This document shows, one piece after another, positions 1 to 64,000 of a stretch of 64,000 nt of DNA (positions are counted from its first letter, which is position 1; each line of letters begins with the position of its first letter). The stretch lies in the NCBI GenBank assembly GCA_963808235.1, contig CAWEEQ010000004.1, positions 2,592,001-2,656,000 on the forward strand. Reading direction: 5' to 3'. The notes under the pieces were generated by a model. The model saw nothing but the letters and a program-made list of their open reading frames with translations. It had not been told where the DNA came from and made no database searches. Origin of the DNA: an uncultured delta proteobacterium. GTDB taxonomy: Bacteria > Desulfobacterota > Binatia > Binatales > Binataceae. Position numbers and translations under genes: made by a program.

Positions 1-2
1 GA

Positions 3-1706
3 TTGGCATTGTCGTTCACGCCGATTGTGATGGCACGGCTCGCGACCGGGATGTGGATGCTCCCTCAACTGGAAATTGAATATTATCTTCAGATCGCGGG
101 GCAGGCGTACTACAATCACCTGTCATACATCAGCGATCCGTCAGTGTCGGACGGCATCACTTTCTACACCTGGCTTCCATTTGTTCCACCCGTTTGCATC
201 GCCCGCGCGTTGGGTCTCAGCCTCTTTTCGGTCGGGCCGATCTGGATGCTGCTAGGTTGCATTGGCACCAGCGCGGGCCTTTATTTCGTCTTGTGGAGAT
301 TTCTGGGCCAGCCATGGATGGCGGCCGGACTCTCGATATTCTGCCTTTCGAGTTTGTGCTTCGGCGCTTCCAGTTCGCCGAGCTATCAGCTGAGCGCTAT
401 TGTAAGAGGGCTGCTGCTCCATTCTCGTGGGAATCTCGATCTGTCGCCATTTCCAATCTGGGAGTGGCGGCGCGTAGTTAGTCCTGCCTTCGATCTGCCG
501 TTTCTCTTCCTTCAAATCCTGGCCGTCTCGATCGCACGCGAACGGCAACAGGGCGTCAGTGTTTGGTTCTCCGGCCTGGCATTCGGTCTCTTGTTCTACA
601 TTTACTTTTATCTCTGGACGCTTGCGGCCGCAGCCTTGTGCATCGCGATGCTGTTGGATTCTACTCGTCGAAAAATATACGGGCAGACCCTGCTGATCGG
701 CTTTGCAATCGGATTGCCAGAACTGGTGCGCCTTTTTCGATTAAAGGCGATGGCCTCCAGCGAGGCACTGATGCGGTTCGGGCTCGTCTCGGCGGCCGCA
801 CCCGGTCATCTGTCAGGTCTCCCCTGGTTCTCTTTCATCGCAATCGCTGTGGTGGGCGTTTGGATCTCTACCAAAAAGAGACTCGAATTGACCTATCTGT
901 GGAGCTTGTTCGCAGCCGCGATTCTACTCGGCTGCAGCCCCGCATTTACGGGCGTCTTTCTCCACGCGTATCACTGGACCTGGCTCCGGTTGCCGCTTCG
1001 AATGATCCTCGCGCTGATCGTGATCGCTACGATTGCGAAGGAGCGAATTCGATGGCTCCCGGCGTTCAACTGGGCGATTCCAACATTGCTGGCAATTTAT
1101 TTCATCGGCGGATTGTACATGGCAGCTCTTCTGGTAACGCCGGGCGCTGGGACCCGGCAGCTCGAAAATTACACAAAATACAGGTTGCAGCGGCTGGTTC
1201 CGGGCGTGAGCCCGCTCGATTCCAATTCGGTGATCGCTGGCGACGATCGGTTCACCGAGTTGGCCGCGATCGGCGAAAATCAGCGTGCACTGAGTGGAGT
1301 CTTTCTGAATGCCAGTATGGCCGTCGATAACAACACGTGGCGATCGAGGTTCGCTCTCAATGCTTTTTTGAATGGGACGACCGACCGTTTGGAGTTCCAA
1401 CGAAGGGCGACTCTCGAGTTGGAGAATGGTCTGTACAGTGCTGCGAAGATTACGCCGGAATTACTGGCGCCCTTCATGCGCAGCTACGATGAAATAGTAC
1501 GCGACCCGGACCGGTTCATAAGCGCCTTTGCGGTGCGCTACGTGGCGCTACCTGCCGATCGTTCTCCGCCCGACTATCTACGGAACAGTTGGACACTCCT
1601 GCAACCGGGACCCTTTTGGCAACTCTGGCAGAGAAAGAGCGTTGCATCGGCTTCGACATCGCACATCAAGGCTGTAGTTTTCGGGGGCGATCACCGGGGA
1701 TACTGA
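3..1706 (+). CDS. Multi-pass membrane protein, possibly GT-C-fold glycosyltransferase (5'-truncated by window edge)
   Basis: ORF open from the window start; about 10 hydrophobic segments followed by a soluble C-terminal domain; sits beside the polysaccharide locus; no diagnostic motif recognised. Confidence 0.5.
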   Translation: MALSFTPIVMARLATGMWMLPQLEIEYYLQIAGQAYYNHLSYISDPSVSDGITFYTWLPFVPPVCIARALGLSLFSVGPIWMLLGCIGTSAGLYFVLWRFLGQPWMAAGLSIFCLSSLCFGASSSPSYQLSAIVRGLLLHSRGNLDLSPFPIWEWRRVVSPAFDLPFLFLQILAVSIARERQQGVSVWFSGLAFGLLFYIYFYLWTLAAAALCIAMLLDSTRRKIYGQTLLIGFAIGLPELVRLFRLKAMASSEALMRFGLVSAAAPGHLSGLPWFSFIAIAVVGVWISTKKRLELTYLWSLFAAAILLGCSPAFTGVFLHAYHWTWLRLPLRMILALIVIATIAKERIRWLPAFNWAIPTLLAIYFIGGLYMAALLVTPGAGTRQLENYTKYRLQRLVPGVSPLDSNSVIAGDDRFTELAAIGENQRALSGVFLNASMAVDNNTWRSRFALNAFLNGTTDRLEFQRRATLELENGLYSAAKITPELLAPFMRSYDEIVRDPDRFISAFAVRYVALPADRSPPDYLRNSWTLLQPGPFWQLWQRKSVASASTSHIKAVVFGGDHRGY

Positions 1707-1854
1707 GGACAAATTGGCTACTTATGCGTAGTTTGTTACGACTCTAAATCATTCTTATAAGGTAAATCTTAATTAAAAGAGGTTATAGAATTGTATTCGA
1801 TTGTCCGTTATGCTACGTTAAGCACAGTCAGCCGTATGCACGCACTGACGCGAA
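1707..1854. promoter_or_regulatory. AT-rich intergenic segment, probable promoter region of the WecA-fusion gene
   Basis: Markedly AT-rich run (ctctaaatcattcttataaggtaaatcttaattaaaagaggttatagaattgtatt) in otherwise GC-rich DNA directly upstream of ATG 1855. Confidence 0.35.
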
Positions 1855-3765
1855 ATGCCAACCATACTCTATACTCACGGATTGCCCCTGACATTGCTTG
1901 CCATGATCACCGCGATGATGGTCGCGGCTGCGCTCATCCCGGGCCTGAACCGGCTGGCTTTCCGGTTTGAGATCGTCGCGAAGCCGTCGGCGGACCGGCC
2001 TCATGCGAAGCCGACTCCGCTGCTCGGTGGCGTCGCGATCATGGCCGGATTCGCGCTGGCGCTTTGGCTGTTCGGCAGGTCGCTCCCGGTGCCGCGCCGC
2101 GAGATGGTGTGGGTGCTGACCTTCGCGGCCGCGGTGTTGGCGGTCGGACTCGTCGACGACATTGTCGAACTACGACCTCGGGTCAAGTTTGGATGGCAGG
2201 CGGTGATCATCGCCCTGTTCGCCACATGGGGTCCGCAGCTTGATCTGCTGCCCTATCACTGGGCGAAGCTCGCGCTCACGATTTTCTGGCTGCTCACGAC
2301 GACCAACGCATTCAACCTGATCGACGGCCTCGATGGTCTTGCGGCTGGGGTTGGGATCGTGTCCGCGCTGACCGTCGCGGCGGTCGCCGGTTTGCACGGC
2401 CACCAGTTCACGATGATCGCGGCGGTGTCGTTGGCCGGTGCGCTCGGCGGATTTCTTTTGTTCAACCTTCCGCCCGCTTCGACCTTCATGGGAGATGAAG
2501 GCGCGCTTTCGGTCGGCTTGATTTTGGGAATCCTGTCGATTCAGGCGAGCCACGCGGGAGAGGGCTCGTGGCCGGCGCGATTCGCGGTGCCGATCCTGAT
2601 AGTGATGGTACCGATCCTCGATATTGTAACCGTCACGGTGACGCGGCTTGCGACCGGCAACCCGATTTCACGTCGCGGCCTGGATCATTCGCATCACAGG
2701 TTGTTTCGGCTGGGACTCACCGGCGCGCGCGCGACTGCAAGCCTGGTCGCGCTGCAAGGAATCGCGGCCGGATTCGCGGTTTTCATCACGCTGATACCCG
2801 GCTACGAAGTGGTTCTGATGCTCCCCTACATCGCAATCGTTTTCGCGCTGGTCGCGTTGTTCCTGATGGATCGTTCCTTCGACACCGAATCTCCCGGACT
2901 GACGCGCGACCTTCCGGTTTTTGCGCGGTTCCTTCTTTCCGCCGGCTACAAGCGCAGGATCGTCGAGGTGATGCTCGACCTGATGCTGGCGTGCGCCGCT
3001 TTTTTCGGCGCGATGTTGATTCGGTTCGAGTTCGAGACGCCGCCGCACGTCGTCGCCGCGATGCTGACGACAATTCCGGCGGTGATGCTAGCGACCTGCA
3101 TCGCATTTATCATGAGCGGAGTTTACAAAGGAATCTGGCGCTACAGCGGCGTGGACGAAGCGGTTCGATTCGCCGTCTCCGCAGCGATCGCCGGATTGAT
3201 GGCTTACGCGCTGTCGTCGTTGACCGATTTTGCGATTCCGCGCGCCGCATGCCTGGTCTTCGTGATCCTGCTGTTCAACCTGTTGCTCGCGACGCGCTGG
3301 TCGTTCCACGTGTTCAATCGCATCGTGCAGATGCTGGCAACGTCGGGACGTCGCGTTGTGATCGTAGGCGCGGACGCGCGCGGGCAAGCTGCGGTGATGC
3401 ATCTGTTCAGCGCGCGCAATTTCGATTGCGGCAACTTCGGCTCGGGCCTGATCGGCGTGATCGACGACGACGTTTTCAAGCGCGGGAAGCTGTTCCACGG
3501 CTATCCGGTGCTCGGCTCGATTTCCGAACTCGGAGAAATATTCGCACGCGCCGCCTTCGACGAGATTTTAATCGCGCAGGACGATCTCGGCGGCGCGCAG
3601 CTCGACTTGCTGAAGTCGTTTGCAACCGCGCGTGGATTGAAGCTGCGCCGGTTCTCACTCGACGTGACAGACCTCGGCCCGCCGCGCAGCGCCTCCCGGG
3701 CGCCGGCAGTCGCATTCGGCACCGCAGCACTCGCGCGCAAAGTCCCGACCGCACTCGCTTCCTGA
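1855..3765 (+). CDS. MraY/WecA-family undecaprenyl-phosphate sugar-1-phosphate transferase fused to a CapD/PglF-N-terminal-like (TM + CoA-binding-like) domain
   Basis: PTPLLGG, GLVDD, NAFNLIDGLDGL, FMGDEG, DHSHHRL motifs; C-terminal part has GVYKGIWRY and RVVIVGA...GVIDDD..KRG..GYPVLG. Confidence 0.85.
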   Translation: MPTILYTHGLPLTLLAMITAMMVAAALIPGLNRLAFRFEIVAKPSADRPHAKPTPLLGGVAIMAGFALALWLFGRSLPVPRREMVWVLTFAAAVLAVGLVDDIVELRPRVKFGWQAVIIALFATWGPQLDLLPYHWAKLALTIFWLLTTTNAFNLIDGLDGLAAGVGIVSALTVAAVAGLHGHQFTMIAAVSLAGALGGFLLFNLPPASTFMGDEGALSVGLILGILSIQASHAGEGSWPARFAVPILIVMVPILDIVTVTVTRLATGNPISRRGLDHSHHRLFRLGLTGARATASLVALQGIAAGFAVFITLIPGYEVVLMLPYIAIVFALVALFLMDRSFDTESPGLTRDLPVFARFLLSAGYKRRIVEVMLDLMLACAAFFGAMLIRFEFETPPHVVAAMLTTIPAVMLATCIAFIMSGVYKGIWRYSGVDEAVRFAVSAAIAGLMAYALSSLTDFAIPRAACLVFVILLFNLLLATRWSFHVFNRIVQMLATSGRRVVIVGADARGQAAVMHLFSARNFDCGNFGSGLIGVIDDDVFKRGKLFHGYPVLGSISELGEIFARAAFDEILIAQDDLGGAQLDLLKSFATARGLKLRRFSLDVTDLGPPRSASRAPAVAFGTAALARKVPTALAS

Positions 3766-3813
3766 GTGCCAAATCACGGCGTGGGCAGTCCTTCCCGCAG
3801 CTCCGCTCCGCGA

Positions 3814-3838
3814 GAGCCCTCAGAGCTGGCTCGTTTTT
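3814..3838 (+). terminator. Weak candidate intrinsic terminator
   Basis: GAGCC-N9-GGCTC followed by GTTTTT between convergent genes. Confidence 0.25.
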
Positions 3839-3887
3839 GAAGGCGTAGCAGATCAGGTGAATCGAGAAGAGCGGCGGGCAGGCAAGT

Positions 3888-4544
3888 CTACTGCTTGGTC
3901 AGAAAGAGGCAGAGCGAGTCGCCGGGCAGATCGTTTGGCAGGATCAGAGACAAGGCTTTGTCAGCAAGGCGCGCGAACCATCGCGAGCCGTCGCTGCCAT
4001 ATTCGGGATAGGTGAGGATGCGGTCGATTGCGAAGTTGTACACGGGAAGAATTTGGCGCTTCACACTGTCGAGAATGAGCGGGTGGATGTGTTCGGGCTC
4101 GGCATTGTGCTCAAACCAGGTCAGTTTTCCGGACAGCAGGAAGCGCAGCCGCACCCGGATCGAATAGATGTTGGGCGTCGTGACGATCAGCCGGCCACCG
4201 GCTTCGAGATGCTGAGCCGCGAAGGCGAAGATCGCTTCGGGATTCGCCATGTGCTCGAAGACTTCGAGCGCAGTGATCAGATCGAAAGTGCCGAGCTCTA
4301 CTCGCTCACCTTGAGTGACATCACCTTGAATGAAGGTGGCGACGTCTGCGGCGCCGAAGTAGTCGCTGCGGCGATCGATCCCGGTAAGGCGCTTGAAGCC
4401 GGCGCGATGAAGGCGCGCGAGCCACGCACCTGTGCCGCAGCCCAGGTCGAGCAAACGCGAGTCGTTCGATATTCGCGGCAGCGCTTGCACGCGCGGCAGG
4501 AGCCACGCGTGGAGACCGGTCGCGGTGAATTCCTGGAGAGTCAT
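3888..4544 (-). CDS. Class I SAM-dependent methyltransferase
   Basis: LLDLGCGTG, FDLITALEVFEH, GGRLIVTTPN motifs. Confidence 0.9.
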   Translation of the reverse strand: MTLQEFTATGLHAWLLPRVQALPRISNDSRLLDLGCGTGAWLARLHRAGFKRLTGIDRRSDYFGAADVATFIQGDVTQGERVELGTFDLITALEVFEHMANPEAIFAFAAQHLEAGGRLIVTTPNIYSIRVRLRFLLSGKLTWFEHNAEPEHIHPLILDSVKRQILPVYNFAIDRILTYPEYGSDGSRWFARLADKALSLILPNDLPGDSLCLFLTKQ

Positions 4545-4577
4545 CGGGATTTTAAAAGCGCTCCGTTCAGGTCCGTC

Positions 4578-5738
4578 TCAGGCGGTCAGAGTTCGACGCG
4601 ATGCCAACTCCGGAGCGAAATCCGCGCCGCTCATCGTGGTCTCATACAGATCGCGAGTCCGCTGGACCATCGCATCGATCGTAAATTCACTTTGCACGCG
4701 GCGGCGTGCTGCTTCGCCGTAGCTGGTTCGGAGTTCAACGTTGCCAAGAAGGCGATTGATGCCGCCGGCAAGGGCGTCGGCGTTGGCCGGCTCAACTGTG
4801 ATCCCGGTGACGCCATCGAGCGAGGCAAACGGAACACCCGAATTGAGATTTGTGTTGACGACCGCTTTGCCGCACGCCATCGCCTCGAGCTGAACGATCC
4901 CGAAGGCTTCGCTTCGCGCTATGGAAGGAAGCACGAATAGATCCGCTGCGTGATAATACGGCACGATTTCGCGCGGCTGCATCTCGCCGAGAAATTCGAC
5001 GCGGCTCGCGACGCCGAGCTCGCGCGCCAGGCGCCCGAGCGGGTTGCGTAGCGGGCCGTCGCCGACCAGCATCAAGGTTGCGTCAATCCGCGTCATCGCG
5101 CGGATCAAATACTCGAAGCCCTTGTAGTAGACGAGCCGCCCGACGGCCAGCAGCAGCGGCGTTGAGCGGCCGCGCCGAATCTTCTCGACGCTTGCGGCGG
5201 ACGGATCGAGAAATTCCTCGACTCCGATTCCGTACGGGATGACGACGGTGCGGTTTTTCAGACGGGAAAGATCCGGCGAGCTTTCGACGTAGTTGGGCGA
5301 GGTCGCGATGAGCGCGTCGCAGTTGGCGAGAAATCGGCGTTGGATCGGCTCGAACATCTTCGCCAAGCGGCGCTGGCGGACAACATCGCTATGCCAAGTG
5401 GCGATCAGAGGTCCGCGGTAGCCGCTCGCGAGGATAGCCAGCATGCCTGCCGGATTGGGCAGATGGAGATGAACGAGGTCGGCGCGGGCGCGTCGAATCT
5501 TCAGTGGCATCGTGAGGCAGATCGGGGCGCCTGCAATCTGGAACTGGGCACCGAGCCGATGAATCGCGACGCCGTCCACGATCGAGTCCTCATCGCGGCG
5601 CCGATCGCCGGCGACTATCACATGCACGTCGTGCGATTCCTTGAGTCCTTTGCACAGAGCCTGCAAATGAGTCTCTATACCGCCGACATGAGGCGGATAG
5701 TATTTGCCGACCTGCAGTACTTTGAGGCGATTAGCCAT
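4578..5738 (-). CDS. GT4 glycosyltransferase
   Basis: GKYYPPHVGGIE, VGRLVYYKG, SEAFGIVQLEAMACG (EX7E); start taken at ATG 5738. Confidence 0.9.
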   Translation of the reverse strand: MANRLKVLQVGKYYPPHVGGIETHLQALCKGLKESHDVHVIVAGDRRRDEDSIVDGVAIHRLGAQFQIAGAPICLTMPLKIRRARADLVHLHLPNPAGMLAILASGYRGPLIATWHSDVVRQRRLAKMFEPIQRRFLANCDALIATSPNYVESSPDLSRLKNRTVVIPYGIGVEEFLDPSAASVEKIRRGRSTPLLLAVGRLVYYKGFEYLIRAMTRIDATLMLVGDGPLRNPLGRLARELGVASRVEFLGEMQPREIVPYYHAADLFVLPSIARSEAFGIVQLEAMACGKAVVNTNLNSGVPFASLDGVTGITVEPANADALAGGINRLLGNVELRTSYGEAARRRVQSEFTIDAMVQRTRDLYETTMSGADFAPELASRRTLTA

Positions 5739-5802
5739 TTGATTCAAACAACAATACTATGATCGTGCGCTGATGACTCTTCGGTCATTAGCCACTTATC
5801 TT

Positions 5803-6858
5803 TCACGAAGCCATCTTGGCCATTACCGCCTGGCAGGCCGCTTCGCATTCGGCGCGGTTTGCCAATATCCAGTTGCGGACGAGTTCAACACCGCGACGCC
5901 ATGGCACTCGAGGCTCCCAGTCGAAGTCGTTTCTCGCCCGTCTGATATCGCTGACATAGATTCGTTGATCGCCAAGTCGCCACGCGCCGTGGCGGTACGG
6001 CGGTTTTTTTCCGCTGAGCGTGCCCATATGGTCGATTAATTCCAGCAGTGAAACCGCGTTGGCGGGGCCGCCGCCGATATTGTAAACGCGCCCGCGGGCT
6101 GCATCGATATTGTTGGCCGCCGCGTCATAAGCGCCGAGAAGGTCATCGACGAATAGTACGTCACGTACCTGTTTGCCATCGCCGTAGATAGTCAGTGGCC
6201 GCCCCAGTTCCGCGGCGATCAAGAACCACGCGATCCATCCCTGATCTTCCATCCCAAACTGACGGGTGCCATAGATGCACGACTGTCTGAACACGACAGT
6301 ATTCAGTCCGAATATACGATGATAGTCGCGGACATATTGATCGGCGGACCCCTTGGAACATCCGTACGGGGAATGAAAGTCGAGGCCGATTTCCTCGCTC
6401 ACACCATTGGGCAAATGCGAATATTCGTAGCGCGCGGGAGCCTCGGCGATTTGCAGATGCGTCAGATCGCCATAAACCTTGTTGGTCGAGGAGTAGATGA
6501 GCGTCGAGGTGATTTTGTTTTTGCGCATCGCCTCCAGAACGTTAAGGGTGCCAAGCGCGTTCATCTCGAAATCCGAGCGAGGATCGGCGACGGACGTGGT
6601 AACCGCGACCTGCCCGGCCAGATGGAGCACAAGTGAGGCATCGCGACAGTCGCGAAATGCCGCCTCGACCGCCTTGCCGTCGCGCAGATCGATTTGCTGG
6701 AACTTGACCGCACCCTGGCGCTGGAGCCAATTCAAATTGGCCTGGGTTCCCGGCCTCGACAGGTTATCGAACACGATGACTTGGTCGCCGCGGGCGAGGT
6801 AACGACTCGCCGCGTTGACACCGATGAATCCCGCGCCGCCGGTAATCAGTACTTTCAT
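5803..6858 (-). CDS. NAD-dependent epimerase, CDP-paratose/tyvelose 2-epimerase (RfbE)-like
   Basis: ITGGAGFIG, HLAGQVAVTTS, YSSTNKVYG, SPYGCSKG, EDQGW, GDGKQVRD are characteristic of the RfbE subfamily. Confidence 0.85.
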   Translation of the reverse strand: MKVLITGGAGFIGVNAASRYLARGDQVIVFDNLSRPGTQANLNWLQRQGAVKFQQIDLRDGKAVEAAFRDCRDASLVLHLAGQVAVTTSVADPRSDFEMNALGTLNVLEAMRKNKITSTLIYSSTNKVYGDLTHLQIAEAPARYEYSHLPNGVSEEIGLDFHSPYGCSKGSADQYVRDYHRIFGLNTVVFRQSCIYGTRQFGMEDQGWIAWFLIAAELGRPLTIYGDGKQVRDVLFVDDLLGAYDAAANNIDAARGRVYNIGGGPANAVSLLELIDHMGTLSGKKPPYRHGAWRLGDQRIYVSDIRRARNDFDWEPRVPWRRGVELVRNWILANRAECEAACQAVMAKMAS

Positions 6859-7017
6859 AGCAAGCTGCCCTGCACCCACCTTTCGCTAAAGTTTTTATTT
6901 CTCAGGACTGTAATGACATCATGATTTCGCGATAAGTGTCCGCGGTTCGCATCGCGTTCACTGTCCAACTATCGAAAGATTCTCATCGCCGGCCGCGCGC
7001 CAAAATGGTGCATCCGG

Positions 7018-8160
7018 TCAGCGTCGGTAAGTCCCCATCGGGGCGCTATATTGATCTAGCGATCGGGCGGTAGCTTGCTCTGCGTTCTCAGTTCTGAACG
7101 TCACCGCCGAAGCCAACAATTCAGTCGCGGCCGACAACACTTCCTCGACCGTGATGGAGGTTATGCACTTTTTGGCGTACGCCGTGCACACTGAGAGCCC
7201 GCATCCGAAGCACTCGGTCTGATGGTAAATTACCTTGTTTCGATTACCCCATGGAAACCAGACCCCGGGCTTGGCACGCGCGCAGAAGACTGCGACGCAG
7301 GGTACTCCGACCGCGGCCGCAAGATGCATCGGACCGCTGTCATGTCCAAGGAACAGGGTCGCGCTGCTCATAACGGCAGCGCTTTCGCGGGGTGTCAGGG
7401 CTCCGCAAAGGTTCAACCTTGGCCCGGGCCATTGCCGGCACAGTTCGTCGCTGCGATCGAACTCGTCCGTGGCTCCAATCAGGAGCAGGCCGTAATCGGG
7501 CCATCTCGAGCCCAAGTGACCGATCAGACGCAGCCAGTTATCCCTGCCCCACTCTTGAACTTCAGACTTGCCTCCGACGGCGCATACTATGAAGTGCGGC
7601 GGTGCCGGCCACGCTGCGAGAATTTGGCGGGCACGTTCGTGTTCATTCCAGGTGAGCCGAAGATCCCAGCTAGCGGGCTCATTCAAGCGGGCATCGCCAA
7701 GGGAGGTCAGGCATCGGGCAAGACGCTCGGCCTCGGTCTCGTAGCGGCGTTTGTCGGACAGCCAGAGATTCTGGCGCTGATCCCGGCGGTAGGTTACACC
7801 GATCAATTGCTTGATTCCGCAGGCCTTGAAAAAAAGCACGTCGCGCCAGGTCCTCAGTCGGTTTCTAAGACCCGGTAGGTAAATCAATGCCCGCGGACGG
7901 AGTTGCATTATCTGCCGCCTAAGCGCCAGGACTTCTTTAATGCCGAGCGAACCTACGGGGTACTCCAGGTAACCGCGTATGAGTCCCGAGCCGTCGAGTA
8001 CGGTCCCAAGTGGGGGAGCTTTGCGACTTACAGGAAAATTGGTGCATACCCATAGGTCCGCCCGCGGAAAGGCGCGTGCCACAAGGTGGAAGCAAGGTAA
8101 GGCGACAACTGTGTCACCCAAGCTTCCGAGACGAAAAATCAAAATGTTTTCCGAGCCCAT
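7018..8160 (-). CDS. GT9 (heptosyltransferase-like) glycosyltransferase
   Basis: FRLGSLGDTVV, GHDSGPMHLAAAVGVP, Cys-rich C-terminal CFGC..C..C. Confidence 0.88.
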   Translation of the reverse strand: MGSENILIFRLGSLGDTVVALPCFHLVARAFPRADLWVCTNFPVSRKAPPLGTVLDGSGLIRGYLEYPVGSLGIKEVLALRRQIMQLRPRALIYLPGLRNRLRTWRDVLFFKACGIKQLIGVTYRRDQRQNLWLSDKRRYETEAERLARCLTSLGDARLNEPASWDLRLTWNEHERARQILAAWPAPPHFIVCAVGGKSEVQEWGRDNWLRLIGHLGSRWPDYGLLLIGATDEFDRSDELCRQWPGPRLNLCGALTPRESAAVMSSATLFLGHDSGPMHLAAAVGVPCVAVFCARAKPGVWFPWGNRNKVIYHQTECFGCGLSVCTAYAKKCITSITVEEVLSAATELLASAVTFRTENAEQATARSLDQYSAPMGTYRR

Positions 8161-8202
8161 GCCAGGTGGTTGGCCGCTTGACTGACCGGCCTGCCACAAC
8201 GA

Positions 8203-9420
8203 TCAGTCATCGCGGTGAGCATAGAAATCGTGGGCAATCACGGCTTCAAGACGATCGAACGCGTCGCGATGATCGTATCGCTGACGGACCATCCGGAGCG
8301 CTTCCGCAGACCGGCGTTCAGCCTCGGCAGGATTGTCGAGTATATCCTCGATGCACTTCGCGAGCCGGTTCGCATCGCCAACCGGATATGACCAGCCGGT
8401 GCGGCCGTTTATGACAGTCTCTTTCAAACCGCCGACTGCGGAGGCGACCACCGGGACTCCGCACGCCATCGCCTCGATCGGCGAGAACCCGAGGCCTTCT
8501 TCGCGGCTGGCCTGAACGCAGATGTCGCTTGCCTGATAGTCCAGCGGAAGTTCGCGATGAGGATGCACGGCGTCGGTCGCGAGCAAGCGATGTGCGACTC
8601 CGACTCGCTCGGCCTCGGCGCTAAATGCGACATAGCCTCCGCTACGATGCAGCAGCCATAGGTCTCGTCCTCGCTCGAGCAGAATTTTGAGTGCCGCGAG
8701 CATCGTATCGCTGTCTTTTTCGGGGGCGATCCGGCTGCTGAAAAAGATGAGCTGGCCGGACTCGGGAAGACCGCGCTCTTTTTTGAGCATGCTCTGGGGA
8801 CGCGTGCGCGGCTTAAAGAGCGAAAGATCCACGCCGTAGATCGGAACGAGATCTACGGAAGCTTTGGTGCCGTGAGCGCGGACGGTGTCACCAAGATGAT
8901 CGCTCGGGACCAGATAGCGGCGCGCCAGTTTTGCGTTGAGCCGCGCGAACACCTCAAACAACTTGAGCTCCCAGACGCGATACGGCTTGCCGGGCTGAAC
9001 ATTGGTCTTGCGGCACCGATAGTAAGCCTCAACCGGACTGACAATTACCATCGCGGTAGGAATCGCAGTGATTGTACTCATTATGTTGCCGACCAGTGCC
9101 GTCAATCCGTAACCCTGAACAAGTATGTAATCGAACTGACTATTACCTTTACGGAGAAAATTCGCGACGAAGAGTGCAAAGCGAGCGCGCGAGGAAGGTC
9201 CGAGAACGAAATTGAACTCGCAATCAGGCGGATGGCTCACCTCGGCGCCGCCGAGGATCCGACGGGCGACCAGGGTCAAGTCGAATCGCGCCGCGAGGCC
9301 CTCCACCGTGCGAACGTCGGTGCCGCTTTCGATTACGTAGCATACGCGCAGCCGCGGCGCCGCCGGTTCGGATCCAGGCGCGGTTGCGGGTGCAGTCTCG
9401 ATGGTGGAACTGAGGTTCAC
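8203..9420 (-). CDS. GT4 glycosyltransferase
   Basis: SRIAPEKD, EEGLGFSPIEAMACGVPVV; start placed at GTG 9420 to avoid overlap with the upstream gene. Confidence 0.85.
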   Translation of the reverse strand: MNLSSTIETAPATAPGSEPAAPRLRVCYVIESGTDVRTVEGLAARFDLTLVARRILGGAEVSHPPDCEFNFVLGPSSRARFALFVANFLRKGNSQFDYILVQGYGLTALVGNIMSTITAIPTAMVIVSPVEAYYRCRKTNVQPGKPYRVWELKLFEVFARLNAKLARRYLVPSDHLGDTVRAHGTKASVDLVPIYGVDLSLFKPRTRPQSMLKKERGLPESGQLIFFSSRIAPEKDSDTMLAALKILLERGRDLWLLHRSGGYVAFSAEAERVGVAHRLLATDAVHPHRELPLDYQASDICVQASREEGLGFSPIEAMACGVPVVASAVGGLKETVINGRTGWSYPVGDANRLAKCIEDILDNPAEAERRSAEALRMVRQRYDHRDAFDRLEAVIAHDFYAHRDD

Positions 9421-9433
9421 GGCGAATTTCCAG

Positions 9434-10564
9434 CTATCCGGCGCGCAAGGTATCGATGGTGTGACGGATATCGAACTTGTCAGCGTAGAGCCTCGCGCCC
9501 GACTTTGCCAATTGGTCGCGGCGCTCGTTGTCGGCGAGAAGATCTCGTGCGAGCGCGGCGCCTGCGGCAACATCGCGCTCCGCCACGATCGCGACCGCAC
9601 CCCGCTCGGACCATATTGGCTCGGTCAGGTGGCCGCTATTTGTGACGACAGCGCGGCGATGCGCCAGCGGCGGCATCGCGCTGCTCCGCCTGGTTGCGAT
9701 TCCGCCGGGATACGGCTGCACAAGGAGATCGCACGCGCTGATACACATCGAGACTTCGCACGGCGGCAAAAAGCCCGAAGCGTGGATCTGTCTCGCGAGC
9801 TCGGGATGCTCGCGGGTAATCGCGGCTGCGTATCGTTCACTGTTGCGGCCGATCAGAATTGCGTGAGCGGCGGGAACATCGTCGAGCAGCGCTGGCAGAA
9901 TCTTGTCGAGCATGCCGGTAATGTCGCTGCCGAAAGTTCCGAAATGGCCGACCAGCGGGCCCATTGCCGGCGAGAAGTTGCGCCGAACCGCCGCGATACC
10001 CTGGCAATCTTTCACGACCGGAATACTGCTTGGAATCGGCAGCGATACCAGCCGCGTACCTGGCCGCACGAGGCTGCGCAGCGGCTTTTCCCACGAGGCG
10101 GTAGAGACGAAAATTCGCCGCGCCGCGCGCGCCGCGATCGCCGCCATCGCGCGATGGGCCGCGCTGAGCAGGTTGAGTCTCGGCGCCTGCGAGCGGGCGA
10201 AAGGGAAGGTAACCTCATGGAACATCACCGCGATGTCCATTTTGCGCCGCGCATATAGCCATAATACGAATGGAATGTTCATCGCCTTCATTCCGAAGCC
10301 ATGCGGGACGTATTGGACCAGGACACGCCCGGGCGCCGCGCGAAGTGCGCGATCGAGAATCCAGAGCGCACTCGGGCCAAAGCGGCCGGGAAGACGATGC
10401 AGCATAATTCCTTCTTCGATCGAATCCGACGCGTCCAGGCCGGGCGCCCACACATTGACCACGTCACCGGCGCGCGCCAATTCAATTGCAACCAGCCGCG
10501 TGTAATCGCTAACTCCTCCCGAGTCAGGCGGATATTCGCCGGTAATCAGATGCCATGTACTCAA
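9434..10564 (-). CDS. GT4-like (GT-B) glycosyltransferase
   Basis: GEYPPDSGGVSDYT N-terminus, VGHFGTFG, CDLLVQPY; canonical EX7E absent. Confidence 0.75.
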   Translation of the reverse strand: MSTWHLITGEYPPDSGGVSDYTRLVAIELARAGDVVNVWAPGLDASDSIEEGIMLHRLPGRFGPSALWILDRALRAAPGRVLVQYVPHGFGMKAMNIPFVLWLYARRKMDIAVMFHEVTFPFARSQAPRLNLLSAAHRAMAAIAARAARRIFVSTASWEKPLRSLVRPGTRLVSLPIPSSIPVVKDCQGIAAVRRNFSPAMGPLVGHFGTFGSDITGMLDKILPALLDDVPAAHAILIGRNSERYAAAITREHPELARQIHASGFLPPCEVSMCISACDLLVQPYPGGIATRRSSAMPPLAHRRAVVTNSGHLTEPIWSERGAVAIVAERDVAAGAALARDLLADNERRDQLAKSGARLYADKFDIRHTIDTLRAG

Positions 10565-10606
10565 TTTTGAAATTCGTGCGTCGATATCGTTTCCACTATG
10601 AATAGC

Positions 10607-12229
10607 TCAGCGGATCGCGCCGCGAGAGCCGCGACCGGTGCGCAATGCGCTCGCGCGTATCCGCCACGCCGCTCGATCCTCGCCGCGCAGCACGACGAAC
10701 CACGCGTAAGCCGTGGTGACAATCATCGCCGCGGCGAATCCACCCGCGAAGCTAAACCATCCTGCGAACAAGCTTGAGCGAGCGATCATCCACCAGATCA
10801 GTGCGGCCCACGGCGCCGCGAGCGCGATCGATCGAACGGTCTCCCACACTACCAGCCGTCCGCTAACTCCATATCGAGTGCAGAACAGGTACGGCGAATA
10901 CCACGCCTCTCCGACCAGGTAGGCGATGACCGTCGCGAGGGTCACTCCGTAGAGCCCGAGCCATTTCCCGAGAAGCGCGCTTAAGACCACGTTGAGAATC
11001 GCGCCGGGAAGGGTCACGACGACTCTGTGCCTGCTGTCGCCGGACATATCGATAGTCCAGCCGAAGAACATGAAGTATGCGACCACCGCGGTCTGGATCG
11101 CGGTCAATAACGTGAGCGCGTCGCCGCCGTAGTAGGGAAGACCCACCCACAGGCGCACGAAATGCTGATTGAACGCCGCCAGCGTCGCGAGCAGGCACAG
11201 TCCCGCGCCGAGAAATATTCTGATCACCTCGAGCACTCTGCGTTCGAACAGCTCCGACTGGCCCGCGGCGCGCAGTTCCGCAAGGCCTGCCCAACTGACT
11301 TCGCTGAACGACGAAACAAATCCGCCCAGCACGGTCATCAGACGCTGCGTGATTGAGAATGTGACGACCGCCGCGGGGTCCGCGACGAGGCTTACTATTA
11401 TGTAGTCGGTAGCGAGGTTCATCTGTCCGCCGATGCCGGTCAGGAACATTGGCCAGCGCAGCGCCCATAGCTCCGTGTGGTCGACCTCGACCGGGCGACT
11501 GCGCATGTATCCCGACAAATGACGCGCGGCAAAATACGCCGAAACCGCCGAGAAGGCGGCGATTCCGATCACGTTCGCGACGAACTGGCCCGGCAAGCCC
11601 CATCCGCGCCACGCGAGCCATACCGCGAGCGCGGAAATCGTAACGGCTTGCACTGAGAGACCGACATTGACCAACGCGCCCAACTGCCTGCATGCGAGCA
11701 CGGATCTGAATACGTCCAATGGCGCAAGCAGGAACGCCGCCAATCCGAGCAACGTTCCCCACCGAAGCTCGTTGCTGAGCGAAGCCGATACGCCGACCAG
11801 CGCAGGCATGAACCAGGTGATCGCGATTCCCGCCGGCAACACCAGCCACAAAGTCTGCCGCATCGTGATCCGCATTCCCGATTTCAGCACGCCCACGGTG
11901 CCGGCAAGATCGCCTCTGCTCGCAGGCCTCAGCAGCAGCACGAGGAGAGTCGGCCCAAGTCCGACATAAAGAAAAGTCAGGTAGCTGGTCCACTGTTGCG
12001 ATGCTCGAAACGCGCCGAGCCGTTCGGCGCCCAAAAATCGCAATAGGTAGGGCGTCGTGACGAAGCCCGCGGCCATGGTGATAACGCTGCGCGCGACGAG
12101 CGTGAGCCATGAGAACGCCGCAAGCGCACTGCGGCTGCGCGCAGGCGCGGATTCGGTCTCGCCGATCTCAGGAGGGCAATCCGCGGAGCCGGCGACGGGG
12201 CTTTCAGCCAGTGCGCTAATTTCTTTCAC
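10607..12229 (-). CDS. wzx: Wzx-type polysaccharide flippase (MOP superfamily)
   Basis: About 14 hydrophobic segments, TPYLLRFLGAERLG, TDYIIV, LGLYGVTLAT; located inside the GT cluster. Confidence 0.8.
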   Translation of the reverse strand: MKEISALAESPVAGSADCPPEIGETESAPARSRSALAAFSWLTLVARSVITMAAGFVTTPYLLRFLGAERLGAFRASQQWTSYLTFLYVGLGPTLLVLLLRPASRGDLAGTVGVLKSGMRITMRQTLWLVLPAGIAITWFMPALVGVSASLSNELRWGTLLGLAAFLLAPLDVFRSVLACRQLGALVNVGLSVQAVTISALAVWLAWRGWGLPGQFVANVIGIAAFSAVSAYFAARHLSGYMRSRPVEVDHTELWALRWPMFLTGIGGQMNLATDYIIVSLVADPAAVVTFSITQRLMTVLGGFVSSFSEVSWAGLAELRAAGQSELFERRVLEVIRIFLGAGLCLLATLAAFNQHFVRLWVGLPYYGGDALTLLTAIQTAVVAYFMFFGWTIDMSGDSRHRVVVTLPGAILNVVLSALLGKWLGLYGVTLATVIAYLVGEAWYSPYLFCTRYGVSGRLVVWETVRSIALAAPWAALIWWMIARSSLFAGWFSFAGGFAAAMIVTTAYAWFVVLRGEDRAAWRIRASALRTGRGSRGAIR

Positions 12230-12239
12230 TCTTTACGGC

Positions 12240-13430
12240 TTAGCTTGGTTGATTTATGCGGCCGATCGCCGGCTGCGGATCCTCGACCGTTGCGACGAAA
12301 TCGCGCGCCATGTCTCGCCAACTATGCGCGCACAACTCGGCGGACAGCGGCTTTACAGACTCCTTCCAGGCCGGCATCGCGGCTCGCCAGCCAAGCAGAC
12401 GTTCGGCGAGTTCATCGACGCTCGAGGGATCGCGCAATATCAATCCGGATAGTGAAGCCGGGTAACGCTCCGAGATTCCGGCGGTCGCACTGACTATTGC
12501 TGGAACGCCCAGGCATAGCGCCTCCTGTACGTTCAATCCGTACGCCTCGTAGCGAACCGGGCTCACCAGAACGTCGGACGCGGTTAGCAAGTCTGTGATT
12601 CGATCGGAGAAACCAAGCATCGTCATTCGCGATGAAATCCCTGCCTGCTCGATCCGCCGCCGCCACGATTCGACACCGCGACCGCCACCGGCCACGACCA
12701 GGTCAACGTCCCAATCGGGAAGCGAGCAGAGTCGGCGCCACGCCGCAAACAGCGTGTCGATTCCCTTGTTGGTGTCGTAACCCAACGCGCCCACAAACGC
12801 CGCAAGAGGACGCTCCGAGTTTCTGCCGAGCCACGCGCGCGCAGCCATTCGGTTGGCGTCTGCGATCGGGCGCGGCGGAGAGTCGGCGCCCAGATATATC
12901 GTGTGGATTTTCTCCGCGGGCACGCCGAGCGTCGTAATAAGATCATGCCGGGTGCGTTCCGAGTTCGCGATGACGATCCTGGAGTTACCGAGCGTCAATC
13001 GTTCGCGTCGGCGCGCGAACGATTTATCAATCCGGTTCTTCAGTTTGAACCACCACGGCGCGTAGTCGTCGCACGATGGCCACGCGTGATGCACCGAATG
13101 AACCCAGTTGATATCGCGCCCGTCGCAGTTTCCCCCGTTAACCACGACTCGAGCGCGCGGAAAATGCGCGCTTACCGCCCGCGCAACCATCTTTCCGCGA
13201 ATACCGAGAAGCCAGTTGCCGAGGAAATAAGAACCCGCCGGCCTGCCAACCCGAGTGACCGTGATCTGCGGATGCGCGGCAAGGCACGATGCGACATCAT
13301 GGGCAACCAGATGAACCGGATGCCCCCGCGATATGAGGAAGTCCGCGAGCGCCGCGTTCGCCTTGTCCATCCCGCCATGCTGATGGAACCCGCCCGCGAC
13401 CAGCACCCAGGGTTCGGACCCTTTGACCAT
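12240..13430 (-). CDS. GT4 glycosyltransferase
   Basis: GGMDKAN, NKGID, YEAYGLNVQEALCLG. Confidence 0.88.
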   Translation of the reverse strand: MVKGSEPWVLVAGGFHQHGGMDKANAALADFLISRGHPVHLVAHDVASCLAAHPQITVTRVGRPAGSYFLGNWLLGIRGKMVARAVSAHFPRARVVVNGGNCDGRDINWVHSVHHAWPSCDDYAPWWFKLKNRIDKSFARRRERLTLGNSRIVIANSERTRHDLITTLGVPAEKIHTIYLGADSPPRPIADANRMAARAWLGRNSERPLAAFVGALGYDTNKGIDTLFAAWRRLCSLPDWDVDLVVAGGGRGVESWRRRIEQAGISSRMTMLGFSDRITDLLTASDVLVSPVRYEAYGLNVQEALCLGVPAIVSATAGISERYPASLSGLILRDPSSVDELAERLLGWRAAMPAWKESVKPLSAELCAHSWRDMARDFVATVEDPQPAIGRINQPS

Positions 13431-13463
13431 TACGCCTAGCTTTCGGATGCCTGTTGGTCACCC

Positions 13464-14810
13464 TCACATCATATTCCCGGCGAGCCGGGCGTGTGCGACC
13501 CGGCCGGGTTGCGCGGTTCTCTGCCCGGCCATCGAAAATCGCGCCGTCGATACCCATCCAACCAGCATCAGCAGAACCGCCGTTGCGGGAGTCGAATTCA
13601 GCATTCCAGTCCCGGTAAATGCGGTGCCGAACGAAATCAGCAGATAGATCCGGGCCAGCCGAAGGGCGAGATTCCACGGATTGTTGCCGCGCGGCAGCGG
13701 GCTGAGCATCGCCCAGAGAATAAACGCTATCCAGATGAGCAGCCCCGGGATGCCCTGTTCAAGCATGATTCGGGAGTACTCATTTTCCATTGCGACTCCA
13801 TCTTTAATCCGATCCTGGAGGAAGTAAGGGAGGCTGGTCCCTCCGCCGCCAAGACCATTGCCCATCGGATATTTGATCGCGTAGTCGAGGAATGTGTTAC
13901 CGGCGCCGTTATAGGTGAAAAGGCGCGCCTCGACGTAGTCGGTATCGGAGAGACTGGTAAATCTCTGCAAGCGCGGATTGTTTCCGACCACCCAGCCCAC
14001 GATCGCAACTACCACTGCCACCCGGAGGAGGACTTTCAGCGAGATTTGCCCCATCATGAACGTCAGTCCCAGCATCAGGAAAAGTATCATCGCCTGGGTT
14101 CTCGACGCGCCCATGAAGACGCCCAGTACACTCGCAAAGATCGCGGCGGACAGCAGCCAGAAATCGAGTTTGTTTCCGCGTCGCTGCACCCACGCGCCGA
14201 GCAGCAGGACCATGGTTGAGACCATCATCCCGCAGTACGCGGCGGCGTTGATGAAGGTGGCAGGAATTCGATATGCCGAGTGGCCCACCACGTCTCTGGA
14301 AGTGTAGATGATCTGCGTCATCACATTTCTGGGATAGAACCTCGGGACACCCCCGATGTATTCGCCGAGGGCGAAGGCGAACGCGATCAGGTTAAGAACG
14401 GCGAACCATCTCGCCAGAAAATACCAATCGTCGCGTTCCAGCATCGCGCCGATCACAATGAAAGGAATGAAAAATATCTGCCCGCGCAATCCGACCAGCT
14501 GGATCAACGGATCCTGAACGGGAAAGAAGAACAGCAACAGCGGCCATCCAACCAGCAACGCGATCCACGGCTGCAACCGGACGATCCGTGGCCGTTGCTC
14601 GGGATTCACGCCACGCGAAATTAGCGAGAGATAAAAACCGACCGCGCCAGCGTCGAACAGAAAGTGCATTATAGGCGTCGGCAGGTTGGCGCGCATGATT
14701 CCGTACCCGTAGCCAATCGTCATCACCACCCCGAGGCCCAATGCGATCGAGCGCCTGCCCGCAACAAAACATGCGAGCATCGCTGCTGTACAGAGTCCTA
14801 TTCCTTCCAT
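13464..14810 (-). CDS. Wzy-like polysaccharide polymerase / O-antigen-ligase-family membrane protein
   Basis: About 11 TM segments, R-x-x-ATF, GASRT, YPMGNGLGGG, MENEYSRIMLEQGIPG. Confidence 0.7.
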   Translation of the reverse strand: MEGIGLCTAAMLACFVAGRRSIALGLGVVMTIGYGYGIMRANLPTPIMHFLFDAGAVGFYLSLISRGVNPEQRPRIVRLQPWIALLVGWPLLLFFFPVQDPLIQLVGLRGQIFFIPFIVIGAMLERDDWYFLARWFAVLNLIAFAFALGEYIGGVPRFYPRNVMTQIIYTSRDVVGHSAYRIPATFINAAAYCGMMVSTMVLLLGAWVQRRGNKLDFWLLSAAIFASVLGVFMGASRTQAMILFLMLGLTFMMGQISLKVLLRVAVVVAIVGWVVGNNPRLQRFTSLSDTDYVEARLFTYNGAGNTFLDYAIKYPMGNGLGGGGTSLPYFLQDRIKDGVAMENEYSRIMLEQGIPGLLIWIAFILWAMLSPLPRGNNPWNLALRLARIYLLISFGTAFTGTGMLNSTPATAVLLMLVGWVSTARFSMAGQRTAQPGRVAHARLAGNMM

Positions 14811-14864
14811 TCGCTACCGGTCCAAATAAGTGATTTCATCCCAGGCGGGTCCCGAGCCCGCGGC

Positions 14865-16028
14865 TCACGCGATACCTACCGATCGACGTTCGCTCCCAAC
14901 CGCTCCTCGTGACGAGATCGCCTCCAATGAGCCGTGTAAGCGCGAGAGCTGAACCGCGGGATCGGTAAGTTGTTTCGCGCGCGCCGGGCCGCCCGCGCCG
15001 AGCCTGCTTCTCAAATCGCGATCGTTTATCAACCGCCCGAGCGCTTCGGCGACCGCCTCGGGCCTACCGGGCGGGACCAGGATTCCGCAACTCGAATCCA
15101 CTATTTCCAGACTGCCGCCGAGCCGTGAGGTGACCACCGGAAGGGCGGCGTAAAGCGCCTCGATGAACGTGATCCCGAATCCCTCCGGCGCGATATTCGG
15201 CTGACAGAAGATATCCGACGCCGCCAGGATCTTCGCGATGTCGGTTCGCTCGCCGACGAAGCGGACCCGATCCGAGATTCCCAATGCGCTCGCCGCCCGC
15301 TTGAGCTCAGCTGCATAGGCGACTTCATCGGGACGCTGCGCGCCTCCGACCATCCACGCGGTCCATCCCGATCCGCCTGACGACTCGCGCAATTGCGAGA
15401 GCGCCTCAAGATGAACCAGGTGGCCCTTCAGACTCTCGAGACGGCTCACTTGCACGATCACGGTTGCATCGGCCGGCGTATCAAATTCGCGCCTTACCTC
15501 GGCGCGATAATCCAATGGGTGATTCAGATCGGAGGGTGCGACCGGTGTGTAAATTACCTCATGCGGTATTCCGGGAAAAATCGTCGGCAGGGAATCCGCG
15601 GTGCATTTGCTGTTGCAAATGGCCGAATCGGGGCGAGTCAGCGCGGCCCATCGATCGAGCCATCCGCGGCCGTCCGCAACCCCGTGCATCCAGAAGACGA
15701 GCGGAACGCCGGATGCTCGAACGGCCGGGCCCAGGATTGCCTGCGTCCACGGCAGATGACACACGGCGACGTCAACGCTGCAGGCATTGAGCACTTCGCG
15801 CAGGCGCCGCCTGACCCGCAGCACCGAAAGAGGATTGCGCGCGCGAACCTCTCCGAGCAGATGGACGGCGACTCCGGTCGCCGCCAGTTCTTCGCTGAGC
15901 CGTCCGGGATAGCAGAGCGCAAATTCCGGCTCCATCCCGGCGGATAGCTTGCGGCTGCGCGCGAGCGTCATCAGCAGTGTCTCGACGCCGCCGTAGAGAC
16001 GGCCACTCACGATGTGCATCACGCGCAT
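14865..16028 (-). CDS. GT4 glycosyltransferase
   Basis: MRVMHIVSGRLYGGVE, SRLESLKGH, EGFGITFIEA; ATG 16028 overlaps the upstream stop. Confidence 0.9.
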   Translation of the reverse strand: MRVMHIVSGRLYGGVETLLMTLARSRKLSAGMEPEFALCYPGRLSEELAATGVAVHLLGEVRARNPLSVLRVRRRLREVLNACSVDVAVCHLPWTQAILGPAVRASGVPLVFWMHGVADGRGWLDRWAALTRPDSAICNSKCTADSLPTIFPGIPHEVIYTPVAPSDLNHPLDYRAEVRREFDTPADATVIVQVSRLESLKGHLVHLEALSQLRESSGGSGWTAWMVGGAQRPDEVAYAAELKRAASALGISDRVRFVGERTDIAKILAASDIFCQPNIAPEGFGITFIEALYAALPVVTSRLGGSLEIVDSSCGILVPPGRPEAVAEALGRLINDRDLRSRLGAGGPARAKQLTDPAVQLSRLHGSLEAISSRGAVGSERRSVGIA

Positions 16029-17320
16029 CAGGGTTTCCTGCCGGCCACGCGTTCGAAGATGGGAATCATCTGGGCGGCGAGGCGGCTGCGCGCAAATGAT
16101 TTTTCCGCCGATGCGCGGCCCGCCGCGCCCAGACTCGCGCGCTCCGATGGATCGCAGACGAGCCGTTCGATACATCTTGCAAGTCCCGCGCTGTCGCCGG
16201 GCTGATGCGTCAGCACGCCGCCGGATAGCTGTACGATCTCCGCCGCGCCTCCGGCTGCGCTTGCGATCACGGGTTTCCCGCACGCCATCGCTTCGATTAT
16301 CGCAAGTCCAAACGGTTCGGGTTCCGTGCTTGCATGCACCACGATATCGAGCGCGCGGATCGCGGAGGGTACGTCATCGACAAATCCTGTGAACCCTACT
16401 CGATCTGAAATTCCAAGCCGCGCGGCTGTCGCCCGCAACTCAGCCGCCGACAACTGGCTCCCGCGAGTCGGATAAATCGCGCCGCCGATCACGTAAGCCC
16501 TCACCCGCGAGCGCGAGCTGTCGCTCAAGCCGGCGATCGCGCGGAGGAACACCTCGTGACCCTTCCATCTCGCCATCGTAGCTACGAGTCCCACCCGAAC
16601 CGTGCCCTGAGGCGCTGAGAGCATCCCTGCCAGCGCGTCGAGGTCGAGCGCCGCACCGGCGGGCGCAAATTGATCGAGGTCAACCGCGTTGTAGACGGTA
16701 GTGGTCTCGATTCGATCCCCGCAGACTCTGCCGAACTCATCGCGCACGCTGTCGGAATTCGCGATTGCAGCGGCGCATCGGTTCGCTTGCATCCGCATCA
16801 GGCGCGACATCACCGGACGCGCGCCGACGTAATCGTGTATGTGCCAAATGACCGGCGTCTTGCGTCGAGCCGCCCACGCGCCGATCACGTGCATCTTGAA
16901 GCCGTTGGTGTGAATCAGCGTCGGCGCGAACTGTTCGATCGTTTGGGCGAGCATCTGTGTGTATCGATTGGTGGCGATTGCGGCGCCCAGCATGCTGGTA
17001 GCTATCGACAAACGCACCAGCGGCGCGCCCGCCGAACCGCGCATCGCGGAGTCTCCGATTCGCGCCAGCGATTGTGGCATCGGCAATACGGTCGCTGCGA
17101 TATTCATCGCGCGCGCACGGCGAACCAGTGGTCCGTCGCTGCCGGCTATCAGGCGTATCTCCCAATTCGGCCGCGCAGCCGCGACGCTTGCGATGATATC
17201 GATTAAGCTTCGCTCGGCGCCGCCGAACAGTCCCGACGGGTTAAGGAAAAGAATCCTCATCGGCGAAGCCAATCCGGCGCCTGCATCGGAGACACTGGCA
17301 AGCGGCGCAACCGCGCTCAC
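16028..17320 (-). CDS. GT4 glycosyltransferase
   Basis: LFGGAERS, RWKGH, EPFGLAIIEAMACGKPVI. Confidence 0.9.
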   Translation of the reverse strand: MSAVAPLASVSDAGAGLASPMRILFLNPSGLFGGAERSLIDIIASVAAARPNWEIRLIAGSDGPLVRRARAMNIAATVLPMPQSLARIGDSAMRGSAGAPLVRLSIATSMLGAAIATNRYTQMLAQTIEQFAPTLIHTNGFKMHVIGAWAARRKTPVIWHIHDYVGARPVMSRLMRMQANRCAAAIANSDSVRDEFGRVCGDRIETTTVYNAVDLDQFAPAGAALDLDALAGMLSAPQGTVRVGLVATMARWKGHEVFLRAIAGLSDSSRSRVRAYVIGGAIYPTRGSQLSAAELRATAARLGISDRVGFTGFVDDVPSAIRALDIVVHASTEPEPFGLAIIEAMACGKPVIASAAGGAAEIVQLSGGVLTHQPGDSAGLARCIERLVCDPSERASLGAAGRASAEKSFARSRLAAQMIPIFERVAGRKP

Positions 17321-20166
17321 CGAACGACCTCGCTCGCGTCGGCGGCGGATGCGGCCTTCAGCTTGCGCTCGAACTCCGCCAGGTGATCGCGGTACCTCGA
17401 ATTGTCCGGTGACAGCGCCACGGCGCGCTTATAGGCCCGCTCGGCATTGTAATATTGGTAGCGATCCTCTTCGATGCTTCCGATTGCAAAGTAGGTCGAA
17501 GGCGAATTGGGTTCGACTTCTAGTGCACGGTTGAGCGTCAGGAGCGCGCGATCCGGCCTGCTATCGGCGGCATACAAATCGCCCAATTGTACCAGCAGCC
17601 GGCCCGAATTCGGTTCGATTTTGAGCGCCTGCTCCATCGCGTCTTCGGCCGCATGGCGGTCGCCGGCGACCAGGTCCGCGTTGGCGAGTGCTTCAGTCAG
17701 CTCGAACGAGTCGGCGCCGTTCTCGATTCCGAGATCGATCACGCGGCGCGCGCCGTCCACGTCGTGCCGCGGTCCATAGACCATCACCGCCATGTCCGCA
17801 TAGATGCTTGAATCGTCGGGTGCCGAATCGCTGGCCTCCTGAAACGTGACGAGCGCGGTCCCCAACGCGCCGGCGCGGGCGAAGGCTTCCCCGGATTTCT
17901 GCAGGTACTTCGCACGCATCGCCGGATCATCCTGGAGGCGCGCCGCGCGCTCGAATGCGTGCGCCTCGTCACTGAACTGCCCGACGGTCTCATAGTATTC
18001 GCCGAGAGTTTCGGGCGCATGGTCGTAGCCACGGTCCACCGCTTCGTTGAGTCCTTCTTCGACCGCCTTTTTCAGCTCCGGCGGCAGCCACGCGATCAAT
18101 CGCGGCACCAGGTAGCGATGCTCCTGGAACCTGGGGTAATTGAGCACCGACGCCTTGACCTGCGCGAACGCGTCGGCATTCCGCTTGTCGCCGACCAGCG
18201 TCTGCGCATACAAATCGCGAGTGTTTGGATCGAGCGGGCTCAGCCAGACCGATCTCCTGAATTCAGCGTCCAGAACGTCCGGCGGCATCGTGTCTGCATC
18301 GAGCTTGATCAGCGCCAGGTGCGGAAACACGTCGGCTGGGTAGGTGACCAGCAGAGCGCGCGCCTGGGTCAGATCGACCGGTTGGGTAAGATTGTAGGGA
18401 AAAACTGTCGCGTCCTGCGTCAATGCGGCGCCTACCAGGACCAGCACCACCATCGCGACGGCGACCGCTCGCGCGCGAATTGCCCACGGCCGCGCGGCGA
18501 CCTCTTGAGCTGGACCCGTCGTCGTCAGCCGCACCAGCAATCCGGCGAAAACCGAAAACAGAAGTGCTATCGCCGGGATGCGCAGGTCGAAGTCGAAGAT
18601 TTCGACCACGCAGGCCGCCGCGATTCCGGCGATGATCGCCGCGAAGATTGGACCCGCCGATGCTTCCATCGTGCGCGCTCCCGAAATGACCCTTCGGACG
18701 ATCCGGACCGCCAGCCATGCGAACAGCGCGATACCGATGATTCCGGTTTCGGCGAGCAATTGCAGGTAGTCGTTGTGCGCCTCGGAGAAGAACAGCAATT
18801 GCCACGGCGGTAGCTGGTAGCGCTCGAAGATCTCCGGCCATCCGCCAAGCCCAACTCCGAAGATCGGGAAGTCCCGGATGAGCGAGAGGCCTCCCTTCCA
18901 CGCCGAGATTCGTCCGACGATAGTCCCCATTTCGGTCGCAGACTCATTGACCCGGCTGACCGTATCAACCCGCGCTTCGGGTCCGATAAAGATCATCGAG
19001 GCGCCGAGCAGGATCACGATACCAACGATTGCGAGGCGAACGCCGCCGAATCTCGCCAAGCCCGACGAATGCTCGTCGTTCCTTTGGCCGCGCGGCGCCG
19101 CCAGCAGGCACATCACGATCGTGCCCAGGATCAGGGCAAGCCATCCGCCCCGCGACAGGCTCAGCAGGATCGCAAGGAAGATCACGAAACTGGCGACCCC
19201 GCACTGAATCCTGAATGCCAGCGTCGCGCGGCGCGGCGAAAGCAAATTCGGAAACGCAGCACACGCCAGCGCAAGCGGAAAGACCATCGCAAGATATCCA
19301 GCAAAGTGATCGGGATCGATAAAAGGCCCGCGCGCGCGCAGCACCGGCTCAAACAGCGGCGCGCGCCAGTCATATGGAATGAAAAACCACAGCATCTTTC
19401 CATTCCAGGTCGCGCGCTCGATCAAGCCAACGAAAGCAACCGCGAATCCGGTCAGCAGGATCACCCGGAGCGAAACCCGGATGAACTTGAGCGTCGATTC
19501 CGCGTCGTCGCCGTAAGCGAGCGGATAAAAAGCAGTCACCAGGAACGCGCAGGCGCACGACAAAAGCGCGAGCAAACTCGATAGCGTCAGCAATGGCGCC
19601 AGTGCCAGCGGGCGCCAGCGTCCGCCGTAAATTTGCGTCGCCAGCGTCGAGACAGGGGAGGCCGTTTGACCAGTCGATACCCTGGCCGCCTTTGCGCCAG
19701 GCGGTAGGAACGGGATCGGAACGCCCTTTTTTACTTCGTCGAGGCTGGGCAGAATCACCGGCGCGGAGGCAGCGGCGGGATTTGTAGCTGGCGCTTTCCT
19801 ATTCGCCGCGAAGTTGTCGTAGGGACGCGAAGCGGGCCATCCCTCGAGCGCGTGCGAGTACACTTCGAAGGTGCTCGGCGACAGCGCGCGCACGACCGAA
19901 GGCGGAAGCGGAGTTATCTGGAAAATGACAAATGCGGCGAAGACAACGAACGGGATCGCAATCGTTCGCGCATTCGACTCGTCCTCACCGGCCGTCGATC
20001 CGGATCCCGCCAGCGCCGCCACCTTGACCATCCATAAGATCCCTAGTCCGAACAGCGCCGCTTCAAGGGGCCGATACGCCCACGGATGAACGCTGCCGAA
20101 GGCGAAGGGGCTGAGCACGATCAGAGTCAGCAACGCACCGACGACAAATTGATCGATCTTTCGCAA
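17317..20166 (-). CDS. O-antigen ligase (WaaL/O-OTase)-family protein with C-terminal TPR repeats
   Basis: RARGPF..PDHFAGYL, SLSRGG, PIFGVGLG, EAHNDYLQLLAETG; repeated A..ALxxxP TPR helices in the C-terminal third. Confidence 0.85.
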   Translation of the reverse strand: MRKIDQFVVGALLTLIVLSPFAFGSVHPWAYRPLEAALFGLGILWMVKVAALAGSGSTAGEDESNARTIAIPFVVFAAFVIFQITPLPPSVVRALSPSTFEVYSHALEGWPASRPYDNFAANRKAPATNPAAASAPVILPSLDEVKKGVPIPFLPPGAKAARVSTGQTASPVSTLATQIYGGRWRPLALAPLLTLSSLLALLSCACAFLVTAFYPLAYGDDAESTLKFIRVSLRVILLTGFAVAFVGLIERATWNGKMLWFFIPYDWRAPLFEPVLRARGPFIDPDHFAGYLAMVFPLALACAAFPNLLSPRRATLAFRIQCGVASFVIFLAILLSLSRGGWLALILGTIVMCLLAAPRGQRNDEHSSGLARFGGVRLAIVGIVILLGASMIFIGPEARVDTVSRVNESATEMGTIVGRISAWKGGLSLIRDFPIFGVGLGGWPEIFERYQLPPWQLLFFSEAHNDYLQLLAETGIIGIALFAWLAVRIVRRVISGARTMEASAGPIFAAIIAGIAAACVVEIFDFDLRIPAIALLFSVFAGLLVRLTTTGPAQEVAARPWAIRARAVAVAMVVLVLVGAALTQDATVFPYNLTQPVDLTQARALLVTYPADVFPHLALIKLDADTMPPDVLDAEFRRSVWLSPLDPNTRDLYAQTLVGDKRNADAFAQVKASVLNYPRFQEHRYLVPRLIAWLPPELKKAVEEGLNEAVDRGYDHAPETLGEYYETVGQFSDEAHAFERAARLQDDPAMRAKYLQKSGEAFARAGALGTALVTFQEASDSAPDDSSIYADMAVMVYGPRHDVDGARRVIDLGIENGADSFELTEALANADLVAGDRHAAEDAMEQALKIEPNSGRLLVQLGDLYAADSRPDRALLTLNRALEVEPNSPSTYFAIGSIEEDRYQYYNAERAYKRAVALSPDNSRYRDHLAEFERKLKAASAADASEVVR

Positions 20167-20253
20167 TACTCACCTTGCTCGTTTCGGAGTCGGAACGAGA
20201 ACCGTCGGGAGCTGATACGATCGCGGGCGCAATCGCTCCGGCGGCGCGCCGCC

Positions 20254-22617
20254 CTAGATCTTGTCGCTCGGACCTTCGTCAGCCTCGTACGATTCCGCGG
20301 CGTCCGGAGCGTAAGGACCGTAGGTGTCGTATCCACCGTAGTAGCGGCGATAGTACTGATAGTGCTGGCTGTTGACGTCGACCTGGTTGAGCAGGACGCC
20401 GAAGACTTTGGCCCGCGCGAACTCGAGCCGCGCATAGGCCGCCTTAACGTGCTGCTTGGAGGTTTTCGAGGAGTTCACCACCAGCACCACGCCGTCGACC
20501 ATCGTCGATAGCAGCATCGCGTCGGTCACCGGCAAAATAGGCGGCGAATCGATCACCACAACGTCGAACTCGCTGGTGAGCTGCGCCAGCGTGTCGCGCA
20601 TCTTGTCCGAGCCCACCAGTTCCGACGGATTCGGAGGTATCGAGCCCGCGCTGAGGAACGACAGACTGTCGATATCGGTGCTGCGGATCAGGTCGCTCAC
20701 GTTGCACGCGCCCGCCAGCACCTCGGTCAAGCCGGCCTGATTCTCGAGCGCGAGAACCTTGTGGCATCGCGGCCGTCTCAGATCAACGTCGATCAGCAAG
20801 ACCCGCACGCCCGTATGCGCGAACACCACGGCCGTGTTCAGCGCGCTGACGGTCTTCCCTTCGGAGTTCGACGCGCTGGTAAAGAGTATCGTCTTGGGCG
20901 GAGCGCCGGCCCGCGACAGCATCAATGCGGTGCGCAGCGATCGATACGCTTCGCCAACGACCGAGTACTGGTTCATCGAGCCCGCAAGCTCGCGACTACT
21001 CGCGAGCGTCGGCACGCGGTCGTTTCCGTTGCGCTTGGCCAGCGCCCGCGTTTCCTGCCGCGTGAATGCCGGCACTGCGGCCAGGTTGGGCAGCCTCAGG
21101 TATTGCTCGACTTGTTCAGGTGTCTTGAGCGTCTTGTCCTGGTATTCAATCAGGAAGGCAAGACCAATTCCGAGCGCCAGTCCGAACGCGATCGCTTGTA
21201 GGAGCGACATCGTGCGATGCGGTCCCGAGGGCCCACCCGGCACAGACGCATCGTCGACGACCACGGTATTCGACGATTGGCTCTCGGCCGCCAGGCCGAG
21301 ATCCTTTATTCGCTGCAGGACGGCGTTGTAAAGCTCGCGGTTGGTATCCACCTCGCGCTGAAGGATCGCGTATCCGACGGAAGCATCGTTAACGCTGAGC
21401 GCTTGCGACCGCTGGCGGCCCATCTCCTCCTGGAGGTCCGCTTCCTTGGTTTTGGCGGCATTGAAGGAGGCGATGACGCTCGCGGAGTAAGCCTTAAGCT
21501 CCTGGTTGTAGGTCTCCTGGAGCTGATCGATGCGCGCCTTGGCACGGACCATCGGCGGATAGTCGGGCTTGAATTGCTTCGCCATCGCGACGTAATCGCT
21601 CATCGCGGTATCGAGTTGCGTTTTGACCGACGGCGTCGAGGAACCGGAGTTGGAATTGCCGCTGGAGGGAAGCTCCGGTACCTGATTCTTGCGAATCTGA
21701 TCGACCTCCGCTTCGAGCCCGATCCGCGCGACCTGCGCGTTGGTGAGTTCCCTGCTCAAATCCGAGAGGCGCGCGATGACCACCGTTTCCTTGCCGTCAA
21801 CCGACATAAGGCCCGGCACGATTCCCTTGTCGCGGCGATAATTGTTCAGCGCCAGTTCCGATTTCTCGAGCTTCTCTTTCAGCTCCACCAGCTTGTCGCG
21901 CAGAAACCGCTCGGCTTCCGCGTTGGCCTGCGTGCGCAGCTCGATCCCTTCGCGGATGTACGCATGCGCGTGCGCGTTGGCGAGCCGTGCCGACAGGAGC
22001 GCATTCGGAGTCGTGAAAACTATCTTCACCAGGTTGGTATCGGGGATCGGCCTGATCTCCAGAGAACCCAGGTAGCTGCCGACCGCGTTGTCGACCGAAG
22101 TCGCACTCGCCGGCGCCGGTTTCGCCACCGCCGCCTTTGACCCGAACCAGCTCGCGAAAAATCCTCTGCTCGGCTTTCTACTCTTGCCGAGAAATAACGG
22201 GTCGGTTGCGAGGCCCTCCGCCGTGACCACGTTGGTGGCCAGCGTGCGGCTCTTCAGGATTTCGCATTGCGTCTTGAGAAAGTCTTCGACCGAATCCCAA
22301 TCGTTGCCCCCGGTCGAAGCGTCACCCTGCGCTCCCTGGTGACCTTCGAGGAGCTGCGGGTTACCCGGCTTCAGTAGAATCGTCGAATCCGCAGTGTAGA
22401 GCGGCGTCATCATCGACACCCGGATCGCAACGATTACCAGCGCCGCGAGCGTGATCGACACGATCATCCAGCGATGCTTCTTTACGGTGATCCAGTAGCT
22501 CAGCAGGTCGAGCGATCGCTCGTCTTCTTCGTGCAGTTTCCCGCCGAACGAGCCGTCCATGACTTCAGTGTCGATCGGTTGCGCGCGCCGGATGAAATAT
22601 GGCGATGGTTGGGTCAT
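20254..22617 (-). CDS. wzc: Polysaccharide co-polymerase / tyrosine autokinase Wzc
   Basis: Two TM segments, coiled coil, EAYRSLRT, Walker A SNSEGKT, LLIDVDLRRP, IDSPP, Tyr-rich tail YQYYRRYYGGYDTY. Confidence 0.93.
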   Translation of the reverse strand: MTQPSPYFIRRAQPIDTEVMDGSFGGKLHEEDERSLDLLSYWITVKKHRWMIVSITLAALVIVAIRVSMMTPLYTADSTILLKPGNPQLLEGHQGAQGDASTGGNDWDSVEDFLKTQCEILKSRTLATNVVTAEGLATDPLFLGKSRKPSRGFFASWFGSKAAVAKPAPASATSVDNAVGSYLGSLEIRPIPDTNLVKIVFTTPNALLSARLANAHAHAYIREGIELRTQANAEAERFLRDKLVELKEKLEKSELALNNYRRDKGIVPGLMSVDGKETVVIARLSDLSRELTNAQVARIGLEAEVDQIRKNQVPELPSSGNSNSGSSTPSVKTQLDTAMSDYVAMAKQFKPDYPPMVRAKARIDQLQETYNQELKAYSASVIASFNAAKTKEADLQEEMGRQRSQALSVNDASVGYAILQREVDTNRELYNAVLQRIKDLGLAAESQSSNTVVVDDASVPGGPSGPHRTMSLLQAIAFGLALGIGLAFLIEYQDKTLKTPEQVEQYLRLPNLAAVPAFTRQETRALAKRNGNDRVPTLASSRELAGSMNQYSVVGEAYRSLRTALMLSRAGAPPKTILFTSASNSEGKTVSALNTAVVFAHTGVRVLLIDVDLRRPRCHKVLALENQAGLTEVLAGACNVSDLIRSTDIDSLSFLSAGSIPPNPSELVGSDKMRDTLAQLTSEFDVVVIDSPPILPVTDAMLLSTMVDGVVLVVNSSKTSKQHVKAAYARLEFARAKVFGVLLNQVDVNSQHYQYYRRYYGGYDTYGPYAPDAAESYEADEGPSDKI

Positions 22618-22632
22618 TTTACTCTTTTCGTC

Positions 22633-23931
22633 TCAGAAGGTCGGCAGCGGTACCGCCATGCGTGTCAGGATGTTATAAACCACGTACGGACCTATCCTGA
22701 GGTCCGAATACGGTACATCGATTACATCGTTGGCGCGAACCGGGATGTCCGGGTCGGCGCCGGTCGCAATCTTGTCCAGGTTCACCGGGATCGACACCTT
22801 GTTGCCGGCCGCGTCGCTGCGAATCAGCGTCGCCGCAGAAGGCGCAGCCGCATACATCGCTCCTCCCGCCGACCCCACCGCGCCCAATACCGTCAGACCC
22901 GAACCAACCTGGAAGAATCCGGGCTTGTATACCCATCCCGTCACCATCACGTTGCCGCCGCCGGGAACGATCAGCACGTCGCCCGGCCGTACCGGCATGT
23001 TGATGTAGCGAGCGCTGCCGTTGAGCGCGCTGCTCTTGAGCGGGATCACGATCGCCGGCCCGTTGCTGATATTCGTCTGCAGGGAGGCCATCGTCAGTTC
23101 CGTTTTATCTGGACCCGAATGGTCGGGCTGCGCATTCTGCGGGATGTCGGCCTCGGCCACCTTGTGCTGCGGTTCGTTTTCTTCGCTTAGCGAGGCGGCC
23201 AAACGCGCGAGCTGCTTTTGCCCGCCCTTCACCTCGGGAAGAATCACAATCTCGTCGGCCGCTTCCGCGGTCATTCCGCCCGCCTGTGTGATCGCATCGA
23301 GAATCGATACGTCAGAGCTCGTCAACGTGATCAGACCCGGCGTGCGCACCGCGCCCACCACCGCGACCTGCCGGCTGCGATATTCCCGGATAAAAACGTC
23401 GACCTGCGGACTATACATGTACTTGGTGAGCGCCGTTTTCAGCTCGTCGGAAAGTTGCGGCTCGGTCAGGCCGCCGGCCTGTATGTTCCCGATAAGCGGC
23501 AGCTCGATCTTTCCGTCGCCGCCCACTCGAACCGTGCGCTCTTTCAAATCTTCCACGCCCGGAACCGTGATTTCGATCACGTCTCCAGGGCCGATTGGAT
23601 AGTCCAGACTTTCACGCGCCTGCGATCTCTTTTCGAAGAGCGCCTTTAGCCGGTCCTGATTCGCCTGGGAGTTTGCGGCGCTCGGCACCCGCGGATCGGC
23701 AGCCAAACCAGGCGACGGCGGCGATTCCGATCCGAGTGCAGGTTGCGCTGCTGGTGCAGCCGCGGGCGCAGCGTCGGGTGCGGGCGCGGCAGTTTCCGCC
23801 GTTGGCGCGGAATCCGGCGCAGGCTCGGGTTGCGATGACGAGCACGCGACCAGCGATGTAGCTACGATCGCCGCGATGCCCACCGTTCTAAAACGAAATC
23901 CTGTTGTCGTCCGTCTCATACGCAAATTCAA
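22633..23931 (-). CDS. wza: Polysaccharide export lipoprotein (Wza/OPX, SLBB domains)
   Basis: Lipobox LVAC, YPIGPGDVIEI, DGKIELPLIG, VVGAVRTPG, two SLBB repeats; start may be ATG 23919. Confidence 0.9.
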   Translation of the reverse strand: MNLRMRRTTTGFRFRTVGIAAIVATSLVACSSSQPEPAPDSAPTAETAAPAPDAAPAAAPAAQPALGSESPPSPGLAADPRVPSAANSQANQDRLKALFEKRSQARESLDYPIGPGDVIEITVPGVEDLKERTVRVGGDGKIELPLIGNIQAGGLTEPQLSDELKTALTKYMYSPQVDVFIREYRSRQVAVVGAVRTPGLITLTSSDVSILDAITQAGGMTAEAADEIVILPEVKGGQKQLARLAASLSEENEPQHKVAEADIPQNAQPDHSGPDKTELTMASLQTNISNGPAIVIPLKSSALNGSARYINMPVRPGDVLIVPGGGNVMVTGWVYKPGFFQVGSGLTVLGAVGSAGGAMYAAAPSAATLIRSDAAGNKVSIPVNLDKIATGADPDIPVRANDVIDVPYSDLRIGPYVVYNILTRMAVPLPTF

Positions 23932-23961
23932 AGGAAAAAATCCATCGGAGTTTGTTTCTGC

Positions 23962-24393
23962 CTAATTCTTGTTGGCTCCCGATCCATTGCCGGAGCTGCC
24001 CGTATTTGTCCGCACCGGCGAGATTTTGGCCGCTGACGCACTCGTCGCCGAGTTATCAACAGCCGTACCCAGCGTCGCGACTGCGACCGGCGGTGCATGC
24101 TGCGTAAACCCCCAATTCACCGTCAGCCCCTGGTCTCCGATGTACGACATCACCCACTGACCCATCGCGCCGAGCTTGTATATCCCCGGTTTCAGATTCG
24201 AAATCGCATACGCGCCGTTGGCGTCGGAGACCGCTTTTCCCGCCTCGAGGTTCGCCGAGTTCTCGACAAAAACGGTGACGCCGGATACCGGCTGGCCGCG
24301 ATTATTTAACATCCTGCCCACCAGCTCGGCGCACGATGCCGGCGTATTGCCGATCAGTACGAGCAACGTCAGCACGACAATCCACGACGCCAT
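23962..24393 (-). CDS. Small secreted carboxypeptidase-regulatory-like (beta-sandwich) domain protein
   Basis: GGGAG RBS before ATG 24393, signal peptide, GQPVSGVTV..SDANGAYAISNLKPGIYKL pattern; first gene of the wza operon. Confidence 0.65.
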   Translation of the reverse strand: MASWIVVLTLLVLIGNTPASCAELVGRMLNNRGQPVSGVTVFVENSANLEAGKAVSDANGAYAISNLKPGIYKLGAMGQWVMSYIGDQGLTVNWGFTQHAPPVAVATLGTAVDNSATSASAAKISPVRTNTGSSGNGSGANKN

Positions 24394-24642
24394 CGATACT
24401 CCCGCGATGTTTTCCGTTCTCGTCGTATGTTTCCCCAGGTAGCTGATATCGGCGGGCATGCGTCCGCCATCCCTTAGGACCCTTTTGTTGGCATCTCTAA
24501 GCTTTAACGGGCGCGCTTTGCGCACTTCCCCCGTGATCACTGCCGTCGTCCTTTCGCTTGCCCGATTGGACGATAAACTACGGCCAGGCCGAATCACGAA
24601 TCCTCGACCACACGCCGAACAATCCGATACAAATCACGGCCT

Positions 24643-24659
24643 TGCGTCGATCGTGCCGA
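24643..24659 (-). promoter_or_regulatory. Candidate sigma-54 (-24/-12) promoter for the wza-wzc operon
   Basis: Minus strand reads TCGGCACGATCGACGCA: GG-N10-GC spacing with a perfect GGCACG; lacks the TT before GC. Confidence 0.35.
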
Positions 24660-24784
24660 TACAACGCCGATGATGTCCATGAGCCCGAGAGCTTGCGATC
24701 TTCTTCTCAACGAAATTCGTCCAGCCCGTGAATTGTTACATCGGATTCGGAGTTCGAGGATCCGCGCCGCTGCCGTTTGACACC

Positions 24785-24813
24785 GTGAAAAGTGAACAGT
24801 GAAAAAGTAAAAA
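24785..24813 (+). repeat. Degenerate heptamer tandem repeat (GTGAAAA)
   Basis: GTGAAAA GTGAACA GTGAAAA A GTAAAAA. Confidence 0.6.
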
Positions 24814-25101
24814 AAGCGCGCGATTATTTCTAGAGCCCTCCACCCGGCGACGCTAATGGGAGTCTAGTCATCGGCAGCCGCAAACACAAGCTAGCGTAAA
24901 CATCAACAAACTACATTGGCCTTATTGAAACGGCTGTTACCTTGCGTTTCCGCAGGCTATTTCTGCCATGGATTGTCTTGCTCCCGCAGCCGAAATATTT
25001 TCTGATGCGGATTGAATCGCAAACATCTCGATCTCGGCTCGCGGTGCATCTGGTTCGCGCCGCACCCGATCATCGCCCCCTTCAAACCGGATCCATTTGA
25101 T

Positions 25102-25135
25102 GTGTACAGTGAACGTGAAACGTGACGAGTGAAAA
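25102..25135 (+). repeat. Degenerate heptamer tandem repeat (GTGAAAA-like)
   Basis: GTGTACA GTGAAC GTGAAAC GTGACGA GTGAAAA. Confidence 0.55.
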
Positions 25136-25201
25136 AGCGGGGATCGGCGCAAAGTCTGATACTTGTTGACTCGTCGTTAGCGAATTCGAGAGAGCATTGC
25201 C

Positions 25202-25447
25202 TTGACTCCAGATATTGAGCATCGCGTCCGCAAGACAATCATCCGCACCTTCAACCTGTCGGCCGAAGATGGAACCGGAGAGCTCCGCATGGGCAGTTTG
25301 CCCGGATGGGACTCGCTCGGACACATGCGCCTGGTCGTGGAACTGGAAGAGGAGTTCGGAGTAAGTTTCCCCACCTACCTCCTGCCCGAAATTCTCGACG
25401 TCGATTCGATCGTTCGCGAAACTCTGAAGCTTCAAGCGGAGCAATAG
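25202..25447 (+). CDS. Stand-alone acyl/aminoacyl carrier protein
   Basis: 81 aa, GWDSLGHM phosphopantetheine site (Ser38), LEEEFGV; TTG start. Confidence 0.9.
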   Translation: MTPDIEHRVRKTIIRTFNLSAEDGTGELRMGSLPGWDSLGHMRLVVELEEEFGVSFPTYLLPEILDVDSIVRETLKLQAEQ

Positions 25448-25461
25448 GGCGTCCCGGTTCA

Positions 25462-26646
25462 ATGACTCATTCGGTGCGGCTCGAACGAGACATTCCGGCT
25501 GACCTGGTCGAGGAGTTTCTCAAGAAACTGTCCTACATATCCGAGTCGCTATCCACCTATGATCTCGATCCGGCAGCGCGCGACAACGTCAGCTTCGAGC
25601 TTCGCCCTGGACATGACGCGCAATCGGAGTTGGTATCCAGTCGAATCCGCGAAGTCGCTGACAAGCTATGCAAGGGCCGCCGCCAGCCGAAGATTAAACT
25701 GCTAGTCAGTCGCAAGGATCGAGATATCTCGTTCAGCGCGGATCCTCATCCTCTGCTCGAGTCGATGGATGAGATTCGCAAGTACGGCGAAGGCCGCTTC
25801 GGCTTCGGTCCGCGGCTGGTCGAACTGATGAATCTGTTCGACCGCGACGTGTGCGCGATCGCCGATCGGATGCGCGCGGTTCCGCATCAGTTTCCGACTC
25901 TGATTGGCGCCGACGTTATGGACCGATGCCGCTATCTGCGCTCATTTCCCTCAGCGCTGACAATGGTTTCGCATCTGCGCGAGGACTTGGGCGCCATCCA
26001 GGACTTCGCAAACATCGCGGCGTGGGATGGCGAGAAGTTGGTCTGCGATCCGGCCACCTTGAGCACTATCCAATGCCTGCTCGCACCTTCGATATGCTTC
26101 CACTACTACGCGTGGCTGCAAAACCGCACCATCGATACGACAGTCGTCACCGCGATCGGAAAATGCTTCCGCTTCGAATCGAAGAGCATGGCCGGCCTGG
26201 AACGATTGTGGGACTTCACGATGCGTGAAGTGATATTCGCGGGGCCCGGCAAGTACGTACTCGACCAGAGACAAAGAGTAGTCGACGAAAGCGTCGCACT
26301 ACTCGACAAGTGGGAATTGGCCTACGAAATCAAAAGCGCGACCGACCCGTTTTTTATCGAAGACTACGCCGCGATGACCGCGTTTCAGTTGGCGTTCGAG
26401 TTGAAGTTCGAAATCCTCGCGCCGCTCCCCTACAAGCATAAGGACCTCGCGATCGGCTCCTTCAACTATCACCAGGATTTCTTCGGCCGCTCGTTCGCCA
26501 TCTCGGGGCAAAACAAAGAGCCCGTCCACACCAGTTGCGTCGGCTTCGGCCTCGAACGCGTCGCGCTGGCATTCCTTGCGCAACATGGCCTCAATCCGAA
26601 GCTATGGCCCGCCGCAATCGCAAATCAGATCCATAGCGCGTGGTAG
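25462..26646 (+). CDS. Class II aminoacyl-tRNA-synthetase paralog: atypical SerRS-like amino acid:[carrier protein] ligase
   Basis: YLRSFP, LAPSICFHYY, motif 2 CFRFE..RLWDFTMRE, ATDPFF, LKFEIL, SFNYHQDFFG, motif 3 HTSCVGFGLER; adjacent to a carrier protein. Confidence 0.85.
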   Translation: MTHSVRLERDIPADLVEEFLKKLSYISESLSTYDLDPAARDNVSFELRPGHDAQSELVSSRIREVADKLCKGRRQPKIKLLVSRKDRDISFSADPHPLLESMDEIRKYGEGRFGFGPRLVELMNLFDRDVCAIADRMRAVPHQFPTLIGADVMDRCRYLRSFPSALTMVSHLREDLGAIQDFANIAAWDGEKLVCDPATLSTIQCLLAPSICFHYYAWLQNRTIDTTVVTAIGKCFRFESKSMAGLERLWDFTMREVIFAGPGKYVLDQRQRVVDESVALLDKWELAYEIKSATDPFFIEDYAAMTAFQLAFELKFEILAPLPYKHKDLAIGSFNYHQDFFGRSFAISGQNKEPVHTSCVGFGLERVALAFLAQHGLNPKLWPAAIANQIHSAW

Positions 26647-26647
26647 C

Positions 26648-27148
26648 ATGATGGCAGATGATTCGACCGATACCAGCGTAGTCATTCGCGCCGCAAAGCC
26701 GGCCGACATCTATACAGTGGAGCCGCTTTGGATCGCCCTCTACAAGCACCAGAAGGACCACGGGATGCTGCTGGACTTGTCCGCATCGTCGTTCACTCAA
26801 TGGGCCGAAGCGATGAAGCCGGCGCTCGGACGTTTCACTTGTCTGTTCATTGCCGAGCACAGCGGAGGACCGATTGGATTTCTGGCCGGCAACCTTAAGA
26901 CCCTTCCTCCGTATTTCGGAGGCCACTTGATCGGTTTCGTAAGTGAAGTGTTCGTTGCCGATGCGCACCGCGGTAAGCAGGTCGGCCGCGATCTGGTCGA
27001 TACCGCGCTCCGATGGTTCAAGGCTCAGCGCGCGCATCGCGTCGAGCTGCAGGTGGTGATGAATAACTCGGGCGCTCGAAAGCTCTACAACAAGCTCGGC
27101 TGGAGCGAGGAGCTAGTTCAGATGGTCTGGAATTGGCCCGCGAAGTAG
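26648..27148 (+). CDS. GNAT-family N-acetyltransferase
   Basis: IRAAKPAD, EVFVADAHRGKQVG (motif A), NSGARKLYNKLGW (motif B); starts 1 nt after the ligase stop. Confidence 0.9.
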   Translation: MMADDSTDTSVVIRAAKPADIYTVEPLWIALYKHQKDHGMLLDLSASSFTQWAEAMKPALGRFTCLFIAEHSGGPIGFLAGNLKTLPPYFGGHLIGFVSEVFVADAHRGKQVGRDLVDTALRWFKAQRAHRVELQVVMNNSGARKLYNKLGWSEELVQMVWNWPAK

Positions 27149-28291
27149 CACATCCGTAATCTTGTTAGCCACGTACCAGCATAGGCATACGAAGACGTAG
27201 GTCCCCGCCGCACCCGCAATCTCCCGCATTCGATGTGAACCGATCGAATCCGCAAACGCGAAGCGCTCCTTGTGCGATCGATACCACACATAAACACAGA
27301 ACCCGATCCCATGCAGGATTCCCCACGTCGCCCAGTACAGGTTCATCCCGTGCCACAAGCCTACCGCGATAAATACCATCACCAGGTTGAAGTACGCATT
27401 TGCTTTCTTGAGTCCCCATCGATTGTAAAACAGGTAGTCGGTGCATATCCGGGTGACGGTCATGTTCCACCGCGCCCAGAAATCTCTTAGGTTCACTTGC
27501 CCGAATGGATAGTTGAAACTCGGCAATAATTTGATTCCCCAGAACAACGCCAGGCATTCCATAAGATGAAAGCCGCCGCTGGTGCTCAAGTAGAAACCCC
27601 ACGGACCGGTAACAAAAATTATGAACAGCTTCGGCCAGCGCGGCCCCGGATGATCTAACCCGACGGTTACTCGATTCAGGCCGGCGCCAATGATCATTTG
27701 TACGATCGCCAACGAAAGCTTTAGCCACCACTCTCGATTCACAACTTCAGTAGCCGTTCGCTTCGACTCGGCATTGCCGTATTGCGGAAAAAACTCGCTC
27801 GGGCGAATAAGCGGTCCAAGCAGCGTGAATGGAAACGTGATCCAGATCACGTAGTCGATAAAATCGAGCTTCTTCAAACGCCCCGATCCGAATTCCCACA
27901 AGAACGATATAGTTCGCAGCAGCAGCCACATGTCGTGGTCGGGCAGCGTCCATAAAACTCCAAATGCATGCACACTGAAGCGGTCCAGTAGATGCACGCT
28001 GCCGGCAAAGAAAATTGCGATCACCGCAATCATCGTGGCGCATGCGTACGTCCACCGCCGCTTCCCGAGTTTCGCCTCGAGAGGCGTGATCCTTTCGAGG
28101 AACCGCGCAAAACCGAACAGCAACAGTATCCAGAGCAGGTAGCCGAAGAACTGATTCCGATAAACGACAGTAGCGACTATCAAGCTGAGCGCTAGATAGC
28201 CATATCGGCGGCGAAGCAATGGCAGGCATATGACAGCCACTGCGCTTGCAATGACGGCGACTAGCGAGTACTCGGCTGCGATGAGCATCAT
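27113..28291 (-). CDS. MBOAT-family membrane-bound O-acyltransferase (DltB/AlgI-like)
   Basis: FPFTLLGPLIR, SFNYPF..NLRDFWARWN, VGLWHG (catalytic His), WGILHGIG. Confidence 0.9.
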   Translation of the reverse strand: MMLIAAEYSLVAVIASAVAVICLPLLRRRYGYLALSLIVATVVYRNQFFGYLLWILLLFGFARFLERITPLEAKLGKRRWTYACATMIAVIAIFFAGSVHLLDRFSVHAFGVLWTLPDHDMWLLLRTISFLWEFGSGRLKKLDFIDYVIWITFPFTLLGPLIRPSEFFPQYGNAESKRTATEVVNREWWLKLSLAIVQMIIGAGLNRVTVGLDHPGPRWPKLFIIFVTGPWGFYLSTSGGFHLMECLALFWGIKLLPSFNYPFGQVNLRDFWARWNMTVTRICTDYLFYNRWGLKKANAYFNLVMVFIAVGLWHGMNLYWATWGILHGIGFCVYVWYRSHKERFAFADSIGSHRMREIAGAAGTYVFVCLCWYVANKITDVLLRGPIPDHLN

Positions 28292-28360
28292 CTGAGGTGG
28301 AAACTGTGGCTATATGGAGCCGAATCGCAAATCAAGATCTCCTCTAGACTCAAACCCTCG

Positions 28361-29542
28361 GTGAAGCGAGTAGCCCTAGTCTACGGGGCGCCTGCGGGAG
28401 TCGGTGGCCTTGGCGGTCAAGCTGCGAGCGCAATCCAGGCTTTGGCGATCGATGGCGTGGAACTCCATGCATTCGGCCCCGGCCACGCCGAGCGTTGGCC
28501 TCTCACCTGCGCTACACCTGGTATTTTCTGGCACGAAGCCCCCCGCCCGATTTCGCGCTGGAGAACGCAGTACACCCTGCTGCGATGGCGCCAGGGGCGG
28601 TTGGTATTCGAAAATAGTCGCGCGCTCGGACGCTGGGCGGCCGAGCAAATCGCGCGCCTCAAGCCGGATTGCTGCTACGTTTTCACACAAGTCGGCCTCG
28701 AGTCACTGAAGTGGGCCGCGCGCGCCTCGATTCCGACCGTGCTCGACAATCCGAATGGACATATCCGGAACTTCCGCCGGGTCTATGACCAGGAGTCCGC
28801 GCGATGGTGCGGCGCGTCATTTCATGGACACCCGACTGCGGCGATGGTCGAGCGGGTCGAGAATGAATACCTACTCGCCGGACGGATCCGCGTTTCCTCG
28901 CAATGGGCGAAGCGTTCGATGCTGTCTCATGGTGTGGCCGGCAAGGAGATCGGCGTGTTCGGCCAGCCAGTCGATCTGACCCGATACGCGCCGAACGCAA
29001 CCCCGGCGCAAGCCGAAGGCAGGCTCCGGGTCTGTTATGTGGGCGCTCTGGATCTCCGCAAAGGCTTCGTCTACCTCCTGCGCGCCGCAAAGATGCTCGG
29101 GGCGGATGCTATCGACCTGGAGATCGTCGGAGCAACCGGGGACCGCGCGAGCCGCATACTATTCGAGCACGAATCCGCCGGCGTTAACTTGCGGTGTGCT
29201 CCGGGCGATCCGATCCCGGCGTATCAGCGCGCCGAGCTGTTTGTATTGCCAACCCTCGAGGACGGTTTCGGCTTCGTCGTCGCGGAAGCAATGGCAAGCG
29301 GCCTGCCCGTCGTCGTGACCGACTGTTGCGGCGCGGCGGAGTGGGTGCGGCCGGGCGAGACCGGCTGGGTGGTGCCCGGCGGAGACGCCGAAGCATTGGC
29401 GGGGGCCTTCCGGGACGCGATACGTCGGCGCAAAGATCTTCGTGCGATGGGTCGGCGCGCTCGCTACGACGCGGAGAATCGCGGCGGCCTTCATTGTTCC
29501 GTTGCGCTGCGCCAATGGGTCTTCGGGGAAGCCCGGCACTGA
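28361..29542 (+). CDS. GT4 glycosyltransferase
   Basis: YVGALDLRKG, EDGFGFVVAEAMASGLPVV. Confidence 0.9.
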   Translation: MKRVALVYGAPAGVGGLGGQAASAIQALAIDGVELHAFGPGHAERWPLTCATPGIFWHEAPRPISRWRTQYTLLRWRQGRLVFENSRALGRWAAEQIARLKPDCCYVFTQVGLESLKWAARASIPTVLDNPNGHIRNFRRVYDQESARWCGASFHGHPTAAMVERVENEYLLAGRIRVSSQWAKRSMLSHGVAGKEIGVFGQPVDLTRYAPNATPAQAEGRLRVCYVGALDLRKGFVYLLRAAKMLGADAIDLEIVGATGDRASRILFEHESAGVNLRCAPGDPIPAYQRAELFVLPTLEDGFGFVVAEAMASGLPVVVTDCCGAAEWVRPGETGWVVPGGDAEALAGAFRDAIRRRKDLRAMGRRARYDAENRGGLHCSVALRQWVFGEARH

Positions 29543-29557
29543 GCCGGCGATTTCGCG

Positions 29558-30289
29558 ATGCCAACGCCAGCGTGGAAAAAGCTCGCGCGCATCGTCGCGT
29601 GGCCGCTGAGGTCGGGATGGCCCGACGAAGCGCGATGGGTAGTTCAGGGTCCGATATTCGGTCGCCTGATCAATAGCGCAACCCTCGGCGCGCCGCGCGG
29701 TTTGACGATTCTCAATGCAGGCGCCGGCGAAGGATCGTTTTCCCCGTTGCTGCTTGCGATCCCGGGCGCGGCGCATGTGGTCGAGATGGACTATTCATAC
29801 CGAACCGGTCCGCGCAGTGTCTCTGATACCCGCCAGCACGTGGTGGCCGCGTCGCTGACCAACATTCCGATCAAGTCCGCGTCTTTCGACTTCGTCTTGT
29901 GCAGCGAAGTCCTGGAGCACATCGACGACGACGCCTCGGCTCTCGATGAACTTTGCCGCGTGGTGGCTCCGGGCGGATGGCTGCTGATTTCTGTGCCTAC
30001 GCCGCCGGCGGTTTACGATCCCGACCATGCGCGCGAGGGTTACGCTGCGGCCGATCTGACCCGGATGCTGCGCGACCGCGGACTCGGCGTGGTCGAGGTC
30101 GCCTATTGCATGCACGGCGCTTTCAAACTGGTACTTCGCGGATGGCGCCGGTTCGGCCGTCTGCCGCGAGCTCTCTTGCTTGGCCTCGCGACCTTCGACC
30201 GGTTCTGCCGCATCGGCGCCCCCATGGACCTAATCGTGCTCTCGCGGCTTCCCAGCGGCGATGATCCACGACCCCTCACGAGTCAATAG
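29558..30289 (+). CDS. Class I SAM-dependent methyltransferase
   Basis: LNAGAGEG, FDFVLCSEVLEH, PGGWLLISVP. Confidence 0.88.
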   Translation: MPTPAWKKLARIVAWPLRSGWPDEARWVVQGPIFGRLINSATLGAPRGLTILNAGAGEGSFSPLLLAIPGAAHVVEMDYSYRTGPRSVSDTRQHVVAASLTNIPIKSASFDFVLCSEVLEHIDDDASALDELCRVVAPGGWLLISVPTPPAVYDPDHAREGYAAADLTRMLRDRGLGVVEVAYCMHGAFKLVLRGWRRFGRLPRALLLGLATFDRFCRIGAPMDLIVLSRLPSGDDPRPLTSQ

Positions 30290-33200
30290 CCTTCCACGAT
30301 TACCCAGCCCGTTTTCGTCGCGCTCATCGAGGCCGGTAGGGTCAGCGCCGTTGTCGAGGCGGTCGAGCCACCCGAGTCGTCGGCGGTGATCTTCGGCACG
30401 TTCGCGAATGCGATGGGATAGGTGATCGTCTGTGCTGTCGCGGTCGTGTTCTCATACCCGTTAAGAAAGACCACGACCTTCTTCACACTCGAGTCCATCG
30501 CCGGCTGGGACCATACCGCTGTCCCCGCCGTCGTTCCGTTGAGCGTCGTCTGGGTGCGGGTGCTGCCGCCAATCACCTGATATGGAACTCCCGCGCTGGT
30601 AAAGCTATTGCCGGATGGCGGCGTGGTAAGGTGAGCCTCGAAGGTCACGTTATCGAAAACCACCGCGCCGAAGATCGGCGGCGTACCGGTCAGGTTCGTG
30701 CCGTCAACGTAAGGGCCGGTGCCCGATACGTGCGTCATCTCGCCGTTGTGAATGCCAATTCCGCCAAGGATCTGACCGTCAAGCGTGATCACCGGGGCGT
30801 TGAAAGAGGCAAGCGAGCTATTCGACACTGACAGCCACGGCCCGGTAGGTTGGAGCATGTTCGGCACTTCGACAACTGTGAAGGTGCCGCCATTCTCGGA
30901 ATCGATCGAAGTCGAATCGACGTGCAGCCAACCAGGATCGATAATCGCCCACTTGGTGCTCGACGGGGTCAGAAAATATGAACCGCTGACGAGCGGGCCG
31001 TTGGTCTCGATACACGCACTGCCACAGGTGAAATTCAGATTGTAGAGCGGAGTCAGGCCGCCGTTTACCGACATGGCAATGGCAGCTCCGGGAGCTCCCG
31101 GGCCGCCGAACAGATTTCGCCCCGAGCCGCCGTAGTCGTTGATCTGATCGAGCATCAGACCGTATTGCGCGCCGTTAAAGCCGATGTTCTCCAGTTGCGG
31201 CGCGGTTACGTTGGCAATCAGGTTGAAGCTGCCGCCCGAGATCGTCAGGTCCTTGATATGCGGCTGATTGCCGCCCGCGTTACCCAGCCCGAAATTTCGC
31301 ATCATCATCCACGGCTGATCTTGCGCCGTCGACGCGAGGTTGCCACCGGCCAGGAAATATCCTTCCGGACTTACCAACGGCAGGCTGGTGTTACTCCAGT
31401 TTTCAAGCAGGACCGTGTTTGCATCGTTTGCCAGCTTCGAATTTGGCGCCGTGCAGCCACCAGAGTCGTTGGTGCATCGAGCGGAGTTGCTGAGTCGGAC
31501 CGAGTCCATCTTGCCCTGAAAATTCTCCTGCGGAACCAGCAGATGCCAATATTCCACGTCAGAGCCAAGCACCAGGTCCTCATCGACGCGCTGTGACACC
31601 GTGCCAGTCATCGCAATCTTGCCGTCTGAAGTGAGTGCCGCTCCGGGGATGGCGTGGTAGAACCGGGCATTGGAGCCGTCGTAGGAGAGTTGATAGTAGT
31701 AAGTCGTGTTCGCTGATAGTGCGGCGGCAGTCTTGAACGTGCTCGCGCCGACCCATCCCGTAGTGCTGGTATGAAAACGCGCTTTCAGCTTGCTGTCAGC
31801 GCCATCCCAGAACACTTCAAACGCACCCTTGCAACTTGGTGGACTTGCGCCGTCGCTCGGAAACTGACTGCATCCCGTCGCGACCGGCGCCACCGCTCCC
31901 AGGCTGCCGATCAGCATCTGCGTCGCACCAGCGTTCGTCGTCGTGAAGAAGCCCTCCGCCGTGAACGCTGCAAGACCGTTCAACGCGCGATTACCCAGCG
32001 CCTCGTCAGCGTCAAACAACACGGAGCCGGTGCCGAAGTTGAACGAATTGCCGCTGCCAACGAGTGCCGGGGCAAGACCCGCTCCACCGGCGTTACTCAT
32101 AACAGCCGGTGGCGCGAGGACCATCGTCGGCATCACGGAACGCCTTCGGCACGGCAGAATCGTCGTCTCCAGCCGCCCCGCGCCTAGCACGTCGGGAAGA
32201 TTCGGGTTGCTCGCGCAAGTGTGAAACCACGGCTGCGCGCACACCTGGTAAGACCCGGCAGGGAGACAAACCGGCACTCCCTTCGCGCAAGCGTCGAGGC
32301 TCGCCGCGTCGAGAGCCGCATAGGAATCATTGGCGCCGGTAGGATCGGCGCCGTACTTTGGATCGACCGGGTTAACACAATTATTTACATCGAAGCCGGT
32401 TAGCGGACTGGAGAGCTGCGAATAGTTAGCTGAGTTGGTAGAGCGCAGAGAAGTTAAGGTCATCGGCTGATCTTGTACCGCGACATTCTCCGGCGCCGAC
32501 GCGACCGGCAGAATTGCGATCTGCGCGACTCCCCATGCGCCGCTGCCGATTGCCCTGCCCGTCGCGGTCGCGGGAGCGGTGTTGTACGACCAGCAAAACT
32601 CATTGCCCATGTTGGCAATTCCGGTGTTCGAGGCCGGAGCAGTAAGGGCTAGCGGCGGATTTTGCTGGGAGGCACATACGATCATGAGATCTTTGGAGTT
32701 CGTCGTGACCGGTGCTGCCTGACTGAAGGTTGTCGATGACGCTATCGTGCTGCCGGAACTTACATCAGGCAGCCCTGCCTGGCCCAAGTCCATCAGAACT
32801 CCAAAGCCGAAGGTCGCGACAGAGTAGCCGACCGTGTAAGTCGATGGTTCGCTGGCGGTTGCTACTTTGTAAAAGCAGTTGTGAGTCTGGCCGTTGCCCT
32901 GGTCCTGCCGGATTTGCGTGAACGATGCCGGCGGAGTCACCGTCTCCGTCCCGGTTGGCATCCCGGAGCAGAACAGAAGCAAGTCTCCCTGGACTGTGTT
33001 GCTCGGCTTGTTAGCCGTACAACTTGTCGTATTGCCAGTTTGACAAGTAGTCGCGCCGGGCCTGATGAAAGGCTGCAGCCAGGTACCGAGCTGAGCACCA
33101 ACCTGGCCGAACGCTAGCGCATCTCCAAACGAAGTTGCGCTGGCCAGGTTGGTGACTTTGTGCGCGTTGAAGTTCACGTCGGCAATCGGACTCAGGCTGC

Positions 33201-33561
33201 CTACTCCGCACGTCCACTGCCCGTTTTGTCCCATCGCCCAGGCGCCGTTTCCGCCAGCCGCGCAGGGAATGGTCTTCGTGCAGTTGTTGCAGTAGATAAG
33301 CGTGCCATCTTGTTCGGCCGGAAAACTCGCAAATGCCACGTTGACGATTGTCGGCGCGATCGGCTGGATGCCGGAGAGGCGGTCGTTGATTGCCTGGCGG
33401 AATTGCAAGCCCGCGCCGACTCCGGTGAAGTTTGGGATCGGCTGGTATGCTCCGGGTGGCGGCAGGTTCTGCGCCTTGACGAGGCTTGCCAGGAGAATCC
33501 AGATTGCGAGCGCCAGAATTGGAGCACCGAACGCGCGCCCGAAGAACCTTCTGAAATCCAT
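30283..33561 (-). CDS. Large secreted mosaic protein: pectate-lyase-like beta-helix + LamG-like + tail-fibre-like motifs (tailspike-like)
   Basis: Signal peptide ending VKA-Q; YGADPTGANDSYAAL..LPAGSY beta-helix cap; FQGKMDSVRLSN..DANTVLL LamG-like; TITYPIAFANVP C-terminus; start ATG 33561. Confidence 0.65.
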   Translation of the reverse strand: MDFRRFFGRAFGAPILALAIWILLASLVKAQNLPPPGAYQPIPNFTGVGAGLQFRQAINDRLSGIQPIAPTIVNVAFASFPAEQDGTLIYCNNCTKTIPCAAGGNGAWAMGQNGQWTCGVGSLSPIADVNFNAHKVTNLASATSFGDALAFGQVGAQLGTWLQPFIRPGATTCQTGNTTSCTANKPSNTVQGDLLLFCSGMPTGTETVTPPASFTQIRQDQGNGQTHNCFYKVATASEPSTYTVGYSVATFGFGVLMDLGQAGLPDVSSGSTIASSTTFSQAAPVTTNSKDLMIVCASQQNPPLALTAPASNTGIANMGNEFCWSYNTAPATATGRAIGSGAWGVAQIAILPVASAPENVAVQDQPMTLTSLRSTNSANYSQLSSPLTGFDVNNCVNPVDPKYGADPTGANDSYAALDAASLDACAKGVPVCLPAGSYQVCAQPWFHTCASNPNLPDVLGAGRLETTILPCRRRSVMPTMVLAPPAVMSNAGGAGLAPALVGSGNSFNFGTGSVLFDADEALGNRALNGLAAFTAEGFFTTTNAGATQMLIGSLGAVAPVATGCSQFPSDGASPPSCKGAFEVFWDGADSKLKARFHTSTTGWVGASTFKTAAALSANTTYYYQLSYDGSNARFYHAIPGAALTSDGKIAMTGTVSQRVDEDLVLGSDVEYWHLLVPQENFQGKMDSVRLSNSARCTNDSGGCTAPNSKLANDANTVLLENWSNTSLPLVSPEGYFLAGGNLASTAQDQPWMMMRNFGLGNAGGNQPHIKDLTISGGSFNLIANVTAPQLENIGFNGAQYGLMLDQINDYGGSGRNLFGGPGAPGAAIAMSVNGGLTPLYNLNFTCGSACIETNGPLVSGSYFLTPSSTKWAIIDPGWLHVDSTSIDSENGGTFTVVEVPNMLQPTGPWLSVSNSSLASFNAPVITLDGQILGGIGIHNGEMTHVSGTGPYVDGTNLTGTPPIFGAVVFDNVTFEAHLTTPPSGNSFTSAGVPYQVIGGSTRTQTTLNGTTAGTAVWSQPAMDSSVKKVVVFLNGYENTTATAQTITYPIAFANVPKITADDSGGSTASTTALTLPASMSATKTGWVIVEGY

Positions 33562-33686
33562 CCAATCTCTCCCGCGCACGGACGCGCGTTGATATTCGAG
33601 GCACCGCCGGCCCGACCTGGCGGAGATGCTTCTGCCGGTCATTGTGGCTCGGAAAACCGGGGAGCGTAAGGCTGAACAGTTCATCC

Positions 33687-34907
33687 CTAAGGAATTTTGG
33701 CGGAGGCCGACAAAATGTCGAGGAGGCGGGCTAAATGGGAGCTCAATTCGAATTGTGACGCCAATCGGAATGCGCCTTCGCGCAGTTGGCTGAAATGCGG
33801 TTCGTCGCGCACGCATTGGGCTATTGCGCCGGCCAATTTGTCGGGGCGGGCGGGATGCGCGTCGGCAAGATGGCCGTTGACTCCGTCATGAAGCCACTCG
33901 GGGATGCCGCCGACGGCAAATGCCGCGGCCGGAACGCGGTGCAGCCCTGCTTCCGGACCGGTCAGTCCAAACGGTTCCGGCCAGACACTCGGGACGACCA
34001 GCAGATCGGAGTTGTCGAAGGCAGCGGCCAGGTCCGCCGACTCGAGGATGGGGTGAAAAACAATTTTCAGGCTGGAATTCTGCCGCATGATCTCGGTCGC
34101 CAAGATTTGCGACGCCACTTTCGCTTGTCCTTCGCCAACAAGATCCAGTTGGATTGAGCGGCCGCCGACCTGTGACGCTATGATCGGCAATGCACGGAGC
34201 AAGACCTCTGCGCCTTTTTCGAACACCATTCGGCCGGCGAAGAGCAATTTGAGTTGGACGCTGCGATCGGCGGCCGTTCTCGAGGATGGCACGCTCGATT
34301 TGTGCTCGGTAATTGGCAGACGCACGAGATGGACCGAGCCGGCGGAGAGTCCGTGCTTCAGGTACTCGCGACGCATGTGCTCGCTGCCCACAATGATCGC
34401 GCGATAGCGGCCAAGGTTGCGAAGCCTGGTTTCCTGTTGGCGATAATCATTCCACATCGTCACGGGATTCAAGCCGCCGCATCGGCGCGGGTAGTAGTAG
34501 GCCAGGCAAGCCGCGCCGAAGCGCCGGTCGCATGGTTCGAAAGCGGGAATCCGGAAACTCTTACGCCCGCTGATGCAGGTTCCCGAGTAAACGTGTGCGT
34601 AGAAGACCGCGGGAGCAATCGCCAGCAACTGAGTTTCGATAGCAGGATCCTGGATGCCATTGACGTAGATCACATCCGGACGCCAGTCGCGAAGCGCGGC
34701 GAGTGCGGCGGGCGCACCCAGCTCAACAATGCACCAGATGGGCACGTCGTTTGAGGCGATTATCGGCGGGCGCGTGTCGACGCCGCCATTCTCGGAGAAT
34801 AGTGCGACTTCGCAACCGTGCTGGCGCATCTCTGGCGCCAATCGTTGAAGGTAGGTCTCGACGCCGCCGGCCATGCGATAGGAGCAGTTGACAATAGCTA
34901 CTCGCAA
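33687..34907 (-). CDS. GT4 glycosyltransferase
   Basis: AGGVETY, FAGRMVFEKG, WPEPFGLTGPEA. Confidence 0.88.
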   Translation of the reverse strand: MRVAIVNCSYRMAGGVETYLQRLAPEMRQHGCEVALFSENGGVDTRPPIIASNDVPIWCIVELGAPAALAALRDWRPDVIYVNGIQDPAIETQLLAIAPAVFYAHVYSGTCISGRKSFRIPAFEPCDRRFGAACLAYYYPRRCGGLNPVTMWNDYRQQETRLRNLGRYRAIIVGSEHMRREYLKHGLSAGSVHLVRLPITEHKSSVPSSRTAADRSVQLKLLFAGRMVFEKGAEVLLRALPIIASQVGGRSIQLDLVGEGQAKVASQILATEIMRQNSSLKIVFHPILESADLAAAFDNSDLLVVPSVWPEPFGLTGPEAGLHRVPAAAFAVGGIPEWLHDGVNGHLADAHPARPDKLAGAIAQCVRDEPHFSQLREGAFRLASQFELSSHLARLLDILSASAKIP

Positions 34908-34911
34908 AGGG

Positions 34912-35622
34912 CTACCGATGCTGCTTAGCGACGCTAGCGATATACAGCAGCTGCCAGCCGAAGAGTCCCGGCAAGTAGCTGGTCGCGAAGCGATCCAGGG
35001 CTGCTACCGTCTGTGAAGGAAGGTTCAATTTTCGCGCCAGGGGGAATATGCCTTCTACCGTGGCGGTCGAAACCTGAAAGCCGTTTGACTCCAAAAGCCT
35101 TCTGCCCGAAGCGAAGGTATAGAACCGCACGTGGGTGGTGTCCATGATCCCGCCTTCCTCGTACTCGAATTTTCCGAGCAGGAAACTCAGGCGATAGCGC
35201 CAGCTCACGACGTTCGGCAACGCAACGGCGACGATGCCTCCCGACGCCAGCACGCGATGCAAATCGCCAAGAACTCGAGCTGGATTGCGCAGGTGTTCGA
35301 GCACATGGGAGAGGACCACCAAATCGTAACCGTCGCTGACTGCGGGTGGGAGTCCTGATTCGAGATCCGCGATAATAACTGTCTTACAAGTTCGCGAGGC
35401 TTTGGATTGCTCTTCGGGACTGATCGTTATGCCGTCAACCATCCATCCGCGGCTGGAAAGGATGCGGGCGTTGTCGCCGGCGCCGCAGCCGCAATCGAGC
35501 GCGTGGCCTGCCGGCTTCGACTTGATCAGATCAAGCAGTGCGAGATTGCCGGTGTTCTCATAGATGCGATTTGCGCAGTCTCTGTTTGCGCTAGATCCCG
35601 CGGTCTCATCCGGCCCGCGCAT
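34912..35622 (-). CDS. Class I SAM-dependent methyltransferase
   Basis: LDCGCGAG, YDLVVLSHVLEH, ALPN, GIMDTTHVRFYT; start ATG 35622. Confidence 0.88.
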   Translation of the reverse strand: MRGPDETAGSSANRDCANRIYENTGNLALLDLIKSKPAGHALDCGCGAGDNARILSSRGWMVDGITISPEEQSKASRTCKTVIIADLESGLPPAVSDGYDLVVLSHVLEHLRNPARVLGDLHRVLASGGIVAVALPNVVSWRYRLSFLLGKFEYEEGGIMDTTHVRFYTFASGRRLLESNGFQVSTATVEGIFPLARKLNLPSQTVAALDRFATSYLPGLFGWQLLYIASVAKQHR

Positions 35623-36526
35623 CGGTTCTCCACCATTTGATAGACTCAGCGATGCCGCCTTGCAGCGTCCATCGCGGGTTCCATCCAACTTCTTCGCGCA
35701 CTTTGCGGGTATCGGCACAAACCACAGGAGGATCGCCGGGCGCCGACTCGATGGCACCGAATTCGATCTGAGCGGGCTGGTGGCTTTGCGTCTCGATCTG
35801 CCGCGCGATCTCTTCGACGATGGAGCGAATTGTAATCGCCTCGCCAGATCCAATGTTGATTGCGCCGTTCGACGAGCTATCCAACAGCGCAACGAAAGCT
35901 TCGGCAACATCCGCGACGTAGAGGAAATCGCGCATCTGACGCCCGTGACTGCATCGCGCTTTCTCACCCCGCAGCAAGGAAGTTATTACTGAGGGGACCA
36001 GCCGTTCGCGAGCCTCGCGCGGACCGTAAAGGTAGAAGACCCGGCCCCATGCGGCGCTGACTCCCGCGCGGGCGGAAAATTCCATGACGTTGCGGCGGAG
36101 ACTATCTTTGCAGGTTCCGTAGAGTGTCGAAGGAGCGGTAGGAGTTAGATCCTCAGAGCAGGTACCGCGGCCAAGATCGTATTCGAAGCAGGAGCCCGCA
36201 AAGACCGCACGCTTACCGCCGTTCTCCGCGAATTCCTTGAGCAGGCACATCCCGGCCTCGCACCACCGGAGATTTTCGCGCGACTCGCGATAGTCGCGCG
36301 GCTGCGCGTACCAGGCGAGATGAAGCAGATGAGTCGGGCTCACTTCGCGCACCAGATTGGCGATAGCTGACGGTTCGAGGAGATCGGCGCGATGCCATTC
36401 GACGCCATCGACCTCGCGACGATTTTTGAGCCACGCCGCATGAACCTCGTAACCCTTGCTTTGAAGGACATCCAGGCTGTGGCTTCCGATGAAACCGCTC
36501 GCACCGGTAACCAAGACGCGTCTCAT
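35606..36526 (-). CDS. NAD(P)-dependent sugar-nucleotide epimerase/4-reductase (extended SDR)
   Basis: VTGASGFIG, HLAW, GSCFEY, YGTCK, RDFLYV; follows rfbF-rfbG-epimerase. Confidence 0.85.
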   Translation of the reverse strand: MRRVLVTGASGFIGSHSLDVLQSKGYEVHAAWLKNRREVDGVEWHRADLLEPSAIANLVREVSPTHLLHLAWYAQPRDYRESRENLRWCEAGMCLLKEFAENGGKRAVFAGSCFEYDLGRGTCSEDLTPTAPSTLYGTCKDSLRRNVMEFSARAGVSAAWGRVFYLYGPREARERLVPSVITSLLRGEKARCSHGRQMRDFLYVADVAEAFVALLDSSSNGAINIGSGEAITIRSIVEEIARQIETQSHQPAQIEFGAIESAPGDPPVVCADTRKVREEVGWNPRWTLQGGIAESIKWWRTDARAG

Positions 36527-37053
36527 GAGACAAAATCCGGATGACTGCTATCTTTGGATGAGATCACTTCGGGTCGCATCGGCCACAGAATGTTGAAGGC
36601 CGGATCGTTCCATCGGACGGCGCGCTCGGACTCGGGAGAATAAAATGCCGAGACCTGGTACAAAATCTCACAGTTGTCAGTCAGAGTGAGATAGCCGTGT
36701 GCGAATCCGGCGGGCACATAGAGCATCCGGCGGTTCTCAGCGTCGAGCTGAAGACCTATCCAGTCCCGGTAACTGGGTGAGGCCGTTCTGAGATCGACGA
36801 CCACGTCGTATATAGCACCGCGGACGCATCGCACCAGCTTAGTCTCCTCGTTGGGCCTGACCTGGTAGTGCATACCGCGCAGGGTGCCGCGCTGACTGTT
36901 AAAGGATAGATTGCTTTGCACGAAGTCGGTGGCCAGGCCATGCGCGGCGAATTCATTGCGGCAGAATGCTCGTGCAAAGAATCCACGCTCGTCGTCTTTG
37001 CGCTCGAGGTCAATCAGGTAAGCGTCCTTCAATTTGCACGCGGTGAAAATCAC
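36523..37053 (-). CDS. rfbC: dTDP-4-dehydrorhamnose 3,5-epimerase (RmlC) family
   Basis: DERGFFAR, GTLRGMHYQ, KLVRC..GAIYDVVVDLR, GFAHGY. Confidence 0.9.
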   Translation of the reverse strand: MIFTACKLKDAYLIDLERKDDERGFFARAFCRNEFAAHGLATDFVQSNLSFNSQRGTLRGMHYQVRPNEETKLVRCVRGAIYDVVVDLRTASPSYRDWIGLQLDAENRRMLYVPAGFAHGYLTLTDNCEILYQVSAFYSPESERAVRWNDPAFNILWPMRPEVISSKDSSHPDFVS

Positions 37054-38159
37054 TTAAGTGTCGTGCCAGCGCCGACGCTCGTGTCAGCGGGCGCGTGAAG
37101 TAGCTCCTCATATAGTAGTAGCTGCTGCACGGTAAGTTGGCGCATAGCTGATGCGGGACGGATAGCCGCCTCGCGATACCACTGCACGGTAAGACGAACC
37201 GCGTCGCGAAGCTTCAGCCGAGGCTGCCATGGCAAGCGCGTCCGGGCGCGCTCGGAATCGAGGCCCAAGTATGGCGACTCATGTAAGCCGTCGGACTGGG
37301 GCTCTGCGCGCCAGGATCCATCACCCCATTCATGAATAAGCATCTTGACCAGGTCGGATACGCTGACAGCGTCGCCCTCGTCCGGCCCGAAATTCCAGGC
37401 GCCACTCCATTGCTTACCGTCCACAGATAGCCGCTGCGCAAGGATAAGGTATCCCGAAAGCGGCTCCAGGACGTGCTGCCAGGGCCGGACCGCACCGGGA
37501 TTGCGGACGACCAGCGTCTCTTTGCGACTCAGCGCGCGGATCGCATCGGGAACGATGCGATCAGGCGCCAGGTCGCCACCGCCGATCACGTTTCCCGCTC
37601 GCGCCGTGGCGATAGCGATAACGCGTTCCGCGCTCTCGAAGAAAGATCGCGTATAAGCGTGCGTGACCAGTTCAGCACATGCCTTGCTCGCGCTGTAAGG
37701 GTCCGAGCCTCCCAGGCGATCGTTTTCGCGGTAGCTTTTGGGAGCACTTTGATTCTCGTAGCACTTGTCGCTGGTGACAATCACCGCGGAACGAACAGAC
37801 GGGCATCCGCGAATAGCTTCAAGCACGTTGACCGTACCGATCACGTTCGTTTCGAAGGTGGCGGCAGGCTCGCGATAGGAGCGACGGACGAGCGATTGAG
37901 CAGCAAGGTGAAACACCACTTCGGCTTTGCTCGCTTCCAGCGCGCGTCTTACGACCGACGCATCGCGCACGTCGCCGATGCTCGAATGAATGACTTCCTC
38001 AAGCCCGCATGCATCATAGAAGCTGTTCGGCACTTCAGGGGGCAGCGCCAATCCATACACATCGGCACCCATCTCGCTCAGCCAAAGAGCAAGCCATCCG
38101 CCCTTGAACCCGGTATGGCCGGTGAGTAGTACGCGACGTCCGCGCCAGAAATTAATCAT
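37050..38159 (-). CDS. rfbG: CDP-glucose 4,6-dehydratase
   Basis: LTGHTGFKGGWL, HLAAQSLVR, TSDKCYEN, DPYSASK, RAGNVIGGGD, RPWQHVLEPL. Confidence 0.95.
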   Translation of the reverse strand: MINFWRGRRVLLTGHTGFKGGWLALWLSEMGADVYGLALPPEVPNSFYDACGLEEVIHSSIGDVRDASVVRRALEASKAEVVFHLAAQSLVRRSYREPAATFETNVIGTVNVLEAIRGCPSVRSAVIVTSDKCYENQSAPKSYRENDRLGGSDPYSASKACAELVTHAYTRSFFESAERVIAIATARAGNVIGGGDLAPDRIVPDAIRALSRKETLVVRNPGAVRPWQHVLEPLSGYLILAQRLSVDGKQWSGAWNFGPDEGDAVSVSDLVKMLIHEWGDGSWRAEPQSDGLHESPYLGLDSERARTRLPWQPRLKLRDAVRLTVQWYREAAIRPASAMRQLTVQQLLLYEELLHAPADTSVGAGTTLK

Positions 38160-38206
38160 TACAAAAGGCCAGCGTTTGCATTATATAAGGCCAGCGTTCG
38201 GATGGG

Positions 38207-38981
38207 CTAACGCCAGGTTTTCCAGGGAGCTGCCCCACGTTCCCATAAGTCGTTCAGAAAGAGGGTCTCGCGATAGGTGTCCATGCACTGCCAGAACCCA
38301 TCATGCTGATAGACGGCCAACTCGCCGCGCTCAGACAACCTGCTAAGCAGTCCAGTCTCGAGCACGTCGGCGTCGTCCTCGAATCAGGTCCAGAGCCTCC
38401 GGCTTGAAGACAAAGAACCCTCCATTGATCCATCCCTGCGTTACATTCGCCTTTTCGCGAAACAACACTACCTTGCTGTCCTTGATAGCAAGCTCTCCGT
38501 AGCGCGAAGAAGGGCGAACCGCTGTTACGGTAGCAAGGCGCCCTTCGCGATTGTGGCAAGCTATTAGGGCAGCCAGATCGATATTGGCGACACCGTCTCC
38601 ATAAGTCACCATAAAGGCCGAATCGCCGACGTATCTAGCGATTCGCTTGATACGACCACCAGTCATAGTATGCTTGCCGGTGTCGGAAAGTGTCACGCGC
38701 CAGCCGCTCTCGCCGTGGGCATCGTGAACGTCAACCTGATGCGACCCCAGAACTACCGTGAGGTCGCGATTGCGCATCTCGTAGTTCAGAAAATAGTCTC
38801 TAATCTGATCGCCTTTGTAGCCGAGGCAGATCACGAAATCGGTATGACCTTGAGCGGCGTAGAGCTTCATTATGTGCCACAGGATCGGCCGGTCGCCAAT
38901 CTCGACCATCGGTTTGGGCCGATACTCAGTCTCCTCGCGGAGCCGAGTCCCGAGTCCACCTGCCAGGATTACTACTTTCAT
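38207..38981 (-). pseudogene. rfbF: Glucose-1-phosphate cytidylyltransferase, frameshifted near 38382 (pseudogene or sequencing error)
   Basis: MKVVILAGGLGTRLREET..KPMVEIG, TMTGGR, TYGDG, WINGGFF; the conserved tail HDGFWQCMDT..LWE.GAAPWKTW continues in another frame to TAG at 38207. Confidence 0.85.
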
Positions 38982-39066
38982 ACCCGGTATACTTTATATT
39001 CCTATGCAGACTTGCGAGCCAGATGTGAGTCGGCAATCGATCGCATCGAGCTGGAAGCGGGCGCCC

Positions 39067-40104
39067 TCACCCGACGTTCGCGGACTTCGTCGGCCTCTCC
39101 CGATGGGAGAGGCGAATAAGTCTCAGGTGTCCGTAGAGGTTCATCGCGCCGCGCGCAATGCTGGCACCACAATAACTGAGAAGCAGAGCAGACGCGGCGC
39201 GGGCGGTGACGCCGGATTGCATCGCAGCCACCAACTCGCCGCGCGCTTCGATGGCCGATCCTTGTCTCAATAGGGCTATGCCATGAGCGACTTGCGCTTC
39301 CACGTATCGCGCCTGGAAGATGTGGTGGTATTCGCGCAAAGCCGGGTCATCCAGGAAACGGGAGTAGATATACTTGGAAGAGCTGCTGTTCTCGGGCGAT
39401 TGCGAGGCTGTTTGCGCCGTCGCATGCACTCTATAACGCACCATCCGCTCGGGAACATAGAACGCACCCTTTCCTGACCTGGCAGCCAGATAGGTGAGCC
39501 ATAGGTCGTAGTGAGGGCCGACCTCGAGCGGAAAATCGCTGAAGTCGATCAGGTTCGTCTTGATAACAGCCCCCATGACCATCGGGATGCTCTGCTGGAC
39601 CAATCCGATTTTGAAGAACGGCCGATGAGTGCCGGGGCTCAGTGTGTCGCGACTCCACCGTCGAGTATTCAGCTCGGTCTGGTGGGCGTCTATTTTCCCC
39701 TGGCTGTCGATTATGTGGTGATCGCAGAATGCCACCGCTACATCGTCGTCCGCCACTAGTGGAACCATCCGCGTGAGTAAGTCCGCTTCCCACTCGTCAT
39801 CGTCATTCAGGACCGCAAAGAGACTACCGGTCATCTCACGAAAGGCGGCGAGGTGGTTGCCTGCTATGCCGAGATTGGTGTCGTTGCATCGGAAGCGGAT
39901 GCGAGGATCGGCGAAAGAGTCGACCACGGCGCGGGTTGCCGCCGACTTCAGATTGGATGAGACGATGATCTCGACGTTGGCGTAGGTGCCGGCGATCGCG
40001 CTGGCGATCGCCTTGGCCAGGTAATCAGGCCGGTCGTAGGTGCATATGATGACGCTTACTAATGGTGGCTTATCGCTACTGTTTGTTGGGCTGGCTAACG
40101 TCAC
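39067..40104 (-). CDS. GT2 glycosyltransferase
   Basis: LVSVIICTYDR, NLGIAGN, LNDDD (DxD), YRVH. Confidence 0.9.
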   Translation of the reverse strand: MTLASPTNSSDKPPLVSVIICTYDRPDYLAKAIASAIAGTYANVEIIVSSNLKSAATRAVVDSFADPRIRFRCNDTNLGIAGNHLAAFREMTGSLFAVLNDDDEWEADLLTRMVPLVADDDVAVAFCDHHIIDSQGKIDAHQTELNTRRWSRDTLSPGTHRPFFKIGLVQQSIPMVMGAVIKTNLIDFSDFPLEVGPHYDLWLTYLAARSGKGAFYVPERMVRYRVHATAQTASQSPENSSSSKYIYSRFLDDPALREYHHIFQARYVEAQVAHGIALLRQGSAIEARGELVAAMQSGVTARAASALLLSYCGASIARGAMNLYGHLRLIRLSHRERPTKSANVG

Positions 40105-40267
40105 GGCGTTGTTCGGTCTGGAGGCCCTCCGAGCTTCAGGCCAAATGGAATCGAACAGTTGCGAGTTCTGCGGAGAACCCGGACTCGGGGGATTCCATCA
40201 CGGGCGATCGCGATGCTATCTTTGCCAGACTGTTTTTGCAAAGTAGCACTATCCTAAATATTTTTTG

Positions 40268-41509
40268 ATGCTCGAGAGACGCGAAATTAAGCATTTGGAG
40301 ATCCCGGTCCGGGAGACCGCGGGGCACGACTTTAGCCGGGTAAAGCTTCTGCTGGCGGGATGCCTGGCCGCTTTGAGTATCGCTTACCTCGCGAAGGGTT
40401 TTTACTACGGGATGTTCGTTGACGGCAGCGACGTGCTTCGTCGCTGGCTCGAACAGCGATTCGTATTCGGCCAGGAAAATCTGGATCCGCGAATTGTCGC
40501 CTTCGTACGCACGGAATTAATTTATCCTCCGTGGTCATATTTCACGGGCGTGCTTTTCTTTTGGCCGCCATGGCCGCAGGCGCGAATCTGGTTTGGCCTG
40601 GTCAACCTGGCGTCCCTGATATGGATCGTGCGATTCGTAGACGCGTATGCACGTGAGCAATCCAAACTGGATCGGCTGCTACTGGTGCTGTCGGTCACAG
40701 CTATCGCCGCAATCTGCACTACGCTGGGAGTTGGCAACTACCCGGTAATAGTAGTTGCGCTGCTGATCGGAGCGTACCAGGCGGATGAAGCAGACCGTCC
40801 CGTTTTGTCCGGCTTGCTGATCGGCGTGGCGATGCTCAAGCCGCAGATCGCGGGACCATTTTTACTGGTGGCGCTGGTGCGGGGGCGATTTCGCGCGCTG
40901 GCCGCCGCTGCGATCTATCTGATCGTTGCATGCGCCGCGATCTGGATGCTTTCGCCTGTAAACCCGCTCCGGATGCTTTCTCAATCGGCGCAACTGGGGA
41001 GCAACTTTGCCAATACCACTGACGGGCTGCTGGGCGTCGTACTCAACCTCGGCGTGCCCTACCGGCTGGCAGCTCCTATAACGGCGATCACAAGTCTCGC
41101 GATATTTATCCCGGTGCTCTGGTACTGTCGCGAGCGATCGCTGATGGTTCTGTTTGCGATTGCGGCGCTGACGAGCCGGGTGTGGACTTACAATCTCAAT
41201 ACCTCGAACCTGGTGTTTATCTTCCTTCTGCTGGCGCTGTGGAAGCTGGCGATCGAAAAGCGCGACACGCGGGCCGGCGCGCTGTTCATGGCGGTGGGCG
41301 TATCGCTGTGGATTCCGGCCAGCCTCTCCAGGTATCCCCTCCTCCAGATCGTCGAGCACCTGATCTGGCTCGGGGGACTTGCAGGGCTGCTGATTTTGGA
41401 TCGCGGCGCGACCGCCGCTATCCGCCAATCTGGTACATCGAGCGGTCACGCGTCGAGCGGCCTTCGAGCAGGTGGTGCCCGGTTGGCTTCAGCTCGACCG
41501 CGCGCTTGA
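40268..41509 (+). CDS. GT87 / DUF2029-like membrane glycosyltransferase (GT-C)
   Basis: IYPPW, LGVGN, GLLIGVAMLKPQ motifs with many TM segments. Confidence 0.75.
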   Translation: MLERREIKHLEIPVRETAGHDFSRVKLLLAGCLAALSIAYLAKGFYYGMFVDGSDVLRRWLEQRFVFGQENLDPRIVAFVRTELIYPPWSYFTGVLFFWPPWPQARIWFGLVNLASLIWIVRFVDAYAREQSKLDRLLLVLSVTAIAAICTTLGVGNYPVIVVALLIGAYQADEADRPVLSGLLIGVAMLKPQIAGPFLLVALVRGRFRALAAAAIYLIVACAAIWMLSPVNPLRMLSQSAQLGSNFANTTDGLLGVVLNLGVPYRLAAPITAITSLAIFIPVLWYCRERSLMVLFAIAALTSRVWTYNLNTSNLVFIFLLLALWKLAIEKRDTRAGALFMAVGVSLWIPASLSRYPLLQIVEHLIWLGGLAGLLILDRGATAAIRQSGTSSGHASSGLRAGGARLASARPRA

Positions 41510-42413
41510 GGATTCGCGCAACCGCGCCGATTCGATCGGTCGATTCAGAGCGCAGTGCGCCGCGCACGTCGAGCTCGTCGTCGTTGAGCAGGCAGAGGTG
41601 AAATTTGCCGTCCGCGGTGAGGCGCATCCGGTTGCAGGTTCCGCAATAAGGCTCGCTGACCGGGCTGATGAAACCGATCACGCCGCGCGCGCCGTGGATG
41701 CGGAAGTTGCGCGATTCGTCGGCCAGGTTTTCCGGCGGGATTTCGATCATGTTGCCGAGCGCCGCTTCGATTCTGCGCCGCGTCTCGATATTCGAAACGT
41801 AGCGCTTGACCGACAGCGTGGCGCATTCGCCGCCGCCGAGCGGCATCAGCTCGATGAATCGCACGTGCCAATCGCGCTCGAGGGTAAGGCGGGCGAGATC
41901 GACAACGTCGGATTCGTTGAAGCCGGCGGTGACGACCGCGTTGAGCTTGATCGGCGTCAGGCCGGCTTCTTCGGCGGCGAGGATTCCGCGCCAAATCTTC
42001 TCGAAGCTGCCCCATCGCATCTGCCGCTCGACGGTTTGCGGGTCGAGGCTGTCCAGATGCACGTTGATTCGATTCAGTCCCGCGCGGCGGAGCGGTCGCG
42101 CGAGATCGCCGAGCAGAAGCGCGTTGGTGGTCAGCGCGAGCGCGTTGACGCCGGGGACGCGGGCGAGGCGCTCACAGATCTCGACGATATCCAGGCGCAG
42201 CGTCGGCTCGCCTCCGGTCAGCCGGAATTTTCGAAAGCCCACGCTAACGGCGGCGCGCGCGACGGTCTCGAATTCGGCCGGCGTCAGCAGCTCGGCGTTG
42301 GGGAGAAAGCGCAAGCCTTCGAGCGGCATGCAGTAGACGCATCGGAGGTTGCAGCGGTCGATTACGGACAGGCGCAGGTAATCGATCTCACGGTTGAAGG
42401 AATCGCGGGGCAC
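41418..42413 (-). CDS. moaA: GTP 3',8-cyclase (molybdenum cofactor biosynthesis)
   Basis: YLRLSVIDRCNLRCVYCMP, TGGEP, CGTCNRMRLTADG..CL, C-terminal MYQIGG; start approximate. Confidence 0.95.
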   Translation of the reverse strand: MPRDSFNREIDYLRLSVIDRCNLRCVYCMPLEGLRFLPNAELLTPAEFETVARAAVSVGFRKFRLTGGEPTLRLDIVEICERLARVPGVNALALTTNALLLGDLARPLRRAGLNRINVHLDSLDPQTVERQMRWGSFEKIWRGILAAEEAGLTPIKLNAVVTAGFNESDVVDLARLTLERDWHVRFIELMPLGGGECATLSVKRYVSNIETRRRIEAALGNMIEIPPENLADESRNFRIHGARGVIGFISPVSEPYCGTCNRMRLTADGKFHLCLLNDDELDVRGALRSESTDRIGAVARILKRAVELKPTGHHLLEGRSTRDRSMYQIGG

Positions 42414-42535
42414 AACTTCATAGTTATCGGAGCGCCTCCGATGAAACAACGTGGCCTCGGTACGATTGTTTCGCGGCGCGGAGGAATCCTGTTAGGCTGA
42501 GCGCGACAATTTCCGAGGCGTGAGAGTCGATAATC

Positions 42536-43162
42536 GTGACGATTTTTTTCCGATTGCGCAGTCGCATGACGACGGTGGCGATAGCGCTCGCGGGATGTGC
42601 GATGCTGGCGTCTTCGAGCTACGCATCGTCGAGCAACCGTGCGGCTTCCGACGTGATCGTCGGCGATGCTGAAGCTCTCATCAAGCGGGCCGGTCAATCC
42701 GATCCGGCCGACACCAAAAAAATACATGAGGCGATGGACAAACTGCACGAAGCCCTGCGTGTCGATCCCGAAAACGACTCCGCTTATGTGGACTTAGGCT
42801 TCTGTTACGGGGTGCTGCGCGACGGGACCACGGCGACCGACATGTACACCAAGGCGACCCAGCTGAATCCGTCGGGCGCGAATTTTATCGAATTGGCCGA
42901 CATCTATTTGCGCACGGGCGACGCCGAAGATGCGCTGTTGGCGGCCAACGCCGGACTCGCAAAAGATCCGGAAAATGCGCGTCTCTACAATGCCAAAGGC
43001 ATGGCGCTCAACGATTTGCAGCGCTTCGACGAGGCGGAAGAGGCGTGGGAAAAGGCGCTGCGGCTGAAGCCGGACTTCCCGGCCGCGAAGGCAAATCTGC
43101 AAGCGCTGAACGGGGGCGCGACCGGCCGCGGCAGTATCACAAAGCATCCGGCGCAGAACTAG
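42536..43162 (+). CDS. Secreted TPR-repeat protein
   Basis: Signal-like N-terminus; ALRVDP..AYVDLG, ALRLKPDF..A..NL TPR repeats. Confidence 0.8.
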   Translation: MTIFFRLRSRMTTVAIALAGCAMLASSSYASSSNRAASDVIVGDAEALIKRAGQSDPADTKKIHEAMDKLHEALRVDPENDSAYVDLGFCYGVLRDGTTATDMYTKATQLNPSGANFIELADIYLRTGDAEDALLAANAGLAKDPENARLYNAKGMALNDLQRFDEAEEAWEKALRLKPDFPAAKANLQALNGGATGRGSITKHPAQN

Positions 43163-43178
43163 TCGAATCTCTAGTTTT

Positions 43179-43514
43179 TCACTGGCCGCTGATCGGACGC
43201 TCGGGCTCACCGACGCAGTAAGCGCATCGGCACAGATCTCTCAGCTGGCGCATCGTGTAGATACTCTCGTGACCATCGACCCATCCGATGAAGACTGCCG
43301 CATCGCCGAGGCGCGAAAACTGCGCGAGGCGCTGGCTGGCAGGCGGAATCTCGCCGGTCAATCCGCCCTTGCACGCATCGCAGAGGCATCCGCGGCGCAA
43401 ATTCTCGAGCGGAAAAATACTGTCGTGACCGTCGACCCACTGCACGCCGACGGCGTAGCGCCCGACTTCGTGAAGTTCTTTGATCTTCGGAGTCTTTGAC
43501 TTGATAAGGGCCAT
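43179..43514 (-). CDS. Tandem DUF971 (GBBH-N-like) metal-binding domain protein
   Basis: Two copies of W.DGH.SI(F/Y)...LR..CxCxxC. Confidence 0.8.
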   Translation of the reverse strand: MALIKSKTPKIKELHEVGRYAVGVQWVDGHDSIFPLENLRRGCLCDACKGGLTGEIPPASQRLAQFSRLGDAAVFIGWVDGHESIYTMRQLRDLCRCAYCVGEPERPISGQ

Positions 43515-43606
43515 GGGTAAAGTCTCGAAAAGAGTATATCCCCTCGATCGACGACGCGGAACAATTTCATGATTCGCATCTTAATCACCCGAAGGAGTTT
43601 TCGATC

Positions 43607-44083
43607 ATGGATGAAAAAGCGAAAAAACAAGCGCTCCTGATGATCCCCTACGGACTCTTCGTGCTTGGCGCCACGCACGGCGGAACGGCCACTGCGGCCA
43701 CCGTCAACTGGGTTACGCAAGCGAGTTTCAACCCGCCGCTGGTGGTGGTGGGAATCAAGAAGGACTCGGGTTCGCATGCGATGGTGAAGGACTCGAAGAA
43801 GTTTGCGCTGTCGGTGCTCGGCGCGGGACAAAAGGCGATCGCGGGGGCATTCTTTCGCCACGTCGAACCCAAGGACGGCAAGTTCGGCGACTTCGCTTTT
43901 CAGAATGGAAAAAACGGCGCGCCGATAATCAGCGACGCGCCCGCGTCGGTGGAGTGCGAGGTGGTCGGCTTCTACGAACTCGGCGATCACAGCGTCGTGG
44001 TCGGCAAAGTGACCGAGGCGCATATCAATCGCGAGGGCGAGGCTCTCACGATGAAAGAGACCGGTTGGAATTACGGTGGATAG
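43607..44083 (+). CDS. Flavin reductase-like family protein
   Basis: IPYGLFV, QASFNPPLV, GAPII, GDHSVVVGKV; AGGAG RBS. Confidence 0.9.
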   Translation: MDEKAKKQALLMIPYGLFVLGATHGGTATAATVNWVTQASFNPPLVVVGIKKDSGSHAMVKDSKKFALSVLGAGQKAIAGAFFRHVEPKDGKFGDFAFQNGKNGAPIISDAPASVECEVVGFYELGDHSVVVGKVTEAHINREGEALTMKETGWNYGG

Positions 44084-44095
44084 AATCGGCTGACG

Positions 44096-45142
44096 ATGGC
44101 TTCCGAAGCGGCGAAGATTTCGAGTGACGAGATGCGCCGCTCACTCGAGCGGCTCGCATCGCATGCGGGAGCAGAGCTAGTCGCCAAGCAGCCGCATTGG
44201 GGCGACGCGATTCTGTGTGACGGGTTGATCTACGCCGCGACGGCGCTTGGAAAAGGTGACCCGATCCAGGCGGCAGAGAAATGGTTCGCACCGAAGCTCG
44301 GGCAGGGTCCCCGGACCGGCGGATGGTTCTGGTTCTGGGCGGCGGAGGCGCTGCCGGCGCTGGACTTGCATCTGAAGACCGGTGACGCGCGCTATCTCGA
44401 ATACGCGCGCACCGTCATCGACTTCATGGAGAACACGGCCGCACGCACTCCCGACGGCGCATTCGTACCGCATCCGCCGGCACTCGAGGTGTGGATCGAC
44501 GTCTGCTACTTCACTGCGCCGGCGATCGCGAGGCTCGGGCGAATCTCGGACGACACCTCGATGATCGAGCGCGCGCTCGATCAGATGATTCTTCACGCTG
44601 ATCATCTTGTCGATTCGCACAGCGGACTTTTCTGGCATGTAGCTTACGTCGAAAAAAAGTCGCATTCCGCGTGCTTGTGGGCTCGCGGCAATAGCTGGTT
44701 TTCGATTGCGGCGCCGCAAGTGCTCGCGGAAGTCGACGCGGCCGCACTAAGCGCGCGTTTCGCCGACAAGACTGAAAAAATTCGCACTGTGCTTGCGCGC
44801 CAGCTGAACGCGATCGCACGGCCTCAGGACGACAGCGGGCTCTGGCATACCGTGATCGATCGCCCCGATTCGTACCTGGAAGCGTCTTCCGCGGCTGGAT
44901 TCGCACTGGCGCTGGGACGCGCGCTCAAGACCGGGCTCGTCGGACTCGATCGCGACCTCTTGAGCCAATCGTACACGCGCGCGCTTCGCGCGATCTGCGC
45001 GAAGATAGACTCGACGGGAGAGTTCACCGGCGTGTCGCAGCAGACTCCGCCCGGAGACTTCGCCTTTTACAACTCGATAGAGACTGGAACAGCGCCGTTC
45101 GCGACCGGCGTCTGCATGATGGCCCTAAGCGAGGCGGTTTAG
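44096..45142 (+). CDS. Glycoside hydrolase family 88/105 (unsaturated uronyl hydrolase-like)
   Basis: VWIDVCYF, SGLFWH, WARGNSW, QDDSGLWHTVID, YLEASS. Confidence 0.8.
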   Translation: MASEAAKISSDEMRRSLERLASHAGAELVAKQPHWGDAILCDGLIYAATALGKGDPIQAAEKWFAPKLGQGPRTGGWFWFWAAEALPALDLHLKTGDARYLEYARTVIDFMENTAARTPDGAFVPHPPALEVWIDVCYFTAPAIARLGRISDDTSMIERALDQMILHADHLVDSHSGLFWHVAYVEKKSHSACLWARGNSWFSIAAPQVLAEVDAAALSARFADKTEKIRTVLARQLNAIARPQDDSGLWHTVIDRPDSYLEASSAAGFALALGRALKTGLVGLDRDLLSQSYTRALRAICAKIDSTGEFTGVSQQTPPGDFAFYNSIETGTAPFATGVCMMALSEAV

Positions 45143-45144
45143 AC

Positions 45145-46201
45145 ATGCCAAACAAAAAAGTCGTAGTGCTGCCGGGCGACGATGCGGCGCCGGAAGCGAT
45201 GGCGGCGACGATGGACACGCTGCGCGCGCTCAAACTGGCAATCGATTACGTCGAATTTCCGCCCGGTGACAAGTGGGTCCGCGGCGAGACCGACGCTGCC
45301 GCGCGCAAAGCGATCGACGCATCCGACACCACGCTGTTCGGATCGACCTCGGGCAAGACCACCGCGATCACGTATCTGCGCTGGGGCAAACAGACGTTCG
45401 CCAACGTTCGGCCAATCCGCTACTCGAAGGGTTTCAATAGCCCGCTCGCGCATCCGGAGGGAATCGACTTCGTGATCGTGCGCGAAAATCTGGAGGACTT
45501 GTATCTCGGCCTCGAGGGACCGCTCGAAGCGCTCGCGCCGCTGCGCCTGATGAGCAAGATTTTGCGCGCGCCGCTGGACACCACGGAACGCGGAATCTAC
45601 GCGATAAAAGTGATCACCGAGCGCGCGACGCGCCGGGTCGCCGAGTTCGCATGCCAGCTCGCGATCAAACGCAAACGCGCGGGCGGCAAGGGCAAGCTAA
45701 CCTGCACCTCGAAGTACAACATGCTGCGCGAGTCAGACGGTCTGTTCCGCAGAATCGTCGAGGAGACCGCGGCCACGCATCCGGAAATCAAGTACGAACA
45801 GTTTATCGTGGACGACTTCGCGCGGCGGCTGGTGCAATCTCCGCAGGACCTCGACGTGGTGGTCGCGCCAAATCTCTACGGCGACATCCTGTCCGACGCG
45901 GCGGCGGGAACGATCGGCGGACTCGGACTCGCGCCAAGCGGATGCTACGGCGCGGATTACGCCTACTTCGAATCGGTGCATGGCACCGCGCCCGATATCA
46001 TGGGAATGGGCATCATCAATCCGTCGGCGACGATGCTCTCGGCGGCGCTGATGCTCGAGTACCTCGGCTTCGCCGACGCGGGCGCGCGCTTCGATGCCGC
46101 AGTGCGCAAAGTCTACGCGGAGGGGCGAGTGCTCACACCCGACCAGGGCGGCACCGCGAAGACGTTCAGAGTTCACGCGCGCTGTAATTGGGAATCTGTA
46201 A
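45145..46201 (+). CDS. Isocitrate/isopropylmalate/tartrate dehydrogenase family protein (apparent +1 frameshift at 46165)
   Basis: LPGDD..PE, FANVRP, IVRENLEDLY, PNLYGDILSD, FESVHGTAPDI, NPSATMLS, TPDQGG; natural tail TSEFTRAVIGNL* lies in the shifted frame. Confidence 0.85.
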
Positions 46202-46210
46202 GATCCAAAA

Positions 46211-47128
46211 TCACTGAAATGCGGACATTACCGCTTCGTAGTATTTGATCGCGCCCGTCGGATCCGGATGTCCGACTGACGCGCGGCGACAGGTTTGGCA
46301 ATCGAGCCATCCCGGGACGAGGCGGATGCATGCCTCGGTGCGTTGATCGACAACCTCGTCTTCTGCCGCCAAATCCATCCCGACGTTCCATAGCCAGGGA
46401 TCCGACTCGAACAAAGCATTCTGCGCCTGGAACGGCGGGAGTATGTAAGTGATTCTGTTGTCGGCGACGTCCTTTACGGCGGCTTTGAAGCAGAGATCGG
46501 ACTCGGTCCAGAATTGAACCGCGAGGTCGCGCGGATCGTTGGCGCCGGCACTCTGCATCAAAACCTCGACATTGGGAATCCCGCGCGCCTTCAACAGGAA
46601 TGGTATCCCGTGCTCCTCACTGTTCTCGCTGAGGATCGGATAGTAGCCGAGCAGGATAATTCTGCACTGAGGATCCGAGAACTTCGCGCAGACCGCCTGC
46701 AGCAAAAGTTTCATATCGGCATAGCAATGCTGCTTGATCAGGGCGCTGAGCGTTGGTGGCGCGGTGGTCGGATTCAACAAGACGCGGATATCGATGTCGT
46801 TGATTCCGCCATTCATCAGAATCACGCGCACGGCGGATGGTTCGGCGTACTGATTGCACTGATCGAAAATGGTCGGACCCGACGACGGGATCTCGCCCGG
46901 TAACGTGGGCCATTTTGAATTTATTCCGGCTCCGATGACCGCCCCCGAATGCGCGCGCATCGCAGCCTGCAGGCCCGGATACTGCTGCGACAACTGATCG
47001 AACACCAACTGATGGAACTTGTTGCCTTCTTCGAGGCCCTGTCCCCACATGACCGAGTCGCCCATCACCAGCATCACGGGCGGCTGTGCATTGGTTGTCG
47101 GCGGATTGGTACCTGTTGGTGCACTCAC
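46211..47128 (-). CDS. SGNH/GDSL hydrolase family protein
   Basis: MGDSVMWGQG, AHSGA, NGGIND, GHP blocks. Confidence 0.8.
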   Translation of the reverse strand: MSAPTGTNPPTTNAQPPVMLVMGDSVMWGQGLEEGNKFHQLVFDQLSQQYPGLQAAMRAHSGAVIGAGINSKWPTLPGEIPSSGPTIFDQCNQYAEPSAVRVILMNGGINDIDIRVLLNPTTAPPTLSALIKQHCYADMKLLLQAVCAKFSDPQCRIILLGYYPILSENSEEHGIPFLLKARGIPNVEVLMQSAGANDPRDLAVQFWTESDLCFKAAVKDVADNRITYILPPFQAQNALFESDPWLWNVGMDLAAEDEVVDQRTEACIRLVPGWLDCQTCRRASVGHPDPTGAIKYYEAVMSAFQ

Positions 47129-47158
47129 GGTTAAGTCCCCTTTGATTCCGGAAACAGA

Positions 47159-47788
47159 CTAGTTCGCGCGCCGAATAGCGGCTACTCCGGCGCCCGCCGC
47201 GATCAGCATCGCGCCCGCCGCGGTGTTGGTCGCTCGCGCAAAGCGCGGACGTGTCGCCAGGTGGGTCAGGCGGCCGGCGGCCGCACCGTAGGCAAACAGG
47301 ACGAAGAATTCAATCGTGATGCTGGTGGCGGCAAGAATCGCGACCTGAATCGCGACGCTCCCGCGCGGATCGATAAATTGCGGCAGCAGCGCGGCAAAGA
47401 AGATTAGCGCTTTGGGGTTCGATGCCTGCAGGATGAATCCGTTGAGCATCATCCGCGCTGACGAAACGGGCGGCGCGTTTGCGCGTGCGGACGAAACTGC
47501 CGATGACCTCTTGAAGATCGTGACGACGCCGAGCCACACCAGGTATCCGGCGCCGATCCATTTGATCATGAAAAAGAGATTGTACGATGCGATCAGAATC
47601 GCGCCGATGCCGGTTGCGGAAATCAGGAAGTAAAATGCGTTGCCGGCGAGAATTCCCAGACTCGACCATAACGCGGCAATTCGTCCCCGCGACAATCCCT
47701 GCGCAACCACCAGCAATACGGCAGGTCCGGGGGTCAGGCAAAGAATCGTCTCGGTGACCGCAAACAATGCCCAGATTTTCCAGCTCAT
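47159..47788 (-). CDS. LysE/RhtB-family amino acid efflux protein
   Basis: LTPGPAV, KWIGAGYLVWLG, NPKALIFF..LLPQFI. Confidence 0.92.
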   Translation of the reverse strand: MSWKIWALFAVTETILCLTPGPAVLLVVAQGLSRGRIAALWSSLGILAGNAFYFLISATGIGAILIASYNLFFMIKWIGAGYLVWLGVVTIFKRSSAVSSARANAPPVSSARMMLNGFILQASNPKALIFFAALLPQFIDPRGSVAIQVAILAATSITIEFFVLFAYGAAAGRLTHLATRPRFARATNTAAGAMLIAAGAGVAAIRRAN

Positions 47789-47903
47789 CGAGGAAATACT
47801 AAATCACAGTTTTCGAACCTGGATCGACGCGCTTGTTACAGTTGACTCGGGGCACGGAGGCGCGGATATTCTCATCAACTCCCCGGCGGGAGGTGCGCAC
47901 AAA

Positions 47904-47972
47904 ATGAATAGCAACTTGAAAGATCTTGTCGAATTGCGCGTGAGTGCGCCTCCGCTGAGCAGTCGCCGGTAA
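47904..47972 (+). other. Putative 22-aa leader peptide (MNSNLKDLVELRVSAPPLSSRR)
   Basis: GGAGGT Shine-Dalgarno upstream of ATG 47904; terminator hairpin follows. Confidence 0.35.
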
Positions 47973-47997
47973 AGAACAGAAATTCCCCGACATCTCA

Positions 47998-48028
47998 GCC
48001 ACGGAGGCATCGCTCCCGTGGTTTTTTT
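47998..48028 (+). terminator. Intrinsic terminator / attenuator upstream of the RIO1 gene
   Basis: GCCACGG...CCGTGGT stem followed by a T7 run. Confidence 0.65.
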
Positions 48029-48080
48029 GCGTCCGCTGCGCGCCGCTACGGTGGCCGACGCGCTCGCGCGCGATTGACGA

Positions 48081-48102
48081 TTTCCACTTTTTCACTTTTC
48101 AC
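48081..48102 (-). repeat. Degenerate heptamer tandem repeat (GTGAAAA on the minus strand)
   Basis: Plus strand TTTCCAC TTTTTCAC TTTTCAC. Confidence 0.5.
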
Positions 48103-48183
48103 GTTTCGAAAAATCGCAAATGGAGGACGAAGCCATGAGGAAAAATAATTGGCGGCCGAAACCCGTAAGCAACGGAGTACAAG

Positions 48184-48921
48184 ATGTTCGAAAACGATAC
48201 AGAGGACGCATTCGACGCGTTCATCGGCGACGGATTGATAAGTGAAGTTCTTTACGAAGTCCGCAGCGGCAAGGAGGCGACGGTGTATTGCTGCCGCGGC
48301 GCGGAATCGAGTGGAAGAGAGTTCGTGGCGGCGAAAGTTTACCGGCCGCTCGAGCATCGCGGATTTCGCAACGACGCAATCTACCAGACCGGCCGCGACG
48401 CCCCTTTGGACAGCCGCAGCCGGCGCGCGTTGGCGAACAAGACCCGGCATGGGCGCGATGTCCAATTCGGCACCTGGATCAATGCGGAGTTTCAGATCAT
48501 GCGCCTGCTGCATGACGCGGGCGCAGACGTGCCCGAGGTGCTCGCACGATCGGGAAGCGCTCTGCTGATGGAATATTTCGGCGACGAGCGCGGTGCCGCG
48601 CCGATGCTGTTCCGCGCCGCGCTCAATCGCGAAGAGGCCGGCGCGATTCTCCGCAAGATAATCGACAACGTGACCCTATGGCTCGCGAACCATCTGGTGC
48701 ATGGCGACCTGTCGCCGTACAACCTTCTTTACTGGGAGGGGCGAATCGTCGCGATCGATTTTCCGCAGGCGGTCGACGCGCGGGTCAATCCGGCGGCGCG
48801 GTCGTTGCTGATGCGCGATCTGGAAAATGTGTGCGGGTATTTTTCGAAGTATGGAATCCGCGCGGACGCGCATCGGATCGCCAACGGTCTCTGGGTGCAG
48901 TACCAGGCTGGACGGCTCTAG
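48184..48921 (+). CDS. RIO1-family serine kinase/ATPase
   Basis: SGKEATVY, AAKVYR, LLMEY, HGDLSPYNLL, IDFPQ, RDLEN. Confidence 0.92.
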   Translation: MFENDTEDAFDAFIGDGLISEVLYEVRSGKEATVYCCRGAESSGREFVAAKVYRPLEHRGFRNDAIYQTGRDAPLDSRSRRALANKTRHGRDVQFGTWINAEFQIMRLLHDAGADVPEVLARSGSALLMEYFGDERGAAPMLFRAALNREEAGAILRKIIDNVTLWLANHLVHGDLSPYNLLYWEGRIVAIDFPQAVDARVNPAARSLLMRDLENVCGYFSKYGIRADAHRIANGLWVQYQAGRL

Positions 48922-48940
48922 GAGTCGGAGCGATCGGGGG

Positions 48941-48980
48941 TGCGGCGCGCCCACCAGAAGATGTCGCATAGCGCGCCGCA
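48941..48980. repeat. 10-bp perfect inverted repeat between convergent genes
   Basis: TGCGGCGCGC-N20-GCGCGCCGCA. Confidence 0.4.
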
Positions 48981-49128
48981 TGCGGGGAGGTAGACTTTTG
49001 GCGGCTCGGCGCGATCGACGGCGGCGTCAATGGGCGAATCTGCCTGCTCGGGCGATGCAGTGTTAGGAAGAGCCGCCCTTTTCCCGCCGCGTTCCATTGT
49101 CACTAATTCTAGTCGAACCCGAGCGCCG

Positions 49129-50049
49129 CTAGTAGAAGCGATGTTCTCCGGGAGGGCGGGTTTTCCAGCGGCGGTGGATCCAGTTCCAGTGGTCGGGATG
49201 CTCGCGGATCATGCCCTCGAGCGTGCTCGTATAGCGCTGGGTGTACTCGCGGACGTCTCTTTCGCGGTCGCGGGTTTTCTCGGCATAGATGGCGGGGAGA
49301 ATAGTGATCTTGTGGTGAACCGTGTCGCCCTGCCGCACCATGAAGACCGGAATCACCGGCGCGCCGGTCGCGATTGCGAGCCGCGCCATCCCGTCGCTGG
49401 TCGATGCGGGCATCCCGAAAAAATCCACGAACACTCCCTTGCGCACGTCGAGGTCGAGCGCGATCGCGATCATCCAGTTCTGCCGGAGCATCCGGAGCAT
49501 CTCGCGGCCGCCGGCCTTGCGCTCGATGACCCGGTTGCCATAGCGGACGCGCGCGCCGCATACGGCCGCATCGATAAGCGGATTGCGCAGCGCGCGATGC
49601 ACGATCGCGAGATGATATCCGTAAATAGAATGGGCGAGCTGCAGAAGTTCGAAATTTCCGTAATGCCCGGTCAGTACGAACAGACCGCGGCCCTTGCTGC
49701 GGCGTTCGGCTTCGTCCCAATGCTCCTTGCCCTCGTAGGTGGCGACGCTCTCGATATTGGCGCGGCTCAGCTCGCCGCAGTGAGTCCACTCGGCGAGCAT
49801 CCGGCCCCAGCTGCGATACATCTTGCGGAGCATCGCGAGCCGCTCCTGCGCGGTCATCTCGGGGAAAGCGATCTCGAGGTTCTTGAGCGCAATCGGCCGG
49901 TTGGGACGATCGAAATTCATCGCCCATCCGCCGAGGCGAGCACCCGCACGCACGGCGCGCTGAAGCGGCATCGCACGCAACGCGGCAGTCACGGCAGAAA
50001 TGCCGGTGTATTCGATTCGAGCTTGAACAGCGCCTATCTGTCGGGCCAT
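49129..50049 (-). CDS. lpxL: Lipid A late acyltransferase (LpxL/HtrB family)
   Basis: NLEIAFPE, TGHYGNFE, VFVDFFG, P(D)HWNWIHRRWK. Confidence 0.88.
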   Translation of the reverse strand: MARQIGAVQARIEYTGISAVTAALRAMPLQRAVRAGARLGGWAMNFDRPNRPIALKNLEIAFPEMTAQERLAMLRKMYRSWGRMLAEWTHCGELSRANIESVATYEGKEHWDEAERRSKGRGLFVLTGHYGNFELLQLAHSIYGYHLAIVHRALRNPLIDAAVCGARVRYGNRVIERKAGGREMLRMLRQNWMIAIALDLDVRKGVFVDFFGMPASTSDGMARLAIATGAPVIPVFMVRQGDTVHHKITILPAIYAEKTRDRERDVREYTQRYTSTLEGMIREHPDHWNWIHRRWKTRPPGEHRFY

Positions 50050-50130
50050 TGGAATTTGAGAATGTTCAGACAAAGCAACGGCGCGCAAGCTGAACGCATG
50101 CGCGCCGCCGTGGTGCTCTACACTTTTGAT

Positions 50131-52812
50131 TTACGGAGCGAGCGCCGGGGTAACTCCCTTCGATGATGCGCCAAGCGCGCTCGATGACTCCGAGAGCCCG
50201 TCGCCGGTGGCGGCGGGACTGGCGGAAACGGTGCCCGCACCCGAATCAAGCGGAGCACTCGGAGCACTGGAGGCAATTGGAGCACTCGATGCACTCGGAG
50301 CTCTGGTCGCAATCGAAGCGCTAGCGGCGCCGGGTGTCTTGTTCATCGAGGTCGGCCCGATCTCTTCGGTATTGAACGGAGTCTCGACGTTTCCGCTGCT
50401 GCCCGGAGCCACTTCGCCCGGCGTTGGATTCTCAGGACCCGGTGCGACGGCCGCGCCGCCATAAGGAGCGTTCAGGTCAGCCTCGGGAGAAACGGGAATC
50501 GAGAAGCTCGGCTTGTACAGTTCTCTGATCTGCGAAGCCGGCATGTCGTGAATTTCCTTGCGGCCGATCGAGTTGGCGAACCGCTGGCGTTCGTCGAGAG
50601 CGAGCGAGCGCAGCTCGGTCTTGTTGCGAATGACGTGCGGGGTCAGGAACACGATCAGGTTGTCCTTCTGCTTGTCGTTGCTCTTGTCGCTGAACAGGTT
50701 TCCGAGCACCGGGATACTCGAGATGAACGGGATGCCCTGGTTGGTGATCTGATCCTGGCTTGCGAGCAAGCCGCCGATTACCGCGGTGCGATGGTTCTGG
50801 ATCATCACCGTGGTCGAGGCGGAGCGAATGGTCGTGGTCGGGCCGAGCGGGTTGTTCGCGGTGCCGTTGACGACGTTGGAAACCTCTTCGTAGAGATCCA
50901 GTTTGACGTAGTCGCCTTCTATTCCGGAGACTTGCGGCACGATATCGAGCGTGATGCCGACGTTCTGGCGTTCGACCGAGTTGAAGATCTGCCCGGGCAG
51001 TCCGGCGTTGGCCGCCGACGAGCCGACGAAGGGCAGGTTCTGCCCGACCACAATCATGGCTTCTTCATTGTCGGCGGTCAGCAGGGTCGGCGCGGAGAGC
51101 ACGTTGGCGTGCTGGTCGGTTTCGAGCGCGATGAGGAGTGCCGCGTCGCAAGGAATGTTCACCGTGCCGGTGGTGGAGGTGCCGGTGCCGCCTGTTCCCG
51201 AAGCGGCCGCCGCGAGCGTGCTCGGGACTGCACACATCGTTTTCGAGGCAAGCCCCATCGCGAGGCCGGTCACTCCGAGCGGATTGCCGAGCACATTCTG
51301 AAGCTGGCCGGTGTTAAATGTGCCGACGCCGATCGTACTTCCACTAATGTTCGTGCCGGCGTTGAAGTTGACGCCCAACTCGCGCTGGCGCTCGGCGGAT
51401 ACTTCGACGATGACGGCTTGCACGAAGATCTGGACGCGCGGCTTGTCAAGGTCGTCAACAATTTGCCGGAGCGTCTCCCAATCCTGCGGCAACGCGCTGA
51501 TCACGAGCTGGTTGGTCGCGGGATCGGCAGTTACTTGTACCGGGTAATGGAAATCGACACCCTTGCCGGCGGAACTCGCTGACGACGATCCGCTACCGGC
51601 AGCAGAGGAGCCACTGCTGCTGCGCAGCCCGCCGCCACCCCCAAATCCGCCGCCGCCGCCGAATCCACCGCCGCCGCCAAAGCCGCCGCCGCCACTGGAA
51701 CCGCCAAAGCTTGCGCTGCTCATCAACCCGCCGCCGCCGCCGCCATAGCCGCCGCCGATTCCGCCAAAGCCCGAATTGCCGTAGCCACTGGCGGCGCTGT
51801 TGAAACTCGAGCGACCGAGCGATCCTTTGCCGGTGGTCGGCGAGAGCGTGCTCGGGCTGCTGCCGTTGTTGAGCAGGCTGTTGAGCACCTGGACCATCTC
51901 GATCGCCTCGGCGTTCTTCAGCCGGTAAACATGTATTCGCGAGGTCGCGTTGGTCGGTGAAACGTCAAGCTTGCCGACGATATCCGAGATCTCGCGCATC
52001 TGAAGCGGCGGCGCCAGCACGATCAGCGAGTTGGTGCGCTCGTCGGGGATGACTTTGTAGCCGGTCGCTGATCCAGTGGAGGAAGCGCCTCCGATACCCA
52101 GTTGCGGGCGTCCGGGCACTTGCGCGCCGCCCGAGGACTGCATCCGCGCCGCCATCAACTGATCGATCTCCGGGGCCAACTCGCCCGCGAACGCTATTCT
52201 GAGCGGGATAACCTCGACGGTCGGCTGATCGCCGCGCACGTCGAGGCTGCCGATTACCTGGAGCAATCTTTCGACGTTGTAAGCGTCGTCGGTCACGATG
52301 ACGGTGTTGTCACTGGGAAACGCGGCGACCAGACCGTCGTGCGAGACCATCGGCTGGATAACTCCGACCACCGAGGCCGCGTCGATATTTTTAAGCCGCA
52401 CCATCCGGGTGACGTACTCGTCGCCCCGGGTCTCGGCAGGCGACTGGGATTGGGTCAGCGCAGCCGACGAGCGGATGTTGCGCGCGGGAACGATTTTGAT
52501 CACCTTGCCGGCCTGGACGGTGGTGAAGCCCTTAACCTGTAGGACGGACTGGAAAATCGAATAGGCCTGTTCGGGAGTCACCTTGCTCGGCGAGATGATA
52601 GTAACCTTGCCGCGCACGCTTTCGTCGATGATGAAGTTGCGGCCGGTGATCTCGCTGATGAACTTGGCGAGAACGGGAATATCCACGTTCTGGAAATTCA
52701 TCGTGATCTGATTTTGTGGAGGCAGTCCGACGGGATCCGCCGCAGACGCCCGGAACGCGCAGGCTCCAACAAATAGCGCTGCTGCCAGCGCCCCGGCCAA
52801 TAGACGGTTCAT
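50131..52812 (-). CDS. gspD: Type II secretion system secretin GspD
   Basis: MNFQNVDI..ITGRNFII..VRGKVTIIS (N0), N1-N3 repeats, NVLSAPTLLTADNEEA, IPVLGNLF..NLIVFLTPHVI; start ATG 52812. Confidence 0.92.
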   Translation of the reverse strand: MNRLLAGALAAALFVGACAFRASAADPVGLPPQNQITMNFQNVDIPVLAKFISEITGRNFIIDESVRGKVTIISPSKVTPEQAYSIFQSVLQVKGFTTVQAGKVIKIVPARNIRSSAALTQSQSPAETRGDEYVTRMVRLKNIDAASVVGVIQPMVSHDGLVAAFPSDNTVIVTDDAYNVERLLQVIGSLDVRGDQPTVEVIPLRIAFAGELAPEIDQLMAARMQSSGGAQVPGRPQLGIGGASSTGSATGYKVIPDERTNSLIVLAPPLQMREISDIVGKLDVSPTNATSRIHVYRLKNAEAIEMVQVLNSLLNNGSSPSTLSPTTGKGSLGRSSFNSAASGYGNSGFGGIGGGYGGGGGGLMSSASFGGSSGGGGFGGGGGFGGGGGFGGGGGLRSSSGSSAAGSGSSSASSAGKGVDFHYPVQVTADPATNQLVISALPQDWETLRQIVDDLDKPRVQIFVQAVIVEVSAERQRELGVNFNAGTNISGSTIGVGTFNTGQLQNVLGNPLGVTGLAMGLASKTMCAVPSTLAAAASGTGGTGTSTTGTVNIPCDAALLIALETDQHANVLSAPTLLTADNEEAMIVVGQNLPFVGSSAANAGLPGQIFNSVERQNVGITLDIVPQVSGIEGDYVKLDLYEEVSNVVNGTANNPLGPTTTIRSASTTVMIQNHRTAVIGGLLASQDQITNQGIPFISSIPVLGNLFSDKSNDKQKDNLIVFLTPHVIRNKTELRSLALDERQRFANSIGRKEIHDMPASQIRELYKPSFSIPVSPEADLNAPYGGAAVAPGPENPTPGEVAPGSSGNVETPFNTEEIGPTSMNKTPGAASASIATRAPSASSAPIASSAPSAPLDSGAGTVSASPAATGDGLSESSSALGASSKGVTPALAP
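51625..51780 (-). repeat. Coding low-complexity repeat (GGGGF)n within gspD
   Basis: Roughly 18-nt periodic ccgccgccg units encoding GGGGFGGGGGFGGGGGFGGGGG. Confidence 0.8.
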
Positions 52813-53028
52813 CCGAGCACCCTCCCCGCAATTTCGGGTCAAACGCCGTGAGCTTAATTCACACCCCCGAGGCAGTGCAACCCACAAAGATTGCAAATGC
52901 GCCGAGGCTCGGCGACTATGACGAAGTCTGCGCCCATTTGATTCAATGAACCCCGCGAACCAAAACGCTTTCCGCACGTGCGCAGGTCCGCGCGGGGCCG
53001 CCGCCGGCAGCCGGTAAGGATATCCGGA

Positions 53029-54309
53029 TTGCGCTTCGAATTCCTGATCGGACTGCGATATTTGCGGGCCCGGCGCCGCGAACGATTCGTCTCGCTGATC
53101 GCGATAATTTCTCTTATCGGAGTCACACTCGGGACTTGGGCGCTGACGGTTGCGCTGTCGGTGATGTGCGGATTCCAGGAAGATTTGCGCGGCCGGCTGC
53201 TCGCATTCACTCCGCAAATCACGATCGAACGCAGTGACGGCGGGGTCTGGAATCCAGCCGACCTGGAGAAGAAACTCGCGGCTATTCCCGCCGTGACCGC
53301 GTCTGCGCCATTCGTTACCTCGCAGGTGATGGCGGTATCGAGCACGGATACTGGGGCACCCGGGCTCGTTTCGGGCGGAATTTTGCGCGGCGTTATCGCA
53401 CACGACAACCCGGTCCTGAAAGAATTGCAAAGCACGCTCGAGTCGGGAAGCCTCGCCGGACTGGAGAAGACCTATCCGGTGACTATCTTGGACAAGAGCG
53501 TGAAGCGGGAAGTCGAGCTGCCGGGCGCGATAGTCGGCAGGCAGCTCGCCTTGGACCTCGACGCGAGAGTTGGCGATCCGATCATTCTGATTTCGCCCGC
53601 AAGCCTGGGCTCGGGAATCGGGCCGCCGCGGCTCAAGCGATTCGTGGTCGAGGGCATCTTTCACTCCGGCATGTACGAGTTCGACTCGACGCTGGTTTTC
53701 ACCGCGCTGAAAGACGGACGCGCGCTGCTGGCTGATGATCCGAATCTGGAGAGCGGGCTGGAACTCAGGCTGGTCAACATGTTCGACGCGCCGGCGATGC
53801 GCAACCAGATCGCGGCGATCGCGGGGCCGGACTTCGAGGTTTCCGATTGGACCACGGCCAACGCGCCGCTCTTCTCCGCGCTGCAACTGGAGAAGTTCAC
53901 CTATTTCATGGTGCTGCTGCTGATCGTGCTGGTCGCCGCGTTCAACATTATCGCGACGCTGGTGATGGTGGTGATGGAGCGACGCAAGGAAATCGCTATT
54001 GTGCGCGCGATGGGCGCGCGGGCCGTGTCGGTGGCGGCGATCTTCTTATGCGAAGGGGCGGCGCTCGGGATCGTCGGCACGATGATCGGCGTCGTTGCGG
54101 GCTTTCTGACTTCTTTCGCAATCGGCAGGTACCATCTGATTCGTCTGCCCGCCGACATGTTCATGGTGAGCAACGTGCCGGTGTGCCTGCGTGCGGTTAA
54201 TTTTATCGCGGTGGCGGCGGCGACGATCGTGCTGTGCCTGCTCGCGGCGGTTTACCCGGCATTGCAGGCGATGCGCCTCTCGCCGGTCGAGGTGATTCGT
54301 TATGAGTGA
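53029..54309 (+). CDS. lolC: Lipoprotein-releasing ABC transporter permease LolC/E
   Basis: [62 protein letters not shown]; TTG start after AAGGA. Confidence 0.92.
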   Translation: MRFEFLIGLRYLRARRRERFVSLIAIISLIGVTLGTWALTVALSVMCGFQEDLRGRLLAFTPQITIERSDGGVWNPADLEKKLAAIPAVTASAPFVTSQVMAVSSTDTGAPGLVSGGILRGVIAHDNPVLKELQSTLESGSLAGLEKTYPVTILDKSVKREVELPGAIVGRQLALDLDARVGDPIILISPASLGSGIGPPRLKRFVVEGIFHSGMYEFDSTLVFTALKDGRALLADDPNLESGLELRLVNMFDAPAMRNQIAAIAGPDFEVSDWTTANAPLFSALQLEKFTYFMVLLLIVLVAAFNIIATLVMVVMERRKEIAIVRAMGARAVSVAAIFLCEGAALGIVGTMIGVVAGFLTSFAIGRYHLIRLPADMFMVSNVPVCLRAVNFIAVAAATIVLCLLAAVYPALQAMRLSPVEVIRYE

Positions 54310-55030
54310 ACCGCGCGCGGGCGCAGCGAAACCGAAAGGCGCGGGCGGGCGTCTAATCGAGGTGCGCGGCCTCGACAAGAATTTCTATGACGCCGATCGC
54401 GAGATCCGGGTGCTGCGTGGGCTCGACCTTACGGTAAATGCCGGTGAGGAGGTCGCGATCGTCGGGCAATCGGGAACCGGCAAGTCGACGCTGTTGTACA
54501 TCATCGGCAGCCTGGAGGAGGCGACTGCGGGCAAGGTTTTTTTCGAAGGCGAGGATTTGTTCGCGCTCGATCAGAAAGCGCTCGCCGAGTTCCGCAATCT
54601 GAAGCTGGGCTTCGTGTTCCAGTTCCATTACCTGCTCGCTGATTTCACGGCGCTGGAGAACGTTATGATGCCCGCGTTGATTGGCCGGATGCCCGATGAA
54701 ACCGCGCGCAAGCTCGCGACCGAGGTGCTGGAGATCGTGGGACTCGGCGACAAGCTCGGGCGGCGGCCGGCGGAGCTTTCGGGCGGCGAGCAGCAGCGGG
54801 TAGCGGTCGCGCGCGCGGTGGTGCTGCGGCCGAAGCTGCTGCTTGCGGACGAGCCGACCGGCAACCTGGATCCGCACACCGCCGAGGAAGTTCACGACTT
54901 GTTCCACAAACTGAACCGCGAGTTGGGGATAACGCTGGTGATCGCGACTCACAATGAGCGCCTGACGCGCAGCGTCGGCCGCGCATTGCGCCTTCATGAG
55001 GGAAAATTGCTCGCCGAGCCGAAGAGCTGA
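54302..55030 (+). CDS. lolD: Lipoprotein-releasing ABC transporter ATPase
   Basis: [41 protein letters not shown]. Confidence 0.95.
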
Positions 55031-55157
55031 CGGCTCTTGAGCGATCGCAGCGTGATGAAAAGCGCCGCGGCGAGTCGGCGAAGTTGCTTGGGCGGATAAG
55101 TCGGTTTACATGGGAAGACCGATTGGCTAGTTTGGTCGCCGTTTTTAGTGTGGTTGA

Positions 55158-57569
55158 GTGACATTAGAAAAATTCAACGCGCGCACGCGTCGCGCGCCGC
55201 TATATCGAGGACTGTCGACCCGTGTCCGCGCGATGCTGATCCTCGCGCTGGGGCTGCTTTTTACGGCGGCCGCCGCACTTGCGCAGGGCCCCGCGCCAAC
55301 AATTTCGCGGATCGAGATCACCGGTAATCAACGCGTCGAAGCCGACGCGATTCGCATCCACATCAGCCAGCAACCCGGCCAACCGCTCGACCATGACGCC
55401 GTCGACGCGGACATCAAGGCAATTTACAAGATGGGTTTTTTCGACAACGTGACGGCCGCGGTCGAGCAACGCGGCGGCGCCAACGTGCTGGTGTACAGGA
55501 TCAGCGAACGCCCGCAGATAAGCGACGTCAAGCTGTACGGGATGAAAAAGATCCGCTCGAACGACGACAAGATCGTCGCGGCGGTCAAGGTTCATCCCGG
55601 CGCGATCCTGGATCCGATCGCGGTCAAGGAGAGCATCAACGGCATCACCCAGGTTTACGCGGAGAAGGGCTATACCGACGCGAAGGTGACTTTCAAAGCG
55701 ATCCCGCAGCCCGACAACACGGCGTTCGCGGAATTCGACGTGGTCGAAGGCGGCACGGTCCAGATCACGAAGATCAACTTCGAGGGCAACAAGGCGTTTT
55801 CCTCGCGGACGCTGGGCTCGGTCATCGAAACCAAAACTTACAGCAAGCTTCTCAGCTGGGTCACGGGATGGGGCGCGCTGGATCAGAAGAAGCTGCAGGA
55901 AGACGTCGATCGGCTGAGCGCATTTTATTACGACAACGGATACCTGAACGTCCAGATAACGCCGCCGCGGGTGGTGCGCACGGGCGACCAGATTGCGCTG
56001 ACCTTCACGATTGACGAGGGCATCCCGTTCCGGGTCGGCAAAATCAATATCGAAGGCAATTTGAAGTTCCCGCGCCGCGAGCTGCGCAAACAAGTGACGA
56101 TGAAGACCGGCGAGCTGTTTCGCGGCTCCGCGCTGCAGCATCAGGTGCTCGCGCTGTCGGACTTCTACTCTAATCGCGGCTACGCATACGTGAACGTCGA
56201 TCCGCGCACGCAACTGATCAACTCGACCAAGAAGGTCAACGTCACCTTCGTTGTCAACCCGGGCCATGAAGTCCTGATCGATCGGATCAATATCAGCGGC
56301 AATACCAAGACTGCCGACAAGGTTATCCGGCGCGAGGTCCAGATCCAGGAACAGGAGCCGTACAGCGCCGAGGAGATTCGCGACTCCAAGGTCCGGCTCG
56401 ATCGGCTGGGTTTCTTCAGCGACACGCGAATCACAACCACGCCCGCGGCGCAGCCGGACAAGATCAATCTCAACGTCAACGTTACCGAGGCCAACACCGC
56501 ATCGTTCCAGGTCGCGGGCGGTTTCGACAGCTATCAATCGCTGTTCGGCAATTTCACGCTGGGCAATACCAACCTGTTCGGCGGCGGCGAATCGTTGATC
56601 CTGAACGCGCAGGTCGGCTTCCTGTTCCAGAACTACAGCATCAGTTATACGGAGCCGTGGTTCCTGGATATTCCGCTCGGCGTGGGCCTGCAGTTGTTCG
56701 ACAACAAGACCTACCTGCTGAGCTTCAACCAGTCGTCGGCCGGATTTACGCTGACGACGACTTATCCGCTGACCGAACTGGGCTTCAAGAAGCTAGGCCC
56801 CCTTTCGCTCAAGGACGTAAGCGCGGGGCTCGGCTACTCGTTCCAGAGCGTCGGAATCACCGGATTGAACCCGCTCACGACTTTCCAGATTGCGCGCTAT
56901 CGCGGCTATACGCAGACCTCGGAGATAACGCCGACGATTCGGCGCTTCACGGTGGACAATCCGACCGACCCGCGCACCGGCACCGTCGAGAGTCTCAGCA
57001 TGCAGTTCGGCGGAATCGGCGGGGGCAACGAATTCATCAAGGGGGTCGCGCACGCGCGCTACTTCTATCCCTTCCTGAAGAGCCAGACGTTTGGAACTTT
57101 TGTGCTTTCGCAGGGCGTCACGTTCGGCATCGGAACCAATCTGAAAAGCGGCACCGGCGGCGAACTTCCACTCTACGAGCGGTTCTTTCCGGGTGGCGTA
57201 GGCGGTCCCGGCGATGTGCGCGGCTACCAGTTGTATTCGCTCGGACCGCAGGTGACGATTTTCAACTCGGGTGGACAGCCGATCAGCGTTCAGGACGTCG
57301 GTGGCAGCAAGGAACTGCTCTTCAGCAACGAAATCACCTTCCCGATACTCTCGGGGCTTGGAATCCGTGGGGTGATATTCAGCGACGCGGGGCAATCGTT
57401 CCGGCTCAAGGATTCGCTGGACATCACAAAATTGCAGGCTTCGTTCGGCTTCGGCGTGCGCTGGAAATCGCCGTTCGGGCCGCTCGCGGTAGATCTCGCA
57501 TTCCCGATAAATCCGCGACCGGCGGATCAGAGTACAGTTTTCGAGGTCGGCGCCGGCTCGCCGCTCTAA
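55158..57569 (+). CDS. bamA: Outer membrane protein assembly factor BamA
   Basis: Five POTRA-like repeats, NLFGGG, VRGY loop motif, WKSPFGPL; start may be ATG 55233. Confidence 0.95.
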   Translation: MTLEKFNARTRRAPLYRGLSTRVRAMLILALGLLFTAAAALAQGPAPTISRIEITGNQRVEADAIRIHISQQPGQPLDHDAVDADIKAIYKMGFFDNVTAAVEQRGGANVLVYRISERPQISDVKLYGMKKIRSNDDKIVAAVKVHPGAILDPIAVKESINGITQVYAEKGYTDAKVTFKAIPQPDNTAFAEFDVVEGGTVQITKINFEGNKAFSSRTLGSVIETKTYSKLLSWVTGWGALDQKKLQEDVDRLSAFYYDNGYLNVQITPPRVVRTGDQIALTFTIDEGIPFRVGKINIEGNLKFPRRELRKQVTMKTGELFRGSALQHQVLALSDFYSNRGYAYVNVDPRTQLINSTKKVNVTFVVNPGHEVLIDRINISGNTKTADKVIRREVQIQEQEPYSAEEIRDSKVRLDRLGFFSDTRITTTPAAQPDKINLNVNVTEANTASFQVAGGFDSYQSLFGNFTLGNTNLFGGGESLILNAQVGFLFQNYSISYTEPWFLDIPLGVGLQLFDNKTYLLSFNQSSAGFTLTTTYPLTELGFKKLGPLSLKDVSAGLGYSFQSVGITGLNPLTTFQIARYRGYTQTSEITPTIRRFTVDNPTDPRTGTVESLSMQFGGIGGGNEFIKGVAHARYFYPFLKSQTFGTFVLSQGVTFGIGTNLKSGTGGELPLYERFFPGGVGGPGDVRGYQLYSLGPQVTIFNSGGQPISVQDVGGSKELLFSNEITFPILSGLGIRGVIFSDAGQSFRLKDSLDITKLQASFGFGVRWKSPFGPLAVDLAFPINPRPADQSTVFEVGAGSPL

Positions 57570-57749
57570 GCGATGCGTTGAGAGTGCATTTTCTGCGATT
57601 GCCAGATTGGCGGCGCTGGCCGGTCGCTTCGCTTTGGTGTTAACGGACGGAATAACGTGTATATTTCACCCAGCAGCGGCTGACGCATTGCCACTGCCGT
57701 GGAGACTTTTCCCAAAAACCGCAATTAGCAGGGAGGCAGTCCGGGCTGT

Positions 57750-58400
57750 ATGAGGCAACGATTTTTGTTCGGTGCGTTGATGGGCGCGGTGCTTGCGCTG
57801 ATGTCCGCCGCGATTCCCGCGCGCGCCGAAATGAAGTTCGCGTACGTCGACGTGCAGCGTGCGCTCAATGAGTGCGACGCCGGCAAGAAGGCCAAGGCCG
57901 AGTTCCAGGGACGCGTCACCTCGCTCGAAGGGCGCCTGCAGCGGCAGCAAAACGAGGTCCAGGCCCTTAAGGACGAGATCGAGAAAAAGGGCATGCTGAT
58001 GACCGAGACCGAACGGCAGAGCAAGCAGGATCAGTACGTTGCCAAGCTCAAGAACTTCGAGCGTGACTACAAGGATTCGAAGGACGAACTGCAGGCCAAG
58101 GACAACGAGATGACCTCCAAGATCGTGCACGATCTCGCCCAGGTCATTCGAACTATCGGCGAGCGCGACAACTACACGATGGTCATGGAAAAAGGATCGA
58201 TACTGTGGGGCGCCCCCGGGATCGATATCACCGACCAGGTAATTCGCAGTTACAACGCGATGCACGTGCAGGTCGGCATGGTTGGAGAGACCGGTGGAGG
58301 CGGAGTATCGCGCACCAGTGCCAGCTCGGAACAGGCCGGCGCTCCGGTGCCGTCTGAGTTCGGCTCGTCCGCGGCCAAGCGCTCGACTATTTCGAAGTAA
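57750..58400 (+). CDS. skp: Periplasmic chaperone Skp/OmpH
   Basis: Signal peptide, KFAYVDVQRAL, coiled coil, DITDQVI; follows bamA. Confidence 0.9.
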   Translation: MRQRFLFGALMGAVLALMSAAIPARAEMKFAYVDVQRALNECDAGKKAKAEFQGRVTSLEGRLQRQQNEVQALKDEIEKKGMLMTETERQSKQDQYVAKLKNFERDYKDSKDELQAKDNEMTSKIVHDLAQVIRTIGERDNYTMVMEKGSILWGAPGIDITDQVIRSYNAMHVQVGMVGETGGGGVSRTSASSEQAGAPVPSEFGSSAAKRSTISK

Positions 58401-58410
58401 GCTACCCGCC

Positions 58411-58866
58411 ATGTCTGACGACGCAAAGGTCGCCGAGCTTTCGCGGGTGCTGGGGCTGCTGCCCCATCGCTATCCATTTCTGCTGGTCGATCGGATCCTG
58501 GAAATCGGCAAGGGCCGGGTGGTGACTATCAAGAACGTCACCTTCAACGAGCCGTTCTTCGCCGGCCACTTTCCGGAGCGCCCGGTGATGCCGGGGGTGC
58601 TGATCGTCGAGGCGCTGGCGCAGTCGGGCGCAATCCTGGCGCTGAGCGAATTGGGTGCGAGCGCGAGCCGTCTGTTCATGCTTACGGGGCTCGACAAGGT
58701 GCGTTTTCGGCGCCGTGTGATTCCCGGCGATCAGCTTCGGATGGAAGTAAAAATTCTCAAATTTCATCGCCCGCTATGGCGAATGCAGGGCGTGGCGCGG
58801 GTCGGCGACGAGTTGGCGGCGGAGGCGGAGCTGTCCGCGATGGAAGTCCAGGAGCAAGTACCATAG
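58411..58866 (+). CDS. fabZ: 3-hydroxyacyl-ACP dehydratase
   Basis: LPHRYPFLLVDR, KNVTFNEPFFAGHFP..PVMPGVLIVEALAQ. Confidence 0.96.
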   Translation: MSDDAKVAELSRVLGLLPHRYPFLLVDRILEIGKGRVVTIKNVTFNEPFFAGHFPERPVMPGVLIVEALAQSGAILALSELGASASRLFMLTGLDKVRFRRRVIPGDQLRMEVKILKFHRPLWRMQGVARVGDELAAEAELSAMEVQEQVP

Positions 58867-59654
58867 CCGGCCGAATCCATCCTTCAGCGATCGTCGACCA
58901 AAGCGCCGAAATCGACACGAGCGTCGAAATCGGCGCCGGCACGGTCGTCGGGCCTGGCGTCAAAATCGGAGCCGGCACGGTAGTCGGCCCAAACGTGGTG
59001 ATCGAATGTCTCACCACTATCGGTAAGCGCAATCGAATCTTCCCGTTCGCCATGGTGGGCGCCGCTACTCCCGATTTAAAATTTCATGGTGAGCCGGCGA
59101 CGCTGGAGATTGGCGACGACAACACGATTCGCGAGTTCACCTCGATTCATCGCGGCACCGAGGTTGGCGGGATGCGCACGACCATCGGCAATCACGTGCT
59201 GATCATGCCGTACGTGCATATCGCCCACGACTGCGAGATCGGCGACAATTGCATCCTGGTCAACTCGACCCAGCTCGGCGGGCACTGCGTGCTGGAGGAA
59301 TTCGTGAATCTCGAAGGCATGAGCGGAGTGCATCAGTTCTGCCGCATCGGAGCTCACGCGTTCGTCGCGGCGGGCGCCAAGGTCGCGCAGGATGTGCCGC
59401 CGTACTCGATGGTGGCTGGCGATCGTGCGCGGCTGGCGGGTATCAACGAGATTGGACTGCAGCGCCGCGGTTTTGGTCCGGAAAAGATCCTTGCGATCAA
59501 AGCCGCGACCCGCACCCTGTTTTTTTCGAAGCTGCTCCGCGAAGAAGCGATCGCGAAAACTCTCGCGGACCACGGCGACCTCTTGGAGGTCCGCCGGCTG
59601 GTCGATTTCATCAACAACTCCAAGCGCGGAGTCGTTGGCCGCGAGCGTGAATAA
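58863..59654 (+). CDS. lpxA: Acyl-ACP:UDP-N-acetylglucosamine O-acyltransferase (probable ATA start)
   Basis: IHPSAIVD, hexapeptide repeats, PDLKF, IREFTSIHRGT, HIAHDC, VHQFCRIG, QDVPPY, GLQRRGF. Confidence 0.93.
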   Translation: MAGRIHPSAIVDQSAEIDTSVEIGAGTVVGPGVKIGAGTVVGPNVVIECLTTIGKRNRIFPFAMVGAATPDLKFHGEPATLEIGDDNTIREFTSIHRGTEVGGMRTTIGNHVLIMPYVHIAHDCEIGDNCILVNSTQLGGHCVLEEFVNLEGMSGVHQFCRIGAHAFVAAGAKVAQDVPPYSMVAGDRARLAGINEIGLQRRGFGPEKILAIKAATRTLFFSKLLREEAIAKTLADHGDLLEVRRLVDFINNSKRGVVGRERE

Positions 59655-60450
59655 GCTCGGGCTCATCGCGGGCAACGGTGTCTTTCCGCTCGAAGTGGCG
59701 CGCGCGGCGCGCGGCCGCGGACTCAAAGTCATCGCAATCGCGCATCTCAACGAAAGCGATCGCGCGATCGACAAGATCGCCGACGAAGTCACGTGGATCA
59801 AGGTCGGCGAGCTGCAGAAAATTATCGACGTGTTCAAAAAAGCCGGCGTCGCGGAAGCCGCGATGGCGGGCGGCATCTCGCGCGCTCGGCTCAAAGATTC
59901 GTTCGCACCTGACGCGCGCGCGCTCGCGATGCTCGCGAGCATCGGACGCTTCAGCGACGACGCGGTGCTGCGCGGAGTAGCGCGCGAAGTCGAAGCGGAC
60001 GGAATCAGGATGATCGATCCAGTTCCGATGATTCCGCACTGGCTGGCGCCGGCCGGTCTCGCCGCCGGACCGGAGCCGACTCCCGCGCAACTGCGCGATC
60101 TGGATCTGGCATTCGCAGTCGCGCGGCAGTTGGGGCAATTCGACATCGGGCAGACCGTAGCGGTACGTGATGGAGCGGTCGCGGCGGTCGAAGCGCTCGA
60201 GGGCACCGACGCGGCGCTGCGTCGCGCAGCATCGATCGTCGGCGCGGGACTGGTCGTCGCAAAAGCGGCCAAGCCCGGTCAGGACATCCGCTTCGATCGT
60301 CCCGCGATTGGACCTGCGACCATCGAGTTGCTTGCCGAGATCGGCGCGGCGATGCTCGGCGTCGAGGCCGGCATCGCGCTCATCCTCGAGCACGATCGCA
60401 CGCTGGAGCTGGCGCGCTCGAAAAACGTGGGCGTGTACGGCCATGCGTGA
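59647..60450 (+). CDS. lpxI: UDP-2,3-diacylglucosamine pyrophosphatase LpxI
   Basis: KLGLIAGNGVFP, DIGQTVAV, VEALEGTD, KPGQDIRFD.PAIG. Confidence 0.92.
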   Translation: MNKLGLIAGNGVFPLEVARAARGRGLKVIAIAHLNESDRAIDKIADEVTWIKVGELQKIIDVFKKAGVAEAAMAGGISRARLKDSFAPDARALAMLASIGRFSDDAVLRGVAREVEADGIRMIDPVPMIPHWLAPAGLAAGPEPTPAQLRDLDLAFAVARQLGQFDIGQTVAVRDGAVAAVEALEGTDAALRRAASIVGAGLVVAKAAKPGQDIRFDRPAIGPATIELLAEIGAAMLGVEAGIALILEHDRTLELARSKNVGVYGHA

Positions 60451-61393
60451 GCTGCGCGCAGCCGTAGTCGGAGCAGGCCGCCTGGGCACGCTTCACGCGC
60501 GCAAGTACGCCGCGGTTGAGGGCATCAAGCTCACGCACATAGTTGACCTCGACGAAGGACGCGCACAGAGTGTCGCGTCGGAACTCGGGGCGACGCCGCT
60601 CGCCGATTATCGGTTGCTCGCGGGCAAAGTCGATCTTGTTACGGTGGCGTCGCCGGGCGTGACGCATCATGAGATCGCGTCGGCGATGCTGAAATCCGGA
60701 ATCGACGTGCTGCTCGAGAAGCCGATGGCGGAGACGCTGGCGCAGGCCCGCGAACTCGCGAAATTGGCGTCAGCGAGCGGGCGTATTCTTCAAATCGGGC
60801 ATCTCGAACGATTCAATCCGGCAGTCGTTCATCTGCATTCGATCGTGAAAAATCCGCGCTTCGTCGAATGCCATCGGCTGGCGCCGTTCACCGAGCGCGG
60901 CACCGACGTGGATGTCGTGCTCGATCTGATGGTGCACGATCTCGACGTGATCATGTCGGTCGCGCCGTCGGAAGTCGCCTCGCTGGAAGCTATCGGGGTC
61001 GCGATTCTCACCGATCGAATCGATCTCGCCAACGCGCGCATCCGCTTCCAGAGCGGGCTTATCGCCAACCTGGTGACGAGCCGCGTTTCCGCGCGGCGCG
61101 AGCGCAAGATTCGCTTCTTCCAGCCCGACGCGTATATCTCGGTGGATTACGAAGCGCGCAGCATCCAGCTTTATCGCAAGACTCCCGCCGCGCGCGGCGC
61201 GAACTTCCCGACTATTTCCGCGGAGCAGATAGAACTCGGCGAGGGCGATCCGCTCGCCGACGAGGTAAATGCGTTCGTCGATGCGGTGCGGCGCCGCTCC
61301 AAGCCCGCAGTCAGCGCCGAGGACGGGCTGCGGGTGATGGAACTAAGCGAGCGAATCAAGGACGTAATGCTGACCGACGCGATCGCGACTTGA
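60443..61393 (+). CDS. Gfo/Idh/MocA oxidoreductase, GnnA-like (UDP-GlcNAc 3-dehydrogenase)
   Basis: AAVVGAGRLG..HARKY, EKPMA, GHLERFNPA, RGTDVDVVLDLMVHDLD; overlaps the lpxI stop. Confidence 0.8.
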   Translation: MRELRAAVVGAGRLGTLHARKYAAVEGIKLTHIVDLDEGRAQSVASELGATPLADYRLLAGKVDLVTVASPGVTHHEIASAMLKSGIDVLLEKPMAETLAQARELAKLASASGRILQIGHLERFNPAVVHLHSIVKNPRFVECHRLAPFTERGTDVDVVLDLMVHDLDVIMSVAPSEVASLEAIGVAILTDRIDLANARIRFQSGLIANLVTSRVSARRERKIRFFQPDAYISVDYEARSIQLYRKTPAARGANFPTISAEQIELGEGDPLADEVNAFVDAVRRRSKPAVSAEDGLRVMELSERIKDVMLTDAIAT

Positions 61394-61442
61394 CGCCTCC
61401 TTCCGGCTGCGCCAGCATTGACGTGGAGCTCCTGTTGAAAAA

Positions 61443-61889
61443 ATGCGTTCGACGAAATTCAAAATACTAGGCGGCGTCGTGCTCGCGGTGGGCGTGGGAT
61501 TCTTAGTCTTCACCTCGAGTTCAAACTGCCGGATGGTGACCGGCCGCGAGGCGGTCGACGTCAACGTATCCGCGATGCGTCCGGGAAGCGCGCAACTGTT
61601 TTGCTACACGGACGACGCGGGCAAAAGACTTCGCTTCGTGCTCGCGCGCGGCACCGACGGCAAAGTGCGCACCGTGTTCGACGCGTGCCGGCAATGCTTC
61701 ACGTTCCATCGCGGGTACCAGGTGGTGGGCGGCGAACTAATCTGCCGGGTATGCGGCAACCACTACCGCATCGATCGAATGGCCGAGGGCAAAGCGTCGT
61801 GCGTGCCGGCAAGCCTGCCGCATGAAGACGGGTCGGGGGTGGTGAGAATCAAGACCTCGGACTTGCAAGCCGGGCACGCGCTCTTCTAA
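61443..61889 (+). CDS. DUF2318-like membrane-anchored Fe-S/metal-binding protein
   Basis: N-terminal TM, FDACRQC..GY..LICRVCGNHY..CVP. Confidence 0.78.
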   Translation: MRSTKFKILGGVVLAVGVGFLVFTSSSNCRMVTGREAVDVNVSAMRPGSAQLFCYTDDAGKRLRFVLARGTDGKVRTVFDACRQCFTFHRGYQVVGGELICRVCGNHYRIDRMAEGKASCVPASLPHEDGSGVVRIKTSDLQAGHALF

Positions 61890-61897
61890 GCAAATCC

Positions 61898-62509
61898 ATG
61901 AATCAAGGCCGCACCAGTCGTGTTCGCGGACGAGTCTTCTCGATCGTCGCCGTGGCGTTTCTGGTTGTTTTCTCGGCATGCAATCGGGAGGCGGCCGGCG
62001 ATTATCCGGCGGCGAACGGGAATAATTGCCTGCCCGATGTGAGTCTGATCGATCAGCACGGGAGTACTGTTTCGCTGGCCTCGCTGAAGGGCAAACCGGT
62101 GCTGATCGATTTCATCTACACGTCTTGCGCGTCGACCTGCCCGGTACTGACGGCGAAGATGGTGTCCGTGGCGCGCCAACTCGGCCCCGCTCTGGGAGCC
62201 AACGTGACGATTGTTTCGATTACGCTCGATCCCGAGCACGACGGTCCCGCGCAACTCGCGAGCTATGCGAAATCGCAAGGCGCCGACGCTCGTGGGTGGC
62301 TGTTTCTGACCGGCAAGCCCGCCCAAGTCGACCAGGTGCTCGCGCTGTTCAAGCTGCGGCGGATGCGCGAGAGCGACGGATCGATCACGCATTCGGTGTC
62401 GGCATTCCTGCTCGGTCCCGACGGCCACCAGGTTCGCCAGTACAATGCACTCAACGTCAACGCGAGCGCGGTAGTCGGCGATATCGATCGCTCGCGCGGC
62501 AAGAGTTAA
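61898..62509 (+). CDS. SCO1/SenC family copper chaperone (lipoprotein)
   Basis: FSAC lipobox, LIDQHG, FIYTSCASTCP (CxxxC), ITLDPEHD, THS. Confidence 0.92.
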   Translation: MNQGRTSRVRGRVFSIVAVAFLVVFSACNREAAGDYPAANGNNCLPDVSLIDQHGSTVSLASLKGKPVLIDFIYTSCASTCPVLTAKMVSVARQLGPALGANVTIVSITLDPEHDGPAQLASYAKSQGADARGWLFLTGKPAQVDQVLALFKLRRMRESDGSITHSVSAFLLGPDGHQVRQYNALNVNASAVVGDIDRSRGKS

Positions 62510-62512
62510 CCG

Positions 62513-62833
62513 ATGGCAACCTCGCTGGGAATCGATCGGCTCTCTATTCGTCAACTTGCCGGCGCGATGGCGCTGGTGATGATGATTGCGAGTCTGCCGG
62601 CGATCGGCGTGATCGTCATTGCCGATCGTGCGGGGCCAACTATATCGCTCGACATCTGTCATCCGCTGCAATCGCTCGACGCGTCACCAGGCGCCGTGTC
62701 GATCGCGCGCCCCGCGCAGCCGGAGATTGGCATCCAGATTCTTGCGCATGAGGCATTTGCCCAGTTTGTTCCCATTGCGAAGAGTAAATTCGCCGAGACT
62801 CCCGATCCGCCTCCGCCCAAGTCGCTCTGCTAG
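62513..62833 (+). CDS. Small membrane/exported protein with Cys-His and C-terminal poly-Pro (CutF/DUF2946-like leader candidate)
   Basis: 106 aa, N-terminal hydrophobic helix, DICHP, terminal PDPPPPK. Confidence 0.55.
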   Translation: MATSLGIDRLSIRQLAGAMALVMMIASLPAIGVIVIADRAGPTISLDICHPLQSLDASPGAVSIARPAQPEIGIQILAHEAFAQFVPIAKSKFAETPDPPPPKSLC

Positions 62834-62870
62834 ACGGACACCCTTACATTTTTTCGCAGATAGACGATTG

Positions 62871-62920
62871 CTCGCGGACCTCGACGGTTCGCGAGAGCAG
62901 GATACGGCCCGAGCTGGCCG
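62871..62920 (+). promoter_or_regulatory. Two RNA hairpins directly upstream of the 62927 start
   Basis: CTCGCGGACC-TCGAC-GGTTCGCGAG (62871-62895) and CGGCC-N6-GGCCG (62905-62920). Confidence 0.4.
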
Positions 62921-62926
62921 CGGTGG

Positions 62927-63901
62927 ATGCTTATGCGGAGGAATTTTGTTTTTGCGTTGATAGCCGTGCTGGTGTTGCGCGCGAGCGCGGCATCCGCGCA
63001 CGGAGTTGTGGGAGACTACGTGTTCCTTGAGCCGCTGGTGGCCGAGGATCCCACTCCCGCCAATGAGCTGGACATCCTGGCGCCATCGTGGGTCAGAAGC
63101 AGCGACGCTAATGACTACTCGATCGGATTCTCGGGCGAGAAAGTTCTTTGGATCGACGACAACTACATGCCGACATTCAGCCTGGCGGCCGGTACGGCGT
63201 GGCATCATGTTTCGCCGTTTAACATCTCTGTGCCGCGATCACGGGTCCTCGGAACGCTCGCCCCACTGCACACACCCAGCCACGAAGGAGTTGATAATCC
63301 GGAGGTAGCCGCAAAATGGGCCTTCTTCTATTCGCTGCCACATGAGTTTCTGACCTCGGTAGCATTGGTAGCCGACTTGCCGGTGGGCAACAGCGCGATC
63401 CGGAATCAGAGCCACACGAGCCTAGGTCCGGAACTGCTTATGGAAAAGGGTCTCGGCGACCTTCCCAATATGCCGGTGCTGAAATATCTTCGGCCGCTGG
63501 GACTCCAGGGCAACGTCGGTTATTTGCCGGCACTAGGCGGGCAGACCAGTCATGACCTGTTTGCCAATGCTGTGATTGAGTATTCGCTCCCGTACCTGAG
63601 CAACAATGTTCAGGATATTGGACTCAAGTGGCCGCTCCGCAACCTCTACCCGTTCGTGGAAATCAACTACGATCAACTGGTCAAAGGACCATCGGGCCAG
63701 ACATTCCCCTCGATCCTGGCGACCCCCGGCATCGCGTACGTCAGCTATCACTTCGAACTGAGCCTTGGCACTCAGTTCGCGCTCAACGACGCAGCCCGAC
63801 CCGGCACCCATGCCGCGGTGCTTGGTCTGCTGGACATTTTTTACGATTCGTTTTTCCCGAAATGGGGCAACTGGACTATCAATCGAGGACCCGGCCAATG
63901 A
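62927..63901 (+). CDS. Exported protein, probable outer-membrane beta-barrel linked to copper uptake
   Basis: Signal peptide ASA-H, VGDYVFLEPLVAEDP, amphipathic beta-strand pattern; stop overlaps the copC-like start (ATGA). Confidence 0.55.
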   Translation: MLMRRNFVFALIAVLVLRASAASAHGVVGDYVFLEPLVAEDPTPANELDILAPSWVRSSDANDYSIGFSGEKVLWIDDNYMPTFSLAAGTAWHHVSPFNISVPRSRVLGTLAPLHTPSHEGVDNPEVAAKWAFFYSLPHEFLTSVALVADLPVGNSAIRNQSHTSLGPELLMEKGLGDLPNMPVLKYLRPLGLQGNVGYLPALGGQTSHDLFANAVIEYSLPYLSNNVQDIGLKWPLRNLYPFVEINYDQLVKGPSGQTFPSILATPGIAYVSYHFELSLGTQFALNDAARPGTHAAVLGLLDIFYDSFFPKWGNWTINRGPGQ

Positions 63902-64000
63902 AGACTTCGAAAATGTGCGTATCGGGTGCGGCGCTAGTTGCTATTGGGATGAGCTTTGCGATCGTGGCGTGGGCACATTCGTTTCCCGAGTCGGAGACTC
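63898..64000 (+). CDS. CopC-like copper-binding periplasmic protein (N-terminal fragment, runs off the window)
   Basis: MKTSKMCVSGAALVAIGMSFAIVAWA-HSFPESET: signal peptide then mature His1 as in CopC; only 34 codons visible. Confidence 0.55.
   Translation, partial: MKTSKMCVSGAALVAIGMSFAIVAWAHSFPESET

Follow-up and report, generated by a model that had tools for sequence, protein, structure and literature searches.

A SerRS-like ligase, carrier protein, GNAT and MBOAT in a polysaccharide locus: probably an undescribed variant of carrier-protein-dependent envelope acylation

What would a relative of seryl-tRNA synthetase (SerRS) do beside a carrier protein, a GNAT and an MBOAT in the middle of a polysaccharide locus? 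The question is raised by a four-gene cassette in the window, the whole stretch of 64,000 nucleotides analysed here, and the most likely answer is that the cassette decorates a secreted sugar polymer with a capped amino acid. The carrier, ligase and GNAT genes lie on the + strand, with the MBOAT gene convergent on the - strand, and the cassette sits between Wza/Wzc and glycosyltransferase genes. The carrier Ser38, the ligase Cys/Glu/Cys triad, the GNAT and the MBOAT His described by the first-pass annotation were all recovered in place. The features are as follows.

13464-14810 and 17317-20166: Wzy_C-type proteins (context)
20254-22617, - strand: Wzc-type co-polymerase/tyrosine kinase (context)
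22633-23931, - strand: Wza-type outer-membrane export protein (context)
24598-25201, no strand: non-coding stretch, presumed promoter region of the ACP-ligase-GNAT operon (604 nt, GC 0.517, no ORF chosen)
25202-25447, + strand: carrier protein (ACP-like), 81 aa, TTG start, phosphopantetheine site Ser38
25462-26646, + strand: class II aaRS-like ligase, 394 aa, paralog of methanogen-type SerRS and amino acid:[carrier protein] ligases
26095-26097, + strand: Cys212 codon, first putative Zn ligand, invariant in 20/20 relatives
26170-26178, + strand: motif 2, Arg237-Phe-Glu239 (CFRFES), R237 and E239 invariant; coordinates computed from the 25462 start
26227-26229, + strand: Glu256 codon (FTMRE), second putative Zn ligand, invariant in 20/20 relatives
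26536-26538, + strand: Cys359 codon (HTSCVGFG), third putative Zn ligand, invariant in 20/20 relatives
26557-26559, + strand: motif 3 Arg366 (GLER), invariant; coordinate computed from the 25462 start
26648-27148, + strand: GNAT acyl-CoA N-acyltransferase, 166 aa, proposed N-capping enzyme (Acetyltransf_1, E 1.5e-15)
27113-28291, - strand: short MBOAT, 392 aa, without a C-terminal FxYxxF extension (Pfam MBOAT 6.1e-7, above cut-off)
27350-27352, - strand: catalytic-type His314 (GLWHG) of the MBOAT, invariant, aligned with the WHG His of DltB
27464-27466, - strand: Asn276 (FWARWN), second MBOAT signature position, invariant in 49/49; coordinate computed; DltB has His there
28361-29542, + strand: GT4 glycosyltransferase (context), divergent from the MBOAT across a 69-nt spacer
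29558-30289, + strand: methyltransferase (context)

A sigma-70 consensus scan of the 24598-25201 stretch returned no sites, so the operon promoter is presumptive. The 3' ends of the GNAT and MBOAT genes overlap by 36 bp. The window locus further contains seven GT4, one GT2 and one GT9 glycosyltransferase genes as well as dTDP-sugar genes. Its description as a Wzx/Wzy polysaccharide locus is borne out by the Wzc, Wza, Wzy_C and glycosyltransferase genes; the Wzx part is weak, the flippase match (Polysacc_synt, E 5e-4) lying below cut-off.

The ligase groups with the amino acid:[carrier protein] ligases (aa:CP ligases) and type-2 SerRS and keeps motifs 2 and 3 and the triad, as had been proposed. 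Its top curated match was the NCBIfam amino acid--[ACP] ligase model NF005479 (E 1.7e-47; 162 bits, below the equivalog cut-off of 357). Bll0957 in the PDB (3mey) was matched at E 7.1e-30, and Cys212, Glu256 and Cys359 align with the Cys/Glu/Cys of that enzyme. Across 20 relatives, Arg237 and Glu239 of motif 2 and Arg366 of motif 3 do not vary. The six long-form relatives tested all scored 142-167 bits on the aa:CP ligase model, which indicates that the group is a sister family of the aa:CP ligases. With Bll0957, Bll6282 and Atu2573 the window ligase shares a homologous core, a dedicated carrier gene next door and the absence of the SerRS tRNA-binding domain. It differs from them in its score, in its gene context of MBOAT and GNAT, and in an extra family-specific N-terminal domain of ~95 aa; annotated plasmid aa:CP ligases align with it only from residue ~98, and its N-terminal 113 residues had no match among solved structures.

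The intact type-2 SerRS catalytic core, with motifs 2 and 3 and the Zn triad, would also suit a functional seryl-tRNA synthetase, be it a second SerRS or a drug-resistant copy, and the genome's bacterial-type serS reads in three frames in this assembly. Against this, the genome does have that bacterial-type serS at another site, the type-2 SerRS models (E 1.7e-41 and 3.2e-30) score far under cut-off (142 of 611 bits and 105 of 490 bits), and alignment begins only at model position 159, indicating that the ligase has no tRNA-binding domain. The structurally unmatched N-terminus, the lack of any tRNA gene in the window, the patchy distribution (cassette MBOAT in 0/300 and 0/400 sampled genomes) and the linked carrier gene described below likewise tell against a tRNA-charging role, which is barely credible.

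The carrier Ser38 lies in the context GWDSLGH, and the W36-D37-S38...H41 motif is invariant. The match to Pfam PP-binding (E 4.7e-4) falls exactly at cut-off; a profile built from 31 carrier orthologs matched solved ACPs, with 2lml at the top (3.5e-16). In a ligase-centred survey the carrier gene adjoined the ligase in 77 of 80 genome loci. Short MBOAT genes were found in 25 of the 80, spread over two ligase clades, and in 20 of the 23 rows of the window's own clade. In two of the three exceptions in that clade (L004 and L017) the gene convergent on the GNAT is of the AlgX-type SGNH kind, and L017 has in addition a long MBOAT ending FIYFQY; the third (L050) is a 1.5-kb contig. Conversely, a carrier, ligase or GNAT gene was adjacent in 59 of 66 loci of an MBOAT-centred metagenome survey, and the other seven end 0-92 nt past the MBOAT gene, so that the short MBOAT subfamily occurred only beside these partners in 59/59 informative metagenome loci. 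The linkage is strict in both directions, in keeping with the earlier claim that ligase relatives co-occur with carrier, GNAT and MBOAT. The arrangement recurs across phyla and is not due to chance, and no fifth conserved gene was found. Judged from these sequences, the cassette is real and is probably an undescribed variant of carrier-protein-dependent envelope acylation, whose mechanism we infer.

Several known systems share parts of this design. AlmEFG modifies Vibrio cholerae lipid A with glycine; it too is a Gram-negative envelope aminoacylation system with a carrier loaded by an adenylating enzyme, but uses a DltA-like ANL enzyme and an LpxL-type cytoplasmic-face transferase, with no MBOAT and no N-capping. 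The Dlt pathway of Gram-positive bacteria (DltA, DltC, DltB, DltX, DltD) resembles the proposed one in that a small phosphopantetheinyl carrier receives, as a thioester, an amino acid that has first been adenylated. The window MBOAT terminates ~95 aa short of the FIYFQF tail that the genome's other MBOAT carries, and DltB likewise lacks the FxYxxF tail and takes the loaded carrier as donor, according to the part of PMC12148441 cited here; from linkage and architecture, the window MBOAT would do the same. In contrast to Dlt, activation falls to a class II aaRS paralog rather than an ANL-family DltA, the cassette includes a GNAT or formyltransferase, and the target cannot be teichoic acid in a diderm host with a Wza/Wzc locus. 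Equivalents of DltA, DltX and DltD were not found in window-type loci, including any DltX-like microprotein in a heuristic search of 26 loci. On the DltB model TIGR04091 the window MBOAT scored 69 bits, far below cut-off, versus 155 and 141 for FIYFQF/AlgI-type MBOATs, and is no closer in sequence to DltB than ordinary AlgI-type MBOATs are. With no DltX- or DltD-like gene in the window and none conserved across 47 window-type loci, the label "Dlt-analogous" in the first-pass annotation was an overstatement.

The MBOAT-SGNH O-acetylation pairs (PatA/PatB, AlgI/AlgJ/AlgX, WssH/WssI) also combine an MBOAT carrying an invariant His with an envelope polymer. Links to these pairs are seen in L004 and L017, where the ACP-ligase-GNAT trio accompanies an AlgX-type SGNH protein, and in clade-B relatives, where a membrane-anchored SGNH-like gene adjoins the MBOAT. 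In such systems the donor is acetyl-CoA, the FxYxxF shuttle is part of the MBOAT and an SGNH partner is required, as stated in the cited portion of PMC12148441. The window MBOAT, by contrast, is tied to a carrier and appears to have neither acetyl-CoA use, shuttle nor SGNH partner.

The true start of the GNAT is ATG 26648, one base past the ligase stop, and neither a signal peptide nor a TM segment is evident in its sequence. The 166-aa protein resembles acetyl-CoA-type acetyltransferases; its best curated matches include the alpha-amine acetylases N-acetylglutamate synthase, RimI, HaaN and MshD (1.4e-5 for MshD), all weak and far below cut-offs. The usual GNAT acyl-CoA loop is R-x-x-G-x-G/A. 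The window GNAT has R-G-K-Q-V-G, a departure that was counted against capped-amino-acid attachment.

In 48 of 80 genome loci a GNAT gene is found no more than 500 nt from the ligase, in eight a formyltransferase takes its place, and the two never occur together (0/80). L011 and L013 share 91% identity to either side of such a swap, and L121 holds a formyltransferase with a broken GNAT remnant. This mutual replacement supports an N-capping role, and the earlier suggestion that the GNAT may N-acetylate the tethered amino acid thereby gains indirect support. A phylogenetically independent comparison of formyltransferase gain with GNAT loss is underpowered: of six pairs, ~4.4 run in the expected direction and none in the opposite one (median p 0.125). 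Since both acetyl-CoA and formyl-folate are found in the cytoplasm, capping would have to precede export.

Modification of the amine of a carrier-bound aminoacyl thioester before transfer has precedents in the LgrA F domain, which N-formylates carrier-tethered valine, and in macrolactam pathways, where the amine of aminoacyl-ACP is protected; these are NRPS/PKS assembly lines that yield soluble antibiotics rather than envelope decorations. In mycothiol synthesis, the CysRS paralog MshC joins an amino acid to an acceptor other than tRNA, and the GNAT MshD then acetylates its alpha-amine. The likeness is an analogy only: MshC is a class I, carrier-free enzyme that ligates directly to an amino sugar, and the pathway has no membrane step and gives a soluble thiol. 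MshC appears in a table of the review PMC9437257.

In a strictly Dlt-like scheme an uncapped aminoacyl group would be exported and add positive charge, and the GNAT would have another task, for example acetylating an amino sugar, proofreading or detoxifying misactivated products, or regulation. Dlt itself exports free D-Ala (cited part of PMC12148441), and the locus contains ligase, carrier and MBOAT but neither GNAT nor formyltransferase in L007 and in the SGNH variants L028 and L029. For the cassette formyltransferases the top-scoring model is that of an ArnA-N-like sugar-amine formyltransferase, so both enzymes could instead act on an amino sugar. Export of an uncapped group is nevertheless quite unlikely, given the GNAT match in 19/19 metagenome cassette loci long enough to show one, the single base between ligase and GNAT in the window, the same-site exchanges, and the Anaerolineales and Phycisphaerae loci that keep the ACP-ligase-GNAT trio without any MBOAT, next to an AAC(3)-like acyltransferase.

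Attachment of a capped amino acid also requires an acceptor. In L001, an 89% relative, the cassette again lies between Wza/Wzc and glycosyltransferase genes; in L034, from the cultured Sphingopyxis bauzanensis DSM 22271, DegT and UDP-sugar dehydrogenase genes belong to the same gene string; and the commonest extra neighbours are glycosyltransferase and sugar-nucleotide genes (clusters 9, 12, 13 and 15). Of 25 genome loci, 10 have glycosyltransferase, export or polymerase genes nearby, as do 12 of 18 long metagenome loci. Only about half of the loci are thus flanked by glycan genes, and the case for a capsule/EPS acceptor is weaker than the first-pass annotation had claimed. Our own panel detected no glycosyltransferase, export, polymerase or sugar-nucleotide gene in 9/25 genome and 6/18 long metagenome loci. 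In five panel-negative genome loci, a Pfam search then turned up only FkbM methyltransferases for L018 and L020, sugar genes for L034 and a formyltransferase for L019, each adjoining the cassette; L011, located between rsmD-like and dehydratase genes, had none of these, and its nearest genes look housekeeping.

Such loci suit the same loading and export module acting on a membrane lipid, LPS core/lipid A, peptidoglycan or a secreted protein rather than the neighbouring polysaccharide. The cassette behaves as a mobile four-gene unit with variable flanks; a polymer-specific SGNH transferase is not linked, no SGNH partner being found in the window, in 47 window-type loci or, with one profile, in the genome; and eukaryotic MBOATs acylate lipids and proteins directly. 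Set against the window and L001 flanks, the commonest neighbours and the L034 string, an acceptor of this kind is unlikely.

N-acetyl- and N-formyl-aminoacyl groups on bacterial glycans are documented in the cited parts of PMC3210612, PMC10059132 and PMC2905691; those described there (N-acetyl-alanyl, -glycyl and -seryl, and N-formyl-alanyl) are joined to amino sugars by amide rather than ester bonds. The ester linkage expected here has no match in these amide cases, which was counted against it. The documented amides would fit a cytoplasmic route in which the aminoacyl group is passed from the carrier to the amine of an NDP-amino sugar by the GNAT or another transferase and the MBOAT carries out a separate O-acylation, as would the DegT aminotransferases adjoining the cassette in L034 and L017 and the AAC(3)-type amine acyltransferase of the Anaerolineales variant. 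But the confinement of the short MBOAT to loci with carrier and ligase (59/59) makes an unrelated donor hard to explain, no sugar aminotransferase adjoins the window cassette, and the GNAT is of the acetyl-CoA type; this route is improbable.

A small NRPS-like natural-product pathway unrelated to the envelope, with the carrier-bound amino acid as a building block of a secreted metabolite, is suggested by a second ligase paralog in the same genome (31% identical), which adjoins an NRPS, a carrier-like gene, a thioesterase and an acyl-CoA dehydrogenase, and by the B12-radical SAM, KAS III-like and carbamoyltransferase genes of the L028, L029 and L032 variants. It is highly improbable for the window, where the cassette includes a membrane MBOAT and is flanked by glycan genes; condensation, thioesterase and ketosynthase genes were absent among the conserved neighbours of window-type loci.

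We infer the chemistry of capped-amino-acid attachment, including which amino acid is used, whether capping comes before transfer and what the acceptor is, as four steps. The ligase would activate a small alpha-amino acid (Gly, Ala or Ser by analogy), held through its amine by the active-site zinc, and load it as a thioester onto the phosphopantetheine arm that Ser38 of the adjacent carrier bears. The cytoplasmic GNAT would then cap the free alpha-amine on the carrier from an acyl-CoA, most likely with acetyl; in some relatives a formyltransferase would do so. At the inner face of the membrane the short MBOAT would take the N-capped aminoacyl group from the carrier and, through the conserved His314/Asn276 site, pass it to an acceptor on the outer face. 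In the window that acceptor would most likely be the Wzx/Wzy/Wza/Wzc-built polysaccharide, giving O-linked N-acetyl-aminoacyl esters. The four-step pathway as a whole has somewhat better than even chances of being correct.

The biological role of the aa:CP ligases is given as unknown in the cited part of a 2022 review (PMC9437257). If the module works as proposed, a ligase family of unstated role would gain a probable job.

The cassette was found as the first-pass annotation had described it: a carrier protein (ACP) with Ser38, a class II aminoacyl-tRNA synthetase (aaRS)-like protein, a GNAT and a convergent MBOAT are all present in the window at the positions listed here.

Genes of the cassette (window positions)
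25202-25447, + strand: carrier protein; TTG start, 81 aa, Ser38 in GWDSLGH
25462-26646, + strand: class II aaRS-like ligase; 394 aa, start 14 nt past the carrier gene
26648-27148, + strand: GNAT; 166 aa, start one base past the ligase stop
27113-28291, - strand: MBOAT; 392 aa, 3' end shares 36 bp with the GNAT 3' end

In Pfam searches the GNAT matched Acetyltransf_1 (PF00583) at E 1.5e-15 (57.9 bits, cut-off 20.7), and none of the specific subfamilies among the curated models reached its cut-off. The MBOAT family (PF03062) was matched at E 6.1e-7 (29.5 bits, gathering cut-off 27), the carrier matched PP-binding exactly at the cut-off (E 4.7e-4), and the ligase matched tRNA-synt_2b under the cut-off (E 1.9e-5). 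The histidine anticipated near 27350 is His314 of the MBOAT (27350-27352), aligned with the histidine in DltB's WHG motif; at the second signature position DltB has a histidine and the window protein Asn276. Both His314 and Asn276 are invariant in 49/49 members of the MBOAT subfamily.

The proposed polysaccharide setting was also recovered. The locus, which covers window positions 3.9-40 kb around the cassette, encodes Wza, Wzc, two Wzy_C-type proteins, seven GT4, one GT2 and one GT9 glycosyltransferase, together with methyltransferases and dTDP-sugar genes; the flippase match is weak. The same locus encodes a 1177-aa protein (30283-33816, - strand) that is rich in Thr, Ser, Gly and Ala, carries a hydrophobic stretch near its N-terminus and is without a Pfam match at E <= 0.001. 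In 24400-28500 the promoter scan returned 0 sites and terminator-like sites were not more frequent than in shuffles, Rfam gave no match in 23500-29000, and the window contains no tRNA gene.

The ligase had been proposed to belong with the aa:CP (amino acid:[carrier protein]) ligases and type-2 SerRS. Homology of the core was observed against the amino acid--[ACP] ligase model NF005479 (E 1.7e-47, 161.9 bits), the type-2 SerRS model PRK00960 (E 1.7e-41) and the solved structures of Bll0957 (PDB 3mey, 7.1e-30) and type-2 SerRS (3.1e-21 for 3w3s, and 7.5e-12). The codons at 26095, 26227 and 26536 do encode a Cys/Glu/Cys triad (Cys212, Glu256 and Cys359), which aligns with that of Bll0957, is invariant in 20/20 relatives, as are Arg237/Glu239 and Arg366, and is taken by us to bind Zn. 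The proposal was weaker on membership of the characterized family itself. Because the window protein reaches 161.9 bits against an equivalog cut-off of 357, and six long-form relatives together with the window protein score 142-167 bits, all under that cut-off, it is on profile scores no equivalog, and its family is placed as a sister of the aa:CP ligases. The long-form sister family comprises 1375 clusters at E <= 1e-5.

The two families also differ at the N-terminus. For plasmid genes that bear the annotation amino acid--[ACP] ligase, alignment starts only at residue ~98 of the window ligase, and the preceding domain (residues 1-95, 25462-25750) is kept across clades, with Pro12 and Leu15 invariant and Tyr25 nearly so. 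An N-terminal 113-residue profile gave no match below E 0.35 among PDB chains. The SerRS model alignment begins only at model position 159, and the tRNA-binding N-terminal domain of SerRS is, by alignment, missing from the ligase. The same genome also has a serS and a second ligase gene. The bacterial-type serS (G000:C4:773511-774820; loci L083-L085) matches TIGR00414 in three consecutive pieces in three frames, and its two frameshifts may be assembly indels in this 4-contig genome or mark a real pseudogene. A second long-form ligase paralog (399 aa, 31% identical) lies in an NRPS-like setting (G000:C1:139002-146631, partly covered by L082), preceded by genes that read as NRPS-like adenylation, hydroxyacyl-CoA dehydrogenase-like, 93-aa carrier-like, thioesterase-like and acyl-CoA dehydrogenase-like.

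Conservation of the cassette was assessed from the ligase by a pattern scan with one genome per species, which yielded 80 loci from at least 10 phyla at 32-89% identity. Genes were called as stop-to-stop ORFs with a GC3 heuristic. With profiles iterated on the same loci's own ORFs, that is, on what they score, and with related loci that are not independent samples among those counted, a carrier gene was found in 77/80 loci, nearly always immediately upstream of the ligase, and a GNAT within 500 nt of the ligase in 48/80. An MBOAT is present in 26/80 loci, 25 of the short type and one (L017) a long AlgI-type protein ending in FIYFQY.

The MBOAT loci are not scattered over the ligase phylogeny. 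In a quick maximum-likelihood tree of 80 rows, with SH-aLRT support only and with L038 and L078 dropped (ORFs <300 aa), the short-MBOAT loci sit in two clades, and the MBOAT label requires 5 changes vs 21.6 in shuffles. The window and 19 other MBOAT loci belong to clade A (23 rows, support 99), and L028, L029, L032, L033 and L034 to clade B (6 rows, support 100). Three clade-A rows are without a short MBOAT: L050, a 1.5-kb contig, L004 and L017. In the latter two an AlgX-type SGNH gene (E 6.7e-26 in L004, 5.9e-20 in L017) converges on the GNAT at the position of the window's MBOAT; it comes after the long FIYFQY MBOAT in L017, and the L004 contig ends within it. Clustering of all ORFs from 47 clade-A loci recovered an MBOAT in 45, a ligase in 45, a GNAT in 38 and a GT4-like glycosyltransferase in 12, with no fifth conserved family.

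The association was also assessed from the MBOAT. The short-MBOAT subfamily is discrete, with ~70 clusters of 220-430 aa at E <= 3e-39, after which scores fall to 2e-25 (450-660 aa). A metagenome scan with the subfamily alignment returned 68 loci, two of which (28-29% identical) are ordinary MBOATs and were excluded. A carrier, ligase or cassette GNAT adjoins the MBOAT in 59 of the remaining 66; the other 7 stop 0-92 nt past the MBOAT 3' end, and therefore none counts as a counter-example. Among the 50 metagenome loci with a ligase match, 42 have the co-directional order MBOAT-ACP-ligase-GNAT with the MBOAT upstream, and 8 share the window's arrangement, in which the MBOAT is on the opposite strand. 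A GNAT match was observed in all 19 metagenome loci that contain a whole ligase and extend at least 600 nt past it, in one of which, L121, it is a remnant only.

The GNAT is replaced in some loci by a formyltransferase. A Formyl_trans_N protein (E <= 1e-20) occurs in 8/80 ligase loci, within 50 nt of the ligase in 6 of them, with NF005414 as the best model followed by the ArnA N-domain and Fmt; none of these 8 loci has a GNAT match. Three cases look like direct exchange of one enzyme for the other. Between L011 and L013 the sequence to either side of one segment is 91% identical, and that segment encodes a cassette-type GNAT in one locus and a formyltransferase in the other; in L121 the formyltransferase is immediately 3' of the ligase beside a frame-broken GNAT remnant; and L063, with a formyltransferase, is sister to L055, with a long GNAT-like gene (branch lengths 0.04 and 0.02). 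The formyltransferase label changes 7 times on the ligase tree. Among 6 independent pairs, GNAT loss accompanied the formyltransferase in ~4.4, the opposite occurred in 0 and there was no difference in 1.6 (median sign-test p 0.125), a result with a consistent direction but underpowered. Fused longer GNAT forms were not found at E <= 1e-8, which is weak evidence. From this pattern we infer that the GNAT and the formyltransferase are alternative enzymes for capping the alpha-amine of the loaded amino acid. Capping would take place on the carrier and before delivery, because the acetyl and formyl cofactors are cytoplasmic and the MBOAT would deliver to the outer face.

This capping reading also fits loci that bear the trio of ACP, ligase and GNAT without an MBOAT. 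In L022, L023, L025, L027 and L030 (Anaerolineales, Chloroflexota, Phycisphaerae; ~7.6-8.6 kb in each) an AAC(3)-type N-acyltransferase (Antibiotic_NAT, 2.1e-33) comes next after the trio, the neighbours include Capsule_synth, methyltransferase and CMP-sugar-synthetase-like genes, and the L025 genome gave no match to the window-type MBOAT query. It fits as well with documented capped groups: bacterial glycans bear N-acetyl-alanyl, -glycyl and -seryl and N-formyl-alanyl groups, amide-linked to amino sugars, and the passages describing them name no biosynthetic enzyme (PMC3210612, PMC10059132, PMC2905691). Strains known for N-acetyl- or N-formyl-aminoacyl sugars include E. coli O114, Vibrio anguillarum O2 and Aeromonas. 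Separately, the largest ligase clade (30 rows, L041-L079) is without an MBOAT; the gene directly 3' of the ligase there encodes a protein of 320-340 aa that begins with a GNAT domain and whose C-terminal half is unassigned (e.g. L053:7140-8126).

The cassette had been called Dlt-analogous, and its likeness to DltB lies in an MBOAT without a fused FxYxxF motif. In the Dlt pathway as outlined in one report, DltB moves D-Ala from DltC to the FxYxxF tyrosine of the microprotein DltX, which hands it on to the SGNH protein DltD, whereas in other bacterial MBOATs, which take acyl-CoA as donor, FxYxxF sits on two additional helices at the C-terminus (PMC12148441). Like DltB, the window MBOAT and 23 orthologs have no FxYxxF tail. 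The genome's other MBOAT aligns with the window MBOAT over its residues 58-379 and then runs ~95 residues further to FIYFQF. The gene 3' of that second protein (475 aa; C4:2197567-2198994, partly covered by L087) encodes a membrane protein of 377 aa that has a hydrophobic segment at its N-terminus (region G000:C4:2190049-2200139), and a WDSL-type carrier gene (2191627-2191866) lies ~6 kb upstream beside genes for 478-aa and 628-aa proteins.

The analogy extended neither to DltA nor to a DltB-level score nor, in the searches described here, to DltX or DltD. Within the cassette, the class II aaRS paralog is alone in being an adenylating enzyme, in contrast to the ANL-type DltA. The carrier resembles generic ACPs; its best solved match is 2lml, which has WDSLxH too, and DltC is not among the best 60 solved matches of its profile. 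The window MBOAT scores 69.4 bits on the DltB model TIGR04091 (cut-off 375), clade-B MBOATs score 142-182 bits, and two FIYFQF (AlgI-type) control MBOATs score 155 and 141 bits. Since the AlgI-type proteins outscore the window protein (155 and 141 vs 69), the TIGR04091 match was dropped as proof of DltB affinity. A heuristic search for a DltX-like small ORF (TM segment plus FxYxxF), by which a divergent shuttle could be missed, returned 0/26 loci. No DltD/SGNH gene was found in the window, none is conserved in the 47 clade-A loci, and an SGNH profile built from L028/L029/L032 had no match in the whole of the window's own genome.

The cassette also differs from the MBOAT-SGNH O-acetyltransferases (PatA, AlgI, WssH), as the window MBOAT has neither a C-terminal FxYxxF nor an adjoining SGNH gene. 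Within the short MBOATs, Thr364-Tyr365 (27197-27202) is invariant in 49/49 and lies in a hydrophobic stretch within 30 residues of the C-terminus, and no conserved tyrosine other than Tyr365 lies near the subfamily's C-terminus. This TYxF tyrosine was considered as a possible fused shuttle and provisionally set aside, as it is at odds with FxYxxF and sits in a hydrophobic stretch no more than 30 residues from the C-terminus.

A partner is visible in clade B, where a membrane-anchored SGNH-like gene adjoins the MBOAT. In L028, L029 and L032 it matches Lipase_GDSL (1.7e-6) and ALGX (1.2e-4), and the order is ACP, SGNH, MBOAT, ligase without a GNAT, L032 also having a formyltransferase; in Sphingopyxis (L034) the protein has 361 aa with GNS and DEGH motifs. 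By gene content, the family's MBOAT exits therefore come both with a visible partner, the SGNH-like gene of clade B, and without one, none being conserved in clade A. The L028/L029/L032 cassette additionally adjoins B12-binding radical SAM, KAS III-like and carbamoyltransferase genes.

Glycan genes were sought around the cassette within 6 kb using the window's own glycan proteins as queries. Glycosyltransferase, export or polymerase genes were found near 10/25 genome loci and 12/18 metagenome loci of at least 7 kb; counting sugar-nucleotide genes raises the genome figure to 16/25. A DegT and a UDP-sugar dehydrogenase gene belong to the cassette's gene string in L034, FkbM methyltransferases lie near the cassette in L018 and L020, and the neighbours in L011 are of housekeeping type only. 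The identities of the amino acid, acyl group and acceptor proposed here, and the order of the steps, are each deduced.

The cassette is rare and patchy. Among other genomes sampled, its MBOAT was found in 0/300 from the window's phylum and 0/400 from the phylum of genome G301. In the ligase tree the window and its 89% relative (Candidatus Binatus, L001) are nested in an Acidobacteriota clade, and GC content is 0.56 in the cassette (0.533 in the MBOAT) vs 0.60-0.61 in the flanks; the nesting and the lower GC together suggest acquisition by horizontal transfer. A five-gene version of the cassette is carried by the cultured Sphingopyxis bauzanensis DSM 22271 (L034), and the idea is therefore open to bench work.

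A full-text literature search, with most subscription journals and supplements outside its reach, found no report joining an aa:CP-ligase-type enzyme to an MBOAT. We rate the cassette as a new form of carrier-protein-dependent MBOAT acylation: the predicted activating enzyme is of another class, a putative capping step is added, and neither a shuttle nor an SGNH partner is visible. It would extend carrier-protein-fed MBOAT acylation, known from Gram-positive Dlt, to diderm soil bacteria, and the short MBOAT, with neither shuttle motif nor SGNH partner, provides a test case for the universality of the acyl-tyrosine shuttle among bacterial MBOATs. The cassette also gives a large ligase sister family a concrete enzyme to act downstream of it and a product that can be tested for, and supplies candidate genes for capped aminoacyl substituents of bacterial glycans.

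A broader joint reading is offered tentatively, as something that could well prove wrong: the trio of ACP, SerRS-like ligase and N-capping enzyme may be a general, unrecognised source of N-acetyl- and N-formyl-aminoacyl-carrier donors for glycan decoration. Its exit enzymes would vary, from the self-sufficient short MBOAT of the window (no SGNH or DltX), through an MBOAT with SGNH, to an AAC(3)-like amine acyltransferase in the cytoplasm. A 2022 review calls the biological role of aa:CP ligases unknown (PMC9437257). If the joint reading is true, the long form of that family would gain a physiological role, and O-antigens and capsules would have in the trio the missing source of their N-acetyl-alanyl, -glycyl and -seryl and N-formyl-alanyl groups.
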